64,000 nt of DNA from Chloroflexota bacterium (GTDB lineage Bacteria > Chloroflexota > Limnocylindria > Limnocylindrales > CSP1-4). The DNA is taken from NCBI GenBank assembly GCA_045804645.1, contig JBJMMR010000042.1:18184-82183 (forward strand), given 5' to 3'. The notes beneath the pieces were generated by a model, which was given only the letters and a program-made list of their open reading frames with translations, searched no databases and was not told the DNA's origin. A program made the translations under genes and the position numbers. Shown here piece after piece: positions 1-64,000 of this stretch (its first letter is position 1; each line of letters starts with the position of its first letter).

Positions 1-596
1 GCGCGACTCCCGAACGCCGACGCCCACTCGGCATCGGGACGATCGCATAGGCGATCGCCAATCCCGCGAGCGGCGCCGCTGAGACGACCATGATCACCTG
101 CCAGGCCGCACCGGCCTCGACGGCACGACCGATCAGCAACGGAGCGAGCAGCGCACCGACGCTGAACGACACGTGCAACAGGTTCATGGCGCGGCCGCGG
201 CCCTCGCGATAGACATCGAGGACGAGCCCGTTCGAACCGCCGTCCAGGCAGCCGGCCCCGAGCCCCGCGGGAACCATCGAGGCCACGAACAGCGGCCAGC
301 TCGGCGCGAGTCCGAAGCCGGCGACCCCGAGGCCGTGCAGGGCCGCGGCGCTCACGAGCACGGTCCGCCGTCCGATCCGCTCCATGAGTTGCCCACCGAT
401 GACGGACCCGACCGCGTACGCGACCGAATAGACCAGGTAGACGACCCCGATGCCGGCGTCGTTCTGATCGAAGGCGGCTTCGATCGACCGGATCAAGGAC
501 GGCACGAGGAGACCGGTCCAGCCGATGACCAGCAGGGTCAGGCTTCCGACGATGCCGGCCGCAAGCCGGCGGTCGGCGGATGGGAGGCTCACGCGA
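1..596 (-). CDS. MFS transporter, N-terminal part (gene continues beyond window start; C-terminus not in window)
   Basis: Minus-strand translation from GTG ~594 gives VSLPSADRRLAAGIVGSLTLLVIGWTGLLVPSLIRSIE...GSVIGGQLMERIGRRT... with hydrophobic helices and an MFS motif-A-like G-x-L-x-ER-x-GRR; not in ORF track because it runs off the window edge. Confidence 0.5.
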
Positions 597-755
597 CGAT
601 GCTATCGGCGGGCCGCGCCGACGACCACGCGTTCCCGTGCTGCCGTCCGCAACGAGGCGTCAGGTATCCTCCCCGGCACCACGTTGACCTAGCCGTCGTT
701 CTGGCACGGACCCGCGCCAGTCCTGCGCACCACCCCCGCCCGCCGGGAAGGAGCC

Positions 756-2588
756 ATGGACCACGAGCCCGTTCTGATCTCGACCATCGCGATCGGCCTG
801 ACCGCTGCGTTCATCGGCGGCTTCATCGCTCGCCGTATCGGCCTGCCTGCCATCGTCGGCTACATCGTCGCCGGCGTCGCGATCGGTCCGTTCACCCCGG
901 GTCTGGTCGCCGACCCGAGCATCGCCGTGGAGCTCGCGGAGATCGGCGTGATCCTGCTGATGTTCGGCGTCGGCATCCATTTCTCGTTCCGCGATCTCGC
1001 CGCCGTCCGATCGATCGCGGTCCCCGGCGCCGCGATCCAGATCGCGGTCATGACGACGCTCGGAACGGCGCTCGGGCTGGCTCTGGGCTACGGCATCGGA
1101 GGTGGACTCGAACTCGGCCTCGCCATCTCGGTCGCGAGCACGGTCGTCCTCCTTCGCGCCCTCGAGGACCGGGACGAGCTCGACACGGAGCAGGCGAAGA
1201 TCGCGGTCGGCTGGCTGATCGTCCAGGACCTGTTCATGGTCGTCGTGCTCGTGCTGCTGCCGGTGATCGCCCCGAGCCTGGGTGGTATCCCGGCCGAGGG
1301 CCACGGGGCGAGTGGATCGAGCGCAGCCCCCCTGGCCGAGATCGCCTTCGCAGTCGGACGCGCAGCGATCTTCGCTATCGTGATGGTCGTCGCGGGCGCG
1401 CGCGCCATCCCGTGGTTGCTCCTCCAGGTCGCGCGCCTCGGATCGCGCGAGCTGTTCACGCTGGCGGTCCTCGCGGTCGCGCTGGGCATCGCGTACGCAG
1501 CCTCGAGCGTATTCGGTGTCTCGTTCGCACTCGGCGCGTTCCTCGCAGGGCTCGTCGTGAGCGAGTCGGACATGAGCCACCAGGCGGCCGCCGACGCCCT
1601 CCCGCTGCGCGACGCGTTCGCGGTCCTGTTCTTCGTGTCGGTCGGGATGCTGCTCGACCCGACCTACCTCGTCGCGAATCCGCTGGCGATCGGCGCCGTG
1701 GTCGCGTTGATCGTGATCGCCCAGCCGCTCGTCGCGCTGGCGATCGTCCTTGTGTTCGGTCATCGGCCTCGGATCGCCCTTACGGTCGCCGCGGGCCTTG
1801 GTCAGATCGGCGAGTTCTCGTTCATCGTCGGGACGCTCGGCCTGACGCTCGGACTGCTCCCGGACGCGGGATTCCAGCTGATCGTCGCCGGTGCGCTCCT
1901 GTCGATCGCGCTCAACCCCGTCCTGTTCGCGCTCATCGAGCCGCTCGACCGGCGGCTACGGGACAGGCGCTGGTTGCGAGCGTTGACACAGCGCCGGAGC
2001 GGCGACCTCGCTGCGATCGGGACGGACCAGCACGCGGCGCTGGTCAATCACGCGGTGATCTGCGGCTACGGCCGCGTCGGACGACTGATCGGTCCCGCGC
2101 TCGAGCGACGCGGCTTCACGTACGCGGTCATCACACAACAGCGCGACGAGGTCGACCGGCTTCGGGCGCGTGGCGTCATCGCGATCTACGGCGACGCCGC
2201 ACACACGGAAGTCCTTCAGATGGCCGATGTCCCTCGGGCGCGGCTCGTCATCGTCGCGACTTCGGAGCCGAACGAGACACGCCTCATCGTGGAGCGCGTG
2301 CGAGCGCTCGACCCAGGCGTCGACATCGTCGTGCGGACCCACAGCGACAGTGAGGCCGCGCACCTGCGCTCGCTTGGCGGCAAGGTGCAGGCCGTTCACG
2401 GCGAGCGCGAGCTGGCCGTCCAGATGGCGCGCTACTCGCTCCGCCGGTTCGGTCTCAGCAGCGCCGAGGCGGAAGCCGTCGCACAGGGACTCCGGGGGCG
2501 GGCGGTGGCGGCGCCGGAACGTCGGCAGCGGCCGTTGGAGGCCGTCGTCGCGCGGGTCCGGGACCGGATCATCGCGAGCCGAGGTTGA
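756..2588 (+). CDS. Kef-type monovalent cation (K+)/H+ antiporter, CPA2 family, with C-terminal RCK/TrkA-N domain
   Basis: 610-aa ORF; ~12 hydrophobic helices followed by Rossmann-like ICGYGRVGRLIGPALERRGFTYAVI...AIYGDAAHTEVLQMADV (TrkA-N signature); the 173..2353 ORF in another frame is a GC artefact. Confidence 0.8.
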   Translation: MDHEPVLISTIAIGLTAAFIGGFIARRIGLPAIVGYIVAGVAIGPFTPGLVADPSIAVELAEIGVILLMFGVGIHFSFRDLAAVRSIAVPGAAIQIAVMTTLGTALGLALGYGIGGGLELGLAISVASTVVLLRALEDRDELDTEQAKIAVGWLIVQDLFMVVVLVLLPVIAPSLGGIPAEGHGASGSSAAPLAEIAFAVGRAAIFAIVMVVAGARAIPWLLLQVARLGSRELFTLAVLAVALGIAYAASSVFGVSFALGAFLAGLVVSESDMSHQAAADALPLRDAFAVLFFVSVGMLLDPTYLVANPLAIGAVVALIVIAQPLVALAIVLVFGHRPRIALTVAAGLGQIGEFSFIVGTLGLTLGLLPDAGFQLIVAGALLSIALNPVLFALIEPLDRRLRDRRWLRALTQRRSGDLAAIGTDQHAALVNHAVICGYGRVGRLIGPALERRGFTYAVITQQRDEVDRLRARGVIAIYGDAAHTEVLQMADVPRARLVIVATSEPNETRLIVERVRALDPGVDIVVRTHSDSEAAHLRSLGGKVQAVHGERELAVQMARYSLRRFGLSSAEAEAVAQGLRGRAVAAPERRQRPLEAVVARVRDRIIASRG

Positions 2589-2648
2589 TGCGGGTCGATC
2601 CTCGCGTCGTCCGAGAGCGAGCGGCCGCGGTCGATGCCCGGTGGACGG

Positions 2649-3641
2649 CTAGCTGCCTCGGGGCACGAGCACGACTCGCCGGTTCGGCTCCTCACCGATC
2701 GACTGCGTCGCGACGCCCGTGTGATCGCGCAGGGTGAGGTGGATCCAGCGGCGCTCGAGAGCGGGCATCGGCTCGAGCTGGAGCATCTTGCCAGTCTCCA
2801 TCACCCGCGCCGCGGCGCGATCCGCGAGCTCACGGAGCTGGCGCTCGCGCCGCCCTCGATAGTCCTCCACGTCGACCAAGACGCGCGTCCACGACCCCAT
2901 CTCCTTGGACAGCATCAGGTTCACGAGGTGCTGCAACGCCGAGAGGCGCTCGCCCTTGCGGCCGATCAGCGCCCCGAGCGAATCGCGGTCATCGCCCTGT
3001 GCGACGACGTTGAGGCGACTCGTTTCGCCGGCGGCGACCTCGACCGTGGCGTCGAAGCCGAGGTGACCCATCAACGTCTCGAGGATGCGCTTGCCCGCCG
3101 CGAGCGCTTCGGGCGACGCTTCCGATGCCTCGAGGTCGGCTCGCTCCGCAGCGAGTGACCCGCGTGCAGCCGCAACCTCGGCGGCCTCGGATGCCGACAG
3201 GTCGGTCGCGCCGCGACGGGAGCTGCCCGATCGATCGTCGCGCCGCGGGCCCGCTTCGCGTGGGCGGTCGTCCCGGCGCGGGGGCCGCGGCGCACGGTCG
3301 TCCCGCCGCGGCGGGCGGGCCCCGCGGTCGTCCCGGCGCGGCCCGCGATCGCTGTACTCCCGGGGTCCCTCGTCCTGGCGCGGGGGTCGGTCGTAGTCGC
3401 GAGCGGGCGACGCGGGCAGCGGCTGCGAGGCCGCCGCATCGCGCTTGGGCGCCGTGCCGCCGAGCGCACTCCGTGGCGCCGCGACGATGCGCGCCGGCTC
3501 GGCCCCCATGCCGAGAACGCCACGGCTGCCGGGGGTCAGGATCTCGAAATCGAGGTCGTTGAGCTCAGCCCCGAACTCGTCGCGCGCTGCCTTGAGCGCC
3601 TCCTCGACGGACTTGCCCGAGAACTCCCTGTATGCACTCAT
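2649..3641 (-). CDS. jag: Jag/KhpB R3H-domain RNA-binding protein (SpoIIIJ-associated)
   Basis: C-terminal KH/R3H region (GALIGRKGERLSALQHLVNLMLSKE..., WIHLTLRDHTGVATQSIGEEPNRRVVLVP); position immediately downstream of yidC; start MSAYREFSGKSVEEALK; the longer 694-aa ORF is an upstream extension overlapping yidC. Confidence 0.8.
   Translation of the reverse strand: MSAYREFSGKSVEEALKAARDEFGAELNDLDFEILTPGSRGVLGMGAEPARIVAAPRSALGGTAPKRDAAASQPLPASPARDYDRPPRQDEGPREYSDRGPRRDDRGARPPRRDDRAPRPPRRDDRPREAGPRRDDRSGSSRRGATDLSASEAAEVAAARGSLAAERADLEASEASPEALAAGKRILETLMGHLGFDATVEVAAGETSRLNVVAQGDDRDSLGALIGRKGERLSALQHLVNLMLSKEMGSWTRVLVDVEDYRGRRERQLRELADRAAARVMETGKMLQLEPMPALERRWIHLTLRDHTGVATQSIGEEPNRRVVLVPRGS
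3235..3365 (-). repeat. Imperfect tandem ~24-27-nt repeats encoding a PRRDDR(A/G)xRP low-complexity linker inside jag
   Basis: Repeated ggtcgtcccggcgcgg-like units; translated linker ...GPRRDDRGARPPRRDDRAPRPPRRDDRPREAGPRRDDRSG... Confidence 0.4.
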
Positions 3642-3643
3642 GT

Positions 3644-4846
3644 TCAGCGTCGTCTCCCTCGTCGGCCCTGGCGTCCGCGCTCCCGTCGGCGGATCGTCTT
3701 GTCGGCCGTGGTCTTCTTGTCGGCGTCCGTCAGGATCGCCGCTCGCTTGCTCGGATCTGGGGGTGGAGGCATCTCCACCGGGAAGCGTGGGGTGTGGTCG
3801 ACCGCGAACGCCGGCGTCCAGCCGAACAGCGGGAACATCGAGCCCCACCCGACGATCAGGTACTGCTGCACGATCGAGAAGATGGTCGCGACGATCCAGT
3901 AGATGAACAACCCTGCCGGCAGGAACCCGCCGTAGACGACGGAGATGAGCGGCAGGAAGAGCATCGTCTGGCGCTGGATGCGGGCGTTGGGGTCGTCGTT
4001 GGTCGGATCCGCGGCCGGCAACATCATCCGCGACTGCACGAGCTGCAGCAGCGCCGAGAAGATCGCCAGGATGCTGATCCCGAAGCCCGCGACCGTCGCG
4101 ATCGTCGATGGCTTGCTCACGTCGATCTCGATCCCGAAGAACGGGATGATCGTATCGATGCACGGTCCCAGCGCCGCGCTCGGCAGTCCGGTCGCAGGGT
4201 CGATGTTCGTGCATGTCAGGGGGACGACCTGGATCCCGGCGACGGTGAGCATCGCGCGCGGGTCGACATTGGTCAGGCCGTGCTGGATGACCGAATACAT
4301 GATGAACAAGAGCGGCAGTTGGAGCAGGAGCGGCAAGCAACCCGCGAGCGGGTTGACGCCGCGCTCCCGCATCAGCTCCTGCTGCGCCGTCCGAACCTTC
4401 ATCGAGTCGCCCTTGAATCGGCGCTGGACCTCCTTGAGCTCCGGCTGGAGGAGCTGCATCCGTCGCTGCGAGACCAGTTGCCGTCGATACAGCGGGATGA
4501 GGATCGCCCGGACCACGAGCGTGAGGACGACGATCCCCCAGGCGATCGCGGCCGGGACGCCGAGGTTGTAGAGGAACTCGTACACGCCGACCATGACGAT
4601 GAACATCGTCTGGAAGATCGGCGTGAACAGCCACGCCAGGAGGCTGACGGGGTCGGCACCGGGCGTGGCCGGCGTCAGCGGGGGTGCCGGCGTGGCCGAG
4701 GCGCCACCGGGACCCGTGGCACCCGGGACGCACGCGACGACGAGAGGGATGATCCCGAAGATCACGAGCGCCGGAAGGATCCGGCGAAGGCCGGGCGAAA
4801 GGGTCACGGGGCGGACGGCCTCTCTAGCGGACCGGGTCATACCCAC
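3644..4846 (-). CDS. yidC: Membrane protein insertase YidC
   Basis: 400-aa ORF with YidC/Oxa1 core (…[27 protein letters not shown]…[16 protein letters not shown]…); conserved position between yidD and jag; 5' end overlaps yidD so true start may be a few codons downstream. Confidence 0.85.
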
Positions 4847-5030
4847 CGGGGTTCCATGGGTGACATCGGGCGATCCTCCTGGCCCCCATCCAGCTCCCCT
4901 TCAGCAGGCCATACTTCAGGATGGCCTGCTCCGTGTAGTGCGAACACGTCGGCTCGAAGCGGCACGACGGCGGGAGCCACGCGAAGACGATCCGGTAGAG
5001 CTTTATCGCCCCGATCCCGATCTGCTTCAT
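4824..5030 (-). CDS. yidD: Membrane protein insertion efficiency factor YidD
   Basis: 68-aa product [67 protein letters not shown], the canonical YidD CxxC…C signature; ATGA overlap with rnpA stop. Confidence 0.85.
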
Positions 5031-5359
5031 GGAACGGATCCTCCGAGTACGCCGCCGCGGACGAGTGTCCGCTGCAACGCTCCGACCACGGCGTCATGGT
5101 CGGCCTCGACGATGCCAGGCCGGGCGATGATGAGGACGTCCCAGCCAGGCTGGAACGAGGGCGCCATCACCCTGAGCGCCTCTCGGAGTCGCCGGCGGAC
5201 CCGGTTCCGAACGACCGCACTTCCCAATCGGCGTCCGGTCGAGATCCCGAAGCGAGTCGCCGGGAGGTCGGTCCGCAGGAACCGAGCGGAGAGCAGAGGG
5301 TGGGACCTGGTGGCCCCTTTCTCCTGGATCGCCGCGAAGTCCTGCGGTCGAGAGAGCAT
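5027..5359 (-). CDS. rnpA: Ribonuclease P protein component
   Basis: Conserved position rpmH→rnpA→yidD; basic product [15 protein letters not shown]…[22 protein letters not shown] (RnpA R-N-R-x-K/R-R motif region); the upstream extension of the 199-aa ORF was rejected. Confidence 0.7.
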
Positions 5360-5394
5360 CACGAGTCGCGGCGAACGTATGCCGCGCTCGGTCG

Positions 5395-5529
5395 TCAGGC
5401 GGTCAGCCGCTTCCGGCCCCGAGCTCGCCGTGCAGCCAGGATCCGGCGTCCCGCAGTCGTCTTCATGCGGGCGCGAAAGCCGTGCTCCTTGGCACGATGG
5501 CGCTTCTTGGGCTGGTACGTCTGCTTCAT
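5395..5529 (-). CDS. rpmH: 50S ribosomal protein L34
   Basis: 44-aa product [44 protein letters not shown], near-identical to bacterial L34 consensus. Confidence 0.9.
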
Positions 5530-5815
5530 CCGGGGGTCCTGCGATCCTCTCGATCCGACCTCGGGGACGGTCGCTCCGTCTTCCCCTAGAGGCACGCAAA
5601 CGCGCCCGGCGTCCCGCGGGACACATGGCGCGTCGTCGTCCGGCGGATGATAGGGCGGCCCCAGAGTGGGTGTCAAACGTTCGTAAGGGGCGGGTTGGGC
5701 CGGCCCCCGGGGGTCGACGACACGCATCGAGCGGTCGGCGGTCGGCGTGTGAGACGGCCGGTCGCGGGCGGACACCCGGGTCGCACGGATACCCCCGGGG
5801 AGTATGTGCGAAACG

Positions 5816-5845
5816 CCTTGCGACGCCATCTTGGCCGGTGCTATC
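5816..5845 (+). promoter_or_regulatory. Possible sigma70-like promoter upstream of dnaA (TTGCGA-18nt-TATCCT)
   Basis: Only hexamer-like pattern seen in the 387-bp rpmH-dnaA spacer; weak. Confidence 0.2.
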
Positions 5846-6036
5846 CTCTGCGGGCCCTCGGCGCCGGAGACGTTCGCGGGAGACGCCAGCAGCCTCGTGG
5901 AGGGGCGCAGCAGCGGTCGTCCGGCCTCGTCGGATGGACGTCGAACGGACGCTCCACCGCCACGCGCCACGACGCGGGACCCTAGCCGCCGCTACTTCAT
6001 CGACCGTCTACCCCGAACGTAGGTCCTATCGAACGA

Positions 6037-7419
6037 ATGGACGCGAAGCAGGTCTGGCGAGCCGCCCTGGGTGAACTCCAGGTCTCACTTTCGCCCGCCA
6101 ATTACGAGACGTGGCTGCGCGATACCCAACTGGTCGATGTCGACGAACAACGGTTCCGGATCGCCGTCCCCAACGGTTTCGCGAAGGACTGGCTCGAGAC
6201 CCGGTATCGGTCGCTGATCAGCCAGACGCTCGCACGGATCGTCGGCTACAGCGTCCAGGTCGAGTTCGTCGTCGGGCCATCGCCGAGCGAGGCACCGACG
6301 GACGGGGTCGAAAGCCAACGCCTGCCGGCGACCAACGGGCTCAACGGGCAGGACGTCCGGGTCGAAGCCACGCGCGTCGGTGGCGAGGGCGGCGCGACCA
6401 ACCTCAACCCCCGCTACACCTTCGCGAACTTCATCGTCGGGTCGGCGAACCGGCTCGGACACGCCGCGAGCCTGTCGGTCGCCGAGCGCCCGGGACACGC
6501 GTACAACCCGCTCTTCTTGTATGGCGGCGTCGGGCTTGGCAAGACCCACCTCATGCATGCCATCGGCAACCAGGTCATCGCCCGATTCCCGCGGAAGCGG
6601 GTGGTGTATGCGACGTCCGAGAAGTTCACGAACGAGTTCATCACGAGCATCCAGCAGGGCAAGATCGACGAGTTTCGATCGCGTTATCGGCGAATCGACC
6701 TCCTGCTCATCGATGACATCCAGTTCATCGCCGACAAGGAGCGGACCCAGGAAGAGTTCTTCCACACGTTCAACGCGATCCACGAGGACGGCAAGCAGAT
6801 CGTCCTCTCGAGCGACCGACCGCCGAAGGCGATCCTGACCCTCGAGGAACGGCTCCGCTCGCGGTTCGAATGGGGTCTCATCGCCGATCTCACCGCTCCG
6901 GACCTCGAGACCCGGATCGCGATCCTCCGCGCGAAGGCGGAGGAAGGTGCCGTCCCGATCACGTCGGACGTCGTCGAGTTCATCGCCCGCAAGGTCGTCT
7001 CCAACGTTCGGGAGCTGGAAGGCGCGCTCAACCGCATCGTCGCGTTCGCGAGCATGGGTGCGACCCCGATCAGCATCGAGCTCGCTCAGGCCGTCCTCTC
7101 GAACGTGCTGTACAACCCGAAGAAGCGCCAGGTGACGCCCGAGCGGATCGCCAAGGCGGTCTCGGACTACTACAGCGTCCCGATGGAGGCGCTCCAGGGC
7201 CAGAAGCGCGACAAGGCGATCGTCATGCCCCGCCAGATCGCGATGTTCCTCATGCGGGAAGAGACGGACGTCTCGCTCCTGAGGATCGGCGCCGAGCTCG
7301 GCGGCCGGGATCATTCGACGGTGCTTCACGCCTGCGACAAGATCACACGGGAGGTCGCCATCAATGACGAGCTCCGACGGGAGATCGCGGCGGTCCGCGA
7401 GCTGATCTACGCCGAGTAG
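6037..7419 (+). CDS. dnaA: Chromosomal replication initiator protein DnaA
   Basis: 460 aa; N-terminal domain I; AAA+ Walker A GGVGLGKTHLMHAIGN; sensor and box VII motifs; C-terminal DNA-binding domain (…MPRQIAMFLMREETDVSLLRIGAELGGRDHSTVLHA…). Confidence 0.95.
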   Translation: MDAKQVWRAALGELQVSLSPANYETWLRDTQLVDVDEQRFRIAVPNGFAKDWLETRYRSLISQTLARIVGYSVQVEFVVGPSPSEAPTDGVESQRLPATNGLNGQDVRVEATRVGGEGGATNLNPRYTFANFIVGSANRLGHAASLSVAERPGHAYNPLFLYGGVGLGKTHLMHAIGNQVIARFPRKRVVYATSEKFTNEFITSIQQGKIDEFRSRYRRIDLLLIDDIQFIADKERTQEEFFHTFNAIHEDGKQIVLSSDRPPKAILTLEERLRSRFEWGLIADLTAPDLETRIAILRAKAEEGAVPITSDVVEFIARKVVSNVRELEGALNRIVAFASMGATPISIELAQAVLSNVLYNPKKRQVTPERIAKAVSDYYSVPMEALQGQKRDKAIVMPRQIAMFLMREETDVSLLRIGAELGGRDHSTVLHACDKITREVAINDELRREIAAVRELIYAE

Positions 7420-7790
7420 CGGCCCGCCAGCGGCCACGCCGATCCCGGCCCGACGCCTCTACCCGCTGACGGCGTCCGGCCGCACGCGCCTCGCATGGGG
7501 ATATGTCCCTGTAATGTCCGGTGCCGCCGTGGATATGTTGGTGCAATCCCGCGTCGTCGAACCACCGCCTGTCCATCCATCCCCAGCCCGTCGACGCTGC
7601 CACCCCACGTGGAGGCCGCCTTGTCCACGCCCCAGCGGCTTCCGTCAACGCGCCGGACACGCACGGCTGAGCACGACCGTCCACGCGGTCAACACCGTTA
7701 CTACGGTGATGACGGACCTAGTAGAAAGAGAGAAGATACCCACCAAGACCCCCGGTCACCCGGACCACGTCCAGAGGGAGTGATGCCCAC
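7420..7790. other. Candidate oriC (dnaA-dnaN intergenic region) with DnaA-box-like motifs and an AT-rich putative DUE
   Basis: Motifs with GTCCAC/GTGGA core: cgtggatat (~7528-7536), ctgtccatc (~7569-7577), ttgtccacg (~7621-7629, 8/9 to TTGTCCACA), ccgtccacg (~7678-7686), palindrome ccacgtgg (~7605-7612); the most AT-rich stretch of the window gacctagtagaaagagagaagatacc (~7715-7740) lies just upstream of dnaN. Confidence 0.5.
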
Positions 7791-8909
7791 GTGAAGCTTT
7801 CGGTCATGCAGGAGAACCTGGCCCGCGGTCTATCGATCGTCAGCCGGGCCGTGTCGAGTCGGAGCACGCTGCCGGTGCTCGCGAACGTCCTGCTCAAGAC
7901 CGAGGATGCAGGGCTCAAGCTGACTGCGACGAACCTCGAGATCGGGATCACCTACTGGGTTCCGGGAAAGGTCGACGAGGACGGGGCGACGACCGTCCCG
8001 GCACGGTTGCTCACCGACCTTGTCAACTCCTTGCCGCCCGGCGATAAGGTCGAGCTCGAGGTGACCGCCGGTGACACCCTCCACGTGAAGGCCGGCCGGT
8101 TCCAGACCCATATCAAGGGGATCAGCGACGAGGAGTTCCCGGCGATCCAGACCGCGGGCGATCGACCGACGACGCGTATCGCCCAGAACATCCTCCGCCG
8201 CGCGCTCGCCGAGACCGCATTCGCCGCGGCAAGTGACGAGGCGCGTCCGATCCTCACCGGCGTCCTGGCACGGTTCGAGGGTGACCAGCTCACCCTCGCA
8301 GCGGCCGACAACTACCGGATCGCGGTCAAGACGGTGCCGATCCTCGATCCAGTCCCCGAGACCAGCGTCGTGATCCCCGCCCGCGCTCTGAACGAGCTCT
8401 CACGCGTCCTGGCGGACGTCGACGATCCGGTCGACGTCGTCCTCGCTGGTGCTCGCAACCAGGTGCTCTTTCACCTCGATGGGATCGACCTCGTCAGTCG
8501 TCTCATCGACGGCCAATTCCCGAACTACCAGCAGGTCATGCCACAGGCGCACGCGACGCGCGCGGTCCTCGATCGCGAAGAGCTCCTGCGCGCGGTCCGT
8601 CCGGCCGCGCTCATCGCGCATGAGTCGGCCAACATCGTGAAGCTGCAGATCGGCGGCGACGGCGATCCTGGCGTCACCGTCAGTGCGAACGCCGAGGTCG
8701 GCGATCACGTGGGCCAGGTCGAAGCGGCCGTGGAGGGCGATGGCACCACGATCGCGTTCAACGCGCGCTACCTCGCCGATGTCCTCACCAATGTCTCGGC
8801 CGACCAGTTCGCGCTCGAGCTGAACGGTCCGCTGTCCCCGGGCGTGTTCAAACCGGTCGGCGACGATCGATACGTCCACGTCGTGATGCCGGTCCGGACG
8901 ACGTCCTAG
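7791..8909 (+). CDS. dnaN: DNA polymerase III beta sliding clamp
   Basis: 372 aa, GTG start; MKLSVMQENLARGLSIVSRAVSSRSTLPVLANVLL… typical DnaN three-domain length; immediately follows dnaA. Confidence 0.95.
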   Translation: MKLSVMQENLARGLSIVSRAVSSRSTLPVLANVLLKTEDAGLKLTATNLEIGITYWVPGKVDEDGATTVPARLLTDLVNSLPPGDKVELEVTAGDTLHVKAGRFQTHIKGISDEEFPAIQTAGDRPTTRIAQNILRRALAETAFAAASDEARPILTGVLARFEGDQLTLAAADNYRIAVKTVPILDPVPETSVVIPARALNELSRVLADVDDPVDVVLAGARNQVLFHLDGIDLVSRLIDGQFPNYQQVMPQAHATRAVLDREELLRAVRPAALIAHESANIVKLQIGGDGDPGVTVSANAEVGDHVGQVEAAVEGDGTTIAFNARYLADVLTNVSADQFALELNGPLSPGVFKPVGDDRYVHVVMPVRTTS

Positions 8910-8910
8910 C

Positions 8911-10077
8911 ATCGCCGCGCTCGGTTCGCTCTCGGCCCTCGACCTGCGCGGATACGCGTCGGTCGACGCCTCCTTCGAGGCCGGGCCGCACCTGATCTGG
9001 GGACCCAACGCCGCTGGCAAGACGAGCCTGCTGGAGGCGATCGCCTTGCTCGGTTGGGGACGTTCACACCGGACGAGCGCCGACGGCGAGCTGATCCGCT
9101 GGGGTCGTGACCTCGCGCGCGTCGAAGGGACGGTCGGCAACGACGTGCTCGAGGTGGCCATCCAACGGTCGGGAGCCGATGGCAGCAGCGGCCGTAAGCG
9201 CATCCGCGTGAACGGCGTCGGCCGCCGGGCGAACGCGCTCGGCCGGCATCTTCGCGTCGTGCTGTTCGCCCCCGAGGAGATGTTGCTCGTCATCGGCTCG
9301 CCCTCGCTCAGACGGGCCGCCATCGACGCCCTCGCCGCGGCCCGCTACCCGGCCTATGCGGACGATCTCGGCACGTACGGTCGGACGCTCCAGCAGCGCA
9401 ACAGCCTGCTGAGGGCGATCCGCGAGGAGACGGCGTCGCGTGCCGAGTTGCGCTTTTGGGACGAGACGTTCCTCGACACCGGCGGTCGCGTGGTCGCGGC
9501 GCGGCACGAGCTGCTCGGACAGCTCGCGGAACCGCTGGCCGAGGCGCATCGAGAGATCGCGCCCGACGAGGCTGCCGGCGGCGGGCTCGCACTCCGCTAC
9601 CTCACGAACGCGCCGATGCTCGCTGGCGAGACCCCACGCGACGCGCTCGCGCGTCGGCTCGTCGAGACCGCCGAGAAGGAGGTCTGGAACGGGTCGACGG
9701 TGATCGGCCCGCACCGCGACGATCTCGCGTTCGATCTGGCCGGTCGGGACCTCGCGGGATTCGCGTCGCGCGGTCAACAGCGGACCGCCATCCTTGCGTT
9801 CAAGCTCGCAGAGCTCGATCTTCTCACCGCGCTGGACGGCCACCCGCCCCTGCTCCTGCTCGACGACGTCTTCAGCGAGCTCGATCCCGAGCGGCGTGCG
9901 CACCTCGTCCGCCGGATCGCGGCGCTCCCGCAGGCATTCGTGACGACCACGACGCCCGACGACCTCGATCCGGGGCTACTCGCCATCGCCCACGGCTGGG
10001 AGGTCCGGCCCAGGTCCGATGGCGCAGAGCTTCGGAAGGCAGCCGTCGGGGCACGCCACTCACCGAGCCCCGCATGA
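8911..10077 (+). CDS. recF: DNA replication and repair protein RecF (start codon non-canonical or unresolved)
   Basis: Frame open from the stop at 8884-8886; Walker A GPNAAGKTSLLEAIALLG is encoded at ~9001-9045, upstream of the first canonical start (TTG 9046) used by the ORF track; the rest is RecF-like (…GPHRDDLAFDLAGRDLAGFASRGQQRTAILAFKLAELDLL…, LLLLDDVFSELD Walker B, signature motif); 5' boundary set at the ATC codon 2 nt after the dnaN stop. Confidence 0.75.
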   Translation: MAALGSLSALDLRGYASVDASFEAGPHLIWGPNAAGKTSLLEAIALLGWGRSHRTSADGELIRWGRDLARVEGTVGNDVLEVAIQRSGADGSSGRKRIRVNGVGRRANALGRHLRVVLFAPEEMLLVIGSPSLRRAAIDALAAARYPAYADDLGTYGRTLQQRNSLLRAIREETASRAELRFWDETFLDTGGRVVAARHELLGQLAEPLAEAHREIAPDEAAGGGLALRYLTNAPMLAGETPRDALARRLVETAEKEVWNGSTVIGPHRDDLAFDLAGRDLAGFASRGQQRTAILAFKLAELDLLTALDGHPPLLLLDDVFSELDPERRAHLVRRIAALPQAFVTTTTPDDLDPGLLAIAHGWEVRPRSDGAELRKAAVGARHSPSPA

Positions 10078-10412
10078 CCGAGAGCGGCCCCCGCCGCCGG
10101 CCGATGCGCCGGATCGGCGATCTCATCCCCGACGCGGCCCGCGCGCTCGGTCTCGAGGACGAGCTCCGGCTGGCGCGGGCGATGTCGACCTTCGAGGCGC
10201 TCGTCGCGGAGCGTGTCCCGGCTGCGGCGGGCGCGTGTCGCGTGGTCGGCATCGCCGGGTTCGCGATCGACGTCGAGGCCGATGCGCCGATCGTCGCCCA
10301 GGAGCTCCGGCTGCGTTCCGGCGAGCTCCTGACGGCGTTTGCAGCAGCTCCCGGAGGCATCGGTATCCGGGACCTTCGAGTGCACGTTCGCCGCGGAGGT
10401 CCCCGCGTATAA
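10074..10412 (+). CDS. dciA: DUF721 protein (DciA-type replicative helicase operator/loader homolog)
   Basis: 112 aa; ATGA overlap with recF stop; conserved position directly after recF as in Actinomycetota; sequence MRRIGDLIPDAARALGLEDELRLARAMSTFEALV… fits the DUF721 pattern. Confidence 0.7.
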   Translation: MTESGPRRRPMRRIGDLIPDAARALGLEDELRLARAMSTFEALVAERVPAAAGACRVVGIAGFAIDVEADAPIVAQELRLRSGELLTAFAAAPGGIGIRDLRVHVRRGGPRV

Positions 10413-10505
10413 TCCACCGGACCTGCCTGCCATCTCGGGGCGAACGTCACGCCGATCCGGCCAGGGATCGTCCCGTCGCCTGACCAACCCTATCGAGAGG
10501 CCCGC

Positions 10506-12758
10506 ATGGCCGCCCGTCTCCAACTGAAGCTAGGGATCGTCGCCGAGCACGACAGGCTCGACGATTCGCCCGACACGCTGGTCGTCGTCGAGCCTAGCGT
10601 CGGCTCGGTCGCCCGATCGAAAGGCAACCTGTACCTCCTCGTGACGTCGCGCACCAGCTCGCGTCACGCCCTGGAGGCGACGCGCCTCGCCGCAGAGACG
10701 ATCCGGAACGAGTATTACTACGACGAGTCCGCCGGCATCCGGGTCTGTCTCCAGAAGGCGATCGCGACCGCCAACAAGCGGCTGCTCCACCAGGCCGACC
10801 GTCTGGGCCTCAAGTCACCCGAGGGCAACGGGCCGATCGGCGTCGGCGTCGGCGTCGTCCGTGGGAACGAGATGTACGTCGCCACGGTCGGCCCGGCCGA
10901 GGCATACCTCATCCGCCAGGCGCGTCTGTCCACGCTGCCCGACCCCCATCGAGAGCGGGGCCTGCCGTCCAACGGTCTCGAGCCCGAGGTGTGGCGCGGC
11001 GAAGTGACCGTCGGCGATTCGCTCGTGCTGATCTCGCCGAACATCGTCGCCCGGCTGGGACCGGACGAGCTCAAGGATGCGATGGTCACGCTCCATCCCC
11101 AGTCCGCCATGGAGCACCTCCACCAGCGATTCAAGGCGGCCGACGGCGCGGGGAGCGATGGTGCCATCGCGTTCGAGGCGACCGAGGTGGCGCCGACGAC
11201 GCGCGGTCGCATCCTCGTGCCGGTCCGCCCGCCCGAACCGCTCGCTGGTGCGCCCGATCGCTCGCCGATCCCGCTCGCCGACAACGTCCAGGCCGCCGGC
11301 GCGGCCGTCGCGTCCGCAGCCGACAGTGCGCGGACGGTCGCCGGAAGCGCGTTCGAACGGACGATCGCTCGACTGCACGATCTGTTGCCGCGACGGCGGC
11401 CGGCATATCGCCGGGTCACGCCCCTCGCGTCCCGCCGCGAGACGCAGCGCCGAGCGGCGATCGCTCTCATCGCCCTGCTGGTCGTCGTGGGGAGCCTCGC
11501 GATGTCGGTCTGGGCGTTCGGTGGCAGGACGCCGCAGGGGGCGATCAGTTCGATCAACGCCGGTCAAGCCGCCCTCGACAAGGCGCAGGAGAACCTCGCG
11601 CAAGTGTCGGGCGCGGGCATCGATCTCGTGGCAGACGATCGGAACGAAGCGCTCCGGCTCCTCACCGAGGCGTACACGGAGCTTGGCAAGGCCGAGGACG
11701 CGAGCGTCAGCTCGCGCGTCGTCGACCCCGTCCGATCGAAGGTGGTGGCGCTCCTCGATCGCGCGTATGGCGTCGTCGACGTCACCTCGACGCCCCTGTT
11801 CACCTTCAAGGCGGCGCAAGGAGCGGCCCCGTTCGACATGCGATCGATGGTCCGCGGCGCGGACGGCGCCCCATACGTGATGGACCGCGCCACCAAGTCG
11901 GTGTATCGACTGGACCTCAAGCGCAAACGCGCCACGAACATCGCCAAGAACGGGCGGAGGGTCGGCGGCGCCAGGATGGCCACCCCGAAGCTTCTCGCCG
12001 TCGGTGGTCGCGACCTCCTCATCCTCGACACCAAGAACGCGCTCTGGCGCTGGCGCGCGTCGAACGACGCGGGCCGTGGGACGACGACGCGGGTGAACGT
12101 CAACGGCGCGAGCCAGTGGGGCAACGACATCATCGGGATGGGGACGTTCCTGCGGGACAGCGTTCGCGGGCTGTACAACCTCTATGTCCTCGACCCGTCG
12201 GAGCAGCAGATCCGCGCGTATCCGCCTGCGGGCGACGGGAGCGGTTTCCCGGCCAAGTCGTCAGCCTGGCTCGCGACGGCCCGTTCCATCGACCAGATGA
12301 CATCGCTCTACATCGATGGCGATATCTACATCACCGAGAATGGGCAGCTCGATCGCTACACCGCGGGCAAGAGCGACGCGTGGGATCCAGGAAAGCCCGG
12401 CGACGAGCTGCTCCGTCCGACCACGAGCCAGGTGCTCGTCGCGGGGTCGAACGACCCGGAAAGCCGCAACCAGGGGAAGGTGTACACGTTCGATCGATCG
12501 AACGATCGCATCCTGGCGTACGACAAGCGAAGCGGCGACTTCATCGCGCAGTATCGGCTCAAGGAGAGCGACGCGTGGGGCGACCTCCGCGCGATGTACA
12601 TCATCCCCGGCGTCGACGGTCAGCCCGACAAGCTCGTCTGGCTCTCGAAGGACGCGGTGAACCAGAGCGTCCTCGAGGCAGCCCCCGATGCGGATGGTGC
12701 TTCGGCCTCGCCGACGACCGACGCCAGCGGGTCTGCGCCGACCTCCTCGAGCCCCTAG
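10506..12758 (+). CDS. Hypothetical membrane-anchored protein: N-terminal cytoplasmic PP2C-like (apparently degenerate) domain, single TM helix, large extracytoplasmic beta-propeller-like domain
   Basis: 750 aa; residues ~30-230 resemble the PPM/SpoIIE phosphatase fold (…GVGVGVVRGNEMYVATVGPAEAYLIRQARLSTL…GDSLVLISPNIVARLGPDELKDAM…) but lack the usual DGxGG metal-binding start; TM AAIALIALLVVVGSLAMSVWAF at ~315-337; C-terminal half is repeat-rich with aromatic/Gly/Asp beta-strand periodicity. Confidence 0.5.
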   Translation: MAARLQLKLGIVAEHDRLDDSPDTLVVVEPSVGSVARSKGNLYLLVTSRTSSRHALEATRLAAETIRNEYYYDESAGIRVCLQKAIATANKRLLHQADRLGLKSPEGNGPIGVGVGVVRGNEMYVATVGPAEAYLIRQARLSTLPDPHRERGLPSNGLEPEVWRGEVTVGDSLVLISPNIVARLGPDELKDAMVTLHPQSAMEHLHQRFKAADGAGSDGAIAFEATEVAPTTRGRILVPVRPPEPLAGAPDRSPIPLADNVQAAGAAVASAADSARTVAGSAFERTIARLHDLLPRRRPAYRRVTPLASRRETQRRAAIALIALLVVVGSLAMSVWAFGGRTPQGAISSINAGQAALDKAQENLAQVSGAGIDLVADDRNEALRLLTEAYTELGKAEDASVSSRVVDPVRSKVVALLDRAYGVVDVTSTPLFTFKAAQGAAPFDMRSMVRGADGAPYVMDRATKSVYRLDLKRKRATNIAKNGRRVGGARMATPKLLAVGGRDLLILDTKNALWRWRASNDAGRGTTTRVNVNGASQWGNDIIGMGTFLRDSVRGLYNLYVLDPSEQQIRAYPPAGDGSGFPAKSSAWLATARSIDQMTSLYIDGDIYITENGQLDRYTAGKSDAWDPGKPGDELLRPTTSQVLVAGSNDPESRNQGKVYTFDRSNDRILAYDKRSGDFIAQYRLKESDAWGDLRAMYIIPGVDGQPDKLVWLSKDAVNQSVLEAAPDADGASASPTTDASGSAPTSSSP

Positions 12759-12773
12759 CCGGGGCGCGGCCCC

Positions 12774-13493
12774 GTGATCCCGCTCCGCGACGCGAACCCG
12801 ACCCGGCGTACGCCGGTCATCACCGTCGCACTCATCGTCGCGTGCGCCCTCGTCTACGGCTACCAAGTGCTGCTCCTGGCCCGGGGTGGCGACGCCGCGC
12901 TCGGGCAGTTCATCACCCGATGGGGCGTCGTCCCGGCCGAGCTCGTCGACGCGCTCCGTTCAGGGACCGTCGCGCCCGGCGAGGTGGTCACGCTCGTCAC
13001 GAGCCAGTTCCTTCACGGCAGCCTCATCCACATCGCCGGGAACATGCTCTTCCTGTGGATCTTCGCGAACAACATCGAAGACCGCTTCGGGCGGCTTGCG
13101 TTCCTGGTGTTCTACCTGGTCGGCGGCATCGTGGCCGGCTTGACCCAGGTCACGATCGATCCGACGTCCACGGTCCCGACGATCGGAGCGTCGGGTGCTA
13201 TCGCGGCCGTGCTCGGTGCGTACCTCGTGCTGTTCCCCGGCGCCCGCGTAACGACGGCGATCTTCCTGGTCTTCTTCTACCAGCTCATCGAGATCCCGGC
13301 GATCTTCGTACTCGGCTTTTGGTTCGTGCTCCAGCTCTTCGACGGGCTTGGATCGCTCGGGGCGATGGGCCAGGCGACGACCGGCGGCGTGGCGTTCTTC
13401 GCGCACATCGGCGGGTTCGTCTTCGGGGCGGCCGTCGCGCTCGTCGTACGGGCCCGTAGCGGCCGGCGTCGCACCGGGCGCACCGTGGGATAA
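12774..13493 (+). CDS. Rhomboid family intramembrane serine protease
   Basis: 239 aa, six TM helices; catalytic GASGAI (GxSG) and FAHIGGF (His) motifs; LHGSLIHIAGNMLFLWIF loop-1-like segment. Confidence 0.85.
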   Translation: MIPLRDANPTRRTPVITVALIVACALVYGYQVLLLARGGDAALGQFITRWGVVPAELVDALRSGTVAPGEVVTLVTSQFLHGSLIHIAGNMLFLWIFANNIEDRFGRLAFLVFYLVGGIVAGLTQVTIDPTSTVPTIGASGAIAAVLGAYLVLFPGARVTTAIFLVFFYQLIEIPAIFVLGFWFVLQLFDGLGSLGAMGQATTGGVAFFAHIGGFVFGAAVALVVRARSGRRRTGRTVG

Positions 13494-13502
13494 TCCAGCG
13501 CG

Positions 13503-14057
13503 ATGGACGACGGCTTGATCGAGATGGTCGTTGAGAGCGTCCGGGTCCATATGCTCTCGAGCCGCCACGTCGTGATCCTCAAGGAGACGGGTCGCGAGCG
13601 CTATCTGCCCATCTGGATCGGGCCGTGGGAGGCAAGCGCCATCGCCATGCGGCTCCAGGGCCTCACGCCGGAGCGCCCGCTCACCCACGACCTGTTCGCG
13701 AGCACGCTTGAAGCGGTCGATGCGCGCGTCGCCCGGGTGATCATCTCGGACCTCGCCGAGGAGACATTCCATGCGCGCCTGTTCATCGAGCGCGATGGCC
13801 ACGTCGGCGAGATCGATGCTCGGCCCTCGGATGCCCTCGCGTTGGCGGTCCGCGTCGGAGCCCCGATCTTCGCGGTCCCGTCGGTCCTCGACCAGGCCGG
13901 TCTCGGCGCGGACGGTGGGATCGGCGACGAGAGTGAGGGCGAGGGCAACATGCTCGAGTCGACCGGGGAACGCGTCGTCGATCCGCGGCTCGACGTCTTC
14001 CGCGAGTTCGTGAATTCGCTCGACGTCGAGCCCGACAGCGAGGACCGCCAGAGCTAA
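13503..14057 (+). CDS. Bifunctional nuclease family protein (DUF151/BFN domain)
   Basis: 184 aa; HVVILKETGRERYLPIWIGPWEASAIAMRLQGLTPERPLTHDLF… matches the DUF151 core (ILKE…R.LPIWIG..EA.AI…RPLTHDL). Confidence 0.75.
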   Translation: MDDGLIEMVVESVRVHMLSSRHVVILKETGRERYLPIWIGPWEASAIAMRLQGLTPERPLTHDLFASTLEAVDARVARVIISDLAEETFHARLFIERDGHVGEIDARPSDALALAVRVGAPIFAVPSVLDQAGLGADGGIGDESEGEGNMLESTGERVVDPRLDVFREFVNSLDVEPDSEDRQS

Positions 14058-14086
14058 AGGGGGCCCTGCCGGAGGCGGCCGGATGC

Positions 14087-14860
14087 TCAGCGCTCCTCGA
14101 TGATCGGTCGACCCCGTCGGAGCCCTCGAGACGCGTTCTTCCACATCGCGAACCGTGTCCGCCAGAAATCGCGGACGGCGCGGCCGATGACCTGTGGCTT
14201 CGCGCCCGTCGGTGAACCGGCCGTGCGCGGGTAGTGCGGCACCCCGACCTCGACGACCGATCGCCCTGCCGCGCGCAGCTTGATGAGCAGCTCCGCCGAG
14301 AAGAACGCGCCGTCCGACTCGACGTGGATGTCGTCGAGCGCCTCACGCCGGAACAGCTTGCACGCACAGTCGACGTCGGTGACCTTGAGCCCGAAGAAGA
14401 TCCGGTTGGCGAGGCGGTATGCCCGGGCGTAGAGCGTCCGGACGATCGGGTCCGCGCGGCGGATCCGGTAGCCGACGACGACATCCGGGTGGTCGGCGGC
14501 TGCGAGTCGCTCCGTCAGCCGGCCGAGATCCTCGACCCGGAACTGGCGATCGCCGTCGGTGAACGCGACGAGCTCGTAGCGCGCGGCCGCGAAGCCGGAC
14601 CGCAGCGCGGCGCCGTAGCCCAGGTTCGTCGGATGGTGGACCGCCCGCAAGATGCCGGGGTGGGCCGCGGTCAGCTCGTCGGCGAGGGCCCGCGTGCGGT
14701 CGCGCGAGCCGTCGTTGACGGCGATGATCTCGAACGTGTCGGCGATCGCGGGGAGGCTGTCGAGGGCCTCGGCGACGAGCCCCTCGATGTTGGCCTCCTC
14801 GTCATGCGCTGGGAAGAAGTAGGACAGGCGCGGGACGCGCGCCGGCGCGGTGGCGGTCAC
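14087..14860 (-). CDS. GT2 family glycosyltransferase, polyprenol-phosphate mannose/glucose synthase-like (Ppm1/DPM1/GtrB type)
   Basis: GTG start overlapping the upstream stop (GTGA); LSYFFPAHDEEANIEGL…IIAVNDGSRDRT…FTDGDRQF (D-x-D-containing GT-A fold motifs); the 749-aa ORF in the track is an artefactual 5' extension. Confidence 0.75.
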   Translation of the reverse strand: MTATAPARVPRLSYFFPAHDEEANIEGLVAEALDSLPAIADTFEIIAVNDGSRDRTRALADELTAAHPGILRAVHHPTNLGYGAALRSGFAAARYELVAFTDGDRQFRVEDLGRLTERLAAADHPDVVVGYRIRRADPIVRTLYARAYRLANRIFFGLKVTDVDCACKLFRREALDDIHVESDGAFFSAELLIKLRAAGRSVVEVGVPHYPRTAGSPTGAKPQVIGRAVRDFWRTRFAMWKNASRGLRRGRPIIEER

Positions 14861-16359
14861 TGCGCGACCTCGCGCCGGCGGATGACGCGGGCGAGCATGC
14901 TCGGGTCGAACGCGTCGAGGGGCTGGGTCTCGTAGCGCTCGTTGACGCCGGTGATCTCCGAGGGCTCGATGCGGATCACGTAGACCGGCCGCGTGGGCAG
15001 GTTGCGATCGATCACGTCGTAGATGTCTCCGAGGTTCTGGTCGAGGCGGGTACGGTCGTCGATGATAGAGATGTCGGGCCGGCGACCTTCGATCACCTGT
15101 GCGTACCAGAGCGGCGTGGAGTAGCTCCACCAGCTGACGACGACGGCGTTGGGGTCCATCGACGACAGGGCCATATCCAGCCATCGCGCGGCCGCGTCGT
15201 CGTGGCTCCGATCCACGGCCTGATATCGATCGCGAAGCGCGAGTCCGGTCGGGACGAGCAGCACGACCGCGACGACGATCGCGACGACCGGCTGGAGCCG
15301 CCTGCCGCCATCGTCGTCGATCCCGCCGCCTGCCATGCGAGCGACCCCCTCGCCGAGGATCGCGAGCCATGTCCACGCGATGAGGACCGGCACCAGGTAG
15401 TAGCGGTCGATCATCGCGTTCACATACGAGGCAGCGAAGAAGCACGTGATCGCCAGCGCTGAGCCCGTGAGGAGCGCGTAGCGCGGTCGACGGAGCGCCG
15501 TGACCACGAACGCGATCGGCAGGAAGATCGTGAGTGGCCCGAACGCATCGAGCGTGCGCCCGAGAAGATCCCCGGCCTTCGTCGGGAGGTCGGTGAAGGG
15601 CGCGACCAGGCTCCCGCGGAACTGCTCGGCGAGCGCGATGTACCAGAACCCGTCCCAGGTCTCGGGCTGCCCGTAGACGATCGGGGCACGGAACGGGCCG
15701 GCGCGCAGCGGGAGCTCCAGATAGACGAGCGCGACGGTCCCGACAGCGATTCCGACGCACGCGACGATCAGTCCCGGCCGGCGGAGGATCTCGCGGTCGA
15801 CCGTGACGACGTAGAGGGCGATCGGCAACGCGAGCAACAACGTCAGCGAGTGATTGCCGGCGGCAAGCCCGAAGACGAGGGCCGCGCCGATAAGAGCTCG
15901 GTCGCGGCGGCCATCCTCCCAGGCGACGAGCAGGCGGAACAGGATCGCGACCAGCGCGAGATGCAGGGCGTGCGCGTCCGCCTGTGTGCCGATCTTCCAG
16001 ACGATCCCGGTGAACGTGAGGCCGAGACCCGCCACGACGCCCAGGAGGGTCGAACGAGTCAGCGCTCGGGCGAGATCGACCGTGACAGCGGCCGCGACCG
16101 CGACGCATAGACCGGCGAACACGTTCATCCGGAACGCGGGATCGCCGAACGGTGTGAGCAACACGTTGGCGATCCACCCAAGCAGGACATACGTGGGAAA
16201 GCCGGTCGGATGCGCGGTGCCCAGTACTGGCGCGACCGTCTGGAGCTCGGCGGTGTCCCAGAAGCTGACCCCGGGCATCATCGCGAGCCGCGTCGCGATG
16301 AACGCGACGATGCCGACGAGGAGTGGAGAGATCCATGTCGCCGCGATCCGCCTCACCAT
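14857..16359 (-). CDS. DUF2723-domain (TMEM260-like) GT-C-fold membrane glycosyltransferase-like protein
   Basis: Real start MVRRIAATWISPLLVG…; N-terminal FWDTAELQTVAPVLGTAHPTGFPTYVLLG resembles the DUF2723/TMEM260 signature; ~11 TM helices plus a C-terminal soluble domain; overlaps upstream gene by 7 nt. Confidence 0.6.
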   Translation of the reverse strand: MVRRIAATWISPLLVGIVAFIATRLAMMPGVSFWDTAELQTVAPVLGTAHPTGFPTYVLLGWIANVLLTPFGDPAFRMNVFAGLCVAVAAAVTVDLARALTRSTLLGVVAGLGLTFTGIVWKIGTQADAHALHLALVAILFRLLVAWEDGRRDRALIGAALVFGLAAGNHSLTLLLALPIALYVVTVDREILRRPGLIVACVGIAVGTVALVYLELPLRAGPFRAPIVYGQPETWDGFWYIALAEQFRGSLVAPFTDLPTKAGDLLGRTLDAFGPLTIFLPIAFVVTALRRPRYALLTGSALAITCFFAASYVNAMIDRYYLVPVLIAWTWLAILGEGVARMAGGGIDDDGGRRLQPVVAIVVAVVLLVPTGLALRDRYQAVDRSHDDAAARWLDMALSSMDPNAVVVSWWSYSTPLWYAQVIEGRRPDISIIDDRTRLDQNLGDIYDVIDRNLPTRPVYVIRIEPSEITGVNERYETQPLDAFDPSMLARVIRRREVAQ

Positions 16360-17843
16360 CCGAGGAAGCGGCCCCACAGCACGCCCCACGCGTTGATCGC
16401 GACCGACAGGACGATCAGGCCCATCGCGAGCGGCATGGCCCAGGCACGCGGTGACGGGCGATCGACGAGCCGCGCGAACCCGATCGCGACGAGGACGAGC
16501 GCGAACGGCACGACGTCGTTGCTGAACCGGTACCCGAACTGGACCCAGCCCTGGCTGAAGTGCATGAGATTCACGAACGACACGAGCAGGATCGCGAGGA
16601 GGCACGCCACGACGATCCGCCGTCGCCGACGATCGAACCACGCAGGGATCGCGAGCAGGAGCGCGGGCGTGGTGAGGAGGACGCTCATCCCGGTGTCGCG
16701 TGGAAGTGCGACCGGGCAGTCCACGTCGAAGAGCCCGCGCGTTGCGCCCGGGGTGGCGCACAGCGGTCGATTCACGGTCCCGAGGGTGTCCTGGAAGCGA
16801 TCCGGGAAGAGGCGAGGGGTCGAGAACAGCATGATCCCGATGTTCTGCGGCACGTAACGGGGGTCTTCGGCGGCCCAATCCGGGTGATAGCCCAGGCCGG
16901 TGTATGCGCTCGCCTCGAGCTGGTAGAGGTGGTCGTATGCCGGGTGGAAGACGTGCCCTGTCGAGACGATGTTGTAGCCGAGCAGCGCGAGGACGGGGAT
17001 CGCCGCCCCGACCAGGACGGGCACGGCGCGGCGGCGCCAGTCCATCCGCGGTCCGACGATCAGGAAGAACGGGGTCGCAAGGATCACCGTGAGGCGAGCG
17101 GTGGAGGCGAGGCCGATCAACGCCCCGCTCAGGAGCGCCGTCCTCATGCGCCGGCTCGGCGCCGCGCTCCTGCCCGCGGTGCTCGTGCCGGCGGTGCTCG
17201 TGCCCGGCCCGCTCGCGCCCGCGGTGCTCGTCCGGGCGCCGGCAGCCTCATCGCCGCTGAGCGCCACCCCGACGGCGAGCATCGTCAGACCGACAGAGAC
17301 GATGTGCGCCTGGTACCAGGTAGTCGTGTTCTGCGCCGTGTACCAGAAGACCGTCCCGAACGCGAACAGGACGGTCGTCCCGACCCGGACGACGGTCGAG
17401 ACGCCGAGACGACCGATCATCCACCAGCACAGGGCGACGTCCACGGCGGCCAGTACCGTGAAGATCAGCTGGTCGTCGGCGCGGAGCCCGAAGGCCGCCA
17501 CGAACGGCAGGAGCAGGACGGCGGGGAGCGGTGGGAACGGGATCAGTGCGCGCTCGCTGCCGCCCGTCCTCGCGATCGGGAGGACGTCCTGGAAGAGGTA
17601 GTTCCCGAATCGCTCGGCGGAGTCGAGGACCGGATAGCGGATGCCCGCCTGTCCCTCGAGGAACGCCGAAGCCTGCCAGACGAAGTGGTCGTAGTAACGC
17701 TCGACGAACGTGAGGCGATAGATCGCGAACGCGGCGACGGCCAGCGCGATGCCGCCGGCGATGCTGAGCGCGACATGCGGCTGGGACGCGGCCCGACCAG
17801 GTCGGGAGTGGTCTGCGGGAGCCTGTGCTACGCTCAGATCCAC
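16353..17843 (-). CDS. Polytopic membrane protein, probable GT-C-fold glycosyltransferase (ArnT/PMT-like), hypothetical
   Basis: 496 aa, >10 TM helices with an extracytoplasmic loop containing acidic/aromatic residues (…FVWQASAFLEGQAGIRYPVLDSAERFGNYLFQDVLP…); low-complexity TSTAG loop; first gene of a 3-gene operon with the DUF2723 and GT2 genes. Confidence 0.5.
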   Translation of the reverse strand: MDLSVAQAPADHSRPGRAASQPHVALSIAGGIALAVAAFAIYRLTFVERYYDHFVWQASAFLEGQAGIRYPVLDSAERFGNYLFQDVLPIARTGGSERALIPFPPLPAVLLLPFVAAFGLRADDQLIFTVLAAVDVALCWWMIGRLGVSTVVRVGTTVLFAFGTVFWYTAQNTTTWYQAHIVSVGLTMLAVGVALSGDEAAGARTSTAGASGPGTSTAGTSTAGRSAAPSRRMRTALLSGALIGLASTARLTVILATPFFLIVGPRMDWRRRAVPVLVGAAIPVLALLGYNIVSTGHVFHPAYDHLYQLEASAYTGLGYHPDWAAEDPRYVPQNIGIMLFSTPRLFPDRFQDTLGTVNRPLCATPGATRGLFDVDCPVALPRDTGMSVLLTTPALLLAIPAWFDRRRRRIVVACLLAILLVSFVNLMHFSQGWVQFGYRFSNDVVPFALVLVAIGFARLVDRPSPRAWAMPLAMGLIVLSVAINAWGVLWGRFLGW

Positions 17844-17938
17844 CTTCCACGCTCGTGCAGGAGCCCCACTCCAGCTTGACTGGCCCCGAACCCCGTGGGT
17901 ATGAGCGAGGCACGGGAGCGCCGCCTCGGTCGACCGGG

Positions 17939-20900
17939 ATGCAGGGGGCCGTCGGCGTCGTCCTGATCGCCCTTGCGCTCGGACTCGCCATCCGACTCAC
18001 CCTTTTATACCTGCTTCCCGGTTCGGGCTTCGGCCCTGACCTGTCCTCGTTCCGCTATTGGGCGAACGATCTCGCGACGAATGGGCTGAGCGGCTTCTAC
18101 CAGCGCGACTTCTTCCACGACTACACGCCCGGGTACCTGTACGTGCTGTGGCTCGTCGGGACGATCGGGAAGACGCTGGGCGGTATCGGCGACCTGATCA
18201 AGATCCCGCCGGTGCTGGCCGACGTCGGGATCGCGTATCTCGTCTGGTCGATGCTCCGCGAGATCGGCGTTCGAGAGCGCCTGGCCATCCTCGGCGCGCT
18301 CGTGGTGATGCTCAACCCGATCTTCTGGTTCGACAACGTGATCTGGGGCCAGGTCGATTCGTTCGGCGTCCTGTTCCTGATGCTCGGGCTGCGCAGTCTC
18401 TGGCGCGACCAGCCCGAACGCTCCGCGATCTTCGGCGTGATCGCGGCCGTGGTGAAGCCGCAGCTCGGCATCCTGCTTCCGGTCATCGCCGTCGTCACGA
18501 TCAGGCGGGCGCTCCGCCCGAAGCCCAAGGACCCCGACGCGTTACCCGAAGCCGACCCGATCCGCCGGCTGGAGGCGCGCACCGGCCATCCCATCCGCAT
18601 CGTCACGACGGCGCTCGTGGGGTACGTGACCGCCTTGGTGCTCTGCATCCCGTTCGGGCTGAGCGTCCTCCAGTTCACCCCCGCTGCGCCGTTCTTCACC
18701 TCTGGGCTCCTCCAGCAGATCGCGCTCGCCGGCGGCGGCTATCCGTACCTGACGGTCAATGCGTACAACGCGTGGGCGGTCGTGCCGAGCAACCTCGGGA
18801 TCAGCCTTGCCGGGTCGGGCCAGTGGGTCTGCGACACGCTCGCGACGCCCGCGGATCGCTGCGGGACGGGGTACGTCCAGTTCGGCTCGGTACCGGCGAT
18901 CGCGGTCGGTGCCGTCCTGCTCATCGTCGTGATCCTCAGCGCGCTCTGGGCGATCTGGCGCAACCCCGATCGCCTGACGATCACGGTCGGCCTCGCGGTC
19001 ATCGCCCTTGCGTTCTTCATGGCACCGACGCGTGTCCACGAGCGCTACGACTTCCCGTTCTTCGCCATCGCCGCCGTGCTCTTCGCGGTCTCGCCTCGGT
19101 GGCGGGTGCTGTACGTCGTCCTGAGCATCGCGACATTCGCCAACATGTATGTCGTCCCGACGACGATCTACCCGCCGACCGACTTGACCACGAACCCGAT
19201 CCGTGACTGGCTCGGCATCGGACCGGGGATCCGGTCGCAGGTCGGGGTGACCGCCATCGCGGTCACGTACACGGTCGGCTCGATCTGGGTGTGGCTCCAG
19301 CTCCGCCGGTCTGCCCGGGAGCGACTCGAAGAGGAGGTCTATTCCCGCCGCGAGGTCGAGCCCGAGGGAGCCGATGACGGCAGGCAGCGGGACGGCGCTC
19401 GCGTCGGGGCTCGGGTGGGTGCGACGGGCGCGACCGCCCTAGCCGTGGGCGGCGCAGCCCCGGCTGCCGCAACGCTCCCGACCTGGTCGGAGCCCGCGCG
19501 GTTCGAGGAGGTCGGGATCAGCGGGTGGATCTACCACCGGCTGCACGCCGTCCCGGTGCGCGCCGACCGGAGTCGGACGCTGACCAGCGAGGGCGGCGGT
19601 CGATTCGACCGGCTCGACGCGTGGCTCGTCGTCGTCCTGATCCTGGCGACCCTCGGGCTACGCCTGTTCCGGCTCGCCGAGCCCTACCAGATGCATTTCG
19701 ATGAGGTCTATCACGCCCGGACCGCCGCCGAATTCCTCCAGGACTGGCGATACGGCCAGTCCCATGTGATCTACGAGTGGACACACCCGCACCTCGCGAA
19801 GTACGCGATGGCCGCCGGCCTTGTCGCGTGGGGTGCAGACCACGTCGCCGCGACGAACGACCTCGGGGATCCGGTCCGCGCGGTGACGATCGAGCCGCGT
19901 CGGGAGGACGGCAGCGCACGCGCTGGGGAACGGCTTCACGTGGCCACGGGCGATGAGATACGGACCGAGGATCTCCGAACGCGCCAGACGCTCGCACGGA
20001 CATCCGCGCCAGGCGTCGGGGCGCTCGCGTTCGATCCCACCCAGACCCGGTTGATCCTCGGCGCCGATGACGGCACGGTGTCGAGCCTGGACGTGACCGA
20101 GATCGGGGTCGACGGCGCGGCGCCCGAACCAGTGCGCCTGGCCACGCTTCCGTATGCCGTCAAGCATCTGTTCGTGACCGACGACGGCACGATCGTGGCG
20201 GCCTCGGATCTCGACCTCTCGACCATCGACGGCACCTCGGGAGACATCCTGGGGCGCACGGAGTTCGACGAGATCAGCGACCTCGCTTCGGGTGGTACGG
20301 GTCCGGTCGTGCAAGGCGACCCAGCGGCGATGGAGGATCAGAGCGCCGTCGCGGAGACGGTCGCGGCGCTGATCGGCGGCGATCCGCAGGACTACGAGTC
20401 GCGCATCACGCGAGCTGCGCCGGGCGCATCCGTGCTGTTCGGGAGCCCGGGAAGTGGTGACACGCGCACGGCGGTCGAGGACGCGATCGCGGATGGACGG
20501 CTGCCAGGCGTCGAGATCGTCGACCTGCCGCGCGTCGCCGTCGCCACCAGCACGGGCGTCGCGTTCATCGATGTCACTTCCGCGAACACGACGTCGACCG
20601 TTCCCCTCGATGGCGGGGCACACGGGATGGCCTTCGTCACGGGGATCGAGGACACGGAGCTGTTCGTCACGAGCGGGACCACCGAGGCCCCGGACTATCA
20701 CGTCCTCAAGGTCAGCGGTGACGCCGCTGCGAACGGGCCGGTCGATCGGGGTAGCAACGCGCTCCCGGGGCTGGGCTCGAGCGTCGCCTACGACCGCGCA
20801 TCGCAGATGGTCCACATCCTGGGGCGTGCGCCCTCCGGCCCGGGGTCTCCGAGCGACCGCTGGACCGTGTATGTCGTCGAACCGCACGGCAACACCGCAC

Positions 20901-23263
20901 CCATCGGGGCCGTCTACGCCGACGCCCTCCTGCCCGCCGAGTTCACGCCGGTCGACTGGGCGATGGACGTCGAGCCCGAGTACCAGACCGACGATCGCCA
21001 GGACCTGCTGGTGTTCGACGGCGACGGCACCGTCGCATCGATCGACATCGGCTCCCACGCATTCGCCTGGCGTCTGCCGGGAGTGATCGCCGGCGTGCTC
21101 ATGGGTGCCTGCCTGTATGTGCTGGCGCGCGTCCTGTTCGCCCGACGCAGCGTCGCCGTCGCGGTCGCCGCCTTGACGCTGTTGGATGGCATGTTCTTCG
21201 TGCAGTCGCGGATCGGGATGAATGACGTCTACGTGGGCCTGTTCATCGTGGCCGCATACACGGTCTTCGCCGCGGTGTGGACGCACTGGTGGCGTGGTCG
21301 CGCGGCCTTCTGGATAGCGATGCCGATCATCGGACTGCTGCTCGGGTTAGCGCTGGCATCGAAGTGGGTGGCGGCGTACGCCATCGGCGCCCTCGTCCTG
21401 CTGCTGCTCATCCGCAGCGCTCTCGGCCGCGTCGTGTCGATCCTCGGTCTGATCGCGGTCACCGGTGCGCTCGGCTACCTCGCGATGGCCGGCCAGACGT
21501 TCGGCAACCTGCCGTTCCTCGTGATCATGATCGCGCTCACCCTGCTCGCCGTCGTCGTGGCGGTCTTCCATCCCATCCGCTGGACGGACGAGGAGATGTG
21601 GCTGGCGCTGCTCGCCCCTGCGGTCATCGGCACGGCCATGTTCTTTGGTGCGCTGGCCCTTGGGAAACTCGATGCGACGATCGTCGTCGGGCCGGTATCG
21701 GTCACTCCGTTGCTCGCGGCGTTCGGGGCGGCACTCGGCTCGGTCGTCGTCTACGGCACGTTCCGGGTGGGCGGCTCCCTGGGCTACGGTCCGCTCGCCG
21801 AACCGCCGAAGCCCGGCGACCCTGCCGCCGCGCTCGACCCGCCTGGACCCGCCCCGAGCGGCTGGCTCCGCCCTGGTTGGGCGTACGGCATCCCGATCGT
21901 CTGGGCGGCCGTCTGCCTCCTCGCGATCCCGCTCGGCGTGTACGTCGTGAGCTACCTGCCGTGGGCCGCGATCGAGAACCACCAGCTGTGGACCGGCTAT
22001 CCGACCGGCCACACCGGCCAGACGTTGGTCGAGCTGACGCGCCAGATGTACGACTACCACAACGGGCTCACCTCCCCGCACCCGGCGTCGTCGCCGTGGT
22101 GGGCGTTCCCGTTCGACCTCAAGCCCGTGTGGTTCTACCAGGAAGGTTTCGCCGGCTCGACGAGCGGCGCGATCTACGACTCCGGGAACATCGTCATCTG
22201 GTGGCTCGGCATCGCCGCGCTGGTCTTCGTGTCGATCGTGGCGTATCGCCGGCGCTCGCCCGCCCTCGCCCTCATCGCGATCGGCTTCGCCGCGCAGTGG
22301 GTCCCCTGGGCGCGCATCGATCGGGCCGCCTTCCAGTACCACTACTACACCGCGCTGCCGTTCGTGGTCCTCGCTCTCGCGTACCTCGTCGCCGAGCTGT
22401 GGCACGGGCCATCACGGCGGACCTGGATGTGGATGCGGATCGCGGCGGCCGCTGCGATCATCGCGCCGGCGGCGATGTGGCTGTTCTCCCGACCGCTGTG
22501 TGCCCTGGTCGGCGTGACGATCGCCAACCCGGGGTCCCAGGCCTGTCCCGCGGTCATCCCGGACGTGGTCCTCACCGTCCGGACGCTGGCCTTGCTCGGG
22601 CTTCTCGTCGCGGGCGGCATCGTGCTGTGGCTGTGGCTCACACGCATCCAGGGGCGCGATCGCGACGATCGCGAGGTTCGGTCGGGTCCGCGCCGGTACC
22701 TCGATCTACCGCTCGTCGGCAGCGTGATCGCGGTCGGCCTCGGGATCGCATTCGCTTCCGCCCTCCCCGATACGGCGCTCCTGACGTGGCACGGCATCCC
22801 GGTCGAACCAGTGGCTCTCCTCGTCCTGCTGCCGCTGTCGTATCTGGCCGGGCAGGTGCTCTCGGCGCGGGACGCTCGGCGCTTCGTCATCGGGATCGGT
22901 GCGGCCGTTCTCGCATGGTTCGTGATCTGGTACCCGAACATCTCGGCACTGCCGCTGCCATCTACCGTCGTGAACGCGTTCCAGGGCTTCCTGCCGACGT
23001 ATCTGTACGCGTTCCAGTTCCCGGTCAATACCGCGCCACGGCCTGCGACGCCGTTGATCAGCCCGGTCCCGATCGCCCTGACGCTGGCGCTCGGACTGAC
23101 GTGCCTCGTGGTCGCCTATTCGGCCTCGGTGTGGCGCCTCGCGCTGGCGGAGTCGCGCGCGAACGCCGCCTCTCGTTCTGGGCGCTCGTCCGGGCCGCCC
23201 GGGTCGTCGTCCGGCGATGGGAGGGGCGTCGACGGCCTGGCGCGCACCGGCGAAGGCGCCTGA
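17939..23263 (+). CDS. Giant fused membrane glycosyltransferase (~1774 aa): N-terminal GT-C domain + protein O-mannosyltransferase (GT39/PMT)-like domain with large inserted soluble loop and PMT C-terminal 4TM domain
   Basis: Start trimmed to MQGAVGVVLIALALGL (the track's 17825 start would overlap the divergent gene). Residues ~40-480 are a GT-C-like polytopic domain (…FWFDNVIWGQVDSFGVLFLMLGL…). From ~590: RLFRLAEPYQMHFDEVYHARTAAEFL…YEWTHPHLAKYAMAAGL (PMT DE/HxDE loop-1 motif). ~360-aa Asp/Gly-rich repeat insert (…LGADDGTVSSLDVTEIGVDGAAPEP…). Then VQSRIGMNDVYVGLFIVAAYTVF… and C-terminal YHNGLTSPHPASSPWWAFPFDLKPVWFY…NIVIWWLGIAAL (PMT_4TMC-like). Confidence 0.7.
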   Translation: MQGAVGVVLIALALGLAIRLTLLYLLPGSGFGPDLSSFRYWANDLATNGLSGFYQRDFFHDYTPGYLYVLWLVGTIGKTLGGIGDLIKIPPVLADVGIAYLVWSMLREIGVRERLAILGALVVMLNPIFWFDNVIWGQVDSFGVLFLMLGLRSLWRDQPERSAIFGVIAAVVKPQLGILLPVIAVVTIRRALRPKPKDPDALPEADPIRRLEARTGHPIRIVTTALVGYVTALVLCIPFGLSVLQFTPAAPFFTSGLLQQIALAGGGYPYLTVNAYNAWAVVPSNLGISLAGSGQWVCDTLATPADRCGTGYVQFGSVPAIAVGAVLLIVVILSALWAIWRNPDRLTITVGLAVIALAFFMAPTRVHERYDFPFFAIAAVLFAVSPRWRVLYVVLSIATFANMYVVPTTIYPPTDLTTNPIRDWLGIGPGIRSQVGVTAIAVTYTVGSIWVWLQLRRSARERLEEEVYSRREVEPEGADDGRQRDGARVGARVGATGATALAVGGAAPAAATLPTWSEPARFEEVGISGWIYHRLHAVPVRADRSRTLTSEGGGRFDRLDAWLVVVLILATLGLRLFRLAEPYQMHFDEVYHARTAAEFLQDWRYGQSHVIYEWTHPHLAKYAMAAGLVAWGADHVAATNDLGDPVRAVTIEPRREDGSARAGERLHVATGDEIRTEDLRTRQTLARTSAPGVGALAFDPTQTRLILGADDGTVSSLDVTEIGVDGAAPEPVRLATLPYAVKHLFVTDDGTIVAASDLDLSTIDGTSGDILGRTEFDEISDLASGGTGPVVQGDPAAMEDQSAVAETVAALIGGDPQDYESRITRAAPGASVLFGSPGSGDTRTAVEDAIADGRLPGVEIVDLPRVAVATSTGVAFIDVTSANTTSTVPLDGGAHGMAFVTGIEDTELFVTSGTTEAPDYHVLKVSGDAAANGPVDRGSNALPGLGSSVAYDRASQMVHILGRAPSGPGSPSDRWTVYVVEPHGNTAPIGAVYADALLPAEFTPVDWAMDVEPEYQTDDRQDLLVFDGDGTVASIDIGSHAFAWRLPGVIAGVLMGACLYVLARVLFARRSVAVAVAALTLLDGMFFVQSRIGMNDVYVGLFIVAAYTVFAAVWTHWWRGRAAFWIAMPIIGLLLGLALASKWVAAYAIGALVLLLLIRSALGRVVSILGLIAVTGALGYLAMAGQTFGNLPFLVIMIALTLLAVVVAVFHPIRWTDEEMWLALLAPAVIGTAMFFGALALGKLDATIVVGPVSVTPLLAAFGAALGSVVVYGTFRVGGSLGYGPLAEPPKPGDPAAALDPPGPAPSGWLRPGWAYGIPIVWAAVCLLAIPLGVYVVSYLPWAAIENHQLWTGYPTGHTGQTLVELTRQMYDYHNGLTSPHPASSPWWAFPFDLKPVWFYQEGFAGSTSGAIYDSGNIVIWWLGIAALVFVSIVAYRRRSPALALIAIGFAAQWVPWARIDRAAFQYHYYTALPFVVLALAYLVAELWHGPSRRTWMWMRIAAAAAIIAPAAMWLFSRPLCALVGVTIANPGSQACPAVIPDVVLTVRTLALLGLLVAGGIVLWLWLTRIQGRDRDDREVRSGPRRYLDLPLVGSVIAVGLGIAFASALPDTALLTWHGIPVEPVALLVLLPLSYLAGQVLSARDARRFVIGIGAAVLAWFVIWYPNISALPLPSTVVNAFQGFLPTYLYAFQFPVNTAPRPATPLISPVPIALTLALGLTCLVVAYSASVWRLALAESRANAASRSGRSSGPPGSSSGDGRGVDGLARTGEGA

Positions 23264-24414
23264 GGGATCTCTGCCCGAAAACCTTCAGGCAGCGTCGCGG
23301 AGGCCGCGAGTCGTCGGATCACGAACCCGTAGTAGTCCTCGACCTTCGCGGTCACCCGCGGCCACGAGAAGTCCTCGGCTCGCTCTCGGCCGGCGGCTCC
23401 CATCCGCGCGCGCAGTGCCGGATCGTCGATGAGCGTGTCGATCGCTGCCGCCAGCTCGCGCGGCTGGCGCGGCGGGACCAGCAGCGCCTCGCGGCCGCGC
23501 CGGACGACGCCCTTGTACCCGTGGATGTCCGAGCAGACGATGGCGGTCCCGGCAGCCATCGCCTCGAGCAGGACGATCCCGAATGACTCGCCACCGGTCG
23601 CCGGCGAGACGTAGACATCGGCGGTCTTGTAGAGCTGCGCCTTCTCCGCGTCCGATACACGACCGAGGAACTCGACGCCATTGAGCCCCCGAGTCGCGAC
23701 GTACCGACGCGCCTCGCGCTCCTGCGGACCCGACCCGACGATCAGCAGCCGCGAGCGCTCGCCCGACCGTCGCAGCACCCGATGGGCCTTGAGCAGATCG
23801 AGTAGCCCCTTGCGTGGCTCATGGCGCCCGACGAAGAGCACGTTCGGCGTCCCGTCCTGCCAACGTGCGATCGGGACGGCGTTCGCGAAGCGCGCGACAT
23901 CGACCCCGTTCGGGATGACCTTGTAGTCGCCCGGGAAGTAGCGGTCGATGAAGTGGCGTGCCGCGGCACTGACCGCGATCCGGCCATGGAGCCGCCCTGC
24001 GTATCCGCGGAGCGCACGACTCCCGAACTCGTAGGACGGCGAGAAGCCCGCGTACGCGTGGAATGTCGCGACGTTGACGCTGGTCGACTCGCGCAGCAGG
24101 AAGAGCGACAGGAACGGTACGAACGGCTCGTGGAAATGGAGGAGGTCGAACCGCTCGCGTTCGAGCATGTCGTCGATCTGGGTCAGGTAGCGCGGCGAGA
24201 ACGTCAGCGTCCCGACCGACGCATTGATGGGGACCGAGAACCCGACACCGAGTCGGATGATGTCGCCCTCGGACGCGCGCTGCGGTCCGTGGCTCGCCGT
24301 GAGGATGCGGACGTCGTGCCCGCGCTGGCGGAGCCCCTGGTAGAGGAACTCGACGTGTTGGGCGACGCCGCCGCCGGCCGGGTAGATGTACGGGCAGACG
24401 AGGCCGATCTTCAC
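23116..24414 (-). CDS. GT4 family glycosyltransferase, PimA-like (phosphatidylinositol mannosyltransferase-type)
   Basis: 432 aa; MKIGLVCPYIYPAGGGVAQHVEFLYQGLRQRGHDVRILT… (GT-B N-domain), E-x7-E-like C-terminal domain (…FGIVLLEAMAAGTAIVCSDIHGY…); last gene of the ino1/PIP-synthase operon; disordered C-tail convergently overlaps the giant GT gene. Confidence 0.75.
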   Translation of the reverse strand: MKIGLVCPYIYPAGGGVAQHVEFLYQGLRQRGHDVRILTASHGPQRASEGDIIRLGVGFSVPINASVGTLTFSPRYLTQIDDMLERERFDLLHFHEPFVPFLSLFLLRESTSVNVATFHAYAGFSPSYEFGSRALRGYAGRLHGRIAVSAAARHFIDRYFPGDYKVIPNGVDVARFANAVPIARWQDGTPNVLFVGRHEPRKGLLDLLKAHRVLRRSGERSRLLIVGSGPQEREARRYVATRGLNGVEFLGRVSDAEKAQLYKTADVYVSPATGGESFGIVLLEAMAAGTAIVCSDIHGYKGVVRRGREALLVPPRQPRELAAAIDTLIDDPALRARMGAAGRERAEDFSWPRVTAKVEDYYGFVIRRLAASATLPEGFRAEIPQAPSPVRARPSTPLPSPDDDPGGPDERPEREAAFARDSASARRHTEAE

Positions 24415-25220
24415 GTCGCGTCGGGGCCGTCGTAGCGGGGCGGCCGAGCCCGACCACCGGGATAGCCATGGTCGCGTCCTGTACCGGATCGTCGGATGCG
24501 CCCGCTGAGCTCGTCGCGGGCGTCGGTCGCGCGCTTGCGCACCTGCTGTCCGAAGACGCCGATCTGCCCGACCGTCCCGTGGAAGGAGCCGCCGTGATCG
24601 GTGGCGCGCGCCTCGATCGCACGTCGCAGCTCGGTCGCGGTCCTGCCCGGGAACGTCGTCCAGCCTGCACCGACGGCACCGAGCGAGTGCGCGTCGCTGT
24701 TACCGACGCGAGCGAGACCGTTGTCGTCGGCGAAGCGCACCACGCGATCGTGCCACGGCCGCCCGAGTGCCGTCGGGTTGAAGGTCTCGAGCCCATCGGG
24801 GTGGACTGCCTCGTCAGGATCGTCGAGGAGCCGCCGGAGGACCCAGGCCTGCGCGCACAACGGGTACGGGACGAGCGGATGGGCGGGGATCGCCATCCCG
24901 CCGGCTTCGTGGATATCGGCGATGGTCCGCCCGAGCGTGCGATAGGGCGTGATGCGTCGGTCGACGAAGAGCGCAAGCAGGTGGCCGCCCAGGGTCGTGA
25001 CTTCCTCACCGACGATGACGTCGATCGGCAGACCCCGGTCGCGGGCGATCGCCCTGCCGGCGATGGCCGCGTCGATCCGTTCGTGATCGGTGATCGCGAT
25101 GACGTCGAGGTCGCCGCGCGCGGCGACATCGTCGATGATCGTGACGACGTCGGCGAGACCGTCCGAGGCGGCGGTGTGGATATGCAGGTCCGCCCGACCG
25201 GGCCGGTCCGCGTCAGCCAT
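24411..25220 (-). CDS. PHP-domain (polymerase/histidinol-phosphatase family) metal-dependent phosphoesterase
   Basis: Start trimmed to MADADRPGRADLHIHTAASDG…; PHP motifs HxH…ITDH…H…NSDAH present; ATGA-coupled to pimA-like gene, 8-nt overlap with upstream acyltransferase. Confidence 0.7.
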   Translation of the reverse strand: MADADRPGRADLHIHTAASDGLADVVTIIDDVAARGDLDVIAITDHERIDAAIAGRAIARDRGLPIDVIVGEEVTTLGGHLLALFVDRRITPYRTLGRTIADIHEAGGMAIPAHPLVPYPLCAQAWVLRRLLDDPDEAVHPDGLETFNPTALGRPWHDRVVRFADDNGLARVGNSDAHSLGAVGAGWTTFPGRTATELRRAIEARATDHGGSFHGTVGQIGVFGQQVRKRATDARDELSGRIRRSGTGRDHGYPGGRARPPRYDGPDAT

Positions 25221-26151
25221 CACGGCGCTGCAGGTCGGGCCAGATCGGGAAGAACACGGCCCACCACTGCTCGGGGGCGTCCTCGATGATGCGCTCGAAG
25301 GCACGAGCGATCGAAGCCGTCGTCGCCGTCGCGCGCTCGCGGCGTGAGCCCTCGTTGGCGACGTCGACGCGCTCCAACCGGCCGGTGTAGCGGCCGGGGC
25401 TCGTGCGGCGGACGCCCATGACGTAGGGCGGCGCCCCGGTCTCGATGGCGAGGAGCGCCGGGCCGAGCGGAAGGCTGGCCGGCGCCCCGAACAGCTGCGT
25501 GAGCGTCCCACCCCCGGTCAGGTCTCGATCACCCACCAGGCCGACGTAGCGGCCGTCGCGCAGTGCCCTCGTGAGCTCGCGCCGCGCCTCGCGCACACCG
25601 ACGATCCGGATCCCGACGGAGCCGCGCGATCGGATGAACCATGCCTGCAACTCCGGGTCGTCGAGCGTCTCCATCGGCGCGACTGCCTCGCCGACCCGCG
25701 ACGCAAGGAGCAGGGCCGGCAGCTCGATGGCACCGAAGTGCAGCCCGACGAAGATCACGGGTCGGCCGAGCGTGAACGCCTCCTCGACGACCTCGGGTGT
25801 CTCGATGGTGAGGCGGCGCGGGATCTCATCGCCGCCCATGCCCGGCGTCCGTGCGACCTCGAGGTAGTAGCGCGCGGCATGCCGGTACGCCAGGCGCACG
25901 AGCCGTTCGAGTGCGCGCGGGTCGTTCGCGGCCGCGCGCGCGAGGGGCGTCCCTCGTTCGTTGGCGGCCAGCCAGCTCGTCACGCGCGCCAGGTTGCGCC
26001 GCGCCCGGGCGGCGCGATCCGGCGTGCGTCGATACCAGAGATCTCCGGCCAGATCGGCCAGCGCTATCTGCGGGCGCTCCGGGAGTCGGCACGCCAGCCA
26101 CGAGGCGGCCTGGAGAGCGCGGCGCCGCAAGCTGCGCCCGATGCGTCGCAC
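25213..26151 (-). CDS. Lysophospholipid/lipid A-type acyltransferase (LPLAT, HtrB/PatA-like; candidate PIM acyltransferase)
   Basis: 312 aa; LPLAT-fold features (…VIFVGLHFGAIELPALLL… H-x4-E-type acceptor motif, …GLVGDRDLTGGG…); position in PIM-type locus next to pimA-like gene. Confidence 0.7.
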   Translation of the reverse strand: MRRIGRSLRRRALQAASWLACRLPERPQIALADLAGDLWYRRTPDRAARARRNLARVTSWLAANERGTPLARAAANDPRALERLVRLAYRHAARYYLEVARTPGMGGDEIPRRLTIETPEVVEEAFTLGRPVIFVGLHFGAIELPALLLASRVGEAVAPMETLDDPELQAWFIRSRGSVGIRIVGVREARRELTRALRDGRYVGLVGDRDLTGGGTLTQLFGAPASLPLGPALLAIETGAPPYVMGVRRTSPGRYTGRLERVDVANEGSRRERATATTASIARAFERIIEDAPEQWWAVFFPIWPDLQRRDG

Positions 26152-26153
26152 GC

Positions 26154-27206
26154 TCAGCCGAACTCCCGGGCCGGACCAGGATCAGCGTTGTTGCCCTGCA
26201 TCAGGGAGGCGCGCCGCGCGAGATCGGCAGCTTCCTCCGCTGTCGACGGCCAGATCGGCTTGAAGCTGTACCACTGATCGGGTGCTGCGGCGATCGTCGA
26301 CGCGAGGGCATCCGCGACGGCCTGGGTCGCGCGTTGGAGGTCGAGTGGATCGGAGGACGGGACCTCGATCGGCGCCGGCCAGGAGACGTGGAACGTGTCG
26401 TCGGGCTGGCGGCGGATCGTGATCGGGAGGATCAAGGACCGGGTCTTCGCCGCGAGGATGGCGGGGCCGGCGGGCAGCGTGGTCCACTCGCCGAAGAGAC
26501 GGACGGGGATCCCGTCGGGCCGATAGCCCCAGTCGACCAGCAACCCGAGGATCTCGCGCCGGCGCAGCACGCCGAAGATCTCGCGCAGGTTGCGCCACGG
26601 GATCAGCTTCACGCCCCAGCCCTCGCGCTGGCGCCGCAGGATCTCGTAGATCTCCGGGAACGACGAGTCATCGGCGACGACGCTGATCGGCATCCCGTGA
26701 TGGGCGATAGCCGCGGCAACGGCCTCGTTGCTCCCGACGTGCCCGACGGTCATGATCAAGCCGCCCGGTGAGCCTTCCCAGATCGCACGGACCTCGTCGA
26801 CGTCCAGGGTCGGGATGAGGCGAGCGATCGCGTCGGGCGGCAGGGTCGGCAGGCGCATGAGCTCGACGAGATAGCGTCCATAGCCCATGTAGGCGCCCAA
26901 AGCCGCTATTCGGACCCGTCGGTGGTCGGGCGGTAGGCCAAGGACATTGGCGAAATTGCGGTTCGACCAGCGGCGCTTGGTCGGCCACAGCACGTACGAC
27001 GCCTGCGCTACGCGACCGATGATCGCGGCAGCGGGCTTCGGCGGCACGGTCGCGAGCACCCAGGACGTGGCGCGATACGCGAGGAGCGCGGTCCGTTCGA
27101 CGATGCGCGGGCTCGACCCGCTCCGCCGATGCGGAGCTTCGAGACGCCGGTCGATGCGGGCCGGCTTGGCCGGGGGTCCCGCGTGTGACTGATCGCCCGC
27201 CGTCAT
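26154..27206 (-). CDS. Second LPLAT-family acyltransferase (HtrB/PatA-like)
   Basis: Start trimmed to [10 protein letters not shown]… (ATGA-coupled to ino1 stop; track ORF 5' extension overlaps ino1); …[18 protein letters not shown]…[18 protein letters not shown]… LPLAT pattern. Confidence 0.65.
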
Positions 27207-28447
27207 GAACGCGCGGTCGCCGTCCTCGAGCGCGACGCAGCCACCGTCCGAAGCGTGCGGGCAGGTGCCTTCTCCGTTCCCACGAGCGTCTCGGAGTCGT
27301 CTCCGCGGATGAACGCCTCCACCCGCTCGCGCGCGACATCGTCCGGGATCTGCCGCGGCGGGCTCTTCATGAAGTACGCAGACGGTGCGACGAGGGTGCC
27401 CTTCAACCCGCGGTCGAGCCCGAGCTTCAGACAGCGGATCGCATCGGTGATGACACCTGCCGAGTTCGGCGAATCCCACACCTCGAGCTTCAGCTCGGCG
27501 TTGAGGGGCACGTCGCCGTAGGTCGTGCCTTCCATCCGGATGTAGCACCACTTCCGGTCCTCGAGCCAGGGCACGTGGTCAGATGGGCCGACATGGACGT
27601 CGTCGGAGTCGAGCTCGTAATCGAGCATGCTCGTGACGGCGTTGGTCTTCGAGATCTTCTTGGATTCGAGCCGCTCGCGCTCGAGCATGTTCAGGAAGTC
27701 GGTGTTGCCGCCGAAGTTGAGTTGGTACGTGCGGTCGAGGCGGACGCCGCGGTCCATGAACAGGCGCGTCAGGACGCGGTGGCTGATCGTCGCGCCGACC
27801 TGGCTCTTGATGTCGTCGCCGATGACCGGCAGACCCTCTTCGGCGAATCGGCGCTGCCAGTACGGCTCGCGACCGATGAACACCGGGATGGCGTTCACGA
27901 AGCCGACGCCAGCGCGCAGCGCCTGCTCGGCGTACCACTTCGTCGCCTCCTCGCTGCCGACGGGGAGGTACGACACCATCACGTCGACCTCGCGCTCCTT
28001 GAGGATCCCGACGATGTCGACGGTCGGGCCGGGCGCCTTCTCGATCACCTGTGAGAGGTACTTTCCGAGGCCGTCGTGCGTCATCCCGCGCTGCACTTCG
28101 ACACCGAGCTCGCCCGTCTGCTGGAAGACGAAGGTGTTGTTCGGCTTGACGTAGATCGCCTCGCCGAGGTCCTTGCCGACCTTGTTCTTGTCGATGTCGA
28201 AGGCAGCCACGAAGTCGATGTCCCGCACGTGGTAGCCGCCGAGGTTCACATGCATGAGCCCCGGCACGAAGTCATCGTCGCTCGCGTTCTCGTAGTAGTA
28301 GCGCCCCTGGACGAGGCTGCTTGCGCAATTGCCGACACCGACGATCGCGACGCGGACCTTGCCGTCACCGCGCCGGCCGGCGCCCGCCCATGTGTTCGAT
28401 GGGCTCGTCCCGTCACTCCCGTTGCCGTTCCTGCCGTTGGTGCTCAC
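27203..28447 (-). CDS. ino1: myo-Inositol-1-phosphate (inositol-3-phosphate) synthase
   Basis: 414 aa; NAD-binding [16 protein letters not shown], conserved NFGGNTDF and [14 protein letters not shown] motifs typical of bacterial/archaeal MIPS. Confidence 0.9.
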
Positions 28448-29094
28448 ATCTGCTCCTGCTCGGTCGGTTGGTCCGCGACCTGCCGGGCGGCCTGGCTACG
28501 GACGTTGAGGATCCGCTGGATCACCGTGAGGGTCGCACCGATCGTGATGATCGCGAGCGTTGGTTCGAGTGCCTTGATGTTCGGGGCGTCCGCCAGGACC
28601 AAGCCGACAGACAAGATCACCAGCCGGACCTCCCGTGGCATCAACCCGACGGCTGCCATGCCCTTTCCTGGCGAGAAGCCGAGGCCCTCCGCACGTGCCC
28701 GGACATAGCTGACCATGAACGCGGCGGCGAGGGCGCTGGTGGCGAGGATCGGGACGCGGGTGTGCTCCTCGACGGCGGCGCCGAACACGATCCCGATGTA
28801 GACGATCGCCTCGCCGCCACGGTCGAATACCGAATCCAGGAACGCGCCCCAGCGCGAGACACGTCCGGTGGCTCTTGCCAGGGTCCCGTCGAGCATGTCG
28901 AAGGCGCCGCCGATGAAGACGACGATGCCGCCGATCGTCCAGTGCTGCAGGGCGACGAGGACGGCGCCCGTCGTCGTGATCGCGAACCCGATGAGCGTGA
29001 GCGCGTCGGGCGTCAGCCCGGCTCGGCCCATCGCCAGGGCGATCGGCTCGAATACCGCCTTGATCGCGTCCCGAGACCGGTTGGAGATCGTCAA
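28444..29094 (-). CDS. CDP-alcohol phosphatidyltransferase, phosphatidylinositol-phosphate synthase type (PgsA1-like)
   Basis: 216 aa, 6 TM; CDP-OH_P_transf motif D-x2-DG-x2-AR…G-x3-D-x3-D as [27 protein letters not shown]; immediately upstream of and coupled to ino1. Confidence 0.8.
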
Positions 29095-29471
29095 CTCGCG
29101 ATCCCGAGGATCTCGCGTTCCCGAGCGGCCACCTCGCCGAAGGCTTCGGGGCGAAGCGTGCAGATCGTCTCGCGACCGACCCGTCGGGTCGCGACGAGGC
29201 CAGCCACGCGGAGTCGCTTCAGGTGATGGCTGACGAGGGGCTGCGATAGGCCGACGTGGGCGATGAGCTCGGCGACGCTCGCCTCGCCATCCGCCAGGCG
29301 ACGGACGATGCGCAGCCGGTTCACGTCGGCGAGGGCCTTGTGGAAGGTGCGCAGGTCGCGAAGATCATCGGGTTGGAGGACGATCGACGCGATCGTCGAG
29401 CGGAACCGGGCGGGGGTCGGCACGGAAAGCGTCGCCTCAGTGGGGGTCCGGCGCGAGGCCGGATGCATCAA
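29091..29471 (-). CDS. ArsR/SmtB-family HTH transcriptional regulator, first gene of the inositol-lipid operon
   Basis: 126 aa; wHTH LADVNRLRIVRRLADGEASVAELIAHVGLSQPLVSHHLKRLRVAGLV; 4-nt overlap with PIP-synthase gene start. Confidence 0.8.
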   Translation of the reverse strand: MMHPASRRTPTEATLSVPTPARFRSTIASIVLQPDDLRDLRTFHKALADVNRLRIVRRLADGEASVAELIAHVGLSQPLVSHHLKRLRVAGLVATRRVGRETICTLRPEAFGEVAAREREILGIAS

Positions 29472-29553
29472 CGACGGTTGATATCAACGGATGTTGATGC
29501 TATGAGCGGGTCCAAGGCGTGTCAAGCGGGGATCGTGGGGTCGACGCCGACCG

Positions 29554-30336
29554 GTGCGTAGACTCCCCTCCATGGATGTCCGCCGATGGACCCTGCTTGG
29601 CATCGCGATCGCCATCGTGCTCGCAGCAGGACTTCTTGCCGTGCTGCCGCGTCCTCCGCGTCGTCAGATCGCCGTCGACGTCCCGCCAGCGCCGCCACGC
29701 ATGACGCCCGCCGAGCTGTACGCGATGTTCACCGACCCGTCGTCGGCTCGCTCCTTCGGCATGCCGGTGACGCTCTCGGTCGATGACGCCGGTGTGCTGT
29801 TCCTCCCGACCGGCGGTCTCGTCGCGAGCGATGCATTCATCATGGACGGTCTCCCGTTCACCCTTGACGTCCCCGCAGGGCGTCACGCGGTATCGGTCCT
29901 GCGCTCGGACTTCGACGACGGCGACCGGCGCATCGCTGCCGCGATCGTCCGTTTCGCCCCCGGTGACCCGGTCCGCTGGGAGCTTGCCGTCGTCCCGGGC
30001 CAGGACCCTGCGGTGCTTCGGCCCGACGAGATCTTCGGATATGGCGTCGACTCGGGGACGGGCGCGTTCGCGAGCCGGGAGGCCGTGGCGCTGCTCAAGG
30101 ATGAGGCCCGGTACACCGCGTTCAGCCAGACGTTGCTCGCTGCGATGCCGGCCAAGGCGGTGAGCGATGCCATGACGGCGTCCGTGGTGGTCGATGACAG
30201 GACGGACGCGAACGTCGTCGCGTTCGCCTCCGGATTCGGGGACGGGTCGTATCCGAGCTACGCGGGGTTCGATAGCGACGGGATAGCGGTACTGGTCCTG
30301 ACCGACTTCGGCGTCCTCGACGCGTCGAAGGACTAG
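29554..30336 (+). CDS. DUF4241-like protein with N-terminal signal/anchor
   Basis: 260 aa; N-terminal hydrophobic segment; central region with FGYGVDSGTGAFAS and C-terminal FASGFGDGSYPSYAGFDSDG reminiscent of DUF4241; divergent from arsR. Confidence 0.5.
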   Translation: MRRLPSMDVRRWTLLGIAIAIVLAAGLLAVLPRPPRRQIAVDVPPAPPRMTPAELYAMFTDPSSARSFGMPVTLSVDDAGVLFLPTGGLVASDAFIMDGLPFTLDVPAGRHAVSVLRSDFDDGDRRIAAAIVRFAPGDPVRWELAVVPGQDPAVLRPDEIFGYGVDSGTGAFASREAVALLKDEARYTAFSQTLLAAMPAKAVSDAMTASVVVDDRTDANVVAFASGFGDGSYPSYAGFDSDGIAVLVLTDFGVLDASKD

Positions 30337-30364
30337 CCGGGCTTCGCGACCTAGACTCGTCGCG

Positions 30365-32008
30365 ATGGACCGCGGGACCCGACTCGTGCTGCTCGCCGTG
30401 TTCGGCGCAGGCGTCTTCCTGGCCGGGCTCGAACTGATGATCACCGCTGTCGCGCTGCCGTCGATCCTGGCCGACCTCGTCCAGGCCAACGGAACATCGG
30501 CGTGGACCGAGCTGCGGAAGGCAAGTTGGATCATCAACGGATACCTGCTGGTCTACATCCTGATGATGCCGCTCGCCGGTCGCCTGGCCGACCTCTGGGG
30601 TGCGCGACGGCTCTCGATGATCGCGCTCGTCGTCTTCACGCTGGGTTCGCTCCTCGCCGGGATGGCGCAGGACCTGGACCAGCTGATCGGCGCGCGGCTC
30701 GTCCAGGCAGTGGGCGGTGGTGTCCTCGTGCCGGTCGGGACGGCGGCCGCTGCGCACCTCTACGAGGCCCACGGCCGACCACGGGCGCTCGGGGTGATCG
30801 GTGCCCTCACGTTCCTCGGGATGGCCGCAGGGCCGTTCCTCGGGGCCGCCGTCCTCTCCGCGATCCACCCGGATTCCGTGCTGGAGAACGCTGGCCTTAC
30901 GGGCGGCTTGCTCGAGGCCGTGCTCGTCCCGGCCTGGCGCTGGATCTTCTACGCCAATATCCCGATCGCCATCGCGGCGCTCGTGCTGGCATGGGCAGCG
31001 GCACCCGGCTGGGAGACGCCGAGGCGACCCGGTCGTCTCGACATCGTCGGTGCCGCGATCTTCGGGGTCGCCCTGACGACCGGCCTCGTCGGACTGACGC
31101 TGGTCGGGGCGGGCGGCGACCCGGCGAGCCCGTTGACCCCGGAACGCGTTTCGCTCGGGCTGGGCCTCATCGCGATCGTGACCACCGCGATCGCGGTGGT
31201 CCGCGCGGCACGAGTCCCGGATCCGTTCCTCGACGTCCGTCTGTTCCGGCGCGGGGGGTTCAGTGCGGCGACGCTGGTGTCGCTGCTCACGGGCTACGCG
31301 TTCGCGACGGCGATCATCGGTGGCGCGGTCTTCGTCGATCGCGTGCTCTATGGCGGTCCGGACGAGCAACGCCTCGCCCTGGGCGCGCTTGCGGGTGCGA
31401 CGGCGATCGGAGCGCTCGCGTCGGGGTTCGCCGTACGGGTCATGAGCTACCGACTGGTCACGCTCGTCGGCCTCGCCGCGTCGATCGCCGCGCTGATCGT
31501 GATGTCACGCTGGTCGCCAGCGACGACGACCGCCGAGGCGGCCGCCGCGCTCGGCGTCTTCGGGCTCGGCTTCGGGCTGTCGGTGACGCCACGGTCGACA
31601 GCGGCGGTGGAGGCGGCTGGCCAGGCCTCGTTCGGTGCGGCGTCCTCGGTGGTGACGGTCGCGCGGATGCTCGGCATGGCCGTCGGTCTGGCGGTCCTCA
31701 CGGCCTACGGCTCCACGACCATCGATCGCCTGTCCGCCCAGGTGTACGCCACGCCGGAGGCCTACCTCGCCTACATCCCCGACGACCTCCGCGACCGCCC
31801 GCTCAAGGACCCGCTCGTGGTCGAGGCGCTCGAGTCATGGGCATCGCGTGAAGCGGCGTCGATCATGGTCGGCCTGTACCTCGTGGCCGCGATCGTGCTC
31901 GTCGTCGCGGTACCGCCGGCGCTTGCACTCGGCGGGACGGCGCGACGCCGCCAAGCCGCGCGTATGCTGCCGAACGATGGCGCTCCAGACACCGGTCTCA
32001 TCCTCTGA
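30365..32008 (+). CDS. MFS transporter (14-TMS DHA2-like drug:H+ antiporter)
   Basis: 547 aa; LAGRLADLWGARRL (motif A-like), 14 predicted helices, typical DHA2 N-terminal MDRGTRLVLLAVFGAGVFLAGLELMITAVALPSI. Confidence 0.8.
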   Translation: MDRGTRLVLLAVFGAGVFLAGLELMITAVALPSILADLVQANGTSAWTELRKASWIINGYLLVYILMMPLAGRLADLWGARRLSMIALVVFTLGSLLAGMAQDLDQLIGARLVQAVGGGVLVPVGTAAAAHLYEAHGRPRALGVIGALTFLGMAAGPFLGAAVLSAIHPDSVLENAGLTGGLLEAVLVPAWRWIFYANIPIAIAALVLAWAAAPGWETPRRPGRLDIVGAAIFGVALTTGLVGLTLVGAGGDPASPLTPERVSLGLGLIAIVTTAIAVVRAARVPDPFLDVRLFRRGGFSAATLVSLLTGYAFATAIIGGAVFVDRVLYGGPDEQRLALGALAGATAIGALASGFAVRVMSYRLVTLVGLAASIAALIVMSRWSPATTTAEAAAALGVFGLGFGLSVTPRSTAAVEAAGQASFGAASSVVTVARMLGMAVGLAVLTAYGSTTIDRLSAQVYATPEAYLAYIPDDLRDRPLKDPLVVEALESWASREAASIMVGLYLVAAIVLVVAVPPALALGGTARRRQAARMLPNDGAPDTGLIL

Positions 32009-33044
32009 TCCGCCGGTCGACCCTGCGGGAGAACCCCTCGCTCGCCGCCGGTACCCGACCTCCTCGGATGGACCCGGTCGGATCACCGTCAACGGCAAGC
32101 TCGACGGACGATTTCGCGAACTGGACGACGAAGCGGCGCTCGACGCGCTGCCTCGGATGCTCCGGGAGCCCGACCCTTGCGTGTGGGTCGACCTGGCCGG
32201 GCCGTCGCCGGATCGGGTGGAGGCGGTCGCTCGGGTCCTCGGGCTCCATCCGCTGATCGTCGAGGACGTCCTCGAGGGCAACCAGCGCGCCAAGATCGAG
32301 ACCACGGACGGCCTCGTTCACATCGTCCTGTTTGCGCTCGATCGCGATTCGTCCGACATCGCAAACGAGATCGACCTCGTCCTGGGCAAGGGCTATCTGC
32401 TCACCGTCCACGACGCGGGGTGGGATCCGCGTGGGTCGCATCATCTGCGCGACGGCGTCGAGCCGATCCTCGCCGAAGGCGTCGACCATCTCCTGTGGGC
32501 CATCGGCGACGACGTCGTCGACGGCTACTTCCCGTACGCCGATCGTCTCGGTGACGCGATCGATGAGGTCCAGGACGCCGTGATCCGGACCGCCAACCCC
32601 CAAACGCTGGAGCGCCTGTTCGCCCTGAAGCGCGAGCTGATCCTCGTCCGTCGCGCCGCAAGCCCGACGCGGGAGGTGTTCAACCAGCTCACGAATCGAG
32701 AGCTGACGCTCATCGACCCCGAAGAGATCGTGTACTTCCGCGACATCTACGACCACGTGATCCGCCTGACCGACGAGCTCGATAACTATCGCGAGCTCGC
32801 TGCTTCGACCCTCGACGTCTACCTGACGCAGGTCAACAACAACCTGTCGATCATCATGAAGCGGCTGACGGGCGTCACCGTCATCCTGGCCGGGATCGGC
32901 GCCGTCGCGGGCATCTTCGGGATGAGCGAGGCCGGCACCGCGCTCGCCGGCGCGGAAGGCGGCGGGTTCTGGGCGATCACGGCGGTGACTGTCGCCATCG
33001 CTGTCGGAGCAGCCCTCATCCTTCGCCGGGCCGGCTGGATCTGA
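31977..33044 (+). CDS. corA: CorA-family Mg2+/Co2+ transporter
   Basis: Start trimmed to MALQTPV…; cytoplasmic alpha/beta domain followed by two C-terminal TM helices with variant signature GIFGMSE in place of YGMNF; 5' end may overlap MFS gene (alternative downstream start possible). Confidence 0.75.
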   Translation: MALQTPVSSSDPPVDPAGEPLARRRYPTSSDGPGRITVNGKLDGRFRELDDEAALDALPRMLREPDPCVWVDLAGPSPDRVEAVARVLGLHPLIVEDVLEGNQRAKIETTDGLVHIVLFALDRDSSDIANEIDLVLGKGYLLTVHDAGWDPRGSHHLRDGVEPILAEGVDHLLWAIGDDVVDGYFPYADRLGDAIDEVQDAVIRTANPQTLERLFALKRELILVRRAASPTREVFNQLTNRELTLIDPEEIVYFRDIYDHVIRLTDELDNYRELAASTLDVYLTQVNNNLSIIMKRLTGVTVILAGIGAVAGIFGMSEAGTALAGAEGGGFWAITAVTVAIAVGAALILRRAGWI

Positions 33045-33047
33045 CCC

Positions 33048-33770
33048 TCAGCCGCAGACCACCGGCCGCGGGGTCGGATGGGCGGCATCGTGGTCCGCGG
33101 GACGCGCGTCGATCGGCTTGGCGATCACCTGCGTGTAGCCGAAATCGCGACCGGGGCCCTGCGACGTCTGGAGCCAGAGCTGCTCGGTCCTCGCCTTCGA
33201 TGGCGCGCTCAGCCCCGTCGTGTACGGCTGGTCGCGGCGGACGCTCGCGATCTCGTAGCGATAGAGCCAGTCGTCGCTGGTCCACACCTCGACGACCAGA
33301 CCCCGTTGGTCGAAGGCCCTCGTGCGGAGCAGAGGCAGGAACATCCCGTCGCGGGCGTGGGCGTAGAGGTACGTCGCCTTGCCGAAACCCGGCTGCGAGA
33401 GCTGCGGCAGGTACATCGCGACGTTGCAGTACGGATAGCCGTTGTTCGCCTTGACGATGGCGAGATCGACGCCGAGTTCGCGGATGCGGACGCGGGTCGC
33501 CACCCGATCCTTCGGTGGCGGCGTCGGCGAGGGCTGCGGCGTCGCGCTCTCCGTCGGTCGCGGGGTGCCGATCGGCGGAAGCGTGATCAGCGGCGCGGGC
33601 GTCGGAACGGATGCGCCCGAAGGCTCCGGTGACGCGCCCGGCGCGGAGCTGGGTCCGGCAGGGACCGGGACGGTGTACGTGAGGAGGCCCGCGGACAGGA
33701 TCGTCACCCCGAACGCCGTCAGCAAGGCGGGGAGTACGCGTGTACGAAGCTCGTCGCTCGGTCTGGCCAT
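33048..33770 (-). CDS. Class F sortase-like membrane-anchored protein with Ser in place of the catalytic Cys
   Basis: 240 aa; N-terminal TM, Pro/Ser/Thr-rich linker, then sortase-fold pattern RVRIRELGVDLAIV…YLYAHARDG (His loop)…GLVVEVWTSDDWLYRYEI…QLWLQTSQGPGRD, where TLxTC is replaced by LQTSQ. Confidence 0.5.
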   Translation of the reverse strand: MARPSDELRTRVLPALLTAFGVTILSAGLLTYTVPVPAGPSSAPGASPEPSGASVPTPAPLITLPPIGTPRPTESATPQPSPTPPPKDRVATRVRIRELGVDLAIVKANNGYPYCNVAMYLPQLSQPGFGKATYLYAHARDGMFLPLLRTRAFDQRGLVVEVWTSDDWLYRYEIASVRRDQPYTTGLSAPSKARTEQLWLQTSQGPGRDFGYTQVIAKPIDARPADHDAAHPTPRPVVCG

Positions 33771-33842
33771 CCGGGCCGCATCGTATCGGAGGCTCGGGCG
33801 AAGCGCCCTCCACGCGTCCGTACTGGTACCCTCCGCGCCAGC

Positions 33843-34265
33843 ATGTGGCCTCGACTGTCGATCGTCGCCGGTCTGCTGACCGGTATCGCAGCCGCGGCGC
33901 TGGTCCTCGGGGGGATCCTCCTCTTCGCGCCAGTGCCCGGTGCTGCCCCGACGCTCACGACCCAGCCGTCCGCGTCGTTCACGCCAGTCCCCTCACCGAG
34001 CGCGACCGCGACCGACAGCGCGACGGCCTCGCCCTCGGGATCAGCGTCGCCGTTGGCGTCGCCGTCGGTATCCGCTTCGGCGTCGGCATCCGCCTCGGCG
34101 GCGGCATCCGCCTTGCCATCTGGGAGTGATGCCTCTCCCCCACCCGACGTTGCCCACGCCGCCGACGCGGCGCCTGCCCCCAGCATCCGCCAGGTCGGTG
34201 GCGCGACCGACGCAGTCGCCGGCGGCCTGCGGACGATCGTGCCGGGGCCCAAAGTCCAGCCGTGA
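33843..34265 (+). CDS. Hypothetical Ser/Ala/Pro-rich membrane-anchored protein
   Basis: 140 aa; N-terminal TM LSIVAGLLTGIAAAALVLGGILLF then low-complexity SASASASASAAASALPSGSDASPPP; could be a real envelope protein or GC artefact; 4-nt overlap with otsB start. Confidence 0.3.
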   Translation: MWPRLSIVAGLLTGIAAAALVLGGILLFAPVPGAAPTLTTQPSASFTPVPSPSATATDSATASPSGSASPLASPSVSASASASASAAASALPSGSDASPPPDVAHAADAAPAPSIRQVGGATDAVAGGLRTIVPGPKVQP

Positions 34266-35203
34266 CACGGAGCGGCGCCGGGACGCCGGACGGCGCCGTG
34301 ACAACGCCCGTACCACACGTCTCGTCTCGCGCCGACATCGACGCAGCGCTCAGCGCCCTGGTCGCGGCTCCGCCGCCACTCCTGCTCGTCATCGATTTCG
34401 ACGGCACGCTCGCGGTCGGGTCACGTGACCCTGCCCTCGCCCGCATCGAGCCGCTCGCCCAGCGCGCTCTGCGACGCCTCGCTGGCCATGCGACCCGACG
34501 GCCGGACCGCCTCGTCCTCGCGGTACTCACCGGACGCCTCGTCGCGGACGTGGCGACGCGGGTCCGGGTCGGTGGTATCGAATACCTGGGCGACCACGGT
34601 CTCGAGCACGGGCGCCTGCCGCGCGGTGGGCGTGCGGAACGGCTGGTCGTCACGACCGACCCCACGTTCGATGTCCACCGCGACACGGCGGAGACGCTCG
34701 CGACGGCCGTCGCCGCGCAGCTCGGCGCGCCACCCTGGCTGTTCGTCGAACGCAAGGGGCCGTCCGTGGCGTTCCACGTGCGCCAGGCCGAGGACATCCC
34801 GGCAGCGCGTGCCGCCGTCGTCGAAACGATCGACGCCGTCGAGCGGCGCCTCGGTCTCGGACATGGGCTCGCGCATTACCGGGGTCGGTCGGTCGTCGAT
34901 CTCCGTCCGAAGGACGCCGGTGGCAAGCGCGAGGCGGTCGAGGAGTTGGTCGCGCGTGACCGGCCTGGCGGCGTCGCGGTGCTCGGCGATGAGATGAGCG
35001 ATATCGACGCCTTCGAGGCCGTCCTCGCTGCACGGACGGCCGGCGAGATCGTCGGCGTGACCGTCGCGGTCCACGGGAGCCGATCTGCGCCGACGGAGCT
35101 GCTCGCGCTCGCCGATCTCCAGCTCCGTGGGGCACACGAGGTGGGTCGCTGGCTGGTCGGCCTCGCGCGGCGTCTCGAGGCAGAGGGGGCGCGAGGTCCC
35201 TAG
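34262..35203 (+). CDS. otsB: Trehalose-6-phosphate phosphatase (HAD-IIB)
   Basis: 313 aa, GTG start; HAD motif I LLLVIDFDGTL, motif II, …GDEMSDIDAF (motif IV DD); overall OtsB-like. Confidence 0.75.
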   Translation: MTRSGAGTPDGAVTTPVPHVSSRADIDAALSALVAAPPPLLLVIDFDGTLAVGSRDPALARIEPLAQRALRRLAGHATRRPDRLVLAVLTGRLVADVATRVRVGGIEYLGDHGLEHGRLPRGGRAERLVVTTDPTFDVHRDTAETLATAVAAQLGAPPWLFVERKGPSVAFHVRQAEDIPAARAAVVETIDAVERRLGLGHGLAHYRGRSVVDLRPKDAGGKREAVEELVARDRPGGVAVLGDEMSDIDAFEAVLAARTAGEIVGVTVAVHGSRSAPTELLALADLQLRGAHEVGRWLVGLARRLEAEGARGP

Positions 35204-36696
35204 CCTGGGAGCGCGGAGATGGCTGCCGCGGCGCCTTCGGCGACCTGCAGCAGGGGCGTGGGCACCAGCCCGAACAGGATCGTGAGCGCCGTCGCGGCGG
35301 CCAGGCCACCCCATAGCAGCGCTCCGTGGCTCAGCGGAGGTGCGTCACTCTCCGGGTCGCGCATGTACATGTAGACGGCGACCCTGAGGTAGTAGAACGC
35401 GGCCAGCGCGGCGTTGAGGACCACGATCACGGCAAGGACGGTCAGCCACCCGCCGGCCTCGACCGCTGCGAGGATGACGTACGCCTTCGCCCAGAAGCCG
35501 GCGAGCGGCGGGATGCCGGTCAATGACAGGAGGAACAACAGCATCAGCGCCCCGAGCAGCGGTTCGCGCCGGCCGAGCCCCGAGAACGTGGCGAGCCCGG
35601 ACGTGACACCCGTCCGTTTCTGGAGCGCCGCGACCACCGCGAATGCGCCGAGGTTCATGAACGTGTACGCGGCGCCATAGAACAGCAGTCCCTGGAGACC
35701 GAGCAGCTGCCCCCCGGCGTACGCCGCGAGCCCGACGAGCATGTAGCCCGTGTGGGCGATCGAGCTGTACGCCAGCATCCGCTTGACGTTGTCCTGGGTC
35801 AGCGCGACGAGGTTCCCGACGGTCATCGTGAGCGCGGCGAGGATCATCACGACCGGCAACCACCATTCCGCGAGGGGCCCGAGCGCCTCGACGAACAGCC
35901 GGAGGATCAGCGCGAACGCGCCCACCTTCGGGCCGACTGACAGGTAGCCCGTGATGGGCGTCGGCGAGCCCTGGTACGCGTCCGGCGTCCAGTAGTGGAA
36001 CGGGACGGCCGCGATCTTGAACGCGACGCCCGTCGTCAGGAATGCGAGCCCGATCGCCAGACTCGCTTGGAGCGGCGCCTCGCCGGCGACGATCTGGCCG
36101 AGGATCTGGGTGACGCCCGGCCGCGATGGGTCGTCGCTGCTGATCAGCGTCGTCCCGGTGATGCCCCACACGAAGGCCAGCCCGAACAGGAAGATCGCCG
36201 AGCTGAACGAACCGAGGAGGAAGTACTTGATCGCCCCCTCGGTCGAGTAGGCGTCGGTCTTGTGGTAGCCGGCAAGCAGATAGCCCGGCAGCACCATCAG
36301 CTCGAGGCCGAGGAACAGCAGCAGCAGGTCGGCGGCACCGGCGATGAGCATCGCTCCGGTCATCGCGAAGATCAGCACGATCGCGAACTCGGCGATCGGC
36401 AGGCCGCGCGGCAGGAGGTAATCGGGGGCGAACACGATCGTCATCGCGACGATCGTGATGAACAGGACGTCGAGGAACGTCGTCAGCGCGTCGACCTTGT
36501 ACGAGCCGTTGAACGCTGTCGATGTCTCCGCTCCGACCTGGATCGTCACGAAGGCGGTGATGGCCAGGCCGATGAGTGCGGTCCCGATCGCCGGCCCGTC
36601 GCGACCGGGCCAGACGAGGTCGACGAGCAGCACTGCCGCTGCCGTGAGGACGGCCGCGATGAGCGGTGCGATCGTGACGAGATCGGCGAATGCCAC
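35200..36696 (-). CDS. nuoN: NADH-quinone oxidoreductase subunit N
   Basis: 498 aa antiporter-like subunit; …LLGSFSSAIFLFGLAFVWG…FKIAAVPFHYWTPDAYQGSPTP…; last gene of nuo operon. Confidence 0.9.
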   Translation of the reverse strand: MAFADLVTIAPLIAAVLTAAAVLLVDLVWPGRDGPAIGTALIGLAITAFVTIQVGAETSTAFNGSYKVDALTTFLDVLFITIVAMTIVFAPDYLLPRGLPIAEFAIVLIFAMTGAMLIAGAADLLLLFLGLELMVLPGYLLAGYHKTDAYSTEGAIKYFLLGSFSSAIFLFGLAFVWGITGTTLISSDDPSRPGVTQILGQIVAGEAPLQASLAIGLAFLTTGVAFKIAAVPFHYWTPDAYQGSPTPITGYLSVGPKVGAFALILRLFVEALGPLAEWWLPVVMILAALTMTVGNLVALTQDNVKRMLAYSSIAHTGYMLVGLAAYAGGQLLGLQGLLFYGAAYTFMNLGAFAVVAALQKRTGVTSGLATFSGLGRREPLLGALMLLFLLSLTGIPPLAGFWAKAYVILAAVEAGGWLTVLAVIVVLNAALAAFYYLRVAVYMYMRDPESDAPPLSHGALLWGGLAAATALTILFGLVPTPLLQVAEGAAAAISALPG

Positions 36697-38351
36697 TACG
36701 CCCCTCCGCCCTGTGGGACGACCGCTGTCTCGCGCCGCCGCCCGAGCGCCACGGCCACCGTCCGAGCGACGACCAGGAGCATGATCAGCGCGAGCCCGAT
36801 CACGACGACGATCGGATCCACCGGGATCGCCTGACCGGTGCGCGCCGAGACGAGGAACTCGTCGACGGAGCCCTGGATGAGGTCCAGCAGCAGGCCTGGT
36901 CGGACGCCGAACACGACGATAAGCGTCGCGAGCGGCACCAGCGTCAGGACTTCGATCGGCGTCATATCGGTCAGGTGGCCACCGAGGTTCTCGAGGAAGT
37001 CCGAGACCTCGCCGAAGACGACCCGCTGGTACATGAACAGCAGGTACCCCGCAGCTAGGATCATCGCGAACGCGGCGACCGCGGCCGCGGCGGGGCTCAC
37101 CAGGAACGTCCCGACCATACTCAGGAACTCACCCACGAACCCCGAAAGACCGGGCAACCCGGCCGACGCGAACACGAAGAAGCCGAAGGTCGCCGCCCAA
37201 ACGGGCAACCGGCCGGCGAGGCCTCCCATCTTGGCGATGGTCCGGTCATGCGTCCGCTCGTAGATCACCCCGACGAGCAGGAACAGGCCGCCCGTGATCA
37301 GGCCGTGGTTGATCATCTGCAGGATCGCACCCTGGACGCCCTGCTCGGTGAACACGAATGCTCCGAGCGTGACGAACCCCATATGGCTCACCGACGAATA
37401 CGCCACGAGCCGTTTGAGGTCGGGCTGGACGAGCGCGACGATGGCGCCGTAGATGATCGCGATGAGCGAGAGCACGATGATCGTCGGGGCGAAGGTCGCA
37501 GCAGCGTCGGGGAAGAGCGGGATCGCGAACCGCAGGAACCCGTACGCGCCGAGCTTGAGCAGGATCCCTGCGAGGATCACGGAGCCGGCGGTCGGGGCGT
37601 CGGTGTGCGCGTCGGGTAGCCAGGTGTGGAAGGGGAACATCGGGACCTTGATCGCGAAGGCGAGGAAGAACGCGAGGAAGGCACCGACCTGGAGCGCCGG
37701 CGCGAACCCCGAGCTCGCGGCGAAGTCGCGGAGCGTCACGAAGTCGAACGCGTTCGCCCACGACCCGGTGGCCGCCTGGTAGGCGAAGGCGGTCGCGAGG
37801 ATCGCCACCAGCATGAGCAGCGAGCCGACCAGCGTGTAGAGGACGAACTTGATCGTCGAGTAGATCCGGTTCGCGCCGCCCCAGATCCCGATGATCAGAT
37901 ACATCGGGACGAGGACCACCTCGAAGAAGATGTAGAAGAGGAAGAGGTCCAGCGCGAGGAAGACACCGATCATGCCGACCTCGAGCACGAGGAAGGTGAT
38001 CATGTATTCCTTGATCCGGGTCTGGATCGGGACCCACGAGGCGAGGATGCAGATCCAGGTCAACGTCGTGGTCAGCACGACCAATGCTGCCGACAGACCA
38101 TCGATGCCGAGCTTGTACTGGATCCCGAACACCGGGATCCAGTCGTATGCCTCGACGAAATCGAACTGGTTGCCCGCCGAACCCGCGTAGCCGATGAGCA
38201 TCAGCAGCGATGCCACCCACGTCGCGAGGGCGAACGCGAGCGCGGTCGGACGGGTCCACGAGGTCGGCAGGATCGCGACGACGAGCGCGCCGACCAACGG
38301 CAGGAACGTCACGATCGTGAGGATGCCGATCGGCAGCCCGTCGAGGGTCAT
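36696..38351 (-). CDS. nuoM: NADH-quinone oxidoreductase subunit M
   Basis: Start trimmed to MTLDGLPIGILTIVTFLPLVGALV… (the 791-aa ORF is a GC 5' extension overlapping nuoL); …FKVPMFPFHTWLPDAHTDAPTAGSVILAG…. Confidence 0.9.
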   Translation of the reverse strand: MTLDGLPIGILTIVTFLPLVGALVVAILPTSWTRPTALAFALATWVASLLMLIGYAGSAGNQFDFVEAYDWIPVFGIQYKLGIDGLSAALVVLTTTLTWICILASWVPIQTRIKEYMITFLVLEVGMIGVFLALDLFLFYIFFEVVLVPMYLIIGIWGGANRIYSTIKFVLYTLVGSLLMLVAILATAFAYQAATGSWANAFDFVTLRDFAASSGFAPALQVGAFLAFFLAFAIKVPMFPFHTWLPDAHTDAPTAGSVILAGILLKLGAYGFLRFAIPLFPDAAATFAPTIIVLSLIAIIYGAIVALVQPDLKRLVAYSSVSHMGFVTLGAFVFTEQGVQGAILQMINHGLITGGLFLLVGVIYERTHDRTIAKMGGLAGRLPVWAATFGFFVFASAGLPGLSGFVGEFLSMVGTFLVSPAAAAVAAFAMILAAGYLLFMYQRVVFGEVSDFLENLGGHLTDMTPIEVLTLVPLATLIVVFGVRPGLLLDLIQGSVDEFLVSARTGQAIPVDPIVVVIGLALIMLLVVARTVAVALGRRRETAVVPQGGGA

Positions 38352-40339
38352 CCCTGATTCCCCACGAGCAACAGGTACGAGCCCGCCATCACGATCAGCC
38401 CGATGGCGATCCCAAGTGCGTAGTTCTGGACGCGGCCGGTCTGGACGCGCCTGATGTTGCGGCCGGCGGTGACCGTCGAGCTGCCGATGCCATTCACCGT
38501 CCCGTCGATGACTTCGCGGTCGAACCACCACATCGCGTTCGCCAACCGGCCGCCGATGACGATGAACAGGAGGTGGTTGAGCTCGTCGAACCACCACTTG
38601 TTGAGGGAGGCCCGGTACAGGAACGACAGCCCCGGTCGCGCACTGATCTCGCGGACCGCCTCGGGTCGCGCTGGCAGGTGCAGGCCCGCGATGTCCGTCC
38701 CGAATAGCCGCCAGGCGATGACGACTCCGACCGCGGCGACCGCGACGCTCGCCCCGATCAGTGCACCGTCGATCCCGAACAGCTGGTACTCCGCCTCGGT
38801 GTGATGGAGCATCTCGACGGCCGGCTGGAAGACCGGCTCGAGCCACTGCGAGATGACGTTGGCGCCGAGCGGCAACCCGAGCGCGAGACCGAGCAGGGCG
38901 GATGGGATCGCGAGCAGGATGAGTGGCGTCGTCATCACGGGCGGCGACTCGTGGATCCTGTCCCAGAGCTCCTTCGGACCCCGGAACGAGCCCCAGAACG
39001 TCAGCCCCATCAACCGGAACATGTAGAACGCGGTGAGCAGGGCGACGAACAGGCCGATCGCCCAGATCCATGGGAATCCAAGCTTGAACGCTTCGCCGAG
39101 GATCTCATCCTTCGAGAAGAAACCGGCCAATGGCGGGATGCCAGAGATCGCGATCGAGCCGATGAGCATCGTGATGTAGGTGATCCCGATCTTCTTCGAG
39201 AGGCCACCCATCCGGCGCATGTCCTGCTCCTCATGGACGGCGTGGATCACCGAGCCCGAGCCGAGGAACAGCAGACCCTTGAAGAAGCCATGGGTCATGA
39301 GGTGGAAGATCGCCGCAGTGAACGCCCCGACGCCGAGCGCCGCGAACATGTAGCCGAGCTGCGACAGCGTCGAGTACGCGAGGACGCGCTTGATGTCGGT
39401 CTGGGTCATCGCGATCGATGCGGCGAGGATGGCCGTGAAGATGCCGATCGAGGCGACGACGACCATGGTCGACGGGGCGGAGGCGAACAGTGGATTCGCG
39501 CGGGCGACGAGGTACACGCCGGCGTTCACCATCGTGGCGGCATGGATCAGCGCCGAGACCGGGGTGGGGCCCTCCATCGCGTCGGGTAGCCAGACGTGCA
39601 GCGGGAACTGGGCACTCTTGCCCATCGCGCCGGCGAAGACGAGCAGGGCCACGATCGGGACGGGGATCGGGAACGCGACGAGCGTCGGCGACAACAGCGT
39701 GTCGAGGGACTGGCGGATGTCGAGCGTCCCGGTGTTCAGGAAGATCGCCATGATGCCGAGCGCGAACCCGACGTCACCCACGCGGTTGACGATGAACGCC
39801 TTCTTCGCCGCGAGGGCCGCCGAGCGCTTGCGATACCAGAAGCCGATCAGCAGGTAGCTCGACAGGCCGACGAGTTCCCACGCCACGAAGACGACGAGCC
39901 ACGAGTCCGCGAGGACCAGCAGCAGCATCGAGAACATGAACAGGTTGAGGTAGGCGAAGAACCGCCAGTATCCCGGGTCGTGACCCATGTACCCGATCGA
40001 GTAGATGTGGACCAGCAGGCCGATCGTCGTGACGACGATCAGGAGGCAGGCGGTCAGCGGGTCGACGAACAGCCCCAGGTTCACCTGGAAGCCGCCGGCT
40101 GGGATCCATGTCCACGGCCCGACCACGTAGCCGTGTAGCTCCTCGGAACCCTCGATGAGCGGCGCGGCCCCGGTCAGCACGTTGAAGACCGCGACCATCG
40201 CGATGACCCAGGCGATGAAGATGACCGCGACCGGTACCCAGTGCGCCTGCTTGCCGAGGCGTCGCCCGACGAGCGCCGTGAACAGGAATCCGGCTATCGG
40301 CAGGATCAGAAGGAGTGGCAGCAACGACGCCATGTCCAT
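38348..40339 (-). CDS. nuoL: NADH-quinone oxidoreductase subunit L
   Basis: 663 aa; …QFPLHVWLPDAMEGPTPVSALIHAATMV… and long C-terminal extension typical of NuoL. Confidence 0.9.
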   Translation of the reverse strand: MDMASLLPLLLILPIAGFLFTALVGRRLGKQAHWVPVAVIFIAWVIAMVAVFNVLTGAAPLIEGSEELHGYVVGPWTWIPAGGFQVNLGLFVDPLTACLLIVVTTIGLLVHIYSIGYMGHDPGYWRFFAYLNLFMFSMLLLVLADSWLVVFVAWELVGLSSYLLIGFWYRKRSAALAAKKAFIVNRVGDVGFALGIMAIFLNTGTLDIRQSLDTLLSPTLVAFPIPVPIVALLVFAGAMGKSAQFPLHVWLPDAMEGPTPVSALIHAATMVNAGVYLVARANPLFASAPSTMVVVASIGIFTAILAASIAMTQTDIKRVLAYSTLSQLGYMFAALGVGAFTAAIFHLMTHGFFKGLLFLGSGSVIHAVHEEQDMRRMGGLSKKIGITYITMLIGSIAISGIPPLAGFFSKDEILGEAFKLGFPWIWAIGLFVALLTAFYMFRLMGLTFWGSFRGPKELWDRIHESPPVMTTPLILLAIPSALLGLALGLPLGANVISQWLEPVFQPAVEMLHHTEAEYQLFGIDGALIGASVAVAAVGVVIAWRLFGTDIAGLHLPARPEAVREISARPGLSFLYRASLNKWWFDELNHLLFIVIGGRLANAMWWFDREVIDGTVNGIGSSTVTAGRNIRRVQTGRVQNYALGIAIGLIVMAGSYLLLVGNQG

Positions 40340-40342
40340 CGC

Positions 40343-40660
40343 CTACTGACGCATCGCGTCGTACTCATCCACAAGAGGCGTCTTCTTGTTGCGGTAGATG
40401 GCGATGACGATCGCGAGGCCGACGGTCGCCTCCGCTGCTGCGACAGCCATGACCATCAGCGCGAAGACGGAACCCTGCGCGACGGAATCAGCGCGCGGCC
40501 CGAACAGTCCGAACGCGACGATCGTGAGGTTGACGGCGTTGAGCATGAGCTCGATCGACATCAGCATGCTGATCGCGTTCCGGCGCGCCAGGAAGCCGAA
40601 CGAGCCGATGGCGAAGAGGATCCCCGACATGATCAGATACGTGTCGAGGCTGTCGCTCAC
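40343..40660 (-). CDS. nuoK: NADH-quinone oxidoreductase subunit K
   Basis: 105 aa, three TM; …[19 protein letters not shown]…[17 protein letters not shown]…. Confidence 0.9.
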
Positions 40661-41250
40661 GAGGGCCCGCCCGGTTCACGCTTCGCGAGGAAGACGCCCC
40701 CGATCACCGCGGCGAGCAGCAACACGCTCACGATCTCGAATGGGAACAGGAACTGCTGGAAGAGGATCCTCGACATGATCTCGGTGCCGAGGCGCGCCCC
40801 GCGCTCGACCTGACCCCAGTCGGTCGCGCTGACCGCGAGCGCGATCACGATCGCGACGACGATCGCGGCGATCGATGCAGGCCCGGCCTGGGTCTGGAAG
40901 ACCAGCCGCGTCGGCGCGTCCTTGGTCTGGGTGAGCATGATGGCGAACAGGATCAGCACGCTGATCGCGCCGATGTAGACGATGACCTGCGCGGCACCCA
41001 ACAACGGGACGCCCATCAGGACGTAGATCCCCGCGAGGGCCATGAAGCACACGACCATCGCCAGCCCGCAGCGGATGATGTCGCGCATCGTCACGACGAG
41101 CAGGCCCGAGCCGATCATCAGCGCGGCGAGCAGCCACAGCAGCACGTCGTCCCAGTCCTGGTGGAGGACGACGAGCATGAGGCCGGCGATCCCGAGGACG
41201 GCGCCCATGACGAGCAGCGCGAAGATGATCTGGGGGAGCTTCGCGAGCAC
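40657..41250 (-). CDS. nuoJ: NADH-quinone oxidoreductase subunit J
   Basis: 197 aa; …[22 protein letters not shown]… NuoJ pattern; overlaps nuoK start by 4 nt. Confidence 0.85.
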
Positions 41251-41252
41251 GA

Positions 41253-43892
41253 CTACTCGTGCTGACCCGGGCCGAGGGCGGCGACCGCCTCGTGCCCGTC
41301 ATGCCCGTGGCCGTTGCCGTTCGTGCGAGCGCTCGGAGCGATCCCTGTGAGCGTCGGGGGGAGGACCGGGAGCATCCGTGCCGGGTCATAGACGCGGCCC
41401 TCGATCTGCGCTCGCTCCAGCCAGTCGCGTTCGCGCCGGACGTACGTGACCTCGGTCTCCTTGTCGATCGCCGACAGCGCCATGAGGTCGATCATCGGCT
41501 CGGAGCGCCCGGTGTGGGAGAGCTCGAATTCGGTGCTGTCGCGGAGCGCGTCGTAGGGGCACGCGTCGACGCAGATCCCGCACAGGATGCAGCGGCTCTC
41601 GTCGACCTCGTACTTCTCGAGGACGCGCGGCTTCGGCATCAGGGCGCCGGTGGGACACGTCTCTGCACAGCGACCGCACGACACGCATGGGGTGTCGTTC
41701 AGGCTCATGTCGAGCGGCGTCGTCACGAGCGTGTCGAAGCCGATTCGCATGAAGTCGTAGCACGCCGCGCCGACGATCTCGGCGCAGACGTTGGCGCAGC
41801 GGCCGCAGTCGATGCAGCGCGATGGCTCGCGCAGGATGAACGCGTGCGAGTCGTCGCGGATGTAGTCGTGGTTGATGCCGGTGAACCGGTTCTCGGTGAT
41901 CGAGCGGTAGCCCGCGCCCTGGTGGTTGTCCGGCTCGAGCGTCTTGAGCGTCGTCCCGTACTCGATCCCCAGCCGGCGGAGGTCGCAGAAACCGATCGCC
42001 TCGCAGGTGCATTGGAGGCAGCGGGTCGACTCTGCCATCGCCTCCTCGCGGGTGTACGGCAGCTCGTACTCGATGTAGCTGTCGTTGCGCTGCTCGGCGG
42101 GGAGCGGCTTCAACCGGTAGCGCGGCTCCTTGATCTCGCCGGTGAACGGCACGATCGAGAGGAACTCGGGCTGCGGCTCGGCGAGGGTCTGACGCGTACG
42201 GATCGCGTCGAGGTCCATCCCCTTGAGGTAGGCATCGACCGCGTACGCCGCTCGGCGGCCCTCGGCGATCGCCTCGACGACGGTCGCGGCACCGATGCGC
42301 ACGTCGCCGCTGCCGAAGACACCCGCTCGGCCCGTGGAGAAGGTCACGGCGTCGGCCTTGAGCCGCCGGTTCTTGCTCGCCTCGACGCCCTCGTTACCCG
42401 GTTCGCTCGCCCAGCCGAGCTCGGGGCCCTGGCCGATCGCCAGGAGCACGCGGTCGCACGGGATCGTGAATTCCGTCCCGGGCGCTGGCTCCGGTCGGCG
42501 GCGACCTGATGCATCAGGCTCCCCGAGCTGCATCCGGATGAACTCGACGCCGGTCACGTTGCCGCCATCGTCGGTGATGACCCGCACCGGCCCGGCCTGG
42601 AAGATGGCGGTGACGCCTTCCTCGATCGCCTCGTGGACCTCGTCGGACGCCGGCATGTCCTTCATGTCCCGGCGGTAGACGAGCGTCACCTCGCTCGCGC
42701 CCTGACGGATGGACGTCCGCGAGCAGTCCATCGAGGTGAAGCCACCGCCGATGACGACGACCCGCTTGCCCGCGTGGTTCGGGTAGGGCAGGCCAAGGGT
42801 CGCGGTGCGCAGGTACTCGAGGCCGTCGAGCACCTCGGCCGCGTCCTCACCCGGGATCCCCAGCTTGTTCGTGTCGTAGCAGCCGATGGCGATGAGGACG
42901 GAGTCGAAGCCCTGGTTCGTCAGGTCGTCGAGCGTGAAATCACGCCCGAGTCCGGCGTCGGTGACGATCCGTGCCCCCAGCCGGGTGACCGACTCGTACT
43001 CGGCCTCGAGCACTTCCACCTTCGGGAGGCGGTATTGCGGGATGCCGTAGCGGAGCATGCCGCCGGGCGAGGGATCACGCTCGAAGACGGTGACCTCGTG
43101 ACCGGCGAGGAGCAGGTAGTACGCCGCCGCCATGCCGGCGGGCCCCGACCCGATGACGGCCGCACGCCGCCCCGACGTCGCCTGCTGCTCGAACGGGACC
43201 GGCGGATCGACATGCTCGTCGAGCATCGCGCGCAGGACCTGGTCGCCCGCGTAGCGGTGCGAGTCGCGGATCGCGATCGCCTCGTCGACCTCGTCGCGGC
43301 GGCAGTGCTCCTCGCACGGCGCCGGGCACACCCGCCCCAGCACGGACGGGAACGGGATCGTTCGCTTGAAGATCCGCGCGCTCTCGCGCCAGTTCGCCTC
43401 GGCGTTGGCCTTGAGGAAGCCAGGGATATCGATGTGACTCGGGCACTTGTTCTGGCAGGGCGGCAGGCAGTAGGCGTTGTGGTCCGAGAAGATCAGCTCG
43501 AGGTTGGTGCGCCGCAGCCGGCGGACCTCCTCGGTCTGCGTCTGGACCTTCATCCCGTCCTCGCACGAACGTGAGCACGAGATCGGCGGATGCTCCTCGC
43601 CCTCGACCTCGACGACGCACATCCGGCACGCGCCGAAACCCGGCAACTTCGGTTCGTAGCAGAGGGTCGGGATCTCGATCCCGTTGTCGCGACAGACCTC
43701 GAGGATCGTCTGGCCCTCGAAGCCCTCGACGACGCGACCGTCGACCTCGATGCGGATGCGCGGCGTCGACTGCGGTCGCTGCGGCGCCTGGGTATCGAGG
43801 AGCCGGTCGGCGAGGGCGTCACGCGTCGTCGCCGGGGTCGATGCCTCGGTCTCGGCGGCGCGCGGCTCGGGGCGTGCGAGGGTGTCGGTCAT
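41253..43892 (-). CDS. Composite Fe-S flavoprotein (879 aa): NuoG N-terminal [2Fe-2S]+[4Fe-4S] region with an inserted GltD-like FAD/NAD(P)H oxidoreductase domain, NuoG N4-cluster region, plus appended NuoI-like 2x[4Fe-4S] ferredoxin domain; no molybdopterin domain
   Basis: IRIEVDGRVVEGFEGQTILEVCRDNGIEIPTLCYEPKLPGFGACRMCVVEV… (NuoG N1b 2Fe-2S); LIFSDHNAYCLPPCQNKCPSH (His-ligated N5-type); VCPAPCEEHC + AAVIGSGPAGMAAAYYLLLAGHEVTVFERDPSPGGMLRYGIPQYRLPK + GKRVVVIGGGFTSMDC (glutamate-synthase small-subunit/GltD fold); NRFTGINHDY…CIDCGRCANVC (NuoG N4-like); CVSCGRCAETCP and CILCGICVDACP (NuoI/TYKY-like pair); His-rich tail. Confidence 0.7.
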   Translation of the reverse strand: MTDTLARPEPRAAETEASTPATTRDALADRLLDTQAPQRPQSTPRIRIEVDGRVVEGFEGQTILEVCRDNGIEIPTLCYEPKLPGFGACRMCVVEVEGEEHPPISCSRSCEDGMKVQTQTEEVRRLRRTNLELIFSDHNAYCLPPCQNKCPSHIDIPGFLKANAEANWRESARIFKRTIPFPSVLGRVCPAPCEEHCRRDEVDEAIAIRDSHRYAGDQVLRAMLDEHVDPPVPFEQQATSGRRAAVIGSGPAGMAAAYYLLLAGHEVTVFERDPSPGGMLRYGIPQYRLPKVEVLEAEYESVTRLGARIVTDAGLGRDFTLDDLTNQGFDSVLIAIGCYDTNKLGIPGEDAAEVLDGLEYLRTATLGLPYPNHAGKRVVVIGGGFTSMDCSRTSIRQGASEVTLVYRRDMKDMPASDEVHEAIEEGVTAIFQAGPVRVITDDGGNVTGVEFIRMQLGEPDASGRRRPEPAPGTEFTIPCDRVLLAIGQGPELGWASEPGNEGVEASKNRRLKADAVTFSTGRAGVFGSGDVRIGAATVVEAIAEGRRAAYAVDAYLKGMDLDAIRTRQTLAEPQPEFLSIVPFTGEIKEPRYRLKPLPAEQRNDSYIEYELPYTREEAMAESTRCLQCTCEAIGFCDLRRLGIEYGTTLKTLEPDNHQGAGYRSITENRFTGINHDYIRDDSHAFILREPSRCIDCGRCANVCAEIVGAACYDFMRIGFDTLVTTPLDMSLNDTPCVSCGRCAETCPTGALMPKPRVLEKYEVDESRCILCGICVDACPYDALRDSTEFELSHTGRSEPMIDLMALSAIDKETEVTYVRRERDWLERAQIEGRVYDPARMLPVLPPTLTGIAPSARTNGNGHGHDGHEAVAALGPGQHE

Positions 43893-45184
43893 CAGGATCC
43901 CGTGGCGGCGGCCGTGGTCGGCCGGCTATCAGGGTCGAAGGAGGAAGCGAAGTATCGCATCCCGCTGGTCAGCGGGAGGGTCGCAAGACGCTCGTGGTCG
44001 CATAGCGCGGAGGCGACGATGTCGTGTGCGAGATCCGTCGCGAGTCGCGCGTCCGCGGGCCGCAGGAGGCCGGCCTCGCGCCGCGCCACGATCTCGGCGA
44101 TGCGGCGCGTGCCGATCCGGCACGGGATCGACTTGCCGCACGCCTCGTTCGAGCAGAAGCGGGTGAGGACGCCGACGAGCTCGAGAAGATCGGTCCGATC
44201 ATCGACGACGACGATCGAGCCGGAACCGAGGTGGCCGCCGGCGTCGCGCAGCCCGTCGAAGTCGTACGGTGTCTCGAGGGCGTCGGGGGGCAGCAAGCCG
44301 CCCGACGGTCCGCCGACGAGCACCGCCTGCAGTGAGCGGCCCTCGGGCAGCCGGCCGCCGAGCTTGAGGACCTCGCGCAGTGGCGTCCCTAGCGGGACCT
44401 CCGCGACGCCGTCCTTGCCGGGGGTGCGCACCTGGACGAGGACCGTGCCAGGCGCCCGGGTGGAGCCCGTCGCGCGGAAGGCCTCGGAACCCTCGCGGAT
44501 GATCCACGGGACCGCGGCAAGGGTCTGGACGTTGTTGACGACAGTCGGCCGGTCGAAGAGACCGGTCTCCGCGGGGTGCGGCGGCCGCTGATCCGGCTGG
44601 CCGCGCTTCCCCTCGAGCGCTTTCAGCAGGACGGTCTCCTCGCCCAGCATGTAGGCACCCTGAACGGGCCGGACCGACATCGACAGTTCCATGCCGGACC
44701 CGAAGACGTCGTCACCGAGGTAGCCAGCGTCCATCGCGTTACCGATGGCGGCCGATAGCGTCGCGATGAGCTCGGTATCCTCGCCGCGCACGGCGATGAA
44801 CGATTCGCGTGCCCCGATCGCGCTGGCCGCGATGGCCGTGCCTTCCACCACCGCGTACGGATCGCGCATCATCAACGTCCGGTCGGTGTGCGACGCGGGA
44901 TCGGCGCCGTAGCCGTTCGCGACGACGTACCGCTGGTCGGCGTCTGTGCTCGCGGCCATGCGCCACTTGTCAGCCGTCGGGTAGCCCGCACCGCCACGGC
45001 CGCGCAGGCCGGATGCGGCGACCGCTGCGATCGTCCCGGCGCCCCCCAGCTCGCGGAAGGCCCGCTCGAGAGCGCTGAAGGCACCGTCGGCGACGGCAGC
45101 ATCGAGGTCCGTCGGGTCCTTGGCATCAGCGCGTGCAAGGAGGATGCGCGGCCACGCAGCCGGCGTCTTCAGGATCGTCACCAT
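43892..45184 (-). CDS. nuoF: NADH-quinone oxidoreductase subunit F (51-kDa, FMN/NADH-binding)
   Basis: 430 aa; GLRGRGGAGYPTADKW (NuoF FMN/NADH motif), …GYGADPASHTDRTLMMRDPY…, C-terminal 4Fe-4S N3 Cys motif …CGKSIPCRIGT…. Confidence 0.9.
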   Translation of the reverse strand: MVTILKTPAAWPRILLARADAKDPTDLDAAVADGAFSALERAFRELGGAGTIAAVAASGLRGRGGAGYPTADKWRMAASTDADQRYVVANGYGADPASHTDRTLMMRDPYAVVEGTAIAASAIGARESFIAVRGEDTELIATLSAAIGNAMDAGYLGDDVFGSGMELSMSVRPVQGAYMLGEETVLLKALEGKRGQPDQRPPHPAETGLFDRPTVVNNVQTLAAVPWIIREGSEAFRATGSTRAPGTVLVQVRTPGKDGVAEVPLGTPLREVLKLGGRLPEGRSLQAVLVGGPSGGLLPPDALETPYDFDGLRDAGGHLGSGSIVVVDDRTDLLELVGVLTRFCSNEACGKSIPCRIGTRRIAEIVARREAGLLRPADARLATDLAHDIVASALCDHERLATLPLTSGMRYFASSFDPDSRPTTAAATGS

Positions 45185-45185
45185 G

Positions 45186-45863
45186 TCAGGCCTGCGCGGA
45201 GGCGCCGGCGCGACGGCCTCCCTCGAGGGCGGTGCCGAGTGCGGCGAGGTATGCGGTCTCGGCCGGGCGGTGACGATCGACGGCGGCGACCTGGTCGGTC
45301 GCTGTCGGCGGCTCGAAACGAAGATGACCGTAGTAGCTCGCGGTCCCGTAGATGATCGCGTACCAGGCGCCGGTCCGGTGACTGATGCGCTTCAGCGCTG
45401 CGACCGGGAGGTAGCCATACGCGTCTTGCGTGGCTTCCAGGATCGGCAGCATGTCGGCGGGATCGAAGTCGTGCTCCTCGAGGATCCGGTCGACCTCGCC
45501 CAGGTCGATCGGCTCGTACGGCCGGAACGCGGGGTCCGGCACGGTGCGCCCTGACCGCCGCACCGCGGACTCTTCGCGCCGCTCACCGTAGGTCTCCGGT
45601 GGGCCCCAGTGGACGTGATAGCGGCCGCGCGTGTCGATGCCACCCATGTCGATGCATTCGATCGGGCACGCCTGGGCGCACTGGAAGCACGTCTCGCACT
45701 TGAGCGTGCCCCACTCGTCGTACAACAGCTGGAGTCGGCCGCGGAACTTGCCGGCGACGTCGGCTCGCTGTTCGGGGTACTTGATGGTCGCCTTCGGCTC
45801 GAAGAAGCGTCGAAGCGTAAGGGCCATGCCCTTCGCGATGCCGAGGCCAGGGACGAAGCTCAT
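45186..45863 (-). CDS. Fusion protein: degenerate NuoI (single CxxCxxCxxxCP motif) + NuoE N-terminal helical domain lacking the [2Fe-2S] thioredoxin-like part
   Basis: N-terminal 1-90 aligns to NuoI up to the first cluster motif CETCFQCAQACP, with no second motif in any frame. Residues ~125-190 (DLGEVDRILEEHDFDPADMLPILEATQDAYGYLPVAALKRISHRTGAWYAIIYGTASYYGHLRFEPP) align to the NuoE N-terminal domain. No Cys in the C-terminal 130 aa. Flanked tightly by nuoH and nuoF. Confidence 0.65.
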   Translation of the reverse strand: MSFVPGLGIAKGMALTLRRFFEPKATIKYPEQRADVAGKFRGRLQLLYDEWGTLKCETCFQCAQACPIECIDMGGIDTRGRYHVHWGPPETYGERREESAVRRSGRTVPDPAFRPYEPIDLGEVDRILEEHDFDPADMLPILEATQDAYGYLPVAALKRISHRTGAWYAIIYGTASYYGHLRFEPPTATDQVAAVDRHRPAETAYLAALGTALEGGRRAGASAQA

Positions 45864-45867
45864 CCGA

Positions 45868-47214
45868 TCACCGGCCGATCACGACGATCGCGGCCGCGGT
45901 CACGAACAGATTCAACAGCGACGCCGGTAGGAGCCATTTCCAGGCGAAGCCCATCAGCTGGTCGATCCGCACGCGCGGCAGCGTGCCGCGCATCCACACG
46001 AACGTGAACACGAGGACGTACGTCTTGAGCATGAACCAGAGGATACCGGCGACCCAGTTCAGCCCGATGTACGCCCATGCGAGCGCGATCGTGACGATGA
46101 ACAGGTTGGCCAGCGCGAAGCCGATCAGGAGCGCCTGCCACCACTTGATGCGCGAGCTCAGCAGCCAGAAGGGCGCGGCGAACAACAGCGTCAGGACCAC
46201 CGGAGCCAGCCCGATGATGAACAGCAGTCCGATGTTGAACGAGGCCGGGTCGAGGCTCAGCTGGACCTGCCAGGCTTCCGGGAACGCGAACGGGGCGTTC
46301 CAGCCGCCGAGGAAGAGCGTCACGAACAACGCCGATACGATGAAGACGTTCACGTACTCGGCGAAGAAGAAGAAGCCGAACCGCATCCCGGAGTACTCCG
46401 TCGCGAACCCGGCCACGATCTCGGAGTCCGCCTCCGTCAGGTCGAAGGGCGTGCGGTTCGCTTCGGCGGTCGCCGCGATGAAGAAGATCAGCGCGCCGAG
46501 CGGCTGTTGGAAGATGTACCAGTCGGTGAACCAGCCCTGCTGGTTCTCGACGATCTGATTGAGGCTCATCGTCCCGGCGAGCAAAAGCAGTCCGACGACG
46601 GACAGCGTGAGCGGGATCTCGTAGCTCACGATCTGAGCGGCGGCGCGCAGCCCGCCGAGCAACGAGTACTTGTTGTAGCTCGACCAGCCGGCCATCAGGA
46701 GCCCGACCACACCGAGCCCGCTGACCGCGAAGAAGTAGAGCAGCCCGATGTTGAGGTCGGCGCCGTAGAGGCCCGGCGCGAACGGGATGACGAGCAGCGT
46801 CATCACGCTGGCGAGATAGACGACGACGGGCGCCCACGTGAAGACCACAGAGTCGGCGCCGGTCGGCGTGAAGTCCTCCTTCATGAGGACCTTCAGTCCG
46901 TGGACCACGGACAGCAGCGACCCGAACGGCCCGACGCGGTCCGGCCCGATCCGAAGATTCATCAGGGCGATGATCTTCATCTCCATGTAGATGATCAGGA
47001 ATGCGGTCGGGACCGTGATCAGCAGGATGACCGTGGCGGCCACCACGAACCGGACGATCGGCAGGTTCGCAGCGAGGGTGTCGATCGCGAGCTGCCCGAA
47101 CGCCGTGATCAGGATGATCAGCGCTGCGATCCCGACGACCAGCAGCGGCACGAGGATGAACAGGAACTTCCCGGGCAGGGTCAGCCGGTTCCAGCCGCGC
47201 GAGACGACCGTCAT
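45868..47214 (-). CDS. nuoH: NADH-quinone oxidoreductase subunit H
   Basis: 448 aa; …GWSSYNKYSLLGGLRAAAQIVSYEIPL… and …RTPFDLTEADSEIVAGFATEYSG… NuoH signatures; N-terminal ~50-aa extension relative to typical NuoH. Confidence 0.9.
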   Translation of the reverse strand: MTVVSRGWNRLTLPGKFLFILVPLLVVGIAALIILITAFGQLAIDTLAANLPIVRFVVAATVILLITVPTAFLIIYMEMKIIALMNLRIGPDRVGPFGSLLSVVHGLKVLMKEDFTPTGADSVVFTWAPVVVYLASVMTLLVIPFAPGLYGADLNIGLLYFFAVSGLGVVGLLMAGWSSYNKYSLLGGLRAAAQIVSYEIPLTLSVVGLLLLAGTMSLNQIVENQQGWFTDWYIFQQPLGALIFFIAATAEANRTPFDLTEADSEIVAGFATEYSGMRFGFFFFAEYVNVFIVSALFVTLFLGGWNAPFAFPEAWQVQLSLDPASFNIGLLFIIGLAPVVLTLLFAAPFWLLSSRIKWWQALLIGFALANLFIVTIALAWAYIGLNWVAGILWFMLKTYVLVFTFVWMRGTLPRVRIDQLMGFAWKWLLPASLLNLFVTAAAIVVIGR

Positions 47215-47245
47215 CGCGAACGACCTCGCGCACTGCGCCTATGGG

Positions 47246-48520
47246 TCACTTATCTACCCCGCCCATGATCGGATCGAGCGAGGCCATGATTGCCATGGTG
47301 TCGGCGACGAGATGCCCCGGCATCATCAGCCCGACCGACTCCAGATGCAGGAACGACGGGTCGTGGATCCGCATCCGGAACGGCTGGTCCGTTCCGTCAC
47401 TGATCGCGTAGACCGCGTACTGCCCTCGTGGCGCCTCGATGCCCGCGTAGGCGCGACCCGGACGCGGCCGAAGCAGCCGCGGCAGCTTCGCCATCACCGG
47501 GCCGTCGGGCATCTGGTGCAGGCACTGGTCGATGATGCGCAGGCTCTGCTTGATCTCGTCCATCCGCAGGAGGTAACGGGCGAGGCAGTCACCCTCCTGG
47601 CGCGTCGGGATGTCGAAATCGAGCTCCGGGTAGATGCTGTAGGGGTGTGCGCGACGCATGTCGAACGGCACCCCGGTCGCCCGGAGGTTCGGTCCGCTCA
47701 TCGTCATCCGTAGCGCCGTCTTCGAGTCGATCCTGCCAAGACCGCGCATCCGGCGGACGAAGATCTCGTTCTCGTTGAGCAGCGTGTTGCCGGCCTCGAT
47801 CTGCTCGGTCGCGTGGCTCATCCAGTCGCCGAGGCGGCTCATGAACTCGTGGTTCAGATCGCCGTTCACCCCGCCGATGCGGAAGTAGTTGAAGAGCATC
47901 CGCTGGCCGGTGAGCGAGGCGAGCATCTCGACGATCGTGTCGCGCTCGATGAACGACCACAGGATCGGCGTGAGACCCCCGAGGTCGAGGGCCATCCAGC
48001 CGAGGAACAGCGAATGGCTCGCGATCCGGTTCAGCTCCGCGGAGAGCACCCGGATGTATTCAGCGCGTCGCGGGACCTGGACGTCGAGCAGCTTCTCGAA
48101 CGCCATGACGCCGGGCCACTCGCAGAACAGTGCGCTGACGTACTCGAGCGGGTCGAGATAGGCGATCGAGTGGTGGTAGTCGGCGTTCTCGCAGAGCTTC
48201 TCGACGCCGCGATGCAGATACCCCAGCACGGGGTCCAGGTCGACGACCTTCTCACCGTCGAGCTTGAGGACGACGCGGAGCACGCCGTGCGTCGACGGGT
48301 GTTGCGGACCCATGTTGAGGAACATCTCGCCGTCTCGCAGCGTGTAGAACTCCGCCTCGCGCTCGGTTCGCGGCGGATACGGAGGCACCGGTTCGAACAC
48401 GCCCAGCTCGCGGTCGAGCTGGACGCGGGGGTCGTCGGGCGCGCCCGCGAAGGCGTCGTCGCCCAGGCTGCTCGTGCGCTGACTACCGGCGGCGTCGGGG
48501 CGGGGAGTGGTAGCGGTCAT
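47246..48520 (-). CDS. nuoD: NADH-quinone oxidoreductase subunit D (49-kDa)
   Basis: Start trimmed to MTATTPRPDAAG… (track ORF 5' extension overlaps nuoC); …LNMGPQHPSTHGVLRVVLKLDGE…ASLDPIMGGVDK. Confidence 0.9.
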   Translation of the reverse strand: MTATTPRPDAAGSQRTSSLGDDAFAGAPDDPRVQLDRELGVFEPVPPYPPRTEREAEFYTLRDGEMFLNMGPQHPSTHGVLRVVLKLDGEKVVDLDPVLGYLHRGVEKLCENADYHHSIAYLDPLEYVSALFCEWPGVMAFEKLLDVQVPRRAEYIRVLSAELNRIASHSLFLGWMALDLGGLTPILWSFIERDTIVEMLASLTGQRMLFNYFRIGGVNGDLNHEFMSRLGDWMSHATEQIEAGNTLLNENEIFVRRMRGLGRIDSKTALRMTMSGPNLRATGVPFDMRRAHPYSIYPELDFDIPTRQEGDCLARYLLRMDEIKQSLRIIDQCLHQMPDGPVMAKLPRLLRPRPGRAYAGIEAPRGQYAVYAISDGTDQPFRMRIHDPSFLHLESVGLMMPGHLVADTMAIMASLDPIMGGVDK

Positions 48521-48539
48521 CGGCGTTCCTTCGGCCGGC

Positions 48540-49094
48540 TCACGTACCGGGACTGATCCGGCGGACCTTGCCGGTCGCGACGGTCTCACGTGGCGCGTGG
48601 GTCTGCTCCATGTGGCGGACGCCCGCACCCGGGGACCGGGCGGCGTCGTCGGCGAGGTAGAAGTCCTTGCGGAGCGGGAAGCTCTGATAGTCCGGCGGCA
48701 TGTAGATGCGCCGCAGGTCTCGGTTGCCTTCGAACGTGATCCCGAACATGTCGTAGGCTTCGCGCTCCATCCACTCGGCGCCCTTCCACATGAAGGTGAC
48801 CGACGGGACACGCGGGTCCTCGCGGGACAGGCCGTCGACGATGACGCGCAGCCAGTCCGGTGTCGTCGGGCTCCAGAGGTGGTACACGACCTGCATCACC
48901 TCGCCCGTATCGACGCCGCATAGATCGGCGAGGAACTCGAACGCGAACTCGGGTTCGTCGTGGAGCGCCGTGATCACCGGGACGACGTCACCGGCGCTGA
49001 TGCGCACCTCGGTCTCGTCATGGCGCTGCCGGACCGGGCCGGTCAGCTGGTCGCCGAAGCGCCGCTCGAGGCGGGCCTTGAACGATCGGTCCAT
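48540..49094 (-). CDS. nuoC: NADH-quinone oxidoreductase subunit C (30-kDa)
   Basis: 184 aa; …EREAYDMFGITFEGNRDLRRIYMPPDYQSFPLRKDF… NuoC signature. Confidence 0.9.
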   Translation of the reverse strand: MDRSFKARLERRFGDQLTGPVRQRHDETEVRISAGDVVPVITALHDEPEFAFEFLADLCGVDTGEVMQVVYHLWSPTTPDWLRVIVDGLSREDPRVPSVTFMWKGAEWMEREAYDMFGITFEGNRDLRRIYMPPDYQSFPLRKDFYLADDAARSPGAGVRHMEQTHAPRETVATGKVRRISPGT

Positions 49095-49095
49095 G

Positions 49096-49860
49096 TCAGA
49101 TCTGCGCGGGGACCGTCGGGCCGATCGGTCGCTCCGGCCAATGGCCGCGGCGATCCTTGACCAGCTGCTGGAGCTTCATCATCCCGAAGATGAGCCCCTC
49201 GGGACGGGGCGGGCAGCCGGGCACGTAGACATCGACCGGCATCACGCGGTCGATCCCCTCGACCGTGGAGTAGCTCCGCTTGTAGCGGCCGCCCGAGCAC
49301 GTGCAATCGCCCATCGCGACGCACCACTTCGGCTCCGGCATCTGCTCCCAGAGGCGGACGAGGGGTCCTGCCATCTTCGTCGTGAGCGTCCCCGCGACGA
49401 TTAGGACGTCGGCCTGGCGCGGGCTGGCGCGGAACGGGAACATGCCCCAGCGATCCATGTCGTTGCGGGACGTCGCGGCCGACATCATCTCGATCGCACA
49501 GCACGCGAGGCCCGACAGTAGCGGCCACAGGCTGTTCATACGGATGAGGTCGAGGACGTAGTCCGCCTTGGTCGGGATGACCTCGAGCGGACCGCTCCAG
49601 CGGGCGTTGTCGCGGCGCCCCGCACCGCTCGCCTCGAACTCGGCGAGGTGGGTGATGGTCGTGGGCTGACCACCCTCATAGGCCATCGGATCCACCGATC
49701 GCCAGAGCGTATTCGGGACGACGATCGGCGCCATGACCTCGTCGCCCGGTCGCGTCGCCGGCAAAGCCGGCTGCGCCGGCACATCGGACGGTATCTCGGT
49801 GGCGTCCGACGGTCCCGCTCCCAACCCGTCGGGGTTGGCGCGGTCCTCATTCACCGCCAT
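49096..49860 (-). CDS. nuoB: NADH-quinone oxidoreductase subunit B (20-kDa, N2 cluster)
   Basis: …[16 protein letters not shown]…[12 protein letters not shown]…[11 protein letters not shown] (four Cys of N2); start assigned to MAVNED (10-nt overlap with nuoA), alternative MAPIVVPN at ~49734; the 294-aa ORF start is an artefactual extension. Confidence 0.85.
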
Positions 49861-50216
49861 GTCAGGGCTCCCTTCCGCCACGCATACGCGAGGCCGAGCA
49901 ACAGGATCAGGACGAACACGACCATGCTGATGAACAGCCCGGCCGGGTTCAGATTGGGGTCTTTGAACACGATGGCCCACAGGTAGATGAAGATCACCTC
50001 GATGTCGAACGCGACGAAGAGCAGCGCGTAGATATAGAAGGACAGGCCGAATCGCCCATGGGTGTCGCCGTAGGTGTCGATACCGGACTCGTAGGGCAGG
50101 CCCTTGTGGACGTCACCCTTGTTCCGATGGGAGACGAGCCAGGCCGCCCCGATCGTAAGGAACACGAACGACACGCCGGCGAAGGCGAAGCCCACGACGT
50201 ACCAGAGCTGTTCCAA
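49851..50216 (-). CDS. nuoA: NADH-quinone oxidoreductase subunit A
   Basis: 121 aa, three TM; …[40 protein letters not shown]… NuoA signature; first gene of operon. Confidence 0.9.
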
Positions 50217-50458
50217 TCGAACTCCCTTCGGGACGGTAGAGAGGCGTCGGGCAGGGGCGTCTCCGTGGAGGCGCCACGCACAAGCATTCTACCAGTGGGA
50301 ACGGCCGGACCGGGTCGGCCAGCACGGCCGCGATCCGCCTCGGCGAGGCGCCGCGGCGAGGGTCGCAGCGCGCACGGATCGGCAGAGGAGGTGGGCCGAT
50401 CCGGGGTCGGACGCGCAGCGCTGACGTTGTGTCATCCGACACCGTCGGGCACCGCTGC

Positions 50459-50507
50459 GGGGAGCGCGACGCGCCGAGCGCGCGTGCAGGTTCGCGTCGC
50501 GCTCCCC
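50459..50507. terminator. 15-bp perfect inverted repeat (ggggagcgcgacgcg…cgcgtcgcgctcccc, 18-nt spacer): candidate midA terminator and/or nuo regulatory operator
   Basis: Directly read from sequence; lies ~75 nt downstream of the midA-like gene stop and ~245 nt upstream of the nuoA start. Confidence 0.3.
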
Positions 50508-50581
50508 GTCGCGATGCGGTCGTGCGACGACCATCTGAAGCGTGAGGGCCAGCCGGCCGTGACGGCAATACGGCATTCGCC

Positions 50582-51772
50582 CTAGTCGGTGGTGCTCCGG
50601 GGTCGAGCGAGCCGGTAGTCGAGCAGGCGAGGCGTCCTCCCCGCCGGCCACGCCCGCCCGAAGACCATGACACGGAACCGGCCCATCGCGGCAGGATCGA
50701 GGAGGCGCAGCAGGCTCGCACGGAGAAGCACGTACGCCTCGATGGTCGTTCCTGGATCCGACCGGATCTCGCCGAGCCGTTCCTCGATGCCGAGCGCCAT
50801 CAGCGCCTCCGCCTGGGTCGTCAGCCCGAGGGTCGTCAGACCGGCGGCTTCGGCCGCTCGCTGGATGGCCGTGACGTCGACGTGGGCGGTGAGGTCCTGC
50901 CGGCCGACGAACCGGTACGGATCGTCACTGACCTGGTGACGGACATACGCCTGGAGCGTGCCGTCGCGCCGTCGGGCGGGGTCGTAGAGCTCCGCCGCCG
51001 ACGCTCCGTAGTCGATGAGGATCAGCAGGCCGCGACGAAGCGGTGAAGCGACATCTCGGATCCAATCGTCCACCCCGAGCGCGATCTCGGCCGTCTGCCC
51101 GTTCACGAGCTCGATGTGTTCGACGTCCAGGCGCTCCGCCAACATCGGCGAGGTCGGGTCGATCTCGACTTCGACGAGCTGACCGTCCGTCCCGACGGCG
51201 ACGGCAACCTCGCGAAGCGCACCACCACGCTGGCGGACACGGTGGACCGGCAGGGCGTCGAGCACCTCGTTCGCGACGATGACGCCATCGAACGGCGCGG
51301 GTAGCGGATCGAGGAGGCGTTCTCGGAGGCCGGCGTCCGCCAGACGCCTCTGGAGTGCGGCGGTCCGCCGCTCGTCGACGTCGACTGCGTGGTAGGCGAT
51401 CACCGCGGGCAGGGTTGTCAGCATCGGCACCGCGAGGGCGCCCTCGCCAGCGCCGTGCTCGACGACGATGAACGGTTCCGGCTGGCCGAGTGCCACCCAC
51501 GCGTCGGCGACGGCCTTCCCGATCAGTTCGCCGAAGATCGGATGGAGCTCGGGCGCGGTGATGAAGTCGCCGCCTCGGCCCGGCCGCGCCTCGGGCGAAC
51601 GGTAGTAGCCGCCCTCCGGGTCGTAGAGCGCCAGCTCCATGAAGCGCGCGAACGGCATCGGACCGGCCGCATGGATCTCGGCGCGGATCCGCTTGGCGAG
51701 CCCGGCGTCGTCGGCGAGGTCCGAGAGATCCGTGGCCGGTTCGCGTCGAAGCTCGGGTCGGAAGCCAGTCAC
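50582..51772 (-). CDS. SAM-dependent methyltransferase of the MidA/NDUFAF7 (DUF185) family
   Basis: 396 aa; …PMPFARFMELALYDPEGGYYRS…GDFITAPELHPIFGELIG…VVEHGAGEGALAV…IVANEVLDALPVHRV… matches the COG1565/DUF185 pattern of the mitochondrial complex I assembly factor 7 homologs. Confidence 0.7.
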   Translation of the reverse strand: MTGFRPELRREPATDLSDLADDAGLAKRIRAEIHAAGPMPFARFMELALYDPEGGYYRSPEARPGRGGDFITAPELHPIFGELIGKAVADAWVALGQPEPFIVVEHGAGEGALAVPMLTTLPAVIAYHAVDVDERRTAALQRRLADAGLRERLLDPLPAPFDGVIVANEVLDALPVHRVRQRGGALREVAVAVGTDGQLVEVEIDPTSPMLAERLDVEHIELVNGQTAEIALGVDDWIRDVASPLRRGLLILIDYGASAAELYDPARRRDGTLQAYVRHQVSDDPYRFVGRQDLTAHVDVTAIQRAAEAAGLTTLGLTTQAEALMALGIEERLGEIRSDPGTTIEAYVLLRASLLRLLDPAAMGRFRVMVFGRAWPAGRTPRLLDYRLARPRSTTD

Positions 51773-51781
51773 GGTCGGATG

Positions 51782-52831
51782 CTATCGACCGTGCCGGAGC
51801 GCCAGCGGCAGGCCCGGTCCGACCAGGCTATGGCCGCCGAACAGGATGGGCACCGCTGCCGCCACGGCCGCTGCGGTCAACGCGTGGAGCCATGGATCCG
51901 CGACGCGTTCGGCGAGCAGCAGATCCGAGGCGAAGCGATCCTCCGGCGCCGGCCAACTCCGCTCGTCGCCGCCGAATCGATGGGCGAGGAGGACGCGGCT
52001 GTCGATGATCGCGGCGTCGGCGAATCGAGCGACATGCGCCGCCAACGACTCGGCGCCATCCCGTTCGAGGAGTGCGCCGAGGACTGACGCCGCCGGTCGC
52101 TGACCGGGCCGACGCGTCCGCAGCCCGCGCTCCTCGATCAGCGCCCGAGTCCTCGAAGCCGTCTCCCGCTCCAGCCAGGCAAGATCCGCCGCCGAGACGC
52201 GGCCGGCAACCATCAGCTCGGCGTTGGGATCCTCGGCGATCCGGCGAACGCCGGTGATGGCCGATCGGACGTGTTCGACGTCCGCGTCGGCGAGATACGT
52301 CATCCATCGACCGCCAAGAAGCACGAGGTCGAGTGGGCCGTCGATGTCGACGCCGAGTCGACGGCGAGCGCGGCGATCCGAGACCGACACGCCAGCATCC
52401 TCCCCGAGCCAGCGCGGGAGCATGTTGTCGGTCGCGAGGTCGGGCACGTCCGCGACGACGGACCGAGCAAGCGCGATCGCGATGACGTCCGCCGAATATC
52501 GGTTGTTGGTCAGCGCCGCTCCATCCGGGTCTCGCGCCGCGGCGACCAGCTCGCGCCGATCAGCGGCCGTCGCGAGTGGGATCGCGCCGGACCCGAGGAC
52601 GATGAGGCCGCCGTCGCCGCGGACGCGGGCAGCGAGACCGCGAAGCCGCGCCCCGAACGGGACATCGTCGGCGGGCCCGGCATGGAGCGTCGCCCTCGTC
52701 GCACCGGCAGCGAGGAAGCCCAGGCGATGGCGGCGAGCGAGGTCGAGCCGGGCGGCGGATGTCGCTTGTGTCAGCGGCCCGGCTCCACGGCCTGGCTCGA
52801 GGTGCAGGATCGCGACGTCGACGTCGGTCAC
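51782..52831 (-). CDS. Hypothetical protein (Ala/Arg-rich, possibly nucleotide-binding alpha/beta fold)
   Basis: 349-aa ORF with consistent codon bias and tight spacing to midA-like gene; no motif recognised with confidence. Confidence 0.4.
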   Translation of the reverse strand: MTDVDVAILHLEPGRGAGPLTQATSAARLDLARRHRLGFLAAGATRATLHAGPADDVPFGARLRGLAARVRGDGGLIVLGSGAIPLATAADRRELVAAARDPDGAALTNNRYSADVIAIALARSVVADVPDLATDNMLPRWLGEDAGVSVSDRRARRRLGVDIDGPLDLVLLGGRWMTYLADADVEHVRSAITGVRRIAEDPNAELMVAGRVSAADLAWLERETASRTRALIEERGLRTRRPGQRPAASVLGALLERDGAESLAAHVARFADAAIIDSRVLLAHRFGGDERSWPAPEDRFASDLLLAERVADPWLHALTAAAVAAAVPILFGGHSLVGPGLPLALRHGR

Positions 52832-52883
52832 GGGCCGGAGGGGTCCACGGGGAGGCGCATCGCCGGATAGTAAGGTGGCCCCG

Positions 52884-53543
52884 ATGAGCGCCCGCCCGAC
52901 GGTCCGTGCCTACATCGGTCTCGGCGCCAATCTCGGCGACGCTGCGGCGACGATGGCCTCCGGCGTCGCGGCCCTCGAGGCGCTACCCGGTGTGGCGGTC
53001 CGTGGCGTGTCACGCCTCTATGCGACCGCTCCCTGGGGCTTCACGGATCAGCCCGAGTTCCGCAACGCCGCCGCAGGGCTCGACGTGGCGGGCGGGACCG
53101 CCGGCGCGGAGGCGGACGCCCTCGACCTGCTCGCGTCGCTGAAGGCCATCGAACGCAGTGGCGGCCGCCAGGCTCGGGCCCGATGGGGACCGCGCGAGCT
53201 CGACCTCGACCTCCTGTTGTTCGGACGTCATCGCATCGACGTCGACCGGTCGGATGACGCGCGGTCGATCGATGCCGACGCCGACCCGACGAAGGCCGCG
53301 AAGCGGCTCGAGGTGCCCCACCGCCATCTCCGCGAGCGGCTGTTCGTGCTGGCACCGCTCGCCGACCTCGCGCCGCGACTCGTCCCACCCGGCTGGACCG
53401 AGACGATCGACACGCGGCGGCGCATCGTCGCAGCGGCAGAGCCACCCGGAAGCATCCGCGTCGTCGGACAGTGGGACCCGGCTTCCGGGCGGTGGCTCCC
53501 CGCGGGGGACGGCCCGGCGACGTCGTCAGGCGGTGCGAGCTAG
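52884..53543 (+). CDS. folK: 2-amino-4-hydroxy-6-hydroxymethyldihydropteridine pyrophosphokinase (HPPK)
   Basis: Start trimmed to MSARPTVRAYIGLGANLGD…; …WGPRELDLDLLLFG…LEVPHRHLRERLFVLAPL… HPPK signatures; the 439-aa track ORF is a 5' extension. Confidence 0.85.
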   Translation: MSARPTVRAYIGLGANLGDAAATMASGVAALEALPGVAVRGVSRLYATAPWGFTDQPEFRNAAAGLDVAGGTAGAEADALDLLASLKAIERSGGRQARARWGPRELDLDLLLFGRHRIDVDRSDDARSIDADADPTKAAKRLEVPHRHLRERLFVLAPLADLAPRLVPPGWTETIDTRRRIVAAAEPPGSIRVVGQWDPASGRWLPAGDGPATSSGGAS

Positions 53544-54800
53544 GGCTTCTACTGCGCGGACGACGTCCTCGAACGAGGAGTACATCGGGACCGGCGCCAG
53601 GCGGATCAGGTCGGGTTCGCGGACGTCGGCCGCGACATCGAAGGCCTCCAGCGCGAGCAGACGCGCGTGCGCATCGCCGACGCGGACCGACAGCTGGCAG
53701 CCTCGAGCGGGCGGTTCGCGCGGGCTGATGACGGTCGCGTCCGGGACGAACGCCTCGATCAGCCGCTCGAGCTCGCCGGTCAACGCGATCGATCGCTTCC
53801 GCAGGTCCGGCATCCCGATCTCGTCGAACATCGCCATCGAGACCGCGATCGGCGCGAGGGACAGGATCGGCGGGGTCGAGATGCGGAACCCGTCCGCGCC
53901 CCGCCCGGGCACGAACGTCTCCGACATACGGAAGCGCGAGCCCGGATCGTTGCCCCACCAGCCCGCCAGCCGCGGCGTGGCAGGGTCCGTCGCGTGCCGC
54001 TCGTGGACGAACAGTTGCGCGAGCGCTCCGGGACCACTGTTCAGGTACTTGTACGTGCACCAGGCTGCGGCATCGACGTCGGCGTCGTGGAGGGCAAGCG
54101 GGATGTTGCCCGCGGCGTGGGCGAGGTCCCAGATCACAAGGGCGCCCGCGGCATGGACGCGTGCCGTGTGACGCGCGATGTCGAAGATCTGTCCGGTCGC
54201 GTAGTTGACGCCAGCGAGAAGCGTCACCGCGAGCTCGTCGCGATGCCGGTCGATGGCTTCGTCGAGATCGTCGGGACGGACCGTATCCTCGTCCGGCCGC
54301 GGCCTCACCACGATGAGGTCGGTCGCCGGATCGAGACCGTGGTGACGGAGCTGGGACTCGACGACGTACCGGTCGGATGGGAACGTCGGGGCATCGATGA
54401 GGATGCGTCGGCGCGCGCCGTCCGGTCGGAAGAACGATGCGAGGAGCACGTGGAGGTCGATGCTGAGCGTGTTCGCGGTCGTGACCTCGGCCGGGGTCGC
54501 CCCGACCAACCGCGCGGTCGGCTCAGCGAGCTCGCGCTCGACGTCGATCCACGGGCGCTCGGAGTCGAACCAGCCGTCGACTCCGAGGCGCGCCCAAGCG
54601 TCGAGGCGTTCCTCGACCGCCGCGCGTGCACCCTTCGGCTGCGCTCCGAGGCTATTGCCGGCGAGGTACGCCTTCGGCCGTCCATCGCGCGCGACCGGAA
54701 GGTTGAAACGGTCCCGTAGCGCAGCCCATCGGCCGTCGGTGGCGTCGCGCCTGCGGGCTTGTTCGTACTCGGTCTCGAGTGACGACCCGATCGACGTCAC
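53526..54800 (-). CDS. kynU: Kynureninase
   Basis: 424 aa; PLP-fold with …AAWCTYKYLNSGPGALAQLF… (Lys-PLP region) and overall KynU length/architecture. Confidence 0.85.
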   Translation of the reverse strand: MTSIGSSLETEYEQARRRDATDGRWAALRDRFNLPVARDGRPKAYLAGNSLGAQPKGARAAVEERLDAWARLGVDGWFDSERPWIDVERELAEPTARLVGATPAEVTTANTLSIDLHVLLASFFRPDGARRRILIDAPTFPSDRYVVESQLRHHGLDPATDLIVVRPRPDEDTVRPDDLDEAIDRHRDELAVTLLAGVNYATGQIFDIARHTARVHAAGALVIWDLAHAAGNIPLALHDADVDAAAWCTYKYLNSGPGALAQLFVHERHATDPATPRLAGWWGNDPGSRFRMSETFVPGRGADGFRISTPPILSLAPIAVSMAMFDEIGMPDLRKRSIALTGELERLIEAFVPDATVISPREPPARGCQLSVRVGDAHARLLALEAFDVAADVREPDLIRLAPVPMYSSFEDVVRAVEALARTA

Positions 54801-56194
54801 GCCTCAGATGAACCGCGCGCGGCGAGGTTCCTGACCACATCCTGGATGCCGCCGCGTGGCAGGAGGCGCACGCGATGGCCGCGGGCTTCGAGGAGCCCGG
54901 CGGCCACCGTCGCCCGCGCCCCGGACTTGCAGGCGACCGTCACCTCGGACCCCGCTGGGAGTGTCACGGCGCTGCCACCGATCAGATCCGCGAGTGCGAT
55001 CTCGACGGCACCAGCGAGGCGGCCGTCGTCTCGCATCTCAGCCTCGTCGCGGACGTCGACGATCGCCGGACGGGCACCGGACCGAACCTCATCAGCGAGC
55101 GTCGCGGCGCTCATCGTCGAAATGATCGCGACTGCCCGACCGTCTGCCGCCCACCGCTCGACCCCACCTTCGAGGATGCCGACGATGCGGTCGAAACCGA
55201 TGCGGACGAGCTGATCCACGGCCTCCGTCGACGCATCGGGCGTCTCGGGCAGGACCAGGACGAGCGGTGTGCCGACCGGCAGGATCCAGCCGACGTACGA
55301 CGCGAAGGTGTCGCGGAGCTCGACCGTGAGTGAGCCCGGGATATGGCCGGCGGCGATCTCGCCCCTGGAGCGAGCGTCGACGATCCGTCCTCCTGCCGCC
55401 ACGGCGTCCGCCACGCCCTGCGGATCGAGCGGTGTCAGCCGCGGCCGTTCGCCCAGGACGGCTGGCCCAGCGCGGTTCATCGGCGCCATCTCGCGGTAGT
55501 ACGCCGGGTAGGGCATGAACCCGGAGACGAGACGATCGCGGAAGGTGGCTGGATCGCCGATCGCGAAGAGCGGGTTCGAAAAGCGCTCCGCGCCGATCGA
55601 CGACGTCGCGCCGTCGTGCATCGGCCCCGCCGCACAGAAGCTACCCGAGCCGTGCGTCGGCCAGACGGCGACCTCGTCGGGCAACGAGGCGAGTGCTCGG
55701 AGCGAGGCGTACTGCTGGGCGGTCAGCTCATCCGCCGCGTCGGCGCCGAGCAGGTCGGTCCGCCCGACACTCCCGACGAGCAGCGAACCGCCGGTCAGTA
55801 CTGCGTTGGGGGTCGCGCCGTCGACCGCCTGGTCATGCACCTCCCACGCGAGGTGTTCCGGCGTGTGCCCGGGGGTCGCCCTCGCGCGCAGGACGAGCCC
55901 GGCGATCTCGATCTCCTCGCCGTCATCGGCACCGTGGTGGTCGAAGTCGTACCGGCCGCGAGCCGGAGCCACGACACGCGCTCGCTCGGAAGCGACGAGC
56001 TCGAGCGCACCGGACAGATAGTCGTTGTGGACATGCGTCTCGACCACGGTGCGCAACCGCCACCCGCGGCGGGCCAGGATCTCACGGACGCGCCACGCGT
56101 CGCGCGGCGGGTCGACGACCAGGGCATCCCCGTCGGATCCGAGGATGTACGTCGAATTCCCCAGTCCGCGCGTGCGCAGGATCTCGATGTCCAT
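54797..56194 (-). CDS. MBL-fold metallo-hydrolase fused to rhodanese-like domain(s) (persulfide dioxygenase/rhodanese-type)
   Basis: 465 aa; N-terminal metallo-beta-lactamase motif ETHVHNDY…GHTPEH…; C-terminal region with rhodanese-like active-site Cys loop …TVACKSGARAT…. Confidence 0.7.
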   Translation of the reverse strand: MDIEILRTRGLGNSTYILGSDGDALVVDPPRDAWRVREILARRGWRLRTVVETHVHNDYLSGALELVASERARVVAPARGRYDFDHHGADDGEEIEIAGLVLRARATPGHTPEHLAWEVHDQAVDGATPNAVLTGGSLLVGSVGRTDLLGADAADELTAQQYASLRALASLPDEVAVWPTHGSGSFCAAGPMHDGATSSIGAERFSNPLFAIGDPATFRDRLVSGFMPYPAYYREMAPMNRAGPAVLGERPRLTPLDPQGVADAVAAGGRIVDARSRGEIAAGHIPGSLTVELRDTFASYVGWILPVGTPLVLVLPETPDASTEAVDQLVRIGFDRIVGILEGGVERWAADGRAVAIISTMSAATLADEVRSGARPAIVDVRDEAEMRDDGRLAGAVEIALADLIGGSAVTLPAGSEVTVACKSGARATVAAGLLEARGHRVRLLPRGGIQDVVRNLAARGSSEA

Positions 56195-56397
56195 CGCCGT
56201 TCATCATCGGGCACGGGTCCAGCATCTGCGAGGCTGGTTCGAGGTCGACGCGTCGTCGACTGTGATGCTCTCGACGGCGCGGGCGGTCAAGATGTGCGGA
56301 CTGGCCCCGTGCTCCGAGAGGAGCGCCGCTCGGTTCCTGGGCTCGACCCCGACCACGATCCCCTCCCCGGGTCGCGAGCCGCTGAGAAAGGACGACG

Positions 56398-57396
56398 ATG
56401 ACCAAGATCGGCTACGCGGCGATGATGGAGCAGTTCACGCCGACCGACCTGCTCGATTGGTGTGCGCAGGCCGAGGAGGCGGGCTTCGAGGCCGGCTTCA
56501 TGGTCTCCGAGCACTTCCACCCGTGGACCCCGCAGCAGGGTCAGAGTGGGTTCGCGTGGGCATTCATGGGCGCCCTGGGCCAGCGAACGTCGCTGAACTT
56601 CGGGACGGCGGTCACCTGTCCGGGTTTCCGGTACCACCCCGCAGTGATCGCCCATGCCGCCGCGACCCTCGGGGCGATGTACCCGGGCCGCTTCTACCTC
56701 GGCCTCGGGGCCGGCGAGGCGCTCAACGAGCATGTCATCGCTCCGGTCTGGCCCGAGGTTCCGATCCGCAGCGCGATGATGTTCGAGGCGATCGAGGTCA
56801 TCTCGAAGCTGTTCACGGGCGAAAGCGTCCGACACGACGGCAAGTACTTCACCCTCGAGCGGGCGAAGCTCTACACGCGCCCGCCCGACGACCAGAAGGT
56901 GCCGATCTACGTCGCGACCGCCGGCCCGGTGAATGCCAAGAAGACCGGCAAGTTCGCGGATGGACTGATCACGGTCGGCGCGGCCGACGAGAAGATGGGG
57001 ATGATCTGGGGAAAGTTCGAGGAGGGCCGAGCGGAAGCCGGCAAGGACCCGAAGACCGGGCCGAAGCTCCTCCAGATCCATATCTCATGGGCGAGGACTG
57101 AGGAAGAAGCGACCCAGAACGCGCTCGTCGAGTGGCCGAACGGTGGCATGGCGTTCTTCCCGAAGCAGGACATCAAGAACCCGGAGGACTTCGCTGGGAT
57201 CGCCAAGCTCGTCCGACCCGAGGACTTCAAGAACCGGGTGCTGATCAGCAGCGACCTCGAGGAGCATTGCCGGCACATCCAGCACTACGTCGACATGGGC
57301 TACGACGAGATCCACGTGCACAACGTCGGGCGCAACCAGGAGGAGTTCATCGAGGTCTTCGGCAAGGAGGTCCTGCCGAACCTCCGGCTCGGGTAG
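56398..57396 (+). CDS. fgd: F420-dependent glucose-6-phosphate dehydrogenase (luciferase-like monooxygenase family)
   Basis: 332 aa; MTKIGYAAMMEQFTP…SEHFHPW…GTAVTCPGFRYHPAVIAHAAATLGAMYPGRFYLGLGAGEALNE… closely follows the Fgd1 pattern (…[35 protein letters not shown]…). Confidence 0.8.
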   Translation: MTKIGYAAMMEQFTPTDLLDWCAQAEEAGFEAGFMVSEHFHPWTPQQGQSGFAWAFMGALGQRTSLNFGTAVTCPGFRYHPAVIAHAAATLGAMYPGRFYLGLGAGEALNEHVIAPVWPEVPIRSAMMFEAIEVISKLFTGESVRHDGKYFTLERAKLYTRPPDDQKVPIYVATAGPVNAKKTGKFADGLITVGAADEKMGMIWGKFEEGRAEAGKDPKTGPKLLQIHISWARTEEEATQNALVEWPNGGMAFFPKQDIKNPEDFAGIAKLVRPEDFKNRVLISSDLEEHCRHIQHYVDMGYDEIHVHNVGRNQEEFIEVFGKEVLPNLRLG

Positions 57397-57481
57397 GCGC
57401 TCGGTCGGCGGCGCAGCGCGCCAGGTCACACAGGCGCGGGTTGGTCAGATGGCGCCGATGGTCATACGGGCGCGGGGGTCG

Positions 57482-58486
57482 TCAGACCGGACCGGCCAGA
57501 CCGCCGATCGTCGTCGCGACGAGAAGCCCCAGCAGGCCGATCACCACCCACAGGACGGCCGCGAGCAGGAAGGGCCGACGGCCGACGGCCGATAGTGACC
57601 GGACGTCCGTCGCCATCCCGACCCCGGCGAGCGCGACGAGGATCAGCAGCGCCGCAAGCGTCGAGCACAGGTCGGCGAGCGTTCCGCCGCCGGGCAACGG
57701 GACGTCGAGCAGCCCGACCGACCGCAGACCGGCGACCACCACGAAGCCCACCACGAACCACGGCACGGCTCGGCTCACGAGCGCGATCCGCGACGTGGCG
57801 GGCCCACTGGCCACGGTGTCATCCGTCGAGGCGGCCGACCGCGCGACGAACCATGTCGCGCCGAGCAGGACCGGGAGGATCGCCAGGTTCCGCGTCAGCT
57901 TGACGATCGTGGCGACGTCACCCGCCCCCGGTGAGAACGCGTAGCCGGTCGCGACGACCTGAGCCGTGTCATTCACCGCGAGGCCGGCCCACGTGCCGAA
58001 GACCGGGTCGGACATGTGCAACGACCGCCCCAACAGGGGCAGCAGCAGGACCCCGATCAGTCCGAAGATCGTGATGGTCGAGACGGCATACGCCGTGTCG
58101 CGGTGCTTCGCCCCGACGATCGGGGATAGTGCGAGGATGGCGGAGTTGCCACAGATCGCCATCCCGACGGTGATGAGCGCCGAGAGCGGCGGGACGACGC
58201 CGATCCGTCTCGCGAGCCACGTCCCGAGCGTCAGGGCGACGCCGATCACGAGGACGATGCCGACGATGCTCGCCGCACCGGTCGTGAGCAGCTGTCCGAT
58301 CGTCAGCCGCGCGCCGAGCAGGGTGATGCCGATCCGCAGCGCGTAGCGCGAGGCCAGGGTCGCGCCGGGGATGAGCCGCGGGCGGATGCTTGCCGCGGCT
58401 CCGACGATGAGGCCGAGCACGAGCGCGAGCGCCGTCTCCAGTCCGAGCTGGAGCGCCGAGCCGATGAGGCGCGCGACCGCCGCCAC
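57482..58486 (-). CDS. YeiH/UPF0324-family putative sulfate/anion exporter membrane protein
   Basis: 334 aa polytopic; …AICGNSAILALSPIVGAKHRDTAYAVSTITIFG…LAVNDTAQVVATGYAF… matches Cons_hypoth698/YeiH family. Confidence 0.65.
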   Translation of the reverse strand: MAAVARLIGSALQLGLETALALVLGLIVGAAASIRPRLIPGATLASRYALRIGITLLGARLTIGQLLTTGAASIVGIVLVIGVALTLGTWLARRIGVVPPLSALITVGMAICGNSAILALSPIVGAKHRDTAYAVSTITIFGLIGVLLLPLLGRSLHMSDPVFGTWAGLAVNDTAQVVATGYAFSPGAGDVATIVKLTRNLAILPVLLGATWFVARSAASTDDTVASGPATSRIALVSRAVPWFVVGFVVVAGLRSVGLLDVPLPGGGTLADLCSTLAALLILVALAGVGMATDVRSLSAVGRRPFLLAAVLWVVIGLLGLLVATTIGGLAGPV

Positions 58487-58554
58487 GGCGACACATGCCG
58501 CAAGGCCGATGACGATCTCGGCGCGCTCGCGGGCCGATCCGACGGTCGTAGCAG

Positions 58555-59537
<983 letters not shown>

Positions 59538-59538
<1 letters not shown>

Positions 59539-61085
59539 CAGTGCCGGAAGTGCCGTCGACCCGTGAAGACCATCGCGAGGTGGTGCCGATCGGCGACCTC
59601 GATCGCCATCTCGTCACGGACCGAGCCACCGGGCTGGATGATCGCGGTGACGCCGGCGGTCGCTGCAGCCTGGATCCCGTCCGGGAACGGGAAGTAGGCG
59701 TCCGATGCCATCACCGCCGTCTTGGCCCGGTCGCCGGCACGGCGCAGCGCGATCTCGACCGAGACCAGCCGCGACGCCTGCCCGGCACCGACGCCCACCG
59801 TCGCAGCGTTGCGCGCCAGGACGATCGCGTTCGAGCTCACGTGCCGGACCGCGCGCCAGGCGAACAGCAGGTCGGTGAGCTCCTCGAGTGTCGGGCGCCG
59901 CCGCGTCACGACCTGGAGCTGCCCGCGATCGAGCCCCAGATCGTCGAGGTCCTCGACGAGCAACCCGCCCGCGACCCGCTTGAAGTCGAGGTTGGCGATC
60001 CCGTAGTCGCGCATCCCATCCGTCGGATCGGGTGGGACGGCGAGCATCTCGAGACCGGACTTCTGCTTCAGGATGCCGATCGCCGCCTCACTGAACCCGG
60101 GCGCCACGACCGCCTCGTACGAGTTGGCGGCGATCTCGCGTGCGGTCGCGCCGTCCAGTTCTCGGTTGACGCCGACGATCCCGCCGAACGACGCGACCGG
60201 ATCCGTCTCGAGCGCGTGGCGGTACGCCTCCACGAGCTCGTCGTGCGAGGCAAGACCGACAGGATCGGTGTGCTTGACGATCGTGACGGTCGGCGCCGTG
60301 TAGTCGCGCGCGATCCGGTACGCGGCGTCGAGGTCGAGCAGGTTGTTGAACGACGGTCTCGCGCCTTGGAGTTGCGACGCGTCGGCGAGCGTCCCGCTGC
60401 GGTGGGTCGTCTCGCGATAGAAGGCCGCGCGCTGGTGGGGATTTTCCCCGTAGCGCAGGTCGTCGACCTTCTCGAGAACGAGGGCCAGCCGCTTCGGGAA
60501 CACGTTGCCCGAGATCTGGTTGAGGTACGCGGCGATCTCCGCGTGGTAGGCGGCGACCGTGCTGAACGCCTCTGCGGCGAGCTGCGCGCGAGTCTCGGCG
60601 CTGACCTGGCCGAGCTCCCGGAGCTCCGCAAGGATCCGTTCGTAGTGCGACGGGTCGGACGCCGCCGCGACGCCGGCCGCGTTGCGGGCCGCGGCACCAA
60701 GGAGTGCCGCACCTCCTACGTCGATCATCTCGATCGCCTGATCGATCCCGACGAGCTTCGCCCCGACCGACGGAGCGAACGGTTTGACGTTGACGACGAC
60801 GAGGTCGATCGGGGCGAGGCCCTGCGTCTTGAGATCGTCCATCTGTTCCTGGACGTCACGACGTGCGAGGATCCCCGCGTAGACGGCGTGGTGGAAGGTC
60901 TTGACCTGGCCGCCGAGGGTCGGTCCGCCGTTGGTCAGTTCGTTGACCGATCGGACCTCGACGCCTTCGCCCGCGAGGAACTCCCGCGTCCCGTCGGTCG
61001 CGAACATCTCGACGCCGAGCGACTGGAGTTCCCGGGCGAGCGCCGCGATACCCTCCCGATTCGCGACAGACAGCAGGGCTCGCAC
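59538..61085 (-). CDS. purH: Bifunctional AICAR transformylase / IMP cyclohydrolase
   Basis: GTG start preceded by GGAGGAGGAA RBS (track ORF start further upstream has no support); (M)[32 protein letters not shown]… MGS-like domain + AICARFT domain (…[15 protein letters not shown]…). Confidence 0.9.
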
Positions 61086-61200
61086 CCGGTGCGTTCCTCC
61101 TCCCACGGCGTGTCCGTCGGGAGCGGACCGCTCGCGCGGAGTATAGCGTCCGGCGTGGCATACTCCCGCCCACCACCGACCCGCCTGCAGCGAGGCATCC

Positions 61201-61641
61201 GTGACGCTGGCGCCCTGGGAATACCTGTTCGTCTCCTTCAGCAGCCGCAACTTCCCGGACCTGTTCTACCCGATCGCGATCTCGGCGGTCGTTCTGCTCG
61301 TCGTCCTGATCGTGCTCTACCGCGTGCGGACCCGGGCGCTCCATCGCCATGCGCCGTTCGTGGACCTCTGGGAGTGGCTCTGGTGGACGGGGCTCATCAC
61401 CTTCAGCCTGATCCTCATCGAGTCGATCTTCGTGTTCGACTTCATCCTCGTGCTGACGACGCTGATCGTCGGCCTAGGCACCCTCGTCTGGATCCGCTTC
61501 CTGAAGTTCCCACCGATCCTTCGCTCCTATGAGCAGCGGCTCGCTCGGCAGCGCTACTACACCAAGCAGAAGTTCGCCGATCCAGAGGCGACCATCCGAC
61601 GCCGGGGTGGTCCGCGGCGCCAGCGGCGTCGACGCCGCTAG
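61201..61641 (+). CDS. Hypothetical small membrane protein with polybasic C-terminus
   Basis: 146 aa, 3 predicted TM helices, tail RRGGPRRQRRRRR; divergent from purH. Confidence 0.35.
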   Translation: MTLAPWEYLFVSFSSRNFPDLFYPIAISAVVLLVVLIVLYRVRTRALHRHAPFVDLWEWLWWTGLITFSLILIESIFVFDFILVLTTLIVGLGTLVWIRFLKFPPILRSYEQRLARQRYYTKQKFADPEATIRRRGGPRRQRRRRR

Positions 61642-61645
61642 CCCG

Positions 61646-62119
61646 ATGCCGATCGAGGTCCGACGGTTCGGCGTCGGCCACCGGCGCGCAGACGGCCCGC
61701 CCGGGACGACCGGCGTCAGTGGCCAGCTCATCCACTCGGACGGGCGGGGGGCGATCACCGAGCTCGCGTTCGCTCGCGGTGCCGCGATCGAGCCCCACGC
61801 GAACCCGAGTTCGTCCTGGTTCATCGTGATCGAGGGCGGGGGCTGGGTCGGCGTCGACGAGGAGCGGACACGCGTCGCGGCAGGCGACGCGGTGCTGTGG
61901 CCAGCCGACATCCCCCACGCCGCCTGGACCGAGCATTCGGAGATGCGCGTCTTCATCGTCGAATTCACCGGCGCGGACGACTCGGCCGTCATCGGTGTGC
62001 TTGAGGGCGGCGCCACGGATGCGAGCGCGCTCGGCCGGCCGATCGAACGTGGCGAGGGACACCTCGTCGGCGAAGGGACGACGACGCGGCACGACCCGGA
62101 GGCCGGCGAGCCAGCCTGA
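61646..62119 (+). CDS. Cupin-domain protein
   Basis: Start trimmed to MPIEVRRFG…; beta-barrel motifs …GAAIEPHANPSSSWFIVIEGGGWVGVD… (G(x)5HxH…E / G(x)5PxG(x)2H-like); overlaps preceding ORF end in the track. Confidence 0.5.
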   Translation: MPIEVRRFGVGHRRADGPPGTTGVSGQLIHSDGRGAITELAFARGAAIEPHANPSSSWFIVIEGGGWVGVDEERTRVAAGDAVLWPADIPHAAWTEHSEMRVFIVEFTGADDSAVIGVLEGGATDASALGRPIERGEGHLVGEGTTTRHDPEAGEPA

Positions 62120-62185
62120 CCGGTTTCGGGCCGATGCCGCGCGGGGCTGGAGCTATGCGCGACCGCGCGCGGCTGGAGTCGTGCC

Positions 62186-62854
62186 CTACCGCCCGGCGTC
62201 GTCTCCGGCGATCCCTGCTCGGGCGATGACGGCGCCGAGCTGGCTCAGGATCCTGGCGGTCGCACCCCACACCGACAGCCCGTCCACCTCGTAGTGCCCA
62301 TAGCGGATCGGCCAGCCACCGATCGTCCGCTCGACCGTGGCGAGTGGTGCGCCCGGAAGGAATGTCGATAGGGGCGGCTCGACGATGCGGACGACCTCCG
62401 CCGGCGATGCCGTCAAGACAGGCCGGCGCGGCGCCGTCGCGACGACGGGCGTGACGGCGAAGTCGCTGACGGGGATCCAGAGACCGTCGAGGACGCCAGC
62501 GACACGGACGCCGGCTACATCGGGGTCGAGACCGACCTCCTCGGTCGCCTCCCTGAGGGCGGTCGCGACCGCGTCCGCGTCCCCCGGCTCGGCCTTCCCC
62601 CCTGGGAAGCTGACCTCCCCCGAGTGGTGCCGCCCGTCATGGGTCGGACGCTCGATGAGTACGACCCGGGCCTCGCCGGTCTCGTCGGGGTAGACGAGGA
62701 CCAGGACGGCGGCAGGCCGGCCAGCGGGAACGCCTTGTGCACCTGGGAGCCGCCAGCTCCCCCCGTCCGTACGGACGGGCATCAACGCGTCGAGCGGTGG
62801 CGGCAGGGGTTCGGGCAGCGGCTCGAGACGCGCGACGACCTCGTCGAAGCGCAT
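62186..62854 (-). CDS. NUDIX hydrolase, CoA pyrophosphatase-like
   Basis: 222 aa; Nudix box GEVSFPGGKAEPGDADAVATALREATEEVGL; NudL-like upstream motif LVLVYPDETGEARVVLIERP. Confidence 0.75.
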   Translation of the reverse strand: MRFDEVVARLEPLPEPLPPPLDALMPVRTDGGSWRLPGAQGVPAGRPAAVLVLVYPDETGEARVVLIERPTHDGRHHSGEVSFPGGKAEPGDADAVATALREATEEVGLDPDVAGVRVAGVLDGLWIPVSDFAVTPVVATAPRRPVLTASPAEVVRIVEPPLSTFLPGAPLATVERTIGGWPIRYGHYEVDGLSVWGATARILSQLGAVIARAGIAGDDAGR

Positions 62855-62870
62855 CCCGCCCGTGATCCTG

Positions 62871-64000
62871 CTAGTTGACCAGTTCGCCGTCGCCGCGCTT
62901 GCGACGCGTCGGCGGGAGGTCGAGCGGCGAACCCGGCCGGCTGCCGGTCGCGGCCCCGACGGCGGCGTCGTCTGCCGGCGTACTCCGGGCGTCGCGACGC
63001 GTCGCGTCGGTCACGACCGTCGTCCCTTCGCTCGAGAACACGAGCGTGCCCGACTCAAGGTCGGCGTCCGCCGTGATCCGGTCCCCTGGGCGGAATTCAC
63101 CAGCCACGATCGCCCGAGCGAGCGGGTTCTCGACGAGTCGCTGGATCGTCCGCTTGAGCGGCCGTGCGCCGAATGCCGGATCGGTGCCCTCTCGCACGAT
63201 GAGCGCCTTGGCGGCTGGGGTCAGCTCGAGGACCAGATCCTGACCGGCCAGCCGTCGCTCGAGATCGACCACCAACAGGTCGACGATCGCGGCGAGGTCC
63301 TCGTTGGTCAGGGCGTGGAACACGATCACCTCGTCCACGCGGTTGAGGAACTCCGGTCGGAAATGCGACCTGAGCGCATCGGTGACCTCGCGCTTCATCT
63401 GGTCGTACGCCGCGTCGCCGGCACGCCCGCTGGTGGCGGCGATGGCGGTGGATCCGATGTTGCTCGTCATGATCACGACGGTGTTCTTGAAGTCGACCGT
63501 CCGACCCTGTCCGTCGGTCAACCGACCGTCGTCGAGGACCTGGAGCAGGACGTTGAACACGTCCGGATGCGCCTTCTCGATCTCGTCCAGCAGCAGCACC
63601 TGGTAGGGGCGCCGGCGCACCGCTTCCGTAAGCTGGCCGCCCTCCTCGTAGCCGACGTAGCCCGGGGGTGCGCCGACGAGCCGCGATACGGCGAACTTCT
63701 CCATGTACTCGCTCATATCGATGCGGACCATCGCGCTCTCATCGTCGAACAGGAACTCAGCCAGGGCACGCGCAAGCTCGGTCTTGCCGACACCGGTCGG
63801 ACCGAGGAACAGGAACGAGCCGATCGGCCGGCGCGGATCCTTCAACCCGGCACGCGCTCGGCGCACGGCGTCGGAGACGGCCTGGATCGCCTCGTCCTGG
63901 CCGACGACGCGTTCGTGGAGACGCTCCTCCATCTTGATGAGCTTGGCGGTCTCGCCTTCCATGAGCCGGCTGACGGGGATGCCGGTCCACGCCCCGACGA
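62871..64000 (-). CDS. Clp-family AAA+ chaperone ATPase (ClpB/ClpC), C-terminal D2 domain; 5' part beyond window end
   Basis: …[52 protein letters not shown]… (Walker A), [46 protein letters not shown] (Walker B, sensor 1); frame stays open upstream to position 64000 (…[20 protein letters not shown]…). Confidence 0.85.

What the first reader, a model, noticed from the sequence alone, without database searches (positions are those of the whole stretch)
45186..45863. NuoI reduced to a single-cluster half and fused to a cysteine-less NuoE N-terminal domain
At the nuoI/nuoE position there is one 225-aa protein.
- Residues 1-90 align to NuoI through the first CxxCxxCxxxCP motif (CETCFQCAQACP). The second motif, which supplies the cross-ligating Cys in every NuoI, is absent in all three frames.
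- Residues ~125-190 align to the alpha-helical N-terminal domain of NuoE (LPILEATQDAYGYLPVAALKRI…ASYYGHLRFEPP). The thioredoxin-like [2Fe-2S] (N1a) part is missing: there are no Cys residues downstream.
- nuoF starts 2 nt after its stop, so no space is left for the missing parts.

Together with the appended NuoI-like module on the 879-aa protein, this suggests a domain-swapped N-module: NuoI function moved to the G' protein, and N1a lost.
Basis: partly seen in the sequence, partly recalled or inferred. Interest (0 to 1): 0.8.

Follow-up and report, generated by a model that had tools for sequence, protein, structure and literature searches.

The report
Complex I subunit NuoI split in two
In this Chloroflexota (Limnocylindria) respiratory complex I operon, the gene for the iron-sulfur subunit NuoI is split in two by a three-gene NAD(P)H-oxidising cassette of the Nfn/Stn type, and each NuoI half is fused to one end of that cassette, which looks like an independent and so far undescribed way of attaching an electron-input module to complex I.

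Summary
The ORF at 45186-45863 (-) encodes a 225-aa protein. It carries the NuoI N-terminal half with one CxxCxxCxxxCP motif, followed by the four-helix N-domain of a NuoE-like subunit. It has no [2Fe-2S] domain.

It is not a frameshift. The protein is full-length in more than 100 protein clusters and at least 515 species genomes, all Chloroflexota/Limnocylindria MAGs. The gene order nuoD-H-[this]-F-G'-J-K is conserved.

The interpretation needs correcting. NuoI has not moved to the 879-aa protein; it is split. The 879-aa protein carries only the complementary C-terminal NuoI half. Joined in silico, the two halves align end to end with NuoI profiles and with solved NuoI chains, and all eight Cys line up.

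The three genes between the halves are closest to the electron-bifurcating NfnABC/StnABC transhydrogenases, including the GltD-type FAD/NADPH domain. They lack every element needed for bifurcation. Distant relatives have the same split but a complete NuoE, so loss of N1a came later.

Most likely mechanism, inferred: the halves form a two-cluster ferredoxin domain shared between two proteins, which both wires and anchors an NADH+NADPH input module. I found no prior description.

The parts
45594..45863 (-). NuoI N-terminal half (residues 1-90 of the 225-aa protein): conserved N-terminal segment GLGIAKGMALTLRRFFEPKATIKYPE plus the first cluster motif
   Evidence: NF004536 positions 13-87/180 (E 1.2e-13) and TIGR01971 positions 1-63/121. 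Aligns to NuoI/TYKY PDB chains. Translation checked.
45663..45698 (-). The only CxxCxxCxxxCP motif of the 225-aa protein (C56, C59, C62, C66, P67)
   Evidence: Invariant in 9 sequences down to 24% identity. Exactly one copy in 80/80 loci.
45516..45593 (-). Linker, residues 91-116 (TYGERREESAVRRSGRTVPDPAFRPY); no homology found
   Evidence: Low-confidence region of the AlphaFold model. Partly conserved among close relatives (A3).
45300..45515 (-). NuoE/NfnC/StnA-type N-terminal four-helix domain (residues 117-188), with no [2Fe-2S] thioredoxin-like domain after it
   Evidence: PF01257 positions 2-63/145 at 32.9 bits. PDB 9bov_C E 2.3e-10, 8oh5_A and 9n5u_C. pLDDT 64-95 and rmsd 1.0-1.3 A to NfnC/StnA.
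45186..45299 (-). Cys-free C-terminal tail (residues 189-225) plus stop codon. It occupies the place of the lost thioredoxin-like domain.
   Evidence: Relatives P0125/P0158 keep the domain with degenerate Cys; P0250/P0256/P0266 keep it with four Cys.
43892..45184 (-). NuoF/NfnB-core flavoprotein (430 aa): FMN/NADH site plus an N3-type cluster with an unusual ligand pattern. It lacks the N- and C-terminal Fe-S domains of bifurcating homologues.
   Evidence: PF01512 and PF10589. Aligns to residues 104-509 of the 584-aa 9bov_B. N3 motif shown.
41253..43892 (-). 879-aa NfnA/StnC-like subunit (G'): [2Fe-2S] domain, inserted GltD-type FAD/NADPH domain, CxxCxCx5C cluster, 2x[4Fe-4S] domain, then the NuoI C-terminal half in place of the FdhF-like domain
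   Evidence: Residues 45-779 align to 9bov_A 4-700 (E 1.3e-162) and to StnC 8oh5_C 3-700 (E 9e-144). Pfam and NCBIfam hits.
42219..43469 (-). GltD/NfnB-type domain of G' (residues 142-558), with an FAD GxGxxG motif, a second Rossmann motif and LVYRR
   Evidence: Pyr_redox_2 and Fer4_20. Motifs conserved in 56-58 of 59 loci.
41652..41816 (-). HydA/NuoG/StnC-type 2x[4Fe-4S] domain of G' (motifs at residues 693 and 736, 32 residues between them)
   Evidence: Collinear alignment with 9bov_A and the HydA-type chain 7p5h_A.
41448..41630 (-). NuoI C-terminal half fused to G' (residues 755-815), including the lone third motif CILCGICVDACP (41556-41591) and the NuoI-type 'TEFELS' segment
   Evidence: TIGR01971 positions 71-117/121 at 53.5 bits. 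NuoI/TYKY PDB chains E 4e-11 to 1e-9. Three motifs in 55/59 complete G' copies. Present in distant loci L082, L084, L086, L090 and L091.
45868..47214 (-). nuoH, immediately upstream. In the standard nuo operon nuoI lies between nuoH and nuoJ.
   Evidence: PF00146, E 6e-107.
40657..41250 (-). nuoJ, immediately downstream of G'
   Evidence: PF00499.
35200..50216 (-). The whole operon: nuoA-B-C-D-H-[I(N)-E']-F-[G'-I(C)]-J-K-L-M-N
   Evidence: Pfam hits for A, B, C, D, H, J, L, M and N and for K. ORF map.

Best explanation
What is shown.
- The 225-aa protein is a real, conserved subunit of an unusual complex I.
- A three-gene cassette of the NfnABC/StnABC (Bfu) type lies inside what would be nuoI. 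Its gene order is small E-like, then F-like flavoprotein, then large G-like/GltD subunit.
- The 5' half of nuoI is fused in frame to the front of the E-like gene. This half encodes the conserved N-terminal segment, which in solved complex I lies against NuoH (textbook knowledge), and the first CxxCxxCxxxCP motif.
- The 3' half of nuoI is fused in frame to the end of the G-like gene. This half encodes the second motif and the FELS segment. It replaces the FdhF-like domain found in StnC.

Inferred mechanism.
- In the assembled enzyme the two halves pack into one NuoI-like 2x[4Fe-4S] ferredoxin domain.
- In this fold each cluster takes three Cys from one motif and the fourth from the other. Both clusters (the N6a/N6b equivalents) would therefore be ligated across two polypeptides.
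- This shared domain would do two jobs. It would connect the cassette's Fe-S chain to N2 in NuoB and on to quinone. It would also clamp the foreign module onto the 11-subunit core at both of its ends.

What has been lost.
- The E-like [2Fe-2S] domain and the extra Fe-S domains of the F-like subunit are needed for flavin-based bifurcation and ferredoxin binding in Nfn/Stn/Hyd enzymes.
- The F-like extras are absent here, and the E-like domain was lost secondarily in this lineage.
- The module is therefore probably a plain, non-bifurcating input module.

Inferred function.
- The module has two nucleotide sites: FMN/NADH on F and FAD/NADPH on the GltD domain of G'.
- The enzyme would then be a proton-pumping NAD(P)H:quinone oxidoreductase.
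For: Complementary halves.
- The 225-aa protein covers TIGR01971 positions 1-63 (50.1 bits). The G' tail covers positions 71-117 (53.5 bits).
- Joined, they give one stretch over positions 1-117/121 at 97.7 bits.
- The joined sequence gives one continuous alignment to solved NuoI chains: 7ar7_I 23-146 (E 9e-21), 8e9g_I 8-129 and 2fug_9 6-124. In the printed alignment to 7ar7_I all eight Cys line up, and the spacing between motifs is only 6 residues longer.

Motif counting.
- G' has three motifs and the 225-aa protein has one.
- Motifs 1 and 2 of G' align collinearly with the 2x[4Fe-4S] domain of the HydA-type chain 7p5h_A and of 9bov_A.
- That leaves one unpaired motif in each protein.

Conservation.
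- One motif in 80/80 copies of this protein. Three motifs in 55/59 complete G' copies.
- Cys invariant down to 24% identity.
- At least 515 species genomes. Synteny D-H-IE-F-G'-J-K is kept.
- The same split occurs in distant loci L082, L084, L090 and L091.
- It also occurs in L086, where GltD is fused to F instead and a 265-aa G still ends in the NuoI half.

Origin of the cassette.
- Best PDB matches of all three proteins are NfnABC (9bov, 9n5u) and StnABC (8oh5).
- F scores 301-312 bits against Bfu-type B subunits. Against complex I NuoF it scores 274.5 bits (best) and 228-239 bits for T. thermophilus and E. coli.

Non-bifurcating.
- F aligns only to the core 104-509 of 9bov_B, and E' lacks the [2Fe-2S] domain.
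- The StnA [2Fe-2S] cluster is essential for bifurcation (PMC10482914). [quoted passage not shown]

Other points.
- FAD, second Rossmann and YRR motifs of G', and the FMN-loop and GEET motifs of F, are conserved.
- All other complex I core genes are present and tightly packed.
- No other nuoI-, nuoE-, nuoF- or nuoG-like sequence lies in the 64-kb window.
Against: - No structure of the assembled halves could be computed.
- The joined sequence stays below the curated NuoI cut-off (97.7 against 113.05 bits).
- Whole genomes could not be scanned, so a separate canonical nuoI or nuoE elsewhere is not excluded.
- Some related loci lack adjacent membrane-arm genes: L082 and L084 stop after G', L090 has only nuoB and nuoD nearby, and L073 lacks nuoH upstream.
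- The N3 cluster motif of F is non-canonical here (Ser at the second Cys position). It varies among relatives, so the NADH/FMN entry may be impaired.
- Substrate use, proton pumping and expression are untested.
Confidence: 0.72

Rival explanations
1. Alternative pairing. Motifs 2 and 3 of G' (20 residues apart) form a complete clostridial or polyferredoxin-like 2x[4Fe-4S] domain. The lone motif of the 225-aa protein then pairs with motif 1 of G' instead of motif 3.
For: The stretch CVSCGRCAETCP-x20-CILCGICVDACP aligns with repeats of the polyferredoxins MvhB and FwdF (E 1e-23 to 2e-21). The spacing is typical of consecutive ferredoxin motifs.
Against: Motifs 1 and 2, with their 32-residue spacer, align collinearly with the 2x[4Fe-4S] domain of HydA-type (7p5h_A) and NfnA (9bov_A) chains. 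Motif 3 and the about 45 residues after it match NuoI-specific profile positions 71-117 and NuoI PDB chains. Joining the 225-aa N-half to motif 3 restores near-native NuoI spacing. This rival still needs a dicluster domain shared between two proteins.
Confidence: 0.1
2. First reader's reading. The whole NuoI function has moved to the 879-aa protein, and the half in the 225-aa protein binds one cluster at most or is a relic.
For: G' ends with a NuoI-like motif.
Against: G' holds only the C-terminal NuoI half (profile positions 71-117), not a whole NuoI. The four Cys and the Pro of the 225-aa protein are invariant across relatives down to 24% identity and in 80/80 loci. A CxxCxxCxxxCP motif alone gives three ligands to one cluster and one to its neighbour (textbook ferredoxin chemistry).
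Confidence: 0.05
3. The E'-F-G' proteins form a soluble Nfn/Stn-like NADPH/NADH oxidoreductase that is merely encoded inside the nuo operon. The NuoI halves are vestigial, and the complex I core is fed by another partner or uses a canonical NuoI encoded elsewhere.
For: Related loci exist without adjacent membrane subunits (L073, L090) or without nuoJ-N downstream (L082, L084). Whole genomes were not scanned.
Against: The operon has no other nuoI, and the halves sit exactly between nuoH and nuoJ with spacers of 1-4 nt or an overlap. The conserved N-terminal NuoI segment is retained. All eight Cys are under strong conservation. No second nuoI or nuoE lies in 64 kb. The FdhF-like domain that mediates StnC tetramerisation (PMC10482914) is gone.
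Confidence: 0.08
4. Sequencing or assembly artefact, or a pseudogene: a frameshifted nuoI or nuoE.
For: None beyond the unusual architecture.
Against: Full-length 223-229-aa homologues occur in more than 100 clusters at 81-99% identity from JGI, ENA, NCBI and Logan assemblies. At least 515 species genomes, including long-read MAG contigs over 2 Mb, carry it. No second motif in any frame. Gene junctions are tight.
Confidence: 0.01

Closest known systems
NuoI / Nqo9 / TYKY (NDUFS8), the 2x[4Fe-4S] subunit of complex I (clusters N6a/N6b)
   Same: It has the conserved N-terminal segment (TxxYPE), both CxxCxxCxxxCP motifs and the post-motif FE(L/F)(S/A) segment. It sits between nuoH and nuoJ. The joined halves align along the full length of solved NuoI chains.
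   Different: It is encoded as two halves on two polypeptides, separated by about 4 kb and three reading frames, and each half is fused to another subunit. Neither half nor the joined sequence reaches the curated family cut-off.
NuoE / Nqo2 / 24-kDa subunit, and its Bfu counterparts NfnC, StnA and HydC
   Same: It has the N-terminal four-helix domain. That domain is 35-39% identical to NfnC/StnA and superposes at rmsd 1.0-1.3 A.
   Different: The thioredoxin-like [2Fe-2S] (N1a/A1) domain is deleted in this lineage. Distant relatives with the same fusion keep it.
NfnABC / StnABC (Nfn-Bfu) electron-bifurcating transhydrogenases (PDB 8OH5, 9BOV, 9N5U; PMC10482914, PMC12018979)
   Same: They share the three-gene order and the large subunit made of a NuoG-like [2Fe-2S] domain with an inserted GltD FAD/NADPH domain and a 2x[4Fe-4S] domain. 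They are the best PDB matches for all three proteins.
   Different: The module here is embedded in a nuo operon. It has no [2Fe-2S] on the small subunit, no N- or C-terminal Fe-S domains on the flavoprotein, and no FdhF-like domain on the large subunit (replaced by half of NuoI). The bifurcating apparatus and the ferredoxin site are therefore missing.
Predicted 'Nuo-Bfu' complex I of Deferribacteres, Proteobacteria, Planctomycetes and Nitrospirae (Schut et al. 2022, PMC9304861)
   Same: A Bfu-type module is encoded in the middle of a nuo operon and is proposed to feed a proton-pumping complex I.
   Different: As described, Nuo-Bfu is a 14-subunit Nuo (A-N) with a complete BfuABC module. The passages I read mention neither a GltD domain nor a split NuoI. 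The phyla differ.
Other alternative input modules of 11-subunit complex I (FpoF in Fpo; ferredoxin-binding subunits of cyanobacterial NDH-1) (PMC3144371, PMC4758237)
   Same: They follow the same principle: a conserved 11-subunit core with a lineage-specific electron-input module docked near NuoI.
   Different: Those modules dock non-covalently to an intact NuoI. Here the docking is through NuoI itself, split and fused.
Inter-subunit [4Fe-4S] clusters (nitrogenase Fe protein, photosystem I Fx); from my own knowledge, not tested here
   Same: In these proteins, too, Cys ligands of one cluster come from two polypeptides.
   Different: Those are single clusters at dimer interfaces. Here a whole two-cluster ferredoxin fold would be shared between two different multidomain proteins.

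Membership tests
NuoI (TIGR01971 / NF004536-46) | Conserved N-terminal segment preceding the first cluster motif | tested here: met
   Residues 9-82 match NF004536 positions 13-87 (E 1.2e-13). Aligned to TYKY chains.
NuoI (TIGR01971 / NF004536-46) | Two CxxCxxCxxxCP motifs in one polypeptide (eight Cys for N6a and N6b) | tested here: not met
   One motif only, and none in the other frames. The second motif is on the 879-aa protein at residue 768.
NuoI (TIGR01971 / NF004536-46) | Whole-protein score at or above the curated cut-off | tested here: not met
   48.2-50.7 bits for the protein against cut-offs of 113.05 (TIGR01971) and 212 (NF004536). The joined halves reach 97.7 bits on TIGR01971.
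NuoI (TIGR01971 / NF004536-46) | Gene located between nuoH and nuoJ | tested here: met
   The N-half follows nuoH by 4 nt. The C-half ends 2 nt before nuoJ.
NuoE (PF01257 / TIGR01958) | N-terminal helical domain | tested here: met
   PF01257 positions 2-63 at 32.9 bits, above the 24.8 gathering score. The model superposes on NfnC/StnA/NuoE.
NuoE (PF01257 / TIGR01958) | Thioredoxin-like domain with four Cys binding [2Fe-2S] N1a | tested here: not met
   No Cys after residue 70. The profile match stops at position 63/145.
NuoE (PF01257 / TIGR01958) | Curated equivalog cut-off | tested here: not met
   TIGR01958 gives 14.6 bits against a cut-off of 142.4.
Bfu family (NfnABC / StnABC / HydABC) | Large subunit with a NuoG-like N-terminus and, for Nfn/Stn, an inserted GltD FAD/NADPH domain | tested here: met
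   G' residues 45-779 align to 9bov_A 4-700 (E 1.3e-162) and to 8oh5_C 3-700 (E 9e-144).
Bfu family (NfnABC / StnABC / HydABC) | BfuB flavoprotein with extra N-terminal [2Fe-2S] and C-terminal 2x[4Fe-4S] domains | tested here: not met
   F is 430 aa and aligns only to residues 104-509 of the 584-aa 9bov_B. It has four Cys in all.
Bfu family (NfnABC / StnABC / HydABC) | BfuC [2Fe-2S] cluster forming the bifurcating site with FMN | tested here: not met
   The domain is absent. Its requirement is taken from PMC10482914 and PMC12018979.
Bfu family (NfnABC / StnABC / HydABC) | Electron-bifurcating activity with ferredoxin | not testable with these tools
   This needs enzyme assays.
Respiratory complex I (Nuo), 11-subunit core | Genes for A, B, C, D, H, I, J, K, L, M and N in one cluster | tested here: met
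   Pfam hits for A, B, C, D, H, J, L, M and N and for K. I is present as two halves.
Respiratory complex I (Nuo), 11-subunit core | Assembly of the split NuoI with NuoB/C/D/H, and quinone reduction coupled to proton pumping | not testable with these tools
   This needs a multimer model, cryo-EM or biochemistry.

The most novel reading that the evidence does not exclude
Limnocylindria and related Chloroflexota carry a complex I whose NAD(P)H-input module was acquired independently of canonical NuoEFG. An Nfn/Stn-type cassette was inserted into nuoI. The module is held and wired through a two-cluster ferredoxin domain shared between two different subunits, a natural heterodimeric 'half-ferredoxin' pair. 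The enzyme pumps protons using NADPH, through the GltD/FAD site, as well as or instead of NADH.
Probability: 0.35. Interest if true: 0.88.

Novelty: new variant of a known kind. Interest (0 to 1): 0.78.

Why it matters
As far as I know, NuoI (TYKY) is a single polypeptide in every complex I described so far. A natural version split into halves that must share both clusters across two proteins would be a new way of building the electron wire.

It would also show that an 11-subunit core can capture a foreign dehydrogenase by fusing it to the two halves of a core subunit. That would be a second, independent solution to the question of how complex I got its N-module.

The module carries a GltD-type NADPH site. 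If it is active, this would be a proton-pumping complex I fed directly by NADPH. That would change how the energy and redox budgets of Limnocylindria are modelled. This class is represented here by at least 515 species genomes, all uncultured MAGs.

The series of relatives (full NuoE, then degenerate Cys, then domain deleted) records the step-by-step dismantling of a bifurcating module into a simple input module.

There is a practical consequence too. Annotation pipelines name this protein 'ferredoxin' or 'NAD(P)H-dependent oxidoreductase subunit E'. Subunit-counting surveys would probably score these genomes as lacking NuoI, because neither half reaches the family cut-off.

Tried and rejected
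- Frameshift or artefact: rejected on conservation and on the six-frame motif scan.
- Hidden second nuoI, nuoE, nuoF or nuoG in the window: tblastn with the joined NuoI, two full-length NuoE-type fusions, F and G' found only the known genes.
- AlphaFold of the joined halves as a single sequence: useless (pLDDT 33). The structural test of the split fold could therefore not be run.
- The model of the 225-aa protein alone is confident only for the NuoE-like domain. The half-ferredoxin is at pLDDT 33-39. That fits a fold which is incomplete alone, but the alignment had only 9 sequences, so it is not evidence.
- A search of the 5.8-billion-protein collection with the joined NuoI, meant to fish out canonical NuoI from the same taxa, returned only the fusion proteins in the listed top 120. 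It was uninformative.
- The first attempt at a locus search with the 9-sequence alignment failed for lack of a conserved stretch. It succeeded with 4 sequences, which biases the 80 loci towards close relatives.
- The search with the 265-aa L086 protein showed that this architecture is rare: 2 clusters.
- Seven literature searches gave no description of a split NuoI or of this operon, nor did nine papers I read: 10.1101/2025.03.13.643058, PMC4758237, 10.1101/2021.02.01.429150, PMC5736913, PMC10482914, PMC9304861, PMC4453560, PMC3144371 and PMC12018979. The library lacks most subscription-journal papers, so prior description is not excluded.
Full report
**1. What is at the coordinates**

The minus strand of the window carries a tightly packed nuo operon:
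- nuoA 49851-50216
- nuoB, within ORF 49096-49980
- nuoC 48540-49094
- nuoD, within ORF 47246-48811
- nuoH 45868-47214
- the 225-aa ORF 45186-45863
- a 430-aa NuoF-like gene 43892-45184
- an 879-aa gene 41253-43892
- nuoJ 40657-41250
- nuoK 40343-40660
- nuoL 38348-40339
- nuoM, about 36696-38351
- nuoN 35200-36696

The junctions around the finding are 4 nt (H to 225-aa gene), 1 nt (225-aa gene to F, TGAcATG), a 1-nt overlap (F to 879-aa gene, TGATG) and 2 nt (879-aa gene to J).

The 225-aa protein has Cys only at positions 56, 59, 62, 66 and 70, with one motif CETCFQCAQACP. No second motif exists in any of the six frames of 45100-45950.

Residues 9-82 match NuoI models: NF004536 positions 13-87/180 (E 1.2e-13) and TIGR01971 positions 1-63/121. 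They also match solved TYKY/NuoI chains. Residues 125-186 match the first 63 of 145 positions of Pfam 2Fe-2S_thioredx at 32.9 bits, above the gathering score of 24.8. The best PDB matches of this part are the small subunits of NfnABC (9bov_C, 9n5u_C) and StnABC (8oh5_A).

An AlphaFold model built on a 9-sequence alignment is confident only for residues ~111-188. These form four helices that superpose on NfnC/StnA/NuoE N-domains at rmsd 1.0-1.3 A.

The one small exception is that the spacer before nuoF is 1 nt, not 2.

**2. It is not an artefact**

A search of 5.8 billion proteins returned more than 100 clusters of 223-229 aa at 81-99% identity and full coverage. Sources name them 'ferredoxin' or 'NAD(P)H-dependent oxidoreductase subunit E', and some are assigned to Candidatus Limnocylindrales.

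The 80 loci kept are nearly all labelled Chloroflexota, Chloroflexia or Limnocylindria MAGs. Two are labelled Patescibacteria, probably mislabelled bins. Several lie on contigs over 2 Mb.

In these 80 loci the order nuoD-nuoH-[this gene]-F-G'-nuoJ-nuoK is kept wherever the contig extends far enough. Every copy has exactly one CxxCxxCxxxCP, and 75 of 79 complete copies have a single further Cys.

**3. Where the other half of NuoI is**

The 879-aa protein (G') has three CxxCxxCxxxC motifs, at residues 693, 736 and 768.

Motifs 1 and 2 are separated by 32 residues. They align collinearly with the 2x[4Fe-4S] domain of the HydA-type chain 7p5h_A and of the NfnA chain 9bov_A.

The third motif, CILCGICVDACP, and the segment YDALRDSTEFELS... 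after it match the C-terminal half of NuoI. The match covers TIGR01971 positions 71-117/121 at 53.5 bits, and NuoI/TYKY chains at E 4e-11 to 1e-9.

The two proteins therefore cover complementary, non-overlapping parts of the NuoI profile: positions 1-63 and 71-117.

I joined residues 1-88 of the 225-aa protein to residues 755-879 of G'. The product matched TIGR01971 in a single stretch over positions 1-117/121 at 97.7 bits, close to the sum of the halves (50.1 + 53.5). It aligned continuously with solved NuoI chains: A. thaliana 7ar7_I 23-146 of 169 (E 9e-21), M. smegmatis 8e9g_I 8-129 and T. thermophilus 2fug_9 6-124. In the printed alignment to 7ar7_I all eight Cys are in register, and the loop between motifs is only six residues longer.

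Counting gives the same answer. G' has an odd number of motifs (three) and the 225-aa protein has one. In a 2x[4Fe-4S] ferredoxin fold each cluster takes three Cys from one motif and the fourth from the other (established ferredoxin chemistry). The lone motif in each protein can therefore only be completed by the other protein.

Fifty-five of 59 complete G' copies have exactly three motifs. The exceptions are interrupted or paralogous copies.

**4. What lies between the halves**

All three intervening products are closest to the Bfu-type transhydrogenases, not to canonical NuoEFG.

- G' residues 45-779 align with the large subunit of Caldicellulosiruptor NfnABC (9bov_A 4-700, E 1.3e-162) and with Sporomusa StnC (8oh5_C 3-700, E 9e-144). 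The alignment includes the GltD-type FAD/NADPH domain inserted after the [2Fe-2S] domain.
- StnC continues with a catalytically inactive FdhF-like domain at residues 683-1172 (PMC10482914). In G' that domain is replaced by the NuoI half.
- F scores 301-312 bits against NfnB, HydB and StnB. Against complex I NuoF it scores 274.5 bits at best and 228-239 bits for T. thermophilus and E. coli. It aligns only to the core of the Bfu chains (residues 104-509 of the 584-aa 9bov_B) and so lacks their N-terminal [2Fe-2S] and C-terminal 2x[4Fe-4S] domains.
- The gene order (small subunit, flavoprotein, large subunit) is that of stnABC in the subunit naming of PMC10482914.

In Stn and Nfn-Bfu, bifurcation requires the [2Fe-2S] cluster of the small subunit. 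[quoted passage not shown] Those elements are all missing here.

The FAD GxGxxG motif, the second Rossmann motif and LVYRR of G' are conserved across the loci, as are the FMN-loop (GRGGAG[FY]P) and GEET motifs of F.

**5. Deep relatives give the order of events**

An all-against-one HMMER search of 1.84 billion cluster representatives found fusion proteins down to 24-33% identity. In an alignment of nine of them, C56, C59, C62, C66 and P67 are invariant. The NuoE part varies:
- P0250, P0256 and P0266 keep a full thioredoxin-like domain with the four [2Fe-2S] Cys.
- P0125 and P0158 keep the domain with degenerate Cys.
- The window protein, P0121, P0237 and P0244 have lost it.

Their loci show the same split.
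- L082 (a Chloroflexi MAG, 54% GC) and L084 carry nuoA-B-C-D-H-[fusion]-F-G', with G' ending in a lone third motif plus xFEL.
- L091 carries D-H-[fusion with degenerate domain]-F-G'-J.
- L086 (49% GC) has a different cassette layout. A HydB-like F is fused to GltD (1048 aa), and it is followed by a 265-aa NuoG-N-like protein. That 265-aa protein also ends in the lone NuoI motif and is followed by nuoJ-K-L-M-N.

The NuoI split is therefore older than the N1a loss, and it does not depend on where GltD sits.

**6. Mechanism**

Shown:
- the gene architecture
- the complementarity and conservation of the halves
- the Nfn/Stn affinity of the cassette
- the absence of the bifurcation elements
- a complete set of other complex I genes

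Inferred:
- The halves assemble into an N6a/N6b-type domain with both clusters ligated across the two proteins.
- That domain links the Fe-S chain of G' to N2 and clamps the module to the core at both ends. The E-like helical domain would hold F, as NuoE does in canonical enzymes.
- Electrons enter at FMN (NADH) and/or at the GltD FAD (NADPH) and leave to quinone without bifurcation.

The NADPH part is the weakest step. It rests only on conserved motifs and on the known NADPH:acceptor activity of StnC (PMC10482914).

One caveat concerns the N3 motif of F. Here it reads F-C-SNEA-C-GK-S-IP-C. The second canonical Cys position is Ser or Thr, and an extra Cys lies five residues before the first canonical Cys, in 69 of 70 loci. 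The motif varies further in relatives. The FMN entry may therefore be altered.

**7. Rivals**

- Alternative pairing of the motifs (G' 2+3, and G' 1 with the 225-aa protein). The polyferredoxin-like spacing suggests it. The collinear HydA-type/NfnA alignment, the NuoI-specific tail and the restored NuoI spacing argue against it. It would still need a domain shared between the two proteins.
- A soluble enzyme with vestigial halves, or a canonical nuoI encoded elsewhere. Neither can be excluded without whole genomes. Loci L073, L082, L084 and L090 show contexts without adjacent membrane genes. Against this stand the operon position, the tight junctions, the retained N-terminal NuoI segment, the invariant Cys and the absence of any second copy in 64 kb.
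- Artefact: excluded.

**8. Comparison with what is known**

The system works like a complex I with an alternative input module. Schut et al. predicted a 'Nuo-Bfu' complex I in other phyla, described as a 14-subunit Nuo (A-N) with a complete BfuABC module (PMC9304861). Surveys of complex I operon diversity list fused CD and BCD forms, 11-subunit forms and split operons, but no split NuoI (PMC4758237, PMC4453560, PMC3144371, 10.1101/2025.03.13.643058).

The 225-aa protein fails the defining tests of both NuoI (two motifs, cut-off score) and NuoE ([2Fe-2S] domain, cut-off score). The module fails the defining features of bifurcating Bfu enzymes. I therefore file it as a new variant of a known kind, complex I with an alternative N-module. 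The specific novelty is the split and fused NuoI.

Seven searches of the full-text library held here found no description of it. That library lacks most subscription-journal papers.

**9. Verdict**

The finding is real, conserved across a large uncultured bacterial class, and structurally unusual for one of the best-studied respiratory enzymes. Interest 0.78. Confidence in the split-NuoI explanation is about 0.7. Confidence in NADPH-driven function is about 0.35.

Noticed in passing
window 44117-44158 (-), NuoF residues 343-356: The N3 [4Fe-4S] motif of NuoF is non-canonical: F-C344-SNEA-C349-GK-S352-IP-C355-R. Ser or Thr replaces the second canonical Cys, and an extra Cys lies five residues upstream of the first, in 69/70 Limnocylindria loci. 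Deep relatives differ: canonical in L082 and L090, third Cys replaced by Gly in L084, Thr without the extra Cys in L091, Ala in L092.
   Followed up: partly
window 45868-47214 (-), nuoH: NuoH is 448 aa. Compared with L081, L082, L084 and L086 it has an N-terminal extension of about 50 aa with an extra hydrophobic helix. It also has an insertion of about 80 aa, with two hydrophobic stretches, before the last transmembrane block. L091 shares both features.
   Followed up: partly
L073:5046-9981: L073 comes from the same MAG as L034, which has the normal H-IE-F-G' order. In L073 a second copy of the fusion gene (75% identical) plus F is preceded not by nuoH but by an 856-aa GltD + 2xFer4 protein. 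It is either a paralogous, possibly soluble, version or a binning or assembly mix.
   Followed up: partly
L090:3216-10321: A Limnocylindria MAG (GCA_036518215.1) has nuoB-nuoD-[fusion]-F-G'-Methyltransf_28, with no nuoA, C, H or J-N adjacent. G' still ends in the lone NuoI motif.
   Followed up: partly
L086:359-11571: L086 (49% GC, taxon unknown) has an alternative architecture. The order is nuoH, then the fusion with a full NuoE, then a 1048-aa HydB-like F fused to GltD, then a 265-aa NuoG-N-like protein ending in the NuoI C-half, then nuoJ-K-L-M-N. Only two clusters of this 265-aa type were found in 5.8 billion proteins.
   Followed up: yes
window 50582-51772 (-): A Methyltransf_28 gene, similar to the NDUFAF7 complex I assembly methyltransferase, lies directly upstream of nuoA. 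The same family follows G' in L090.
   Followed up: no
window 49096-49980 and 47246-48811 (-): The longest ORFs for nuoB (294 aa, Pfam match from residue 160) and nuoD (521 aa, Pfam match from residue 276) have long N-terminal stretches outside the family profile. The true starts are probably downstream, or these are real extensions. This was not resolved.
   Followed up: no
L082:14330-17865 and L084 downstream of G': In the two distant loci L082 and L084 the operon stops after G', with no nuoJ-N. In L082 it is followed by a flavin reductase, a small ferredoxin and 2-oxoacid:ferredoxin oxidoreductase genes.
   Followed up: no
window 41253-41447 (-), G' residues 816-879: After the NuoI half, G' continues with a conserved segment (TEVTYIRRERDW..RA..EGR) and a Gly/Asn/His-rich C-terminus. 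Neither has a counterpart in NuoI or StnC.
   Followed up: no
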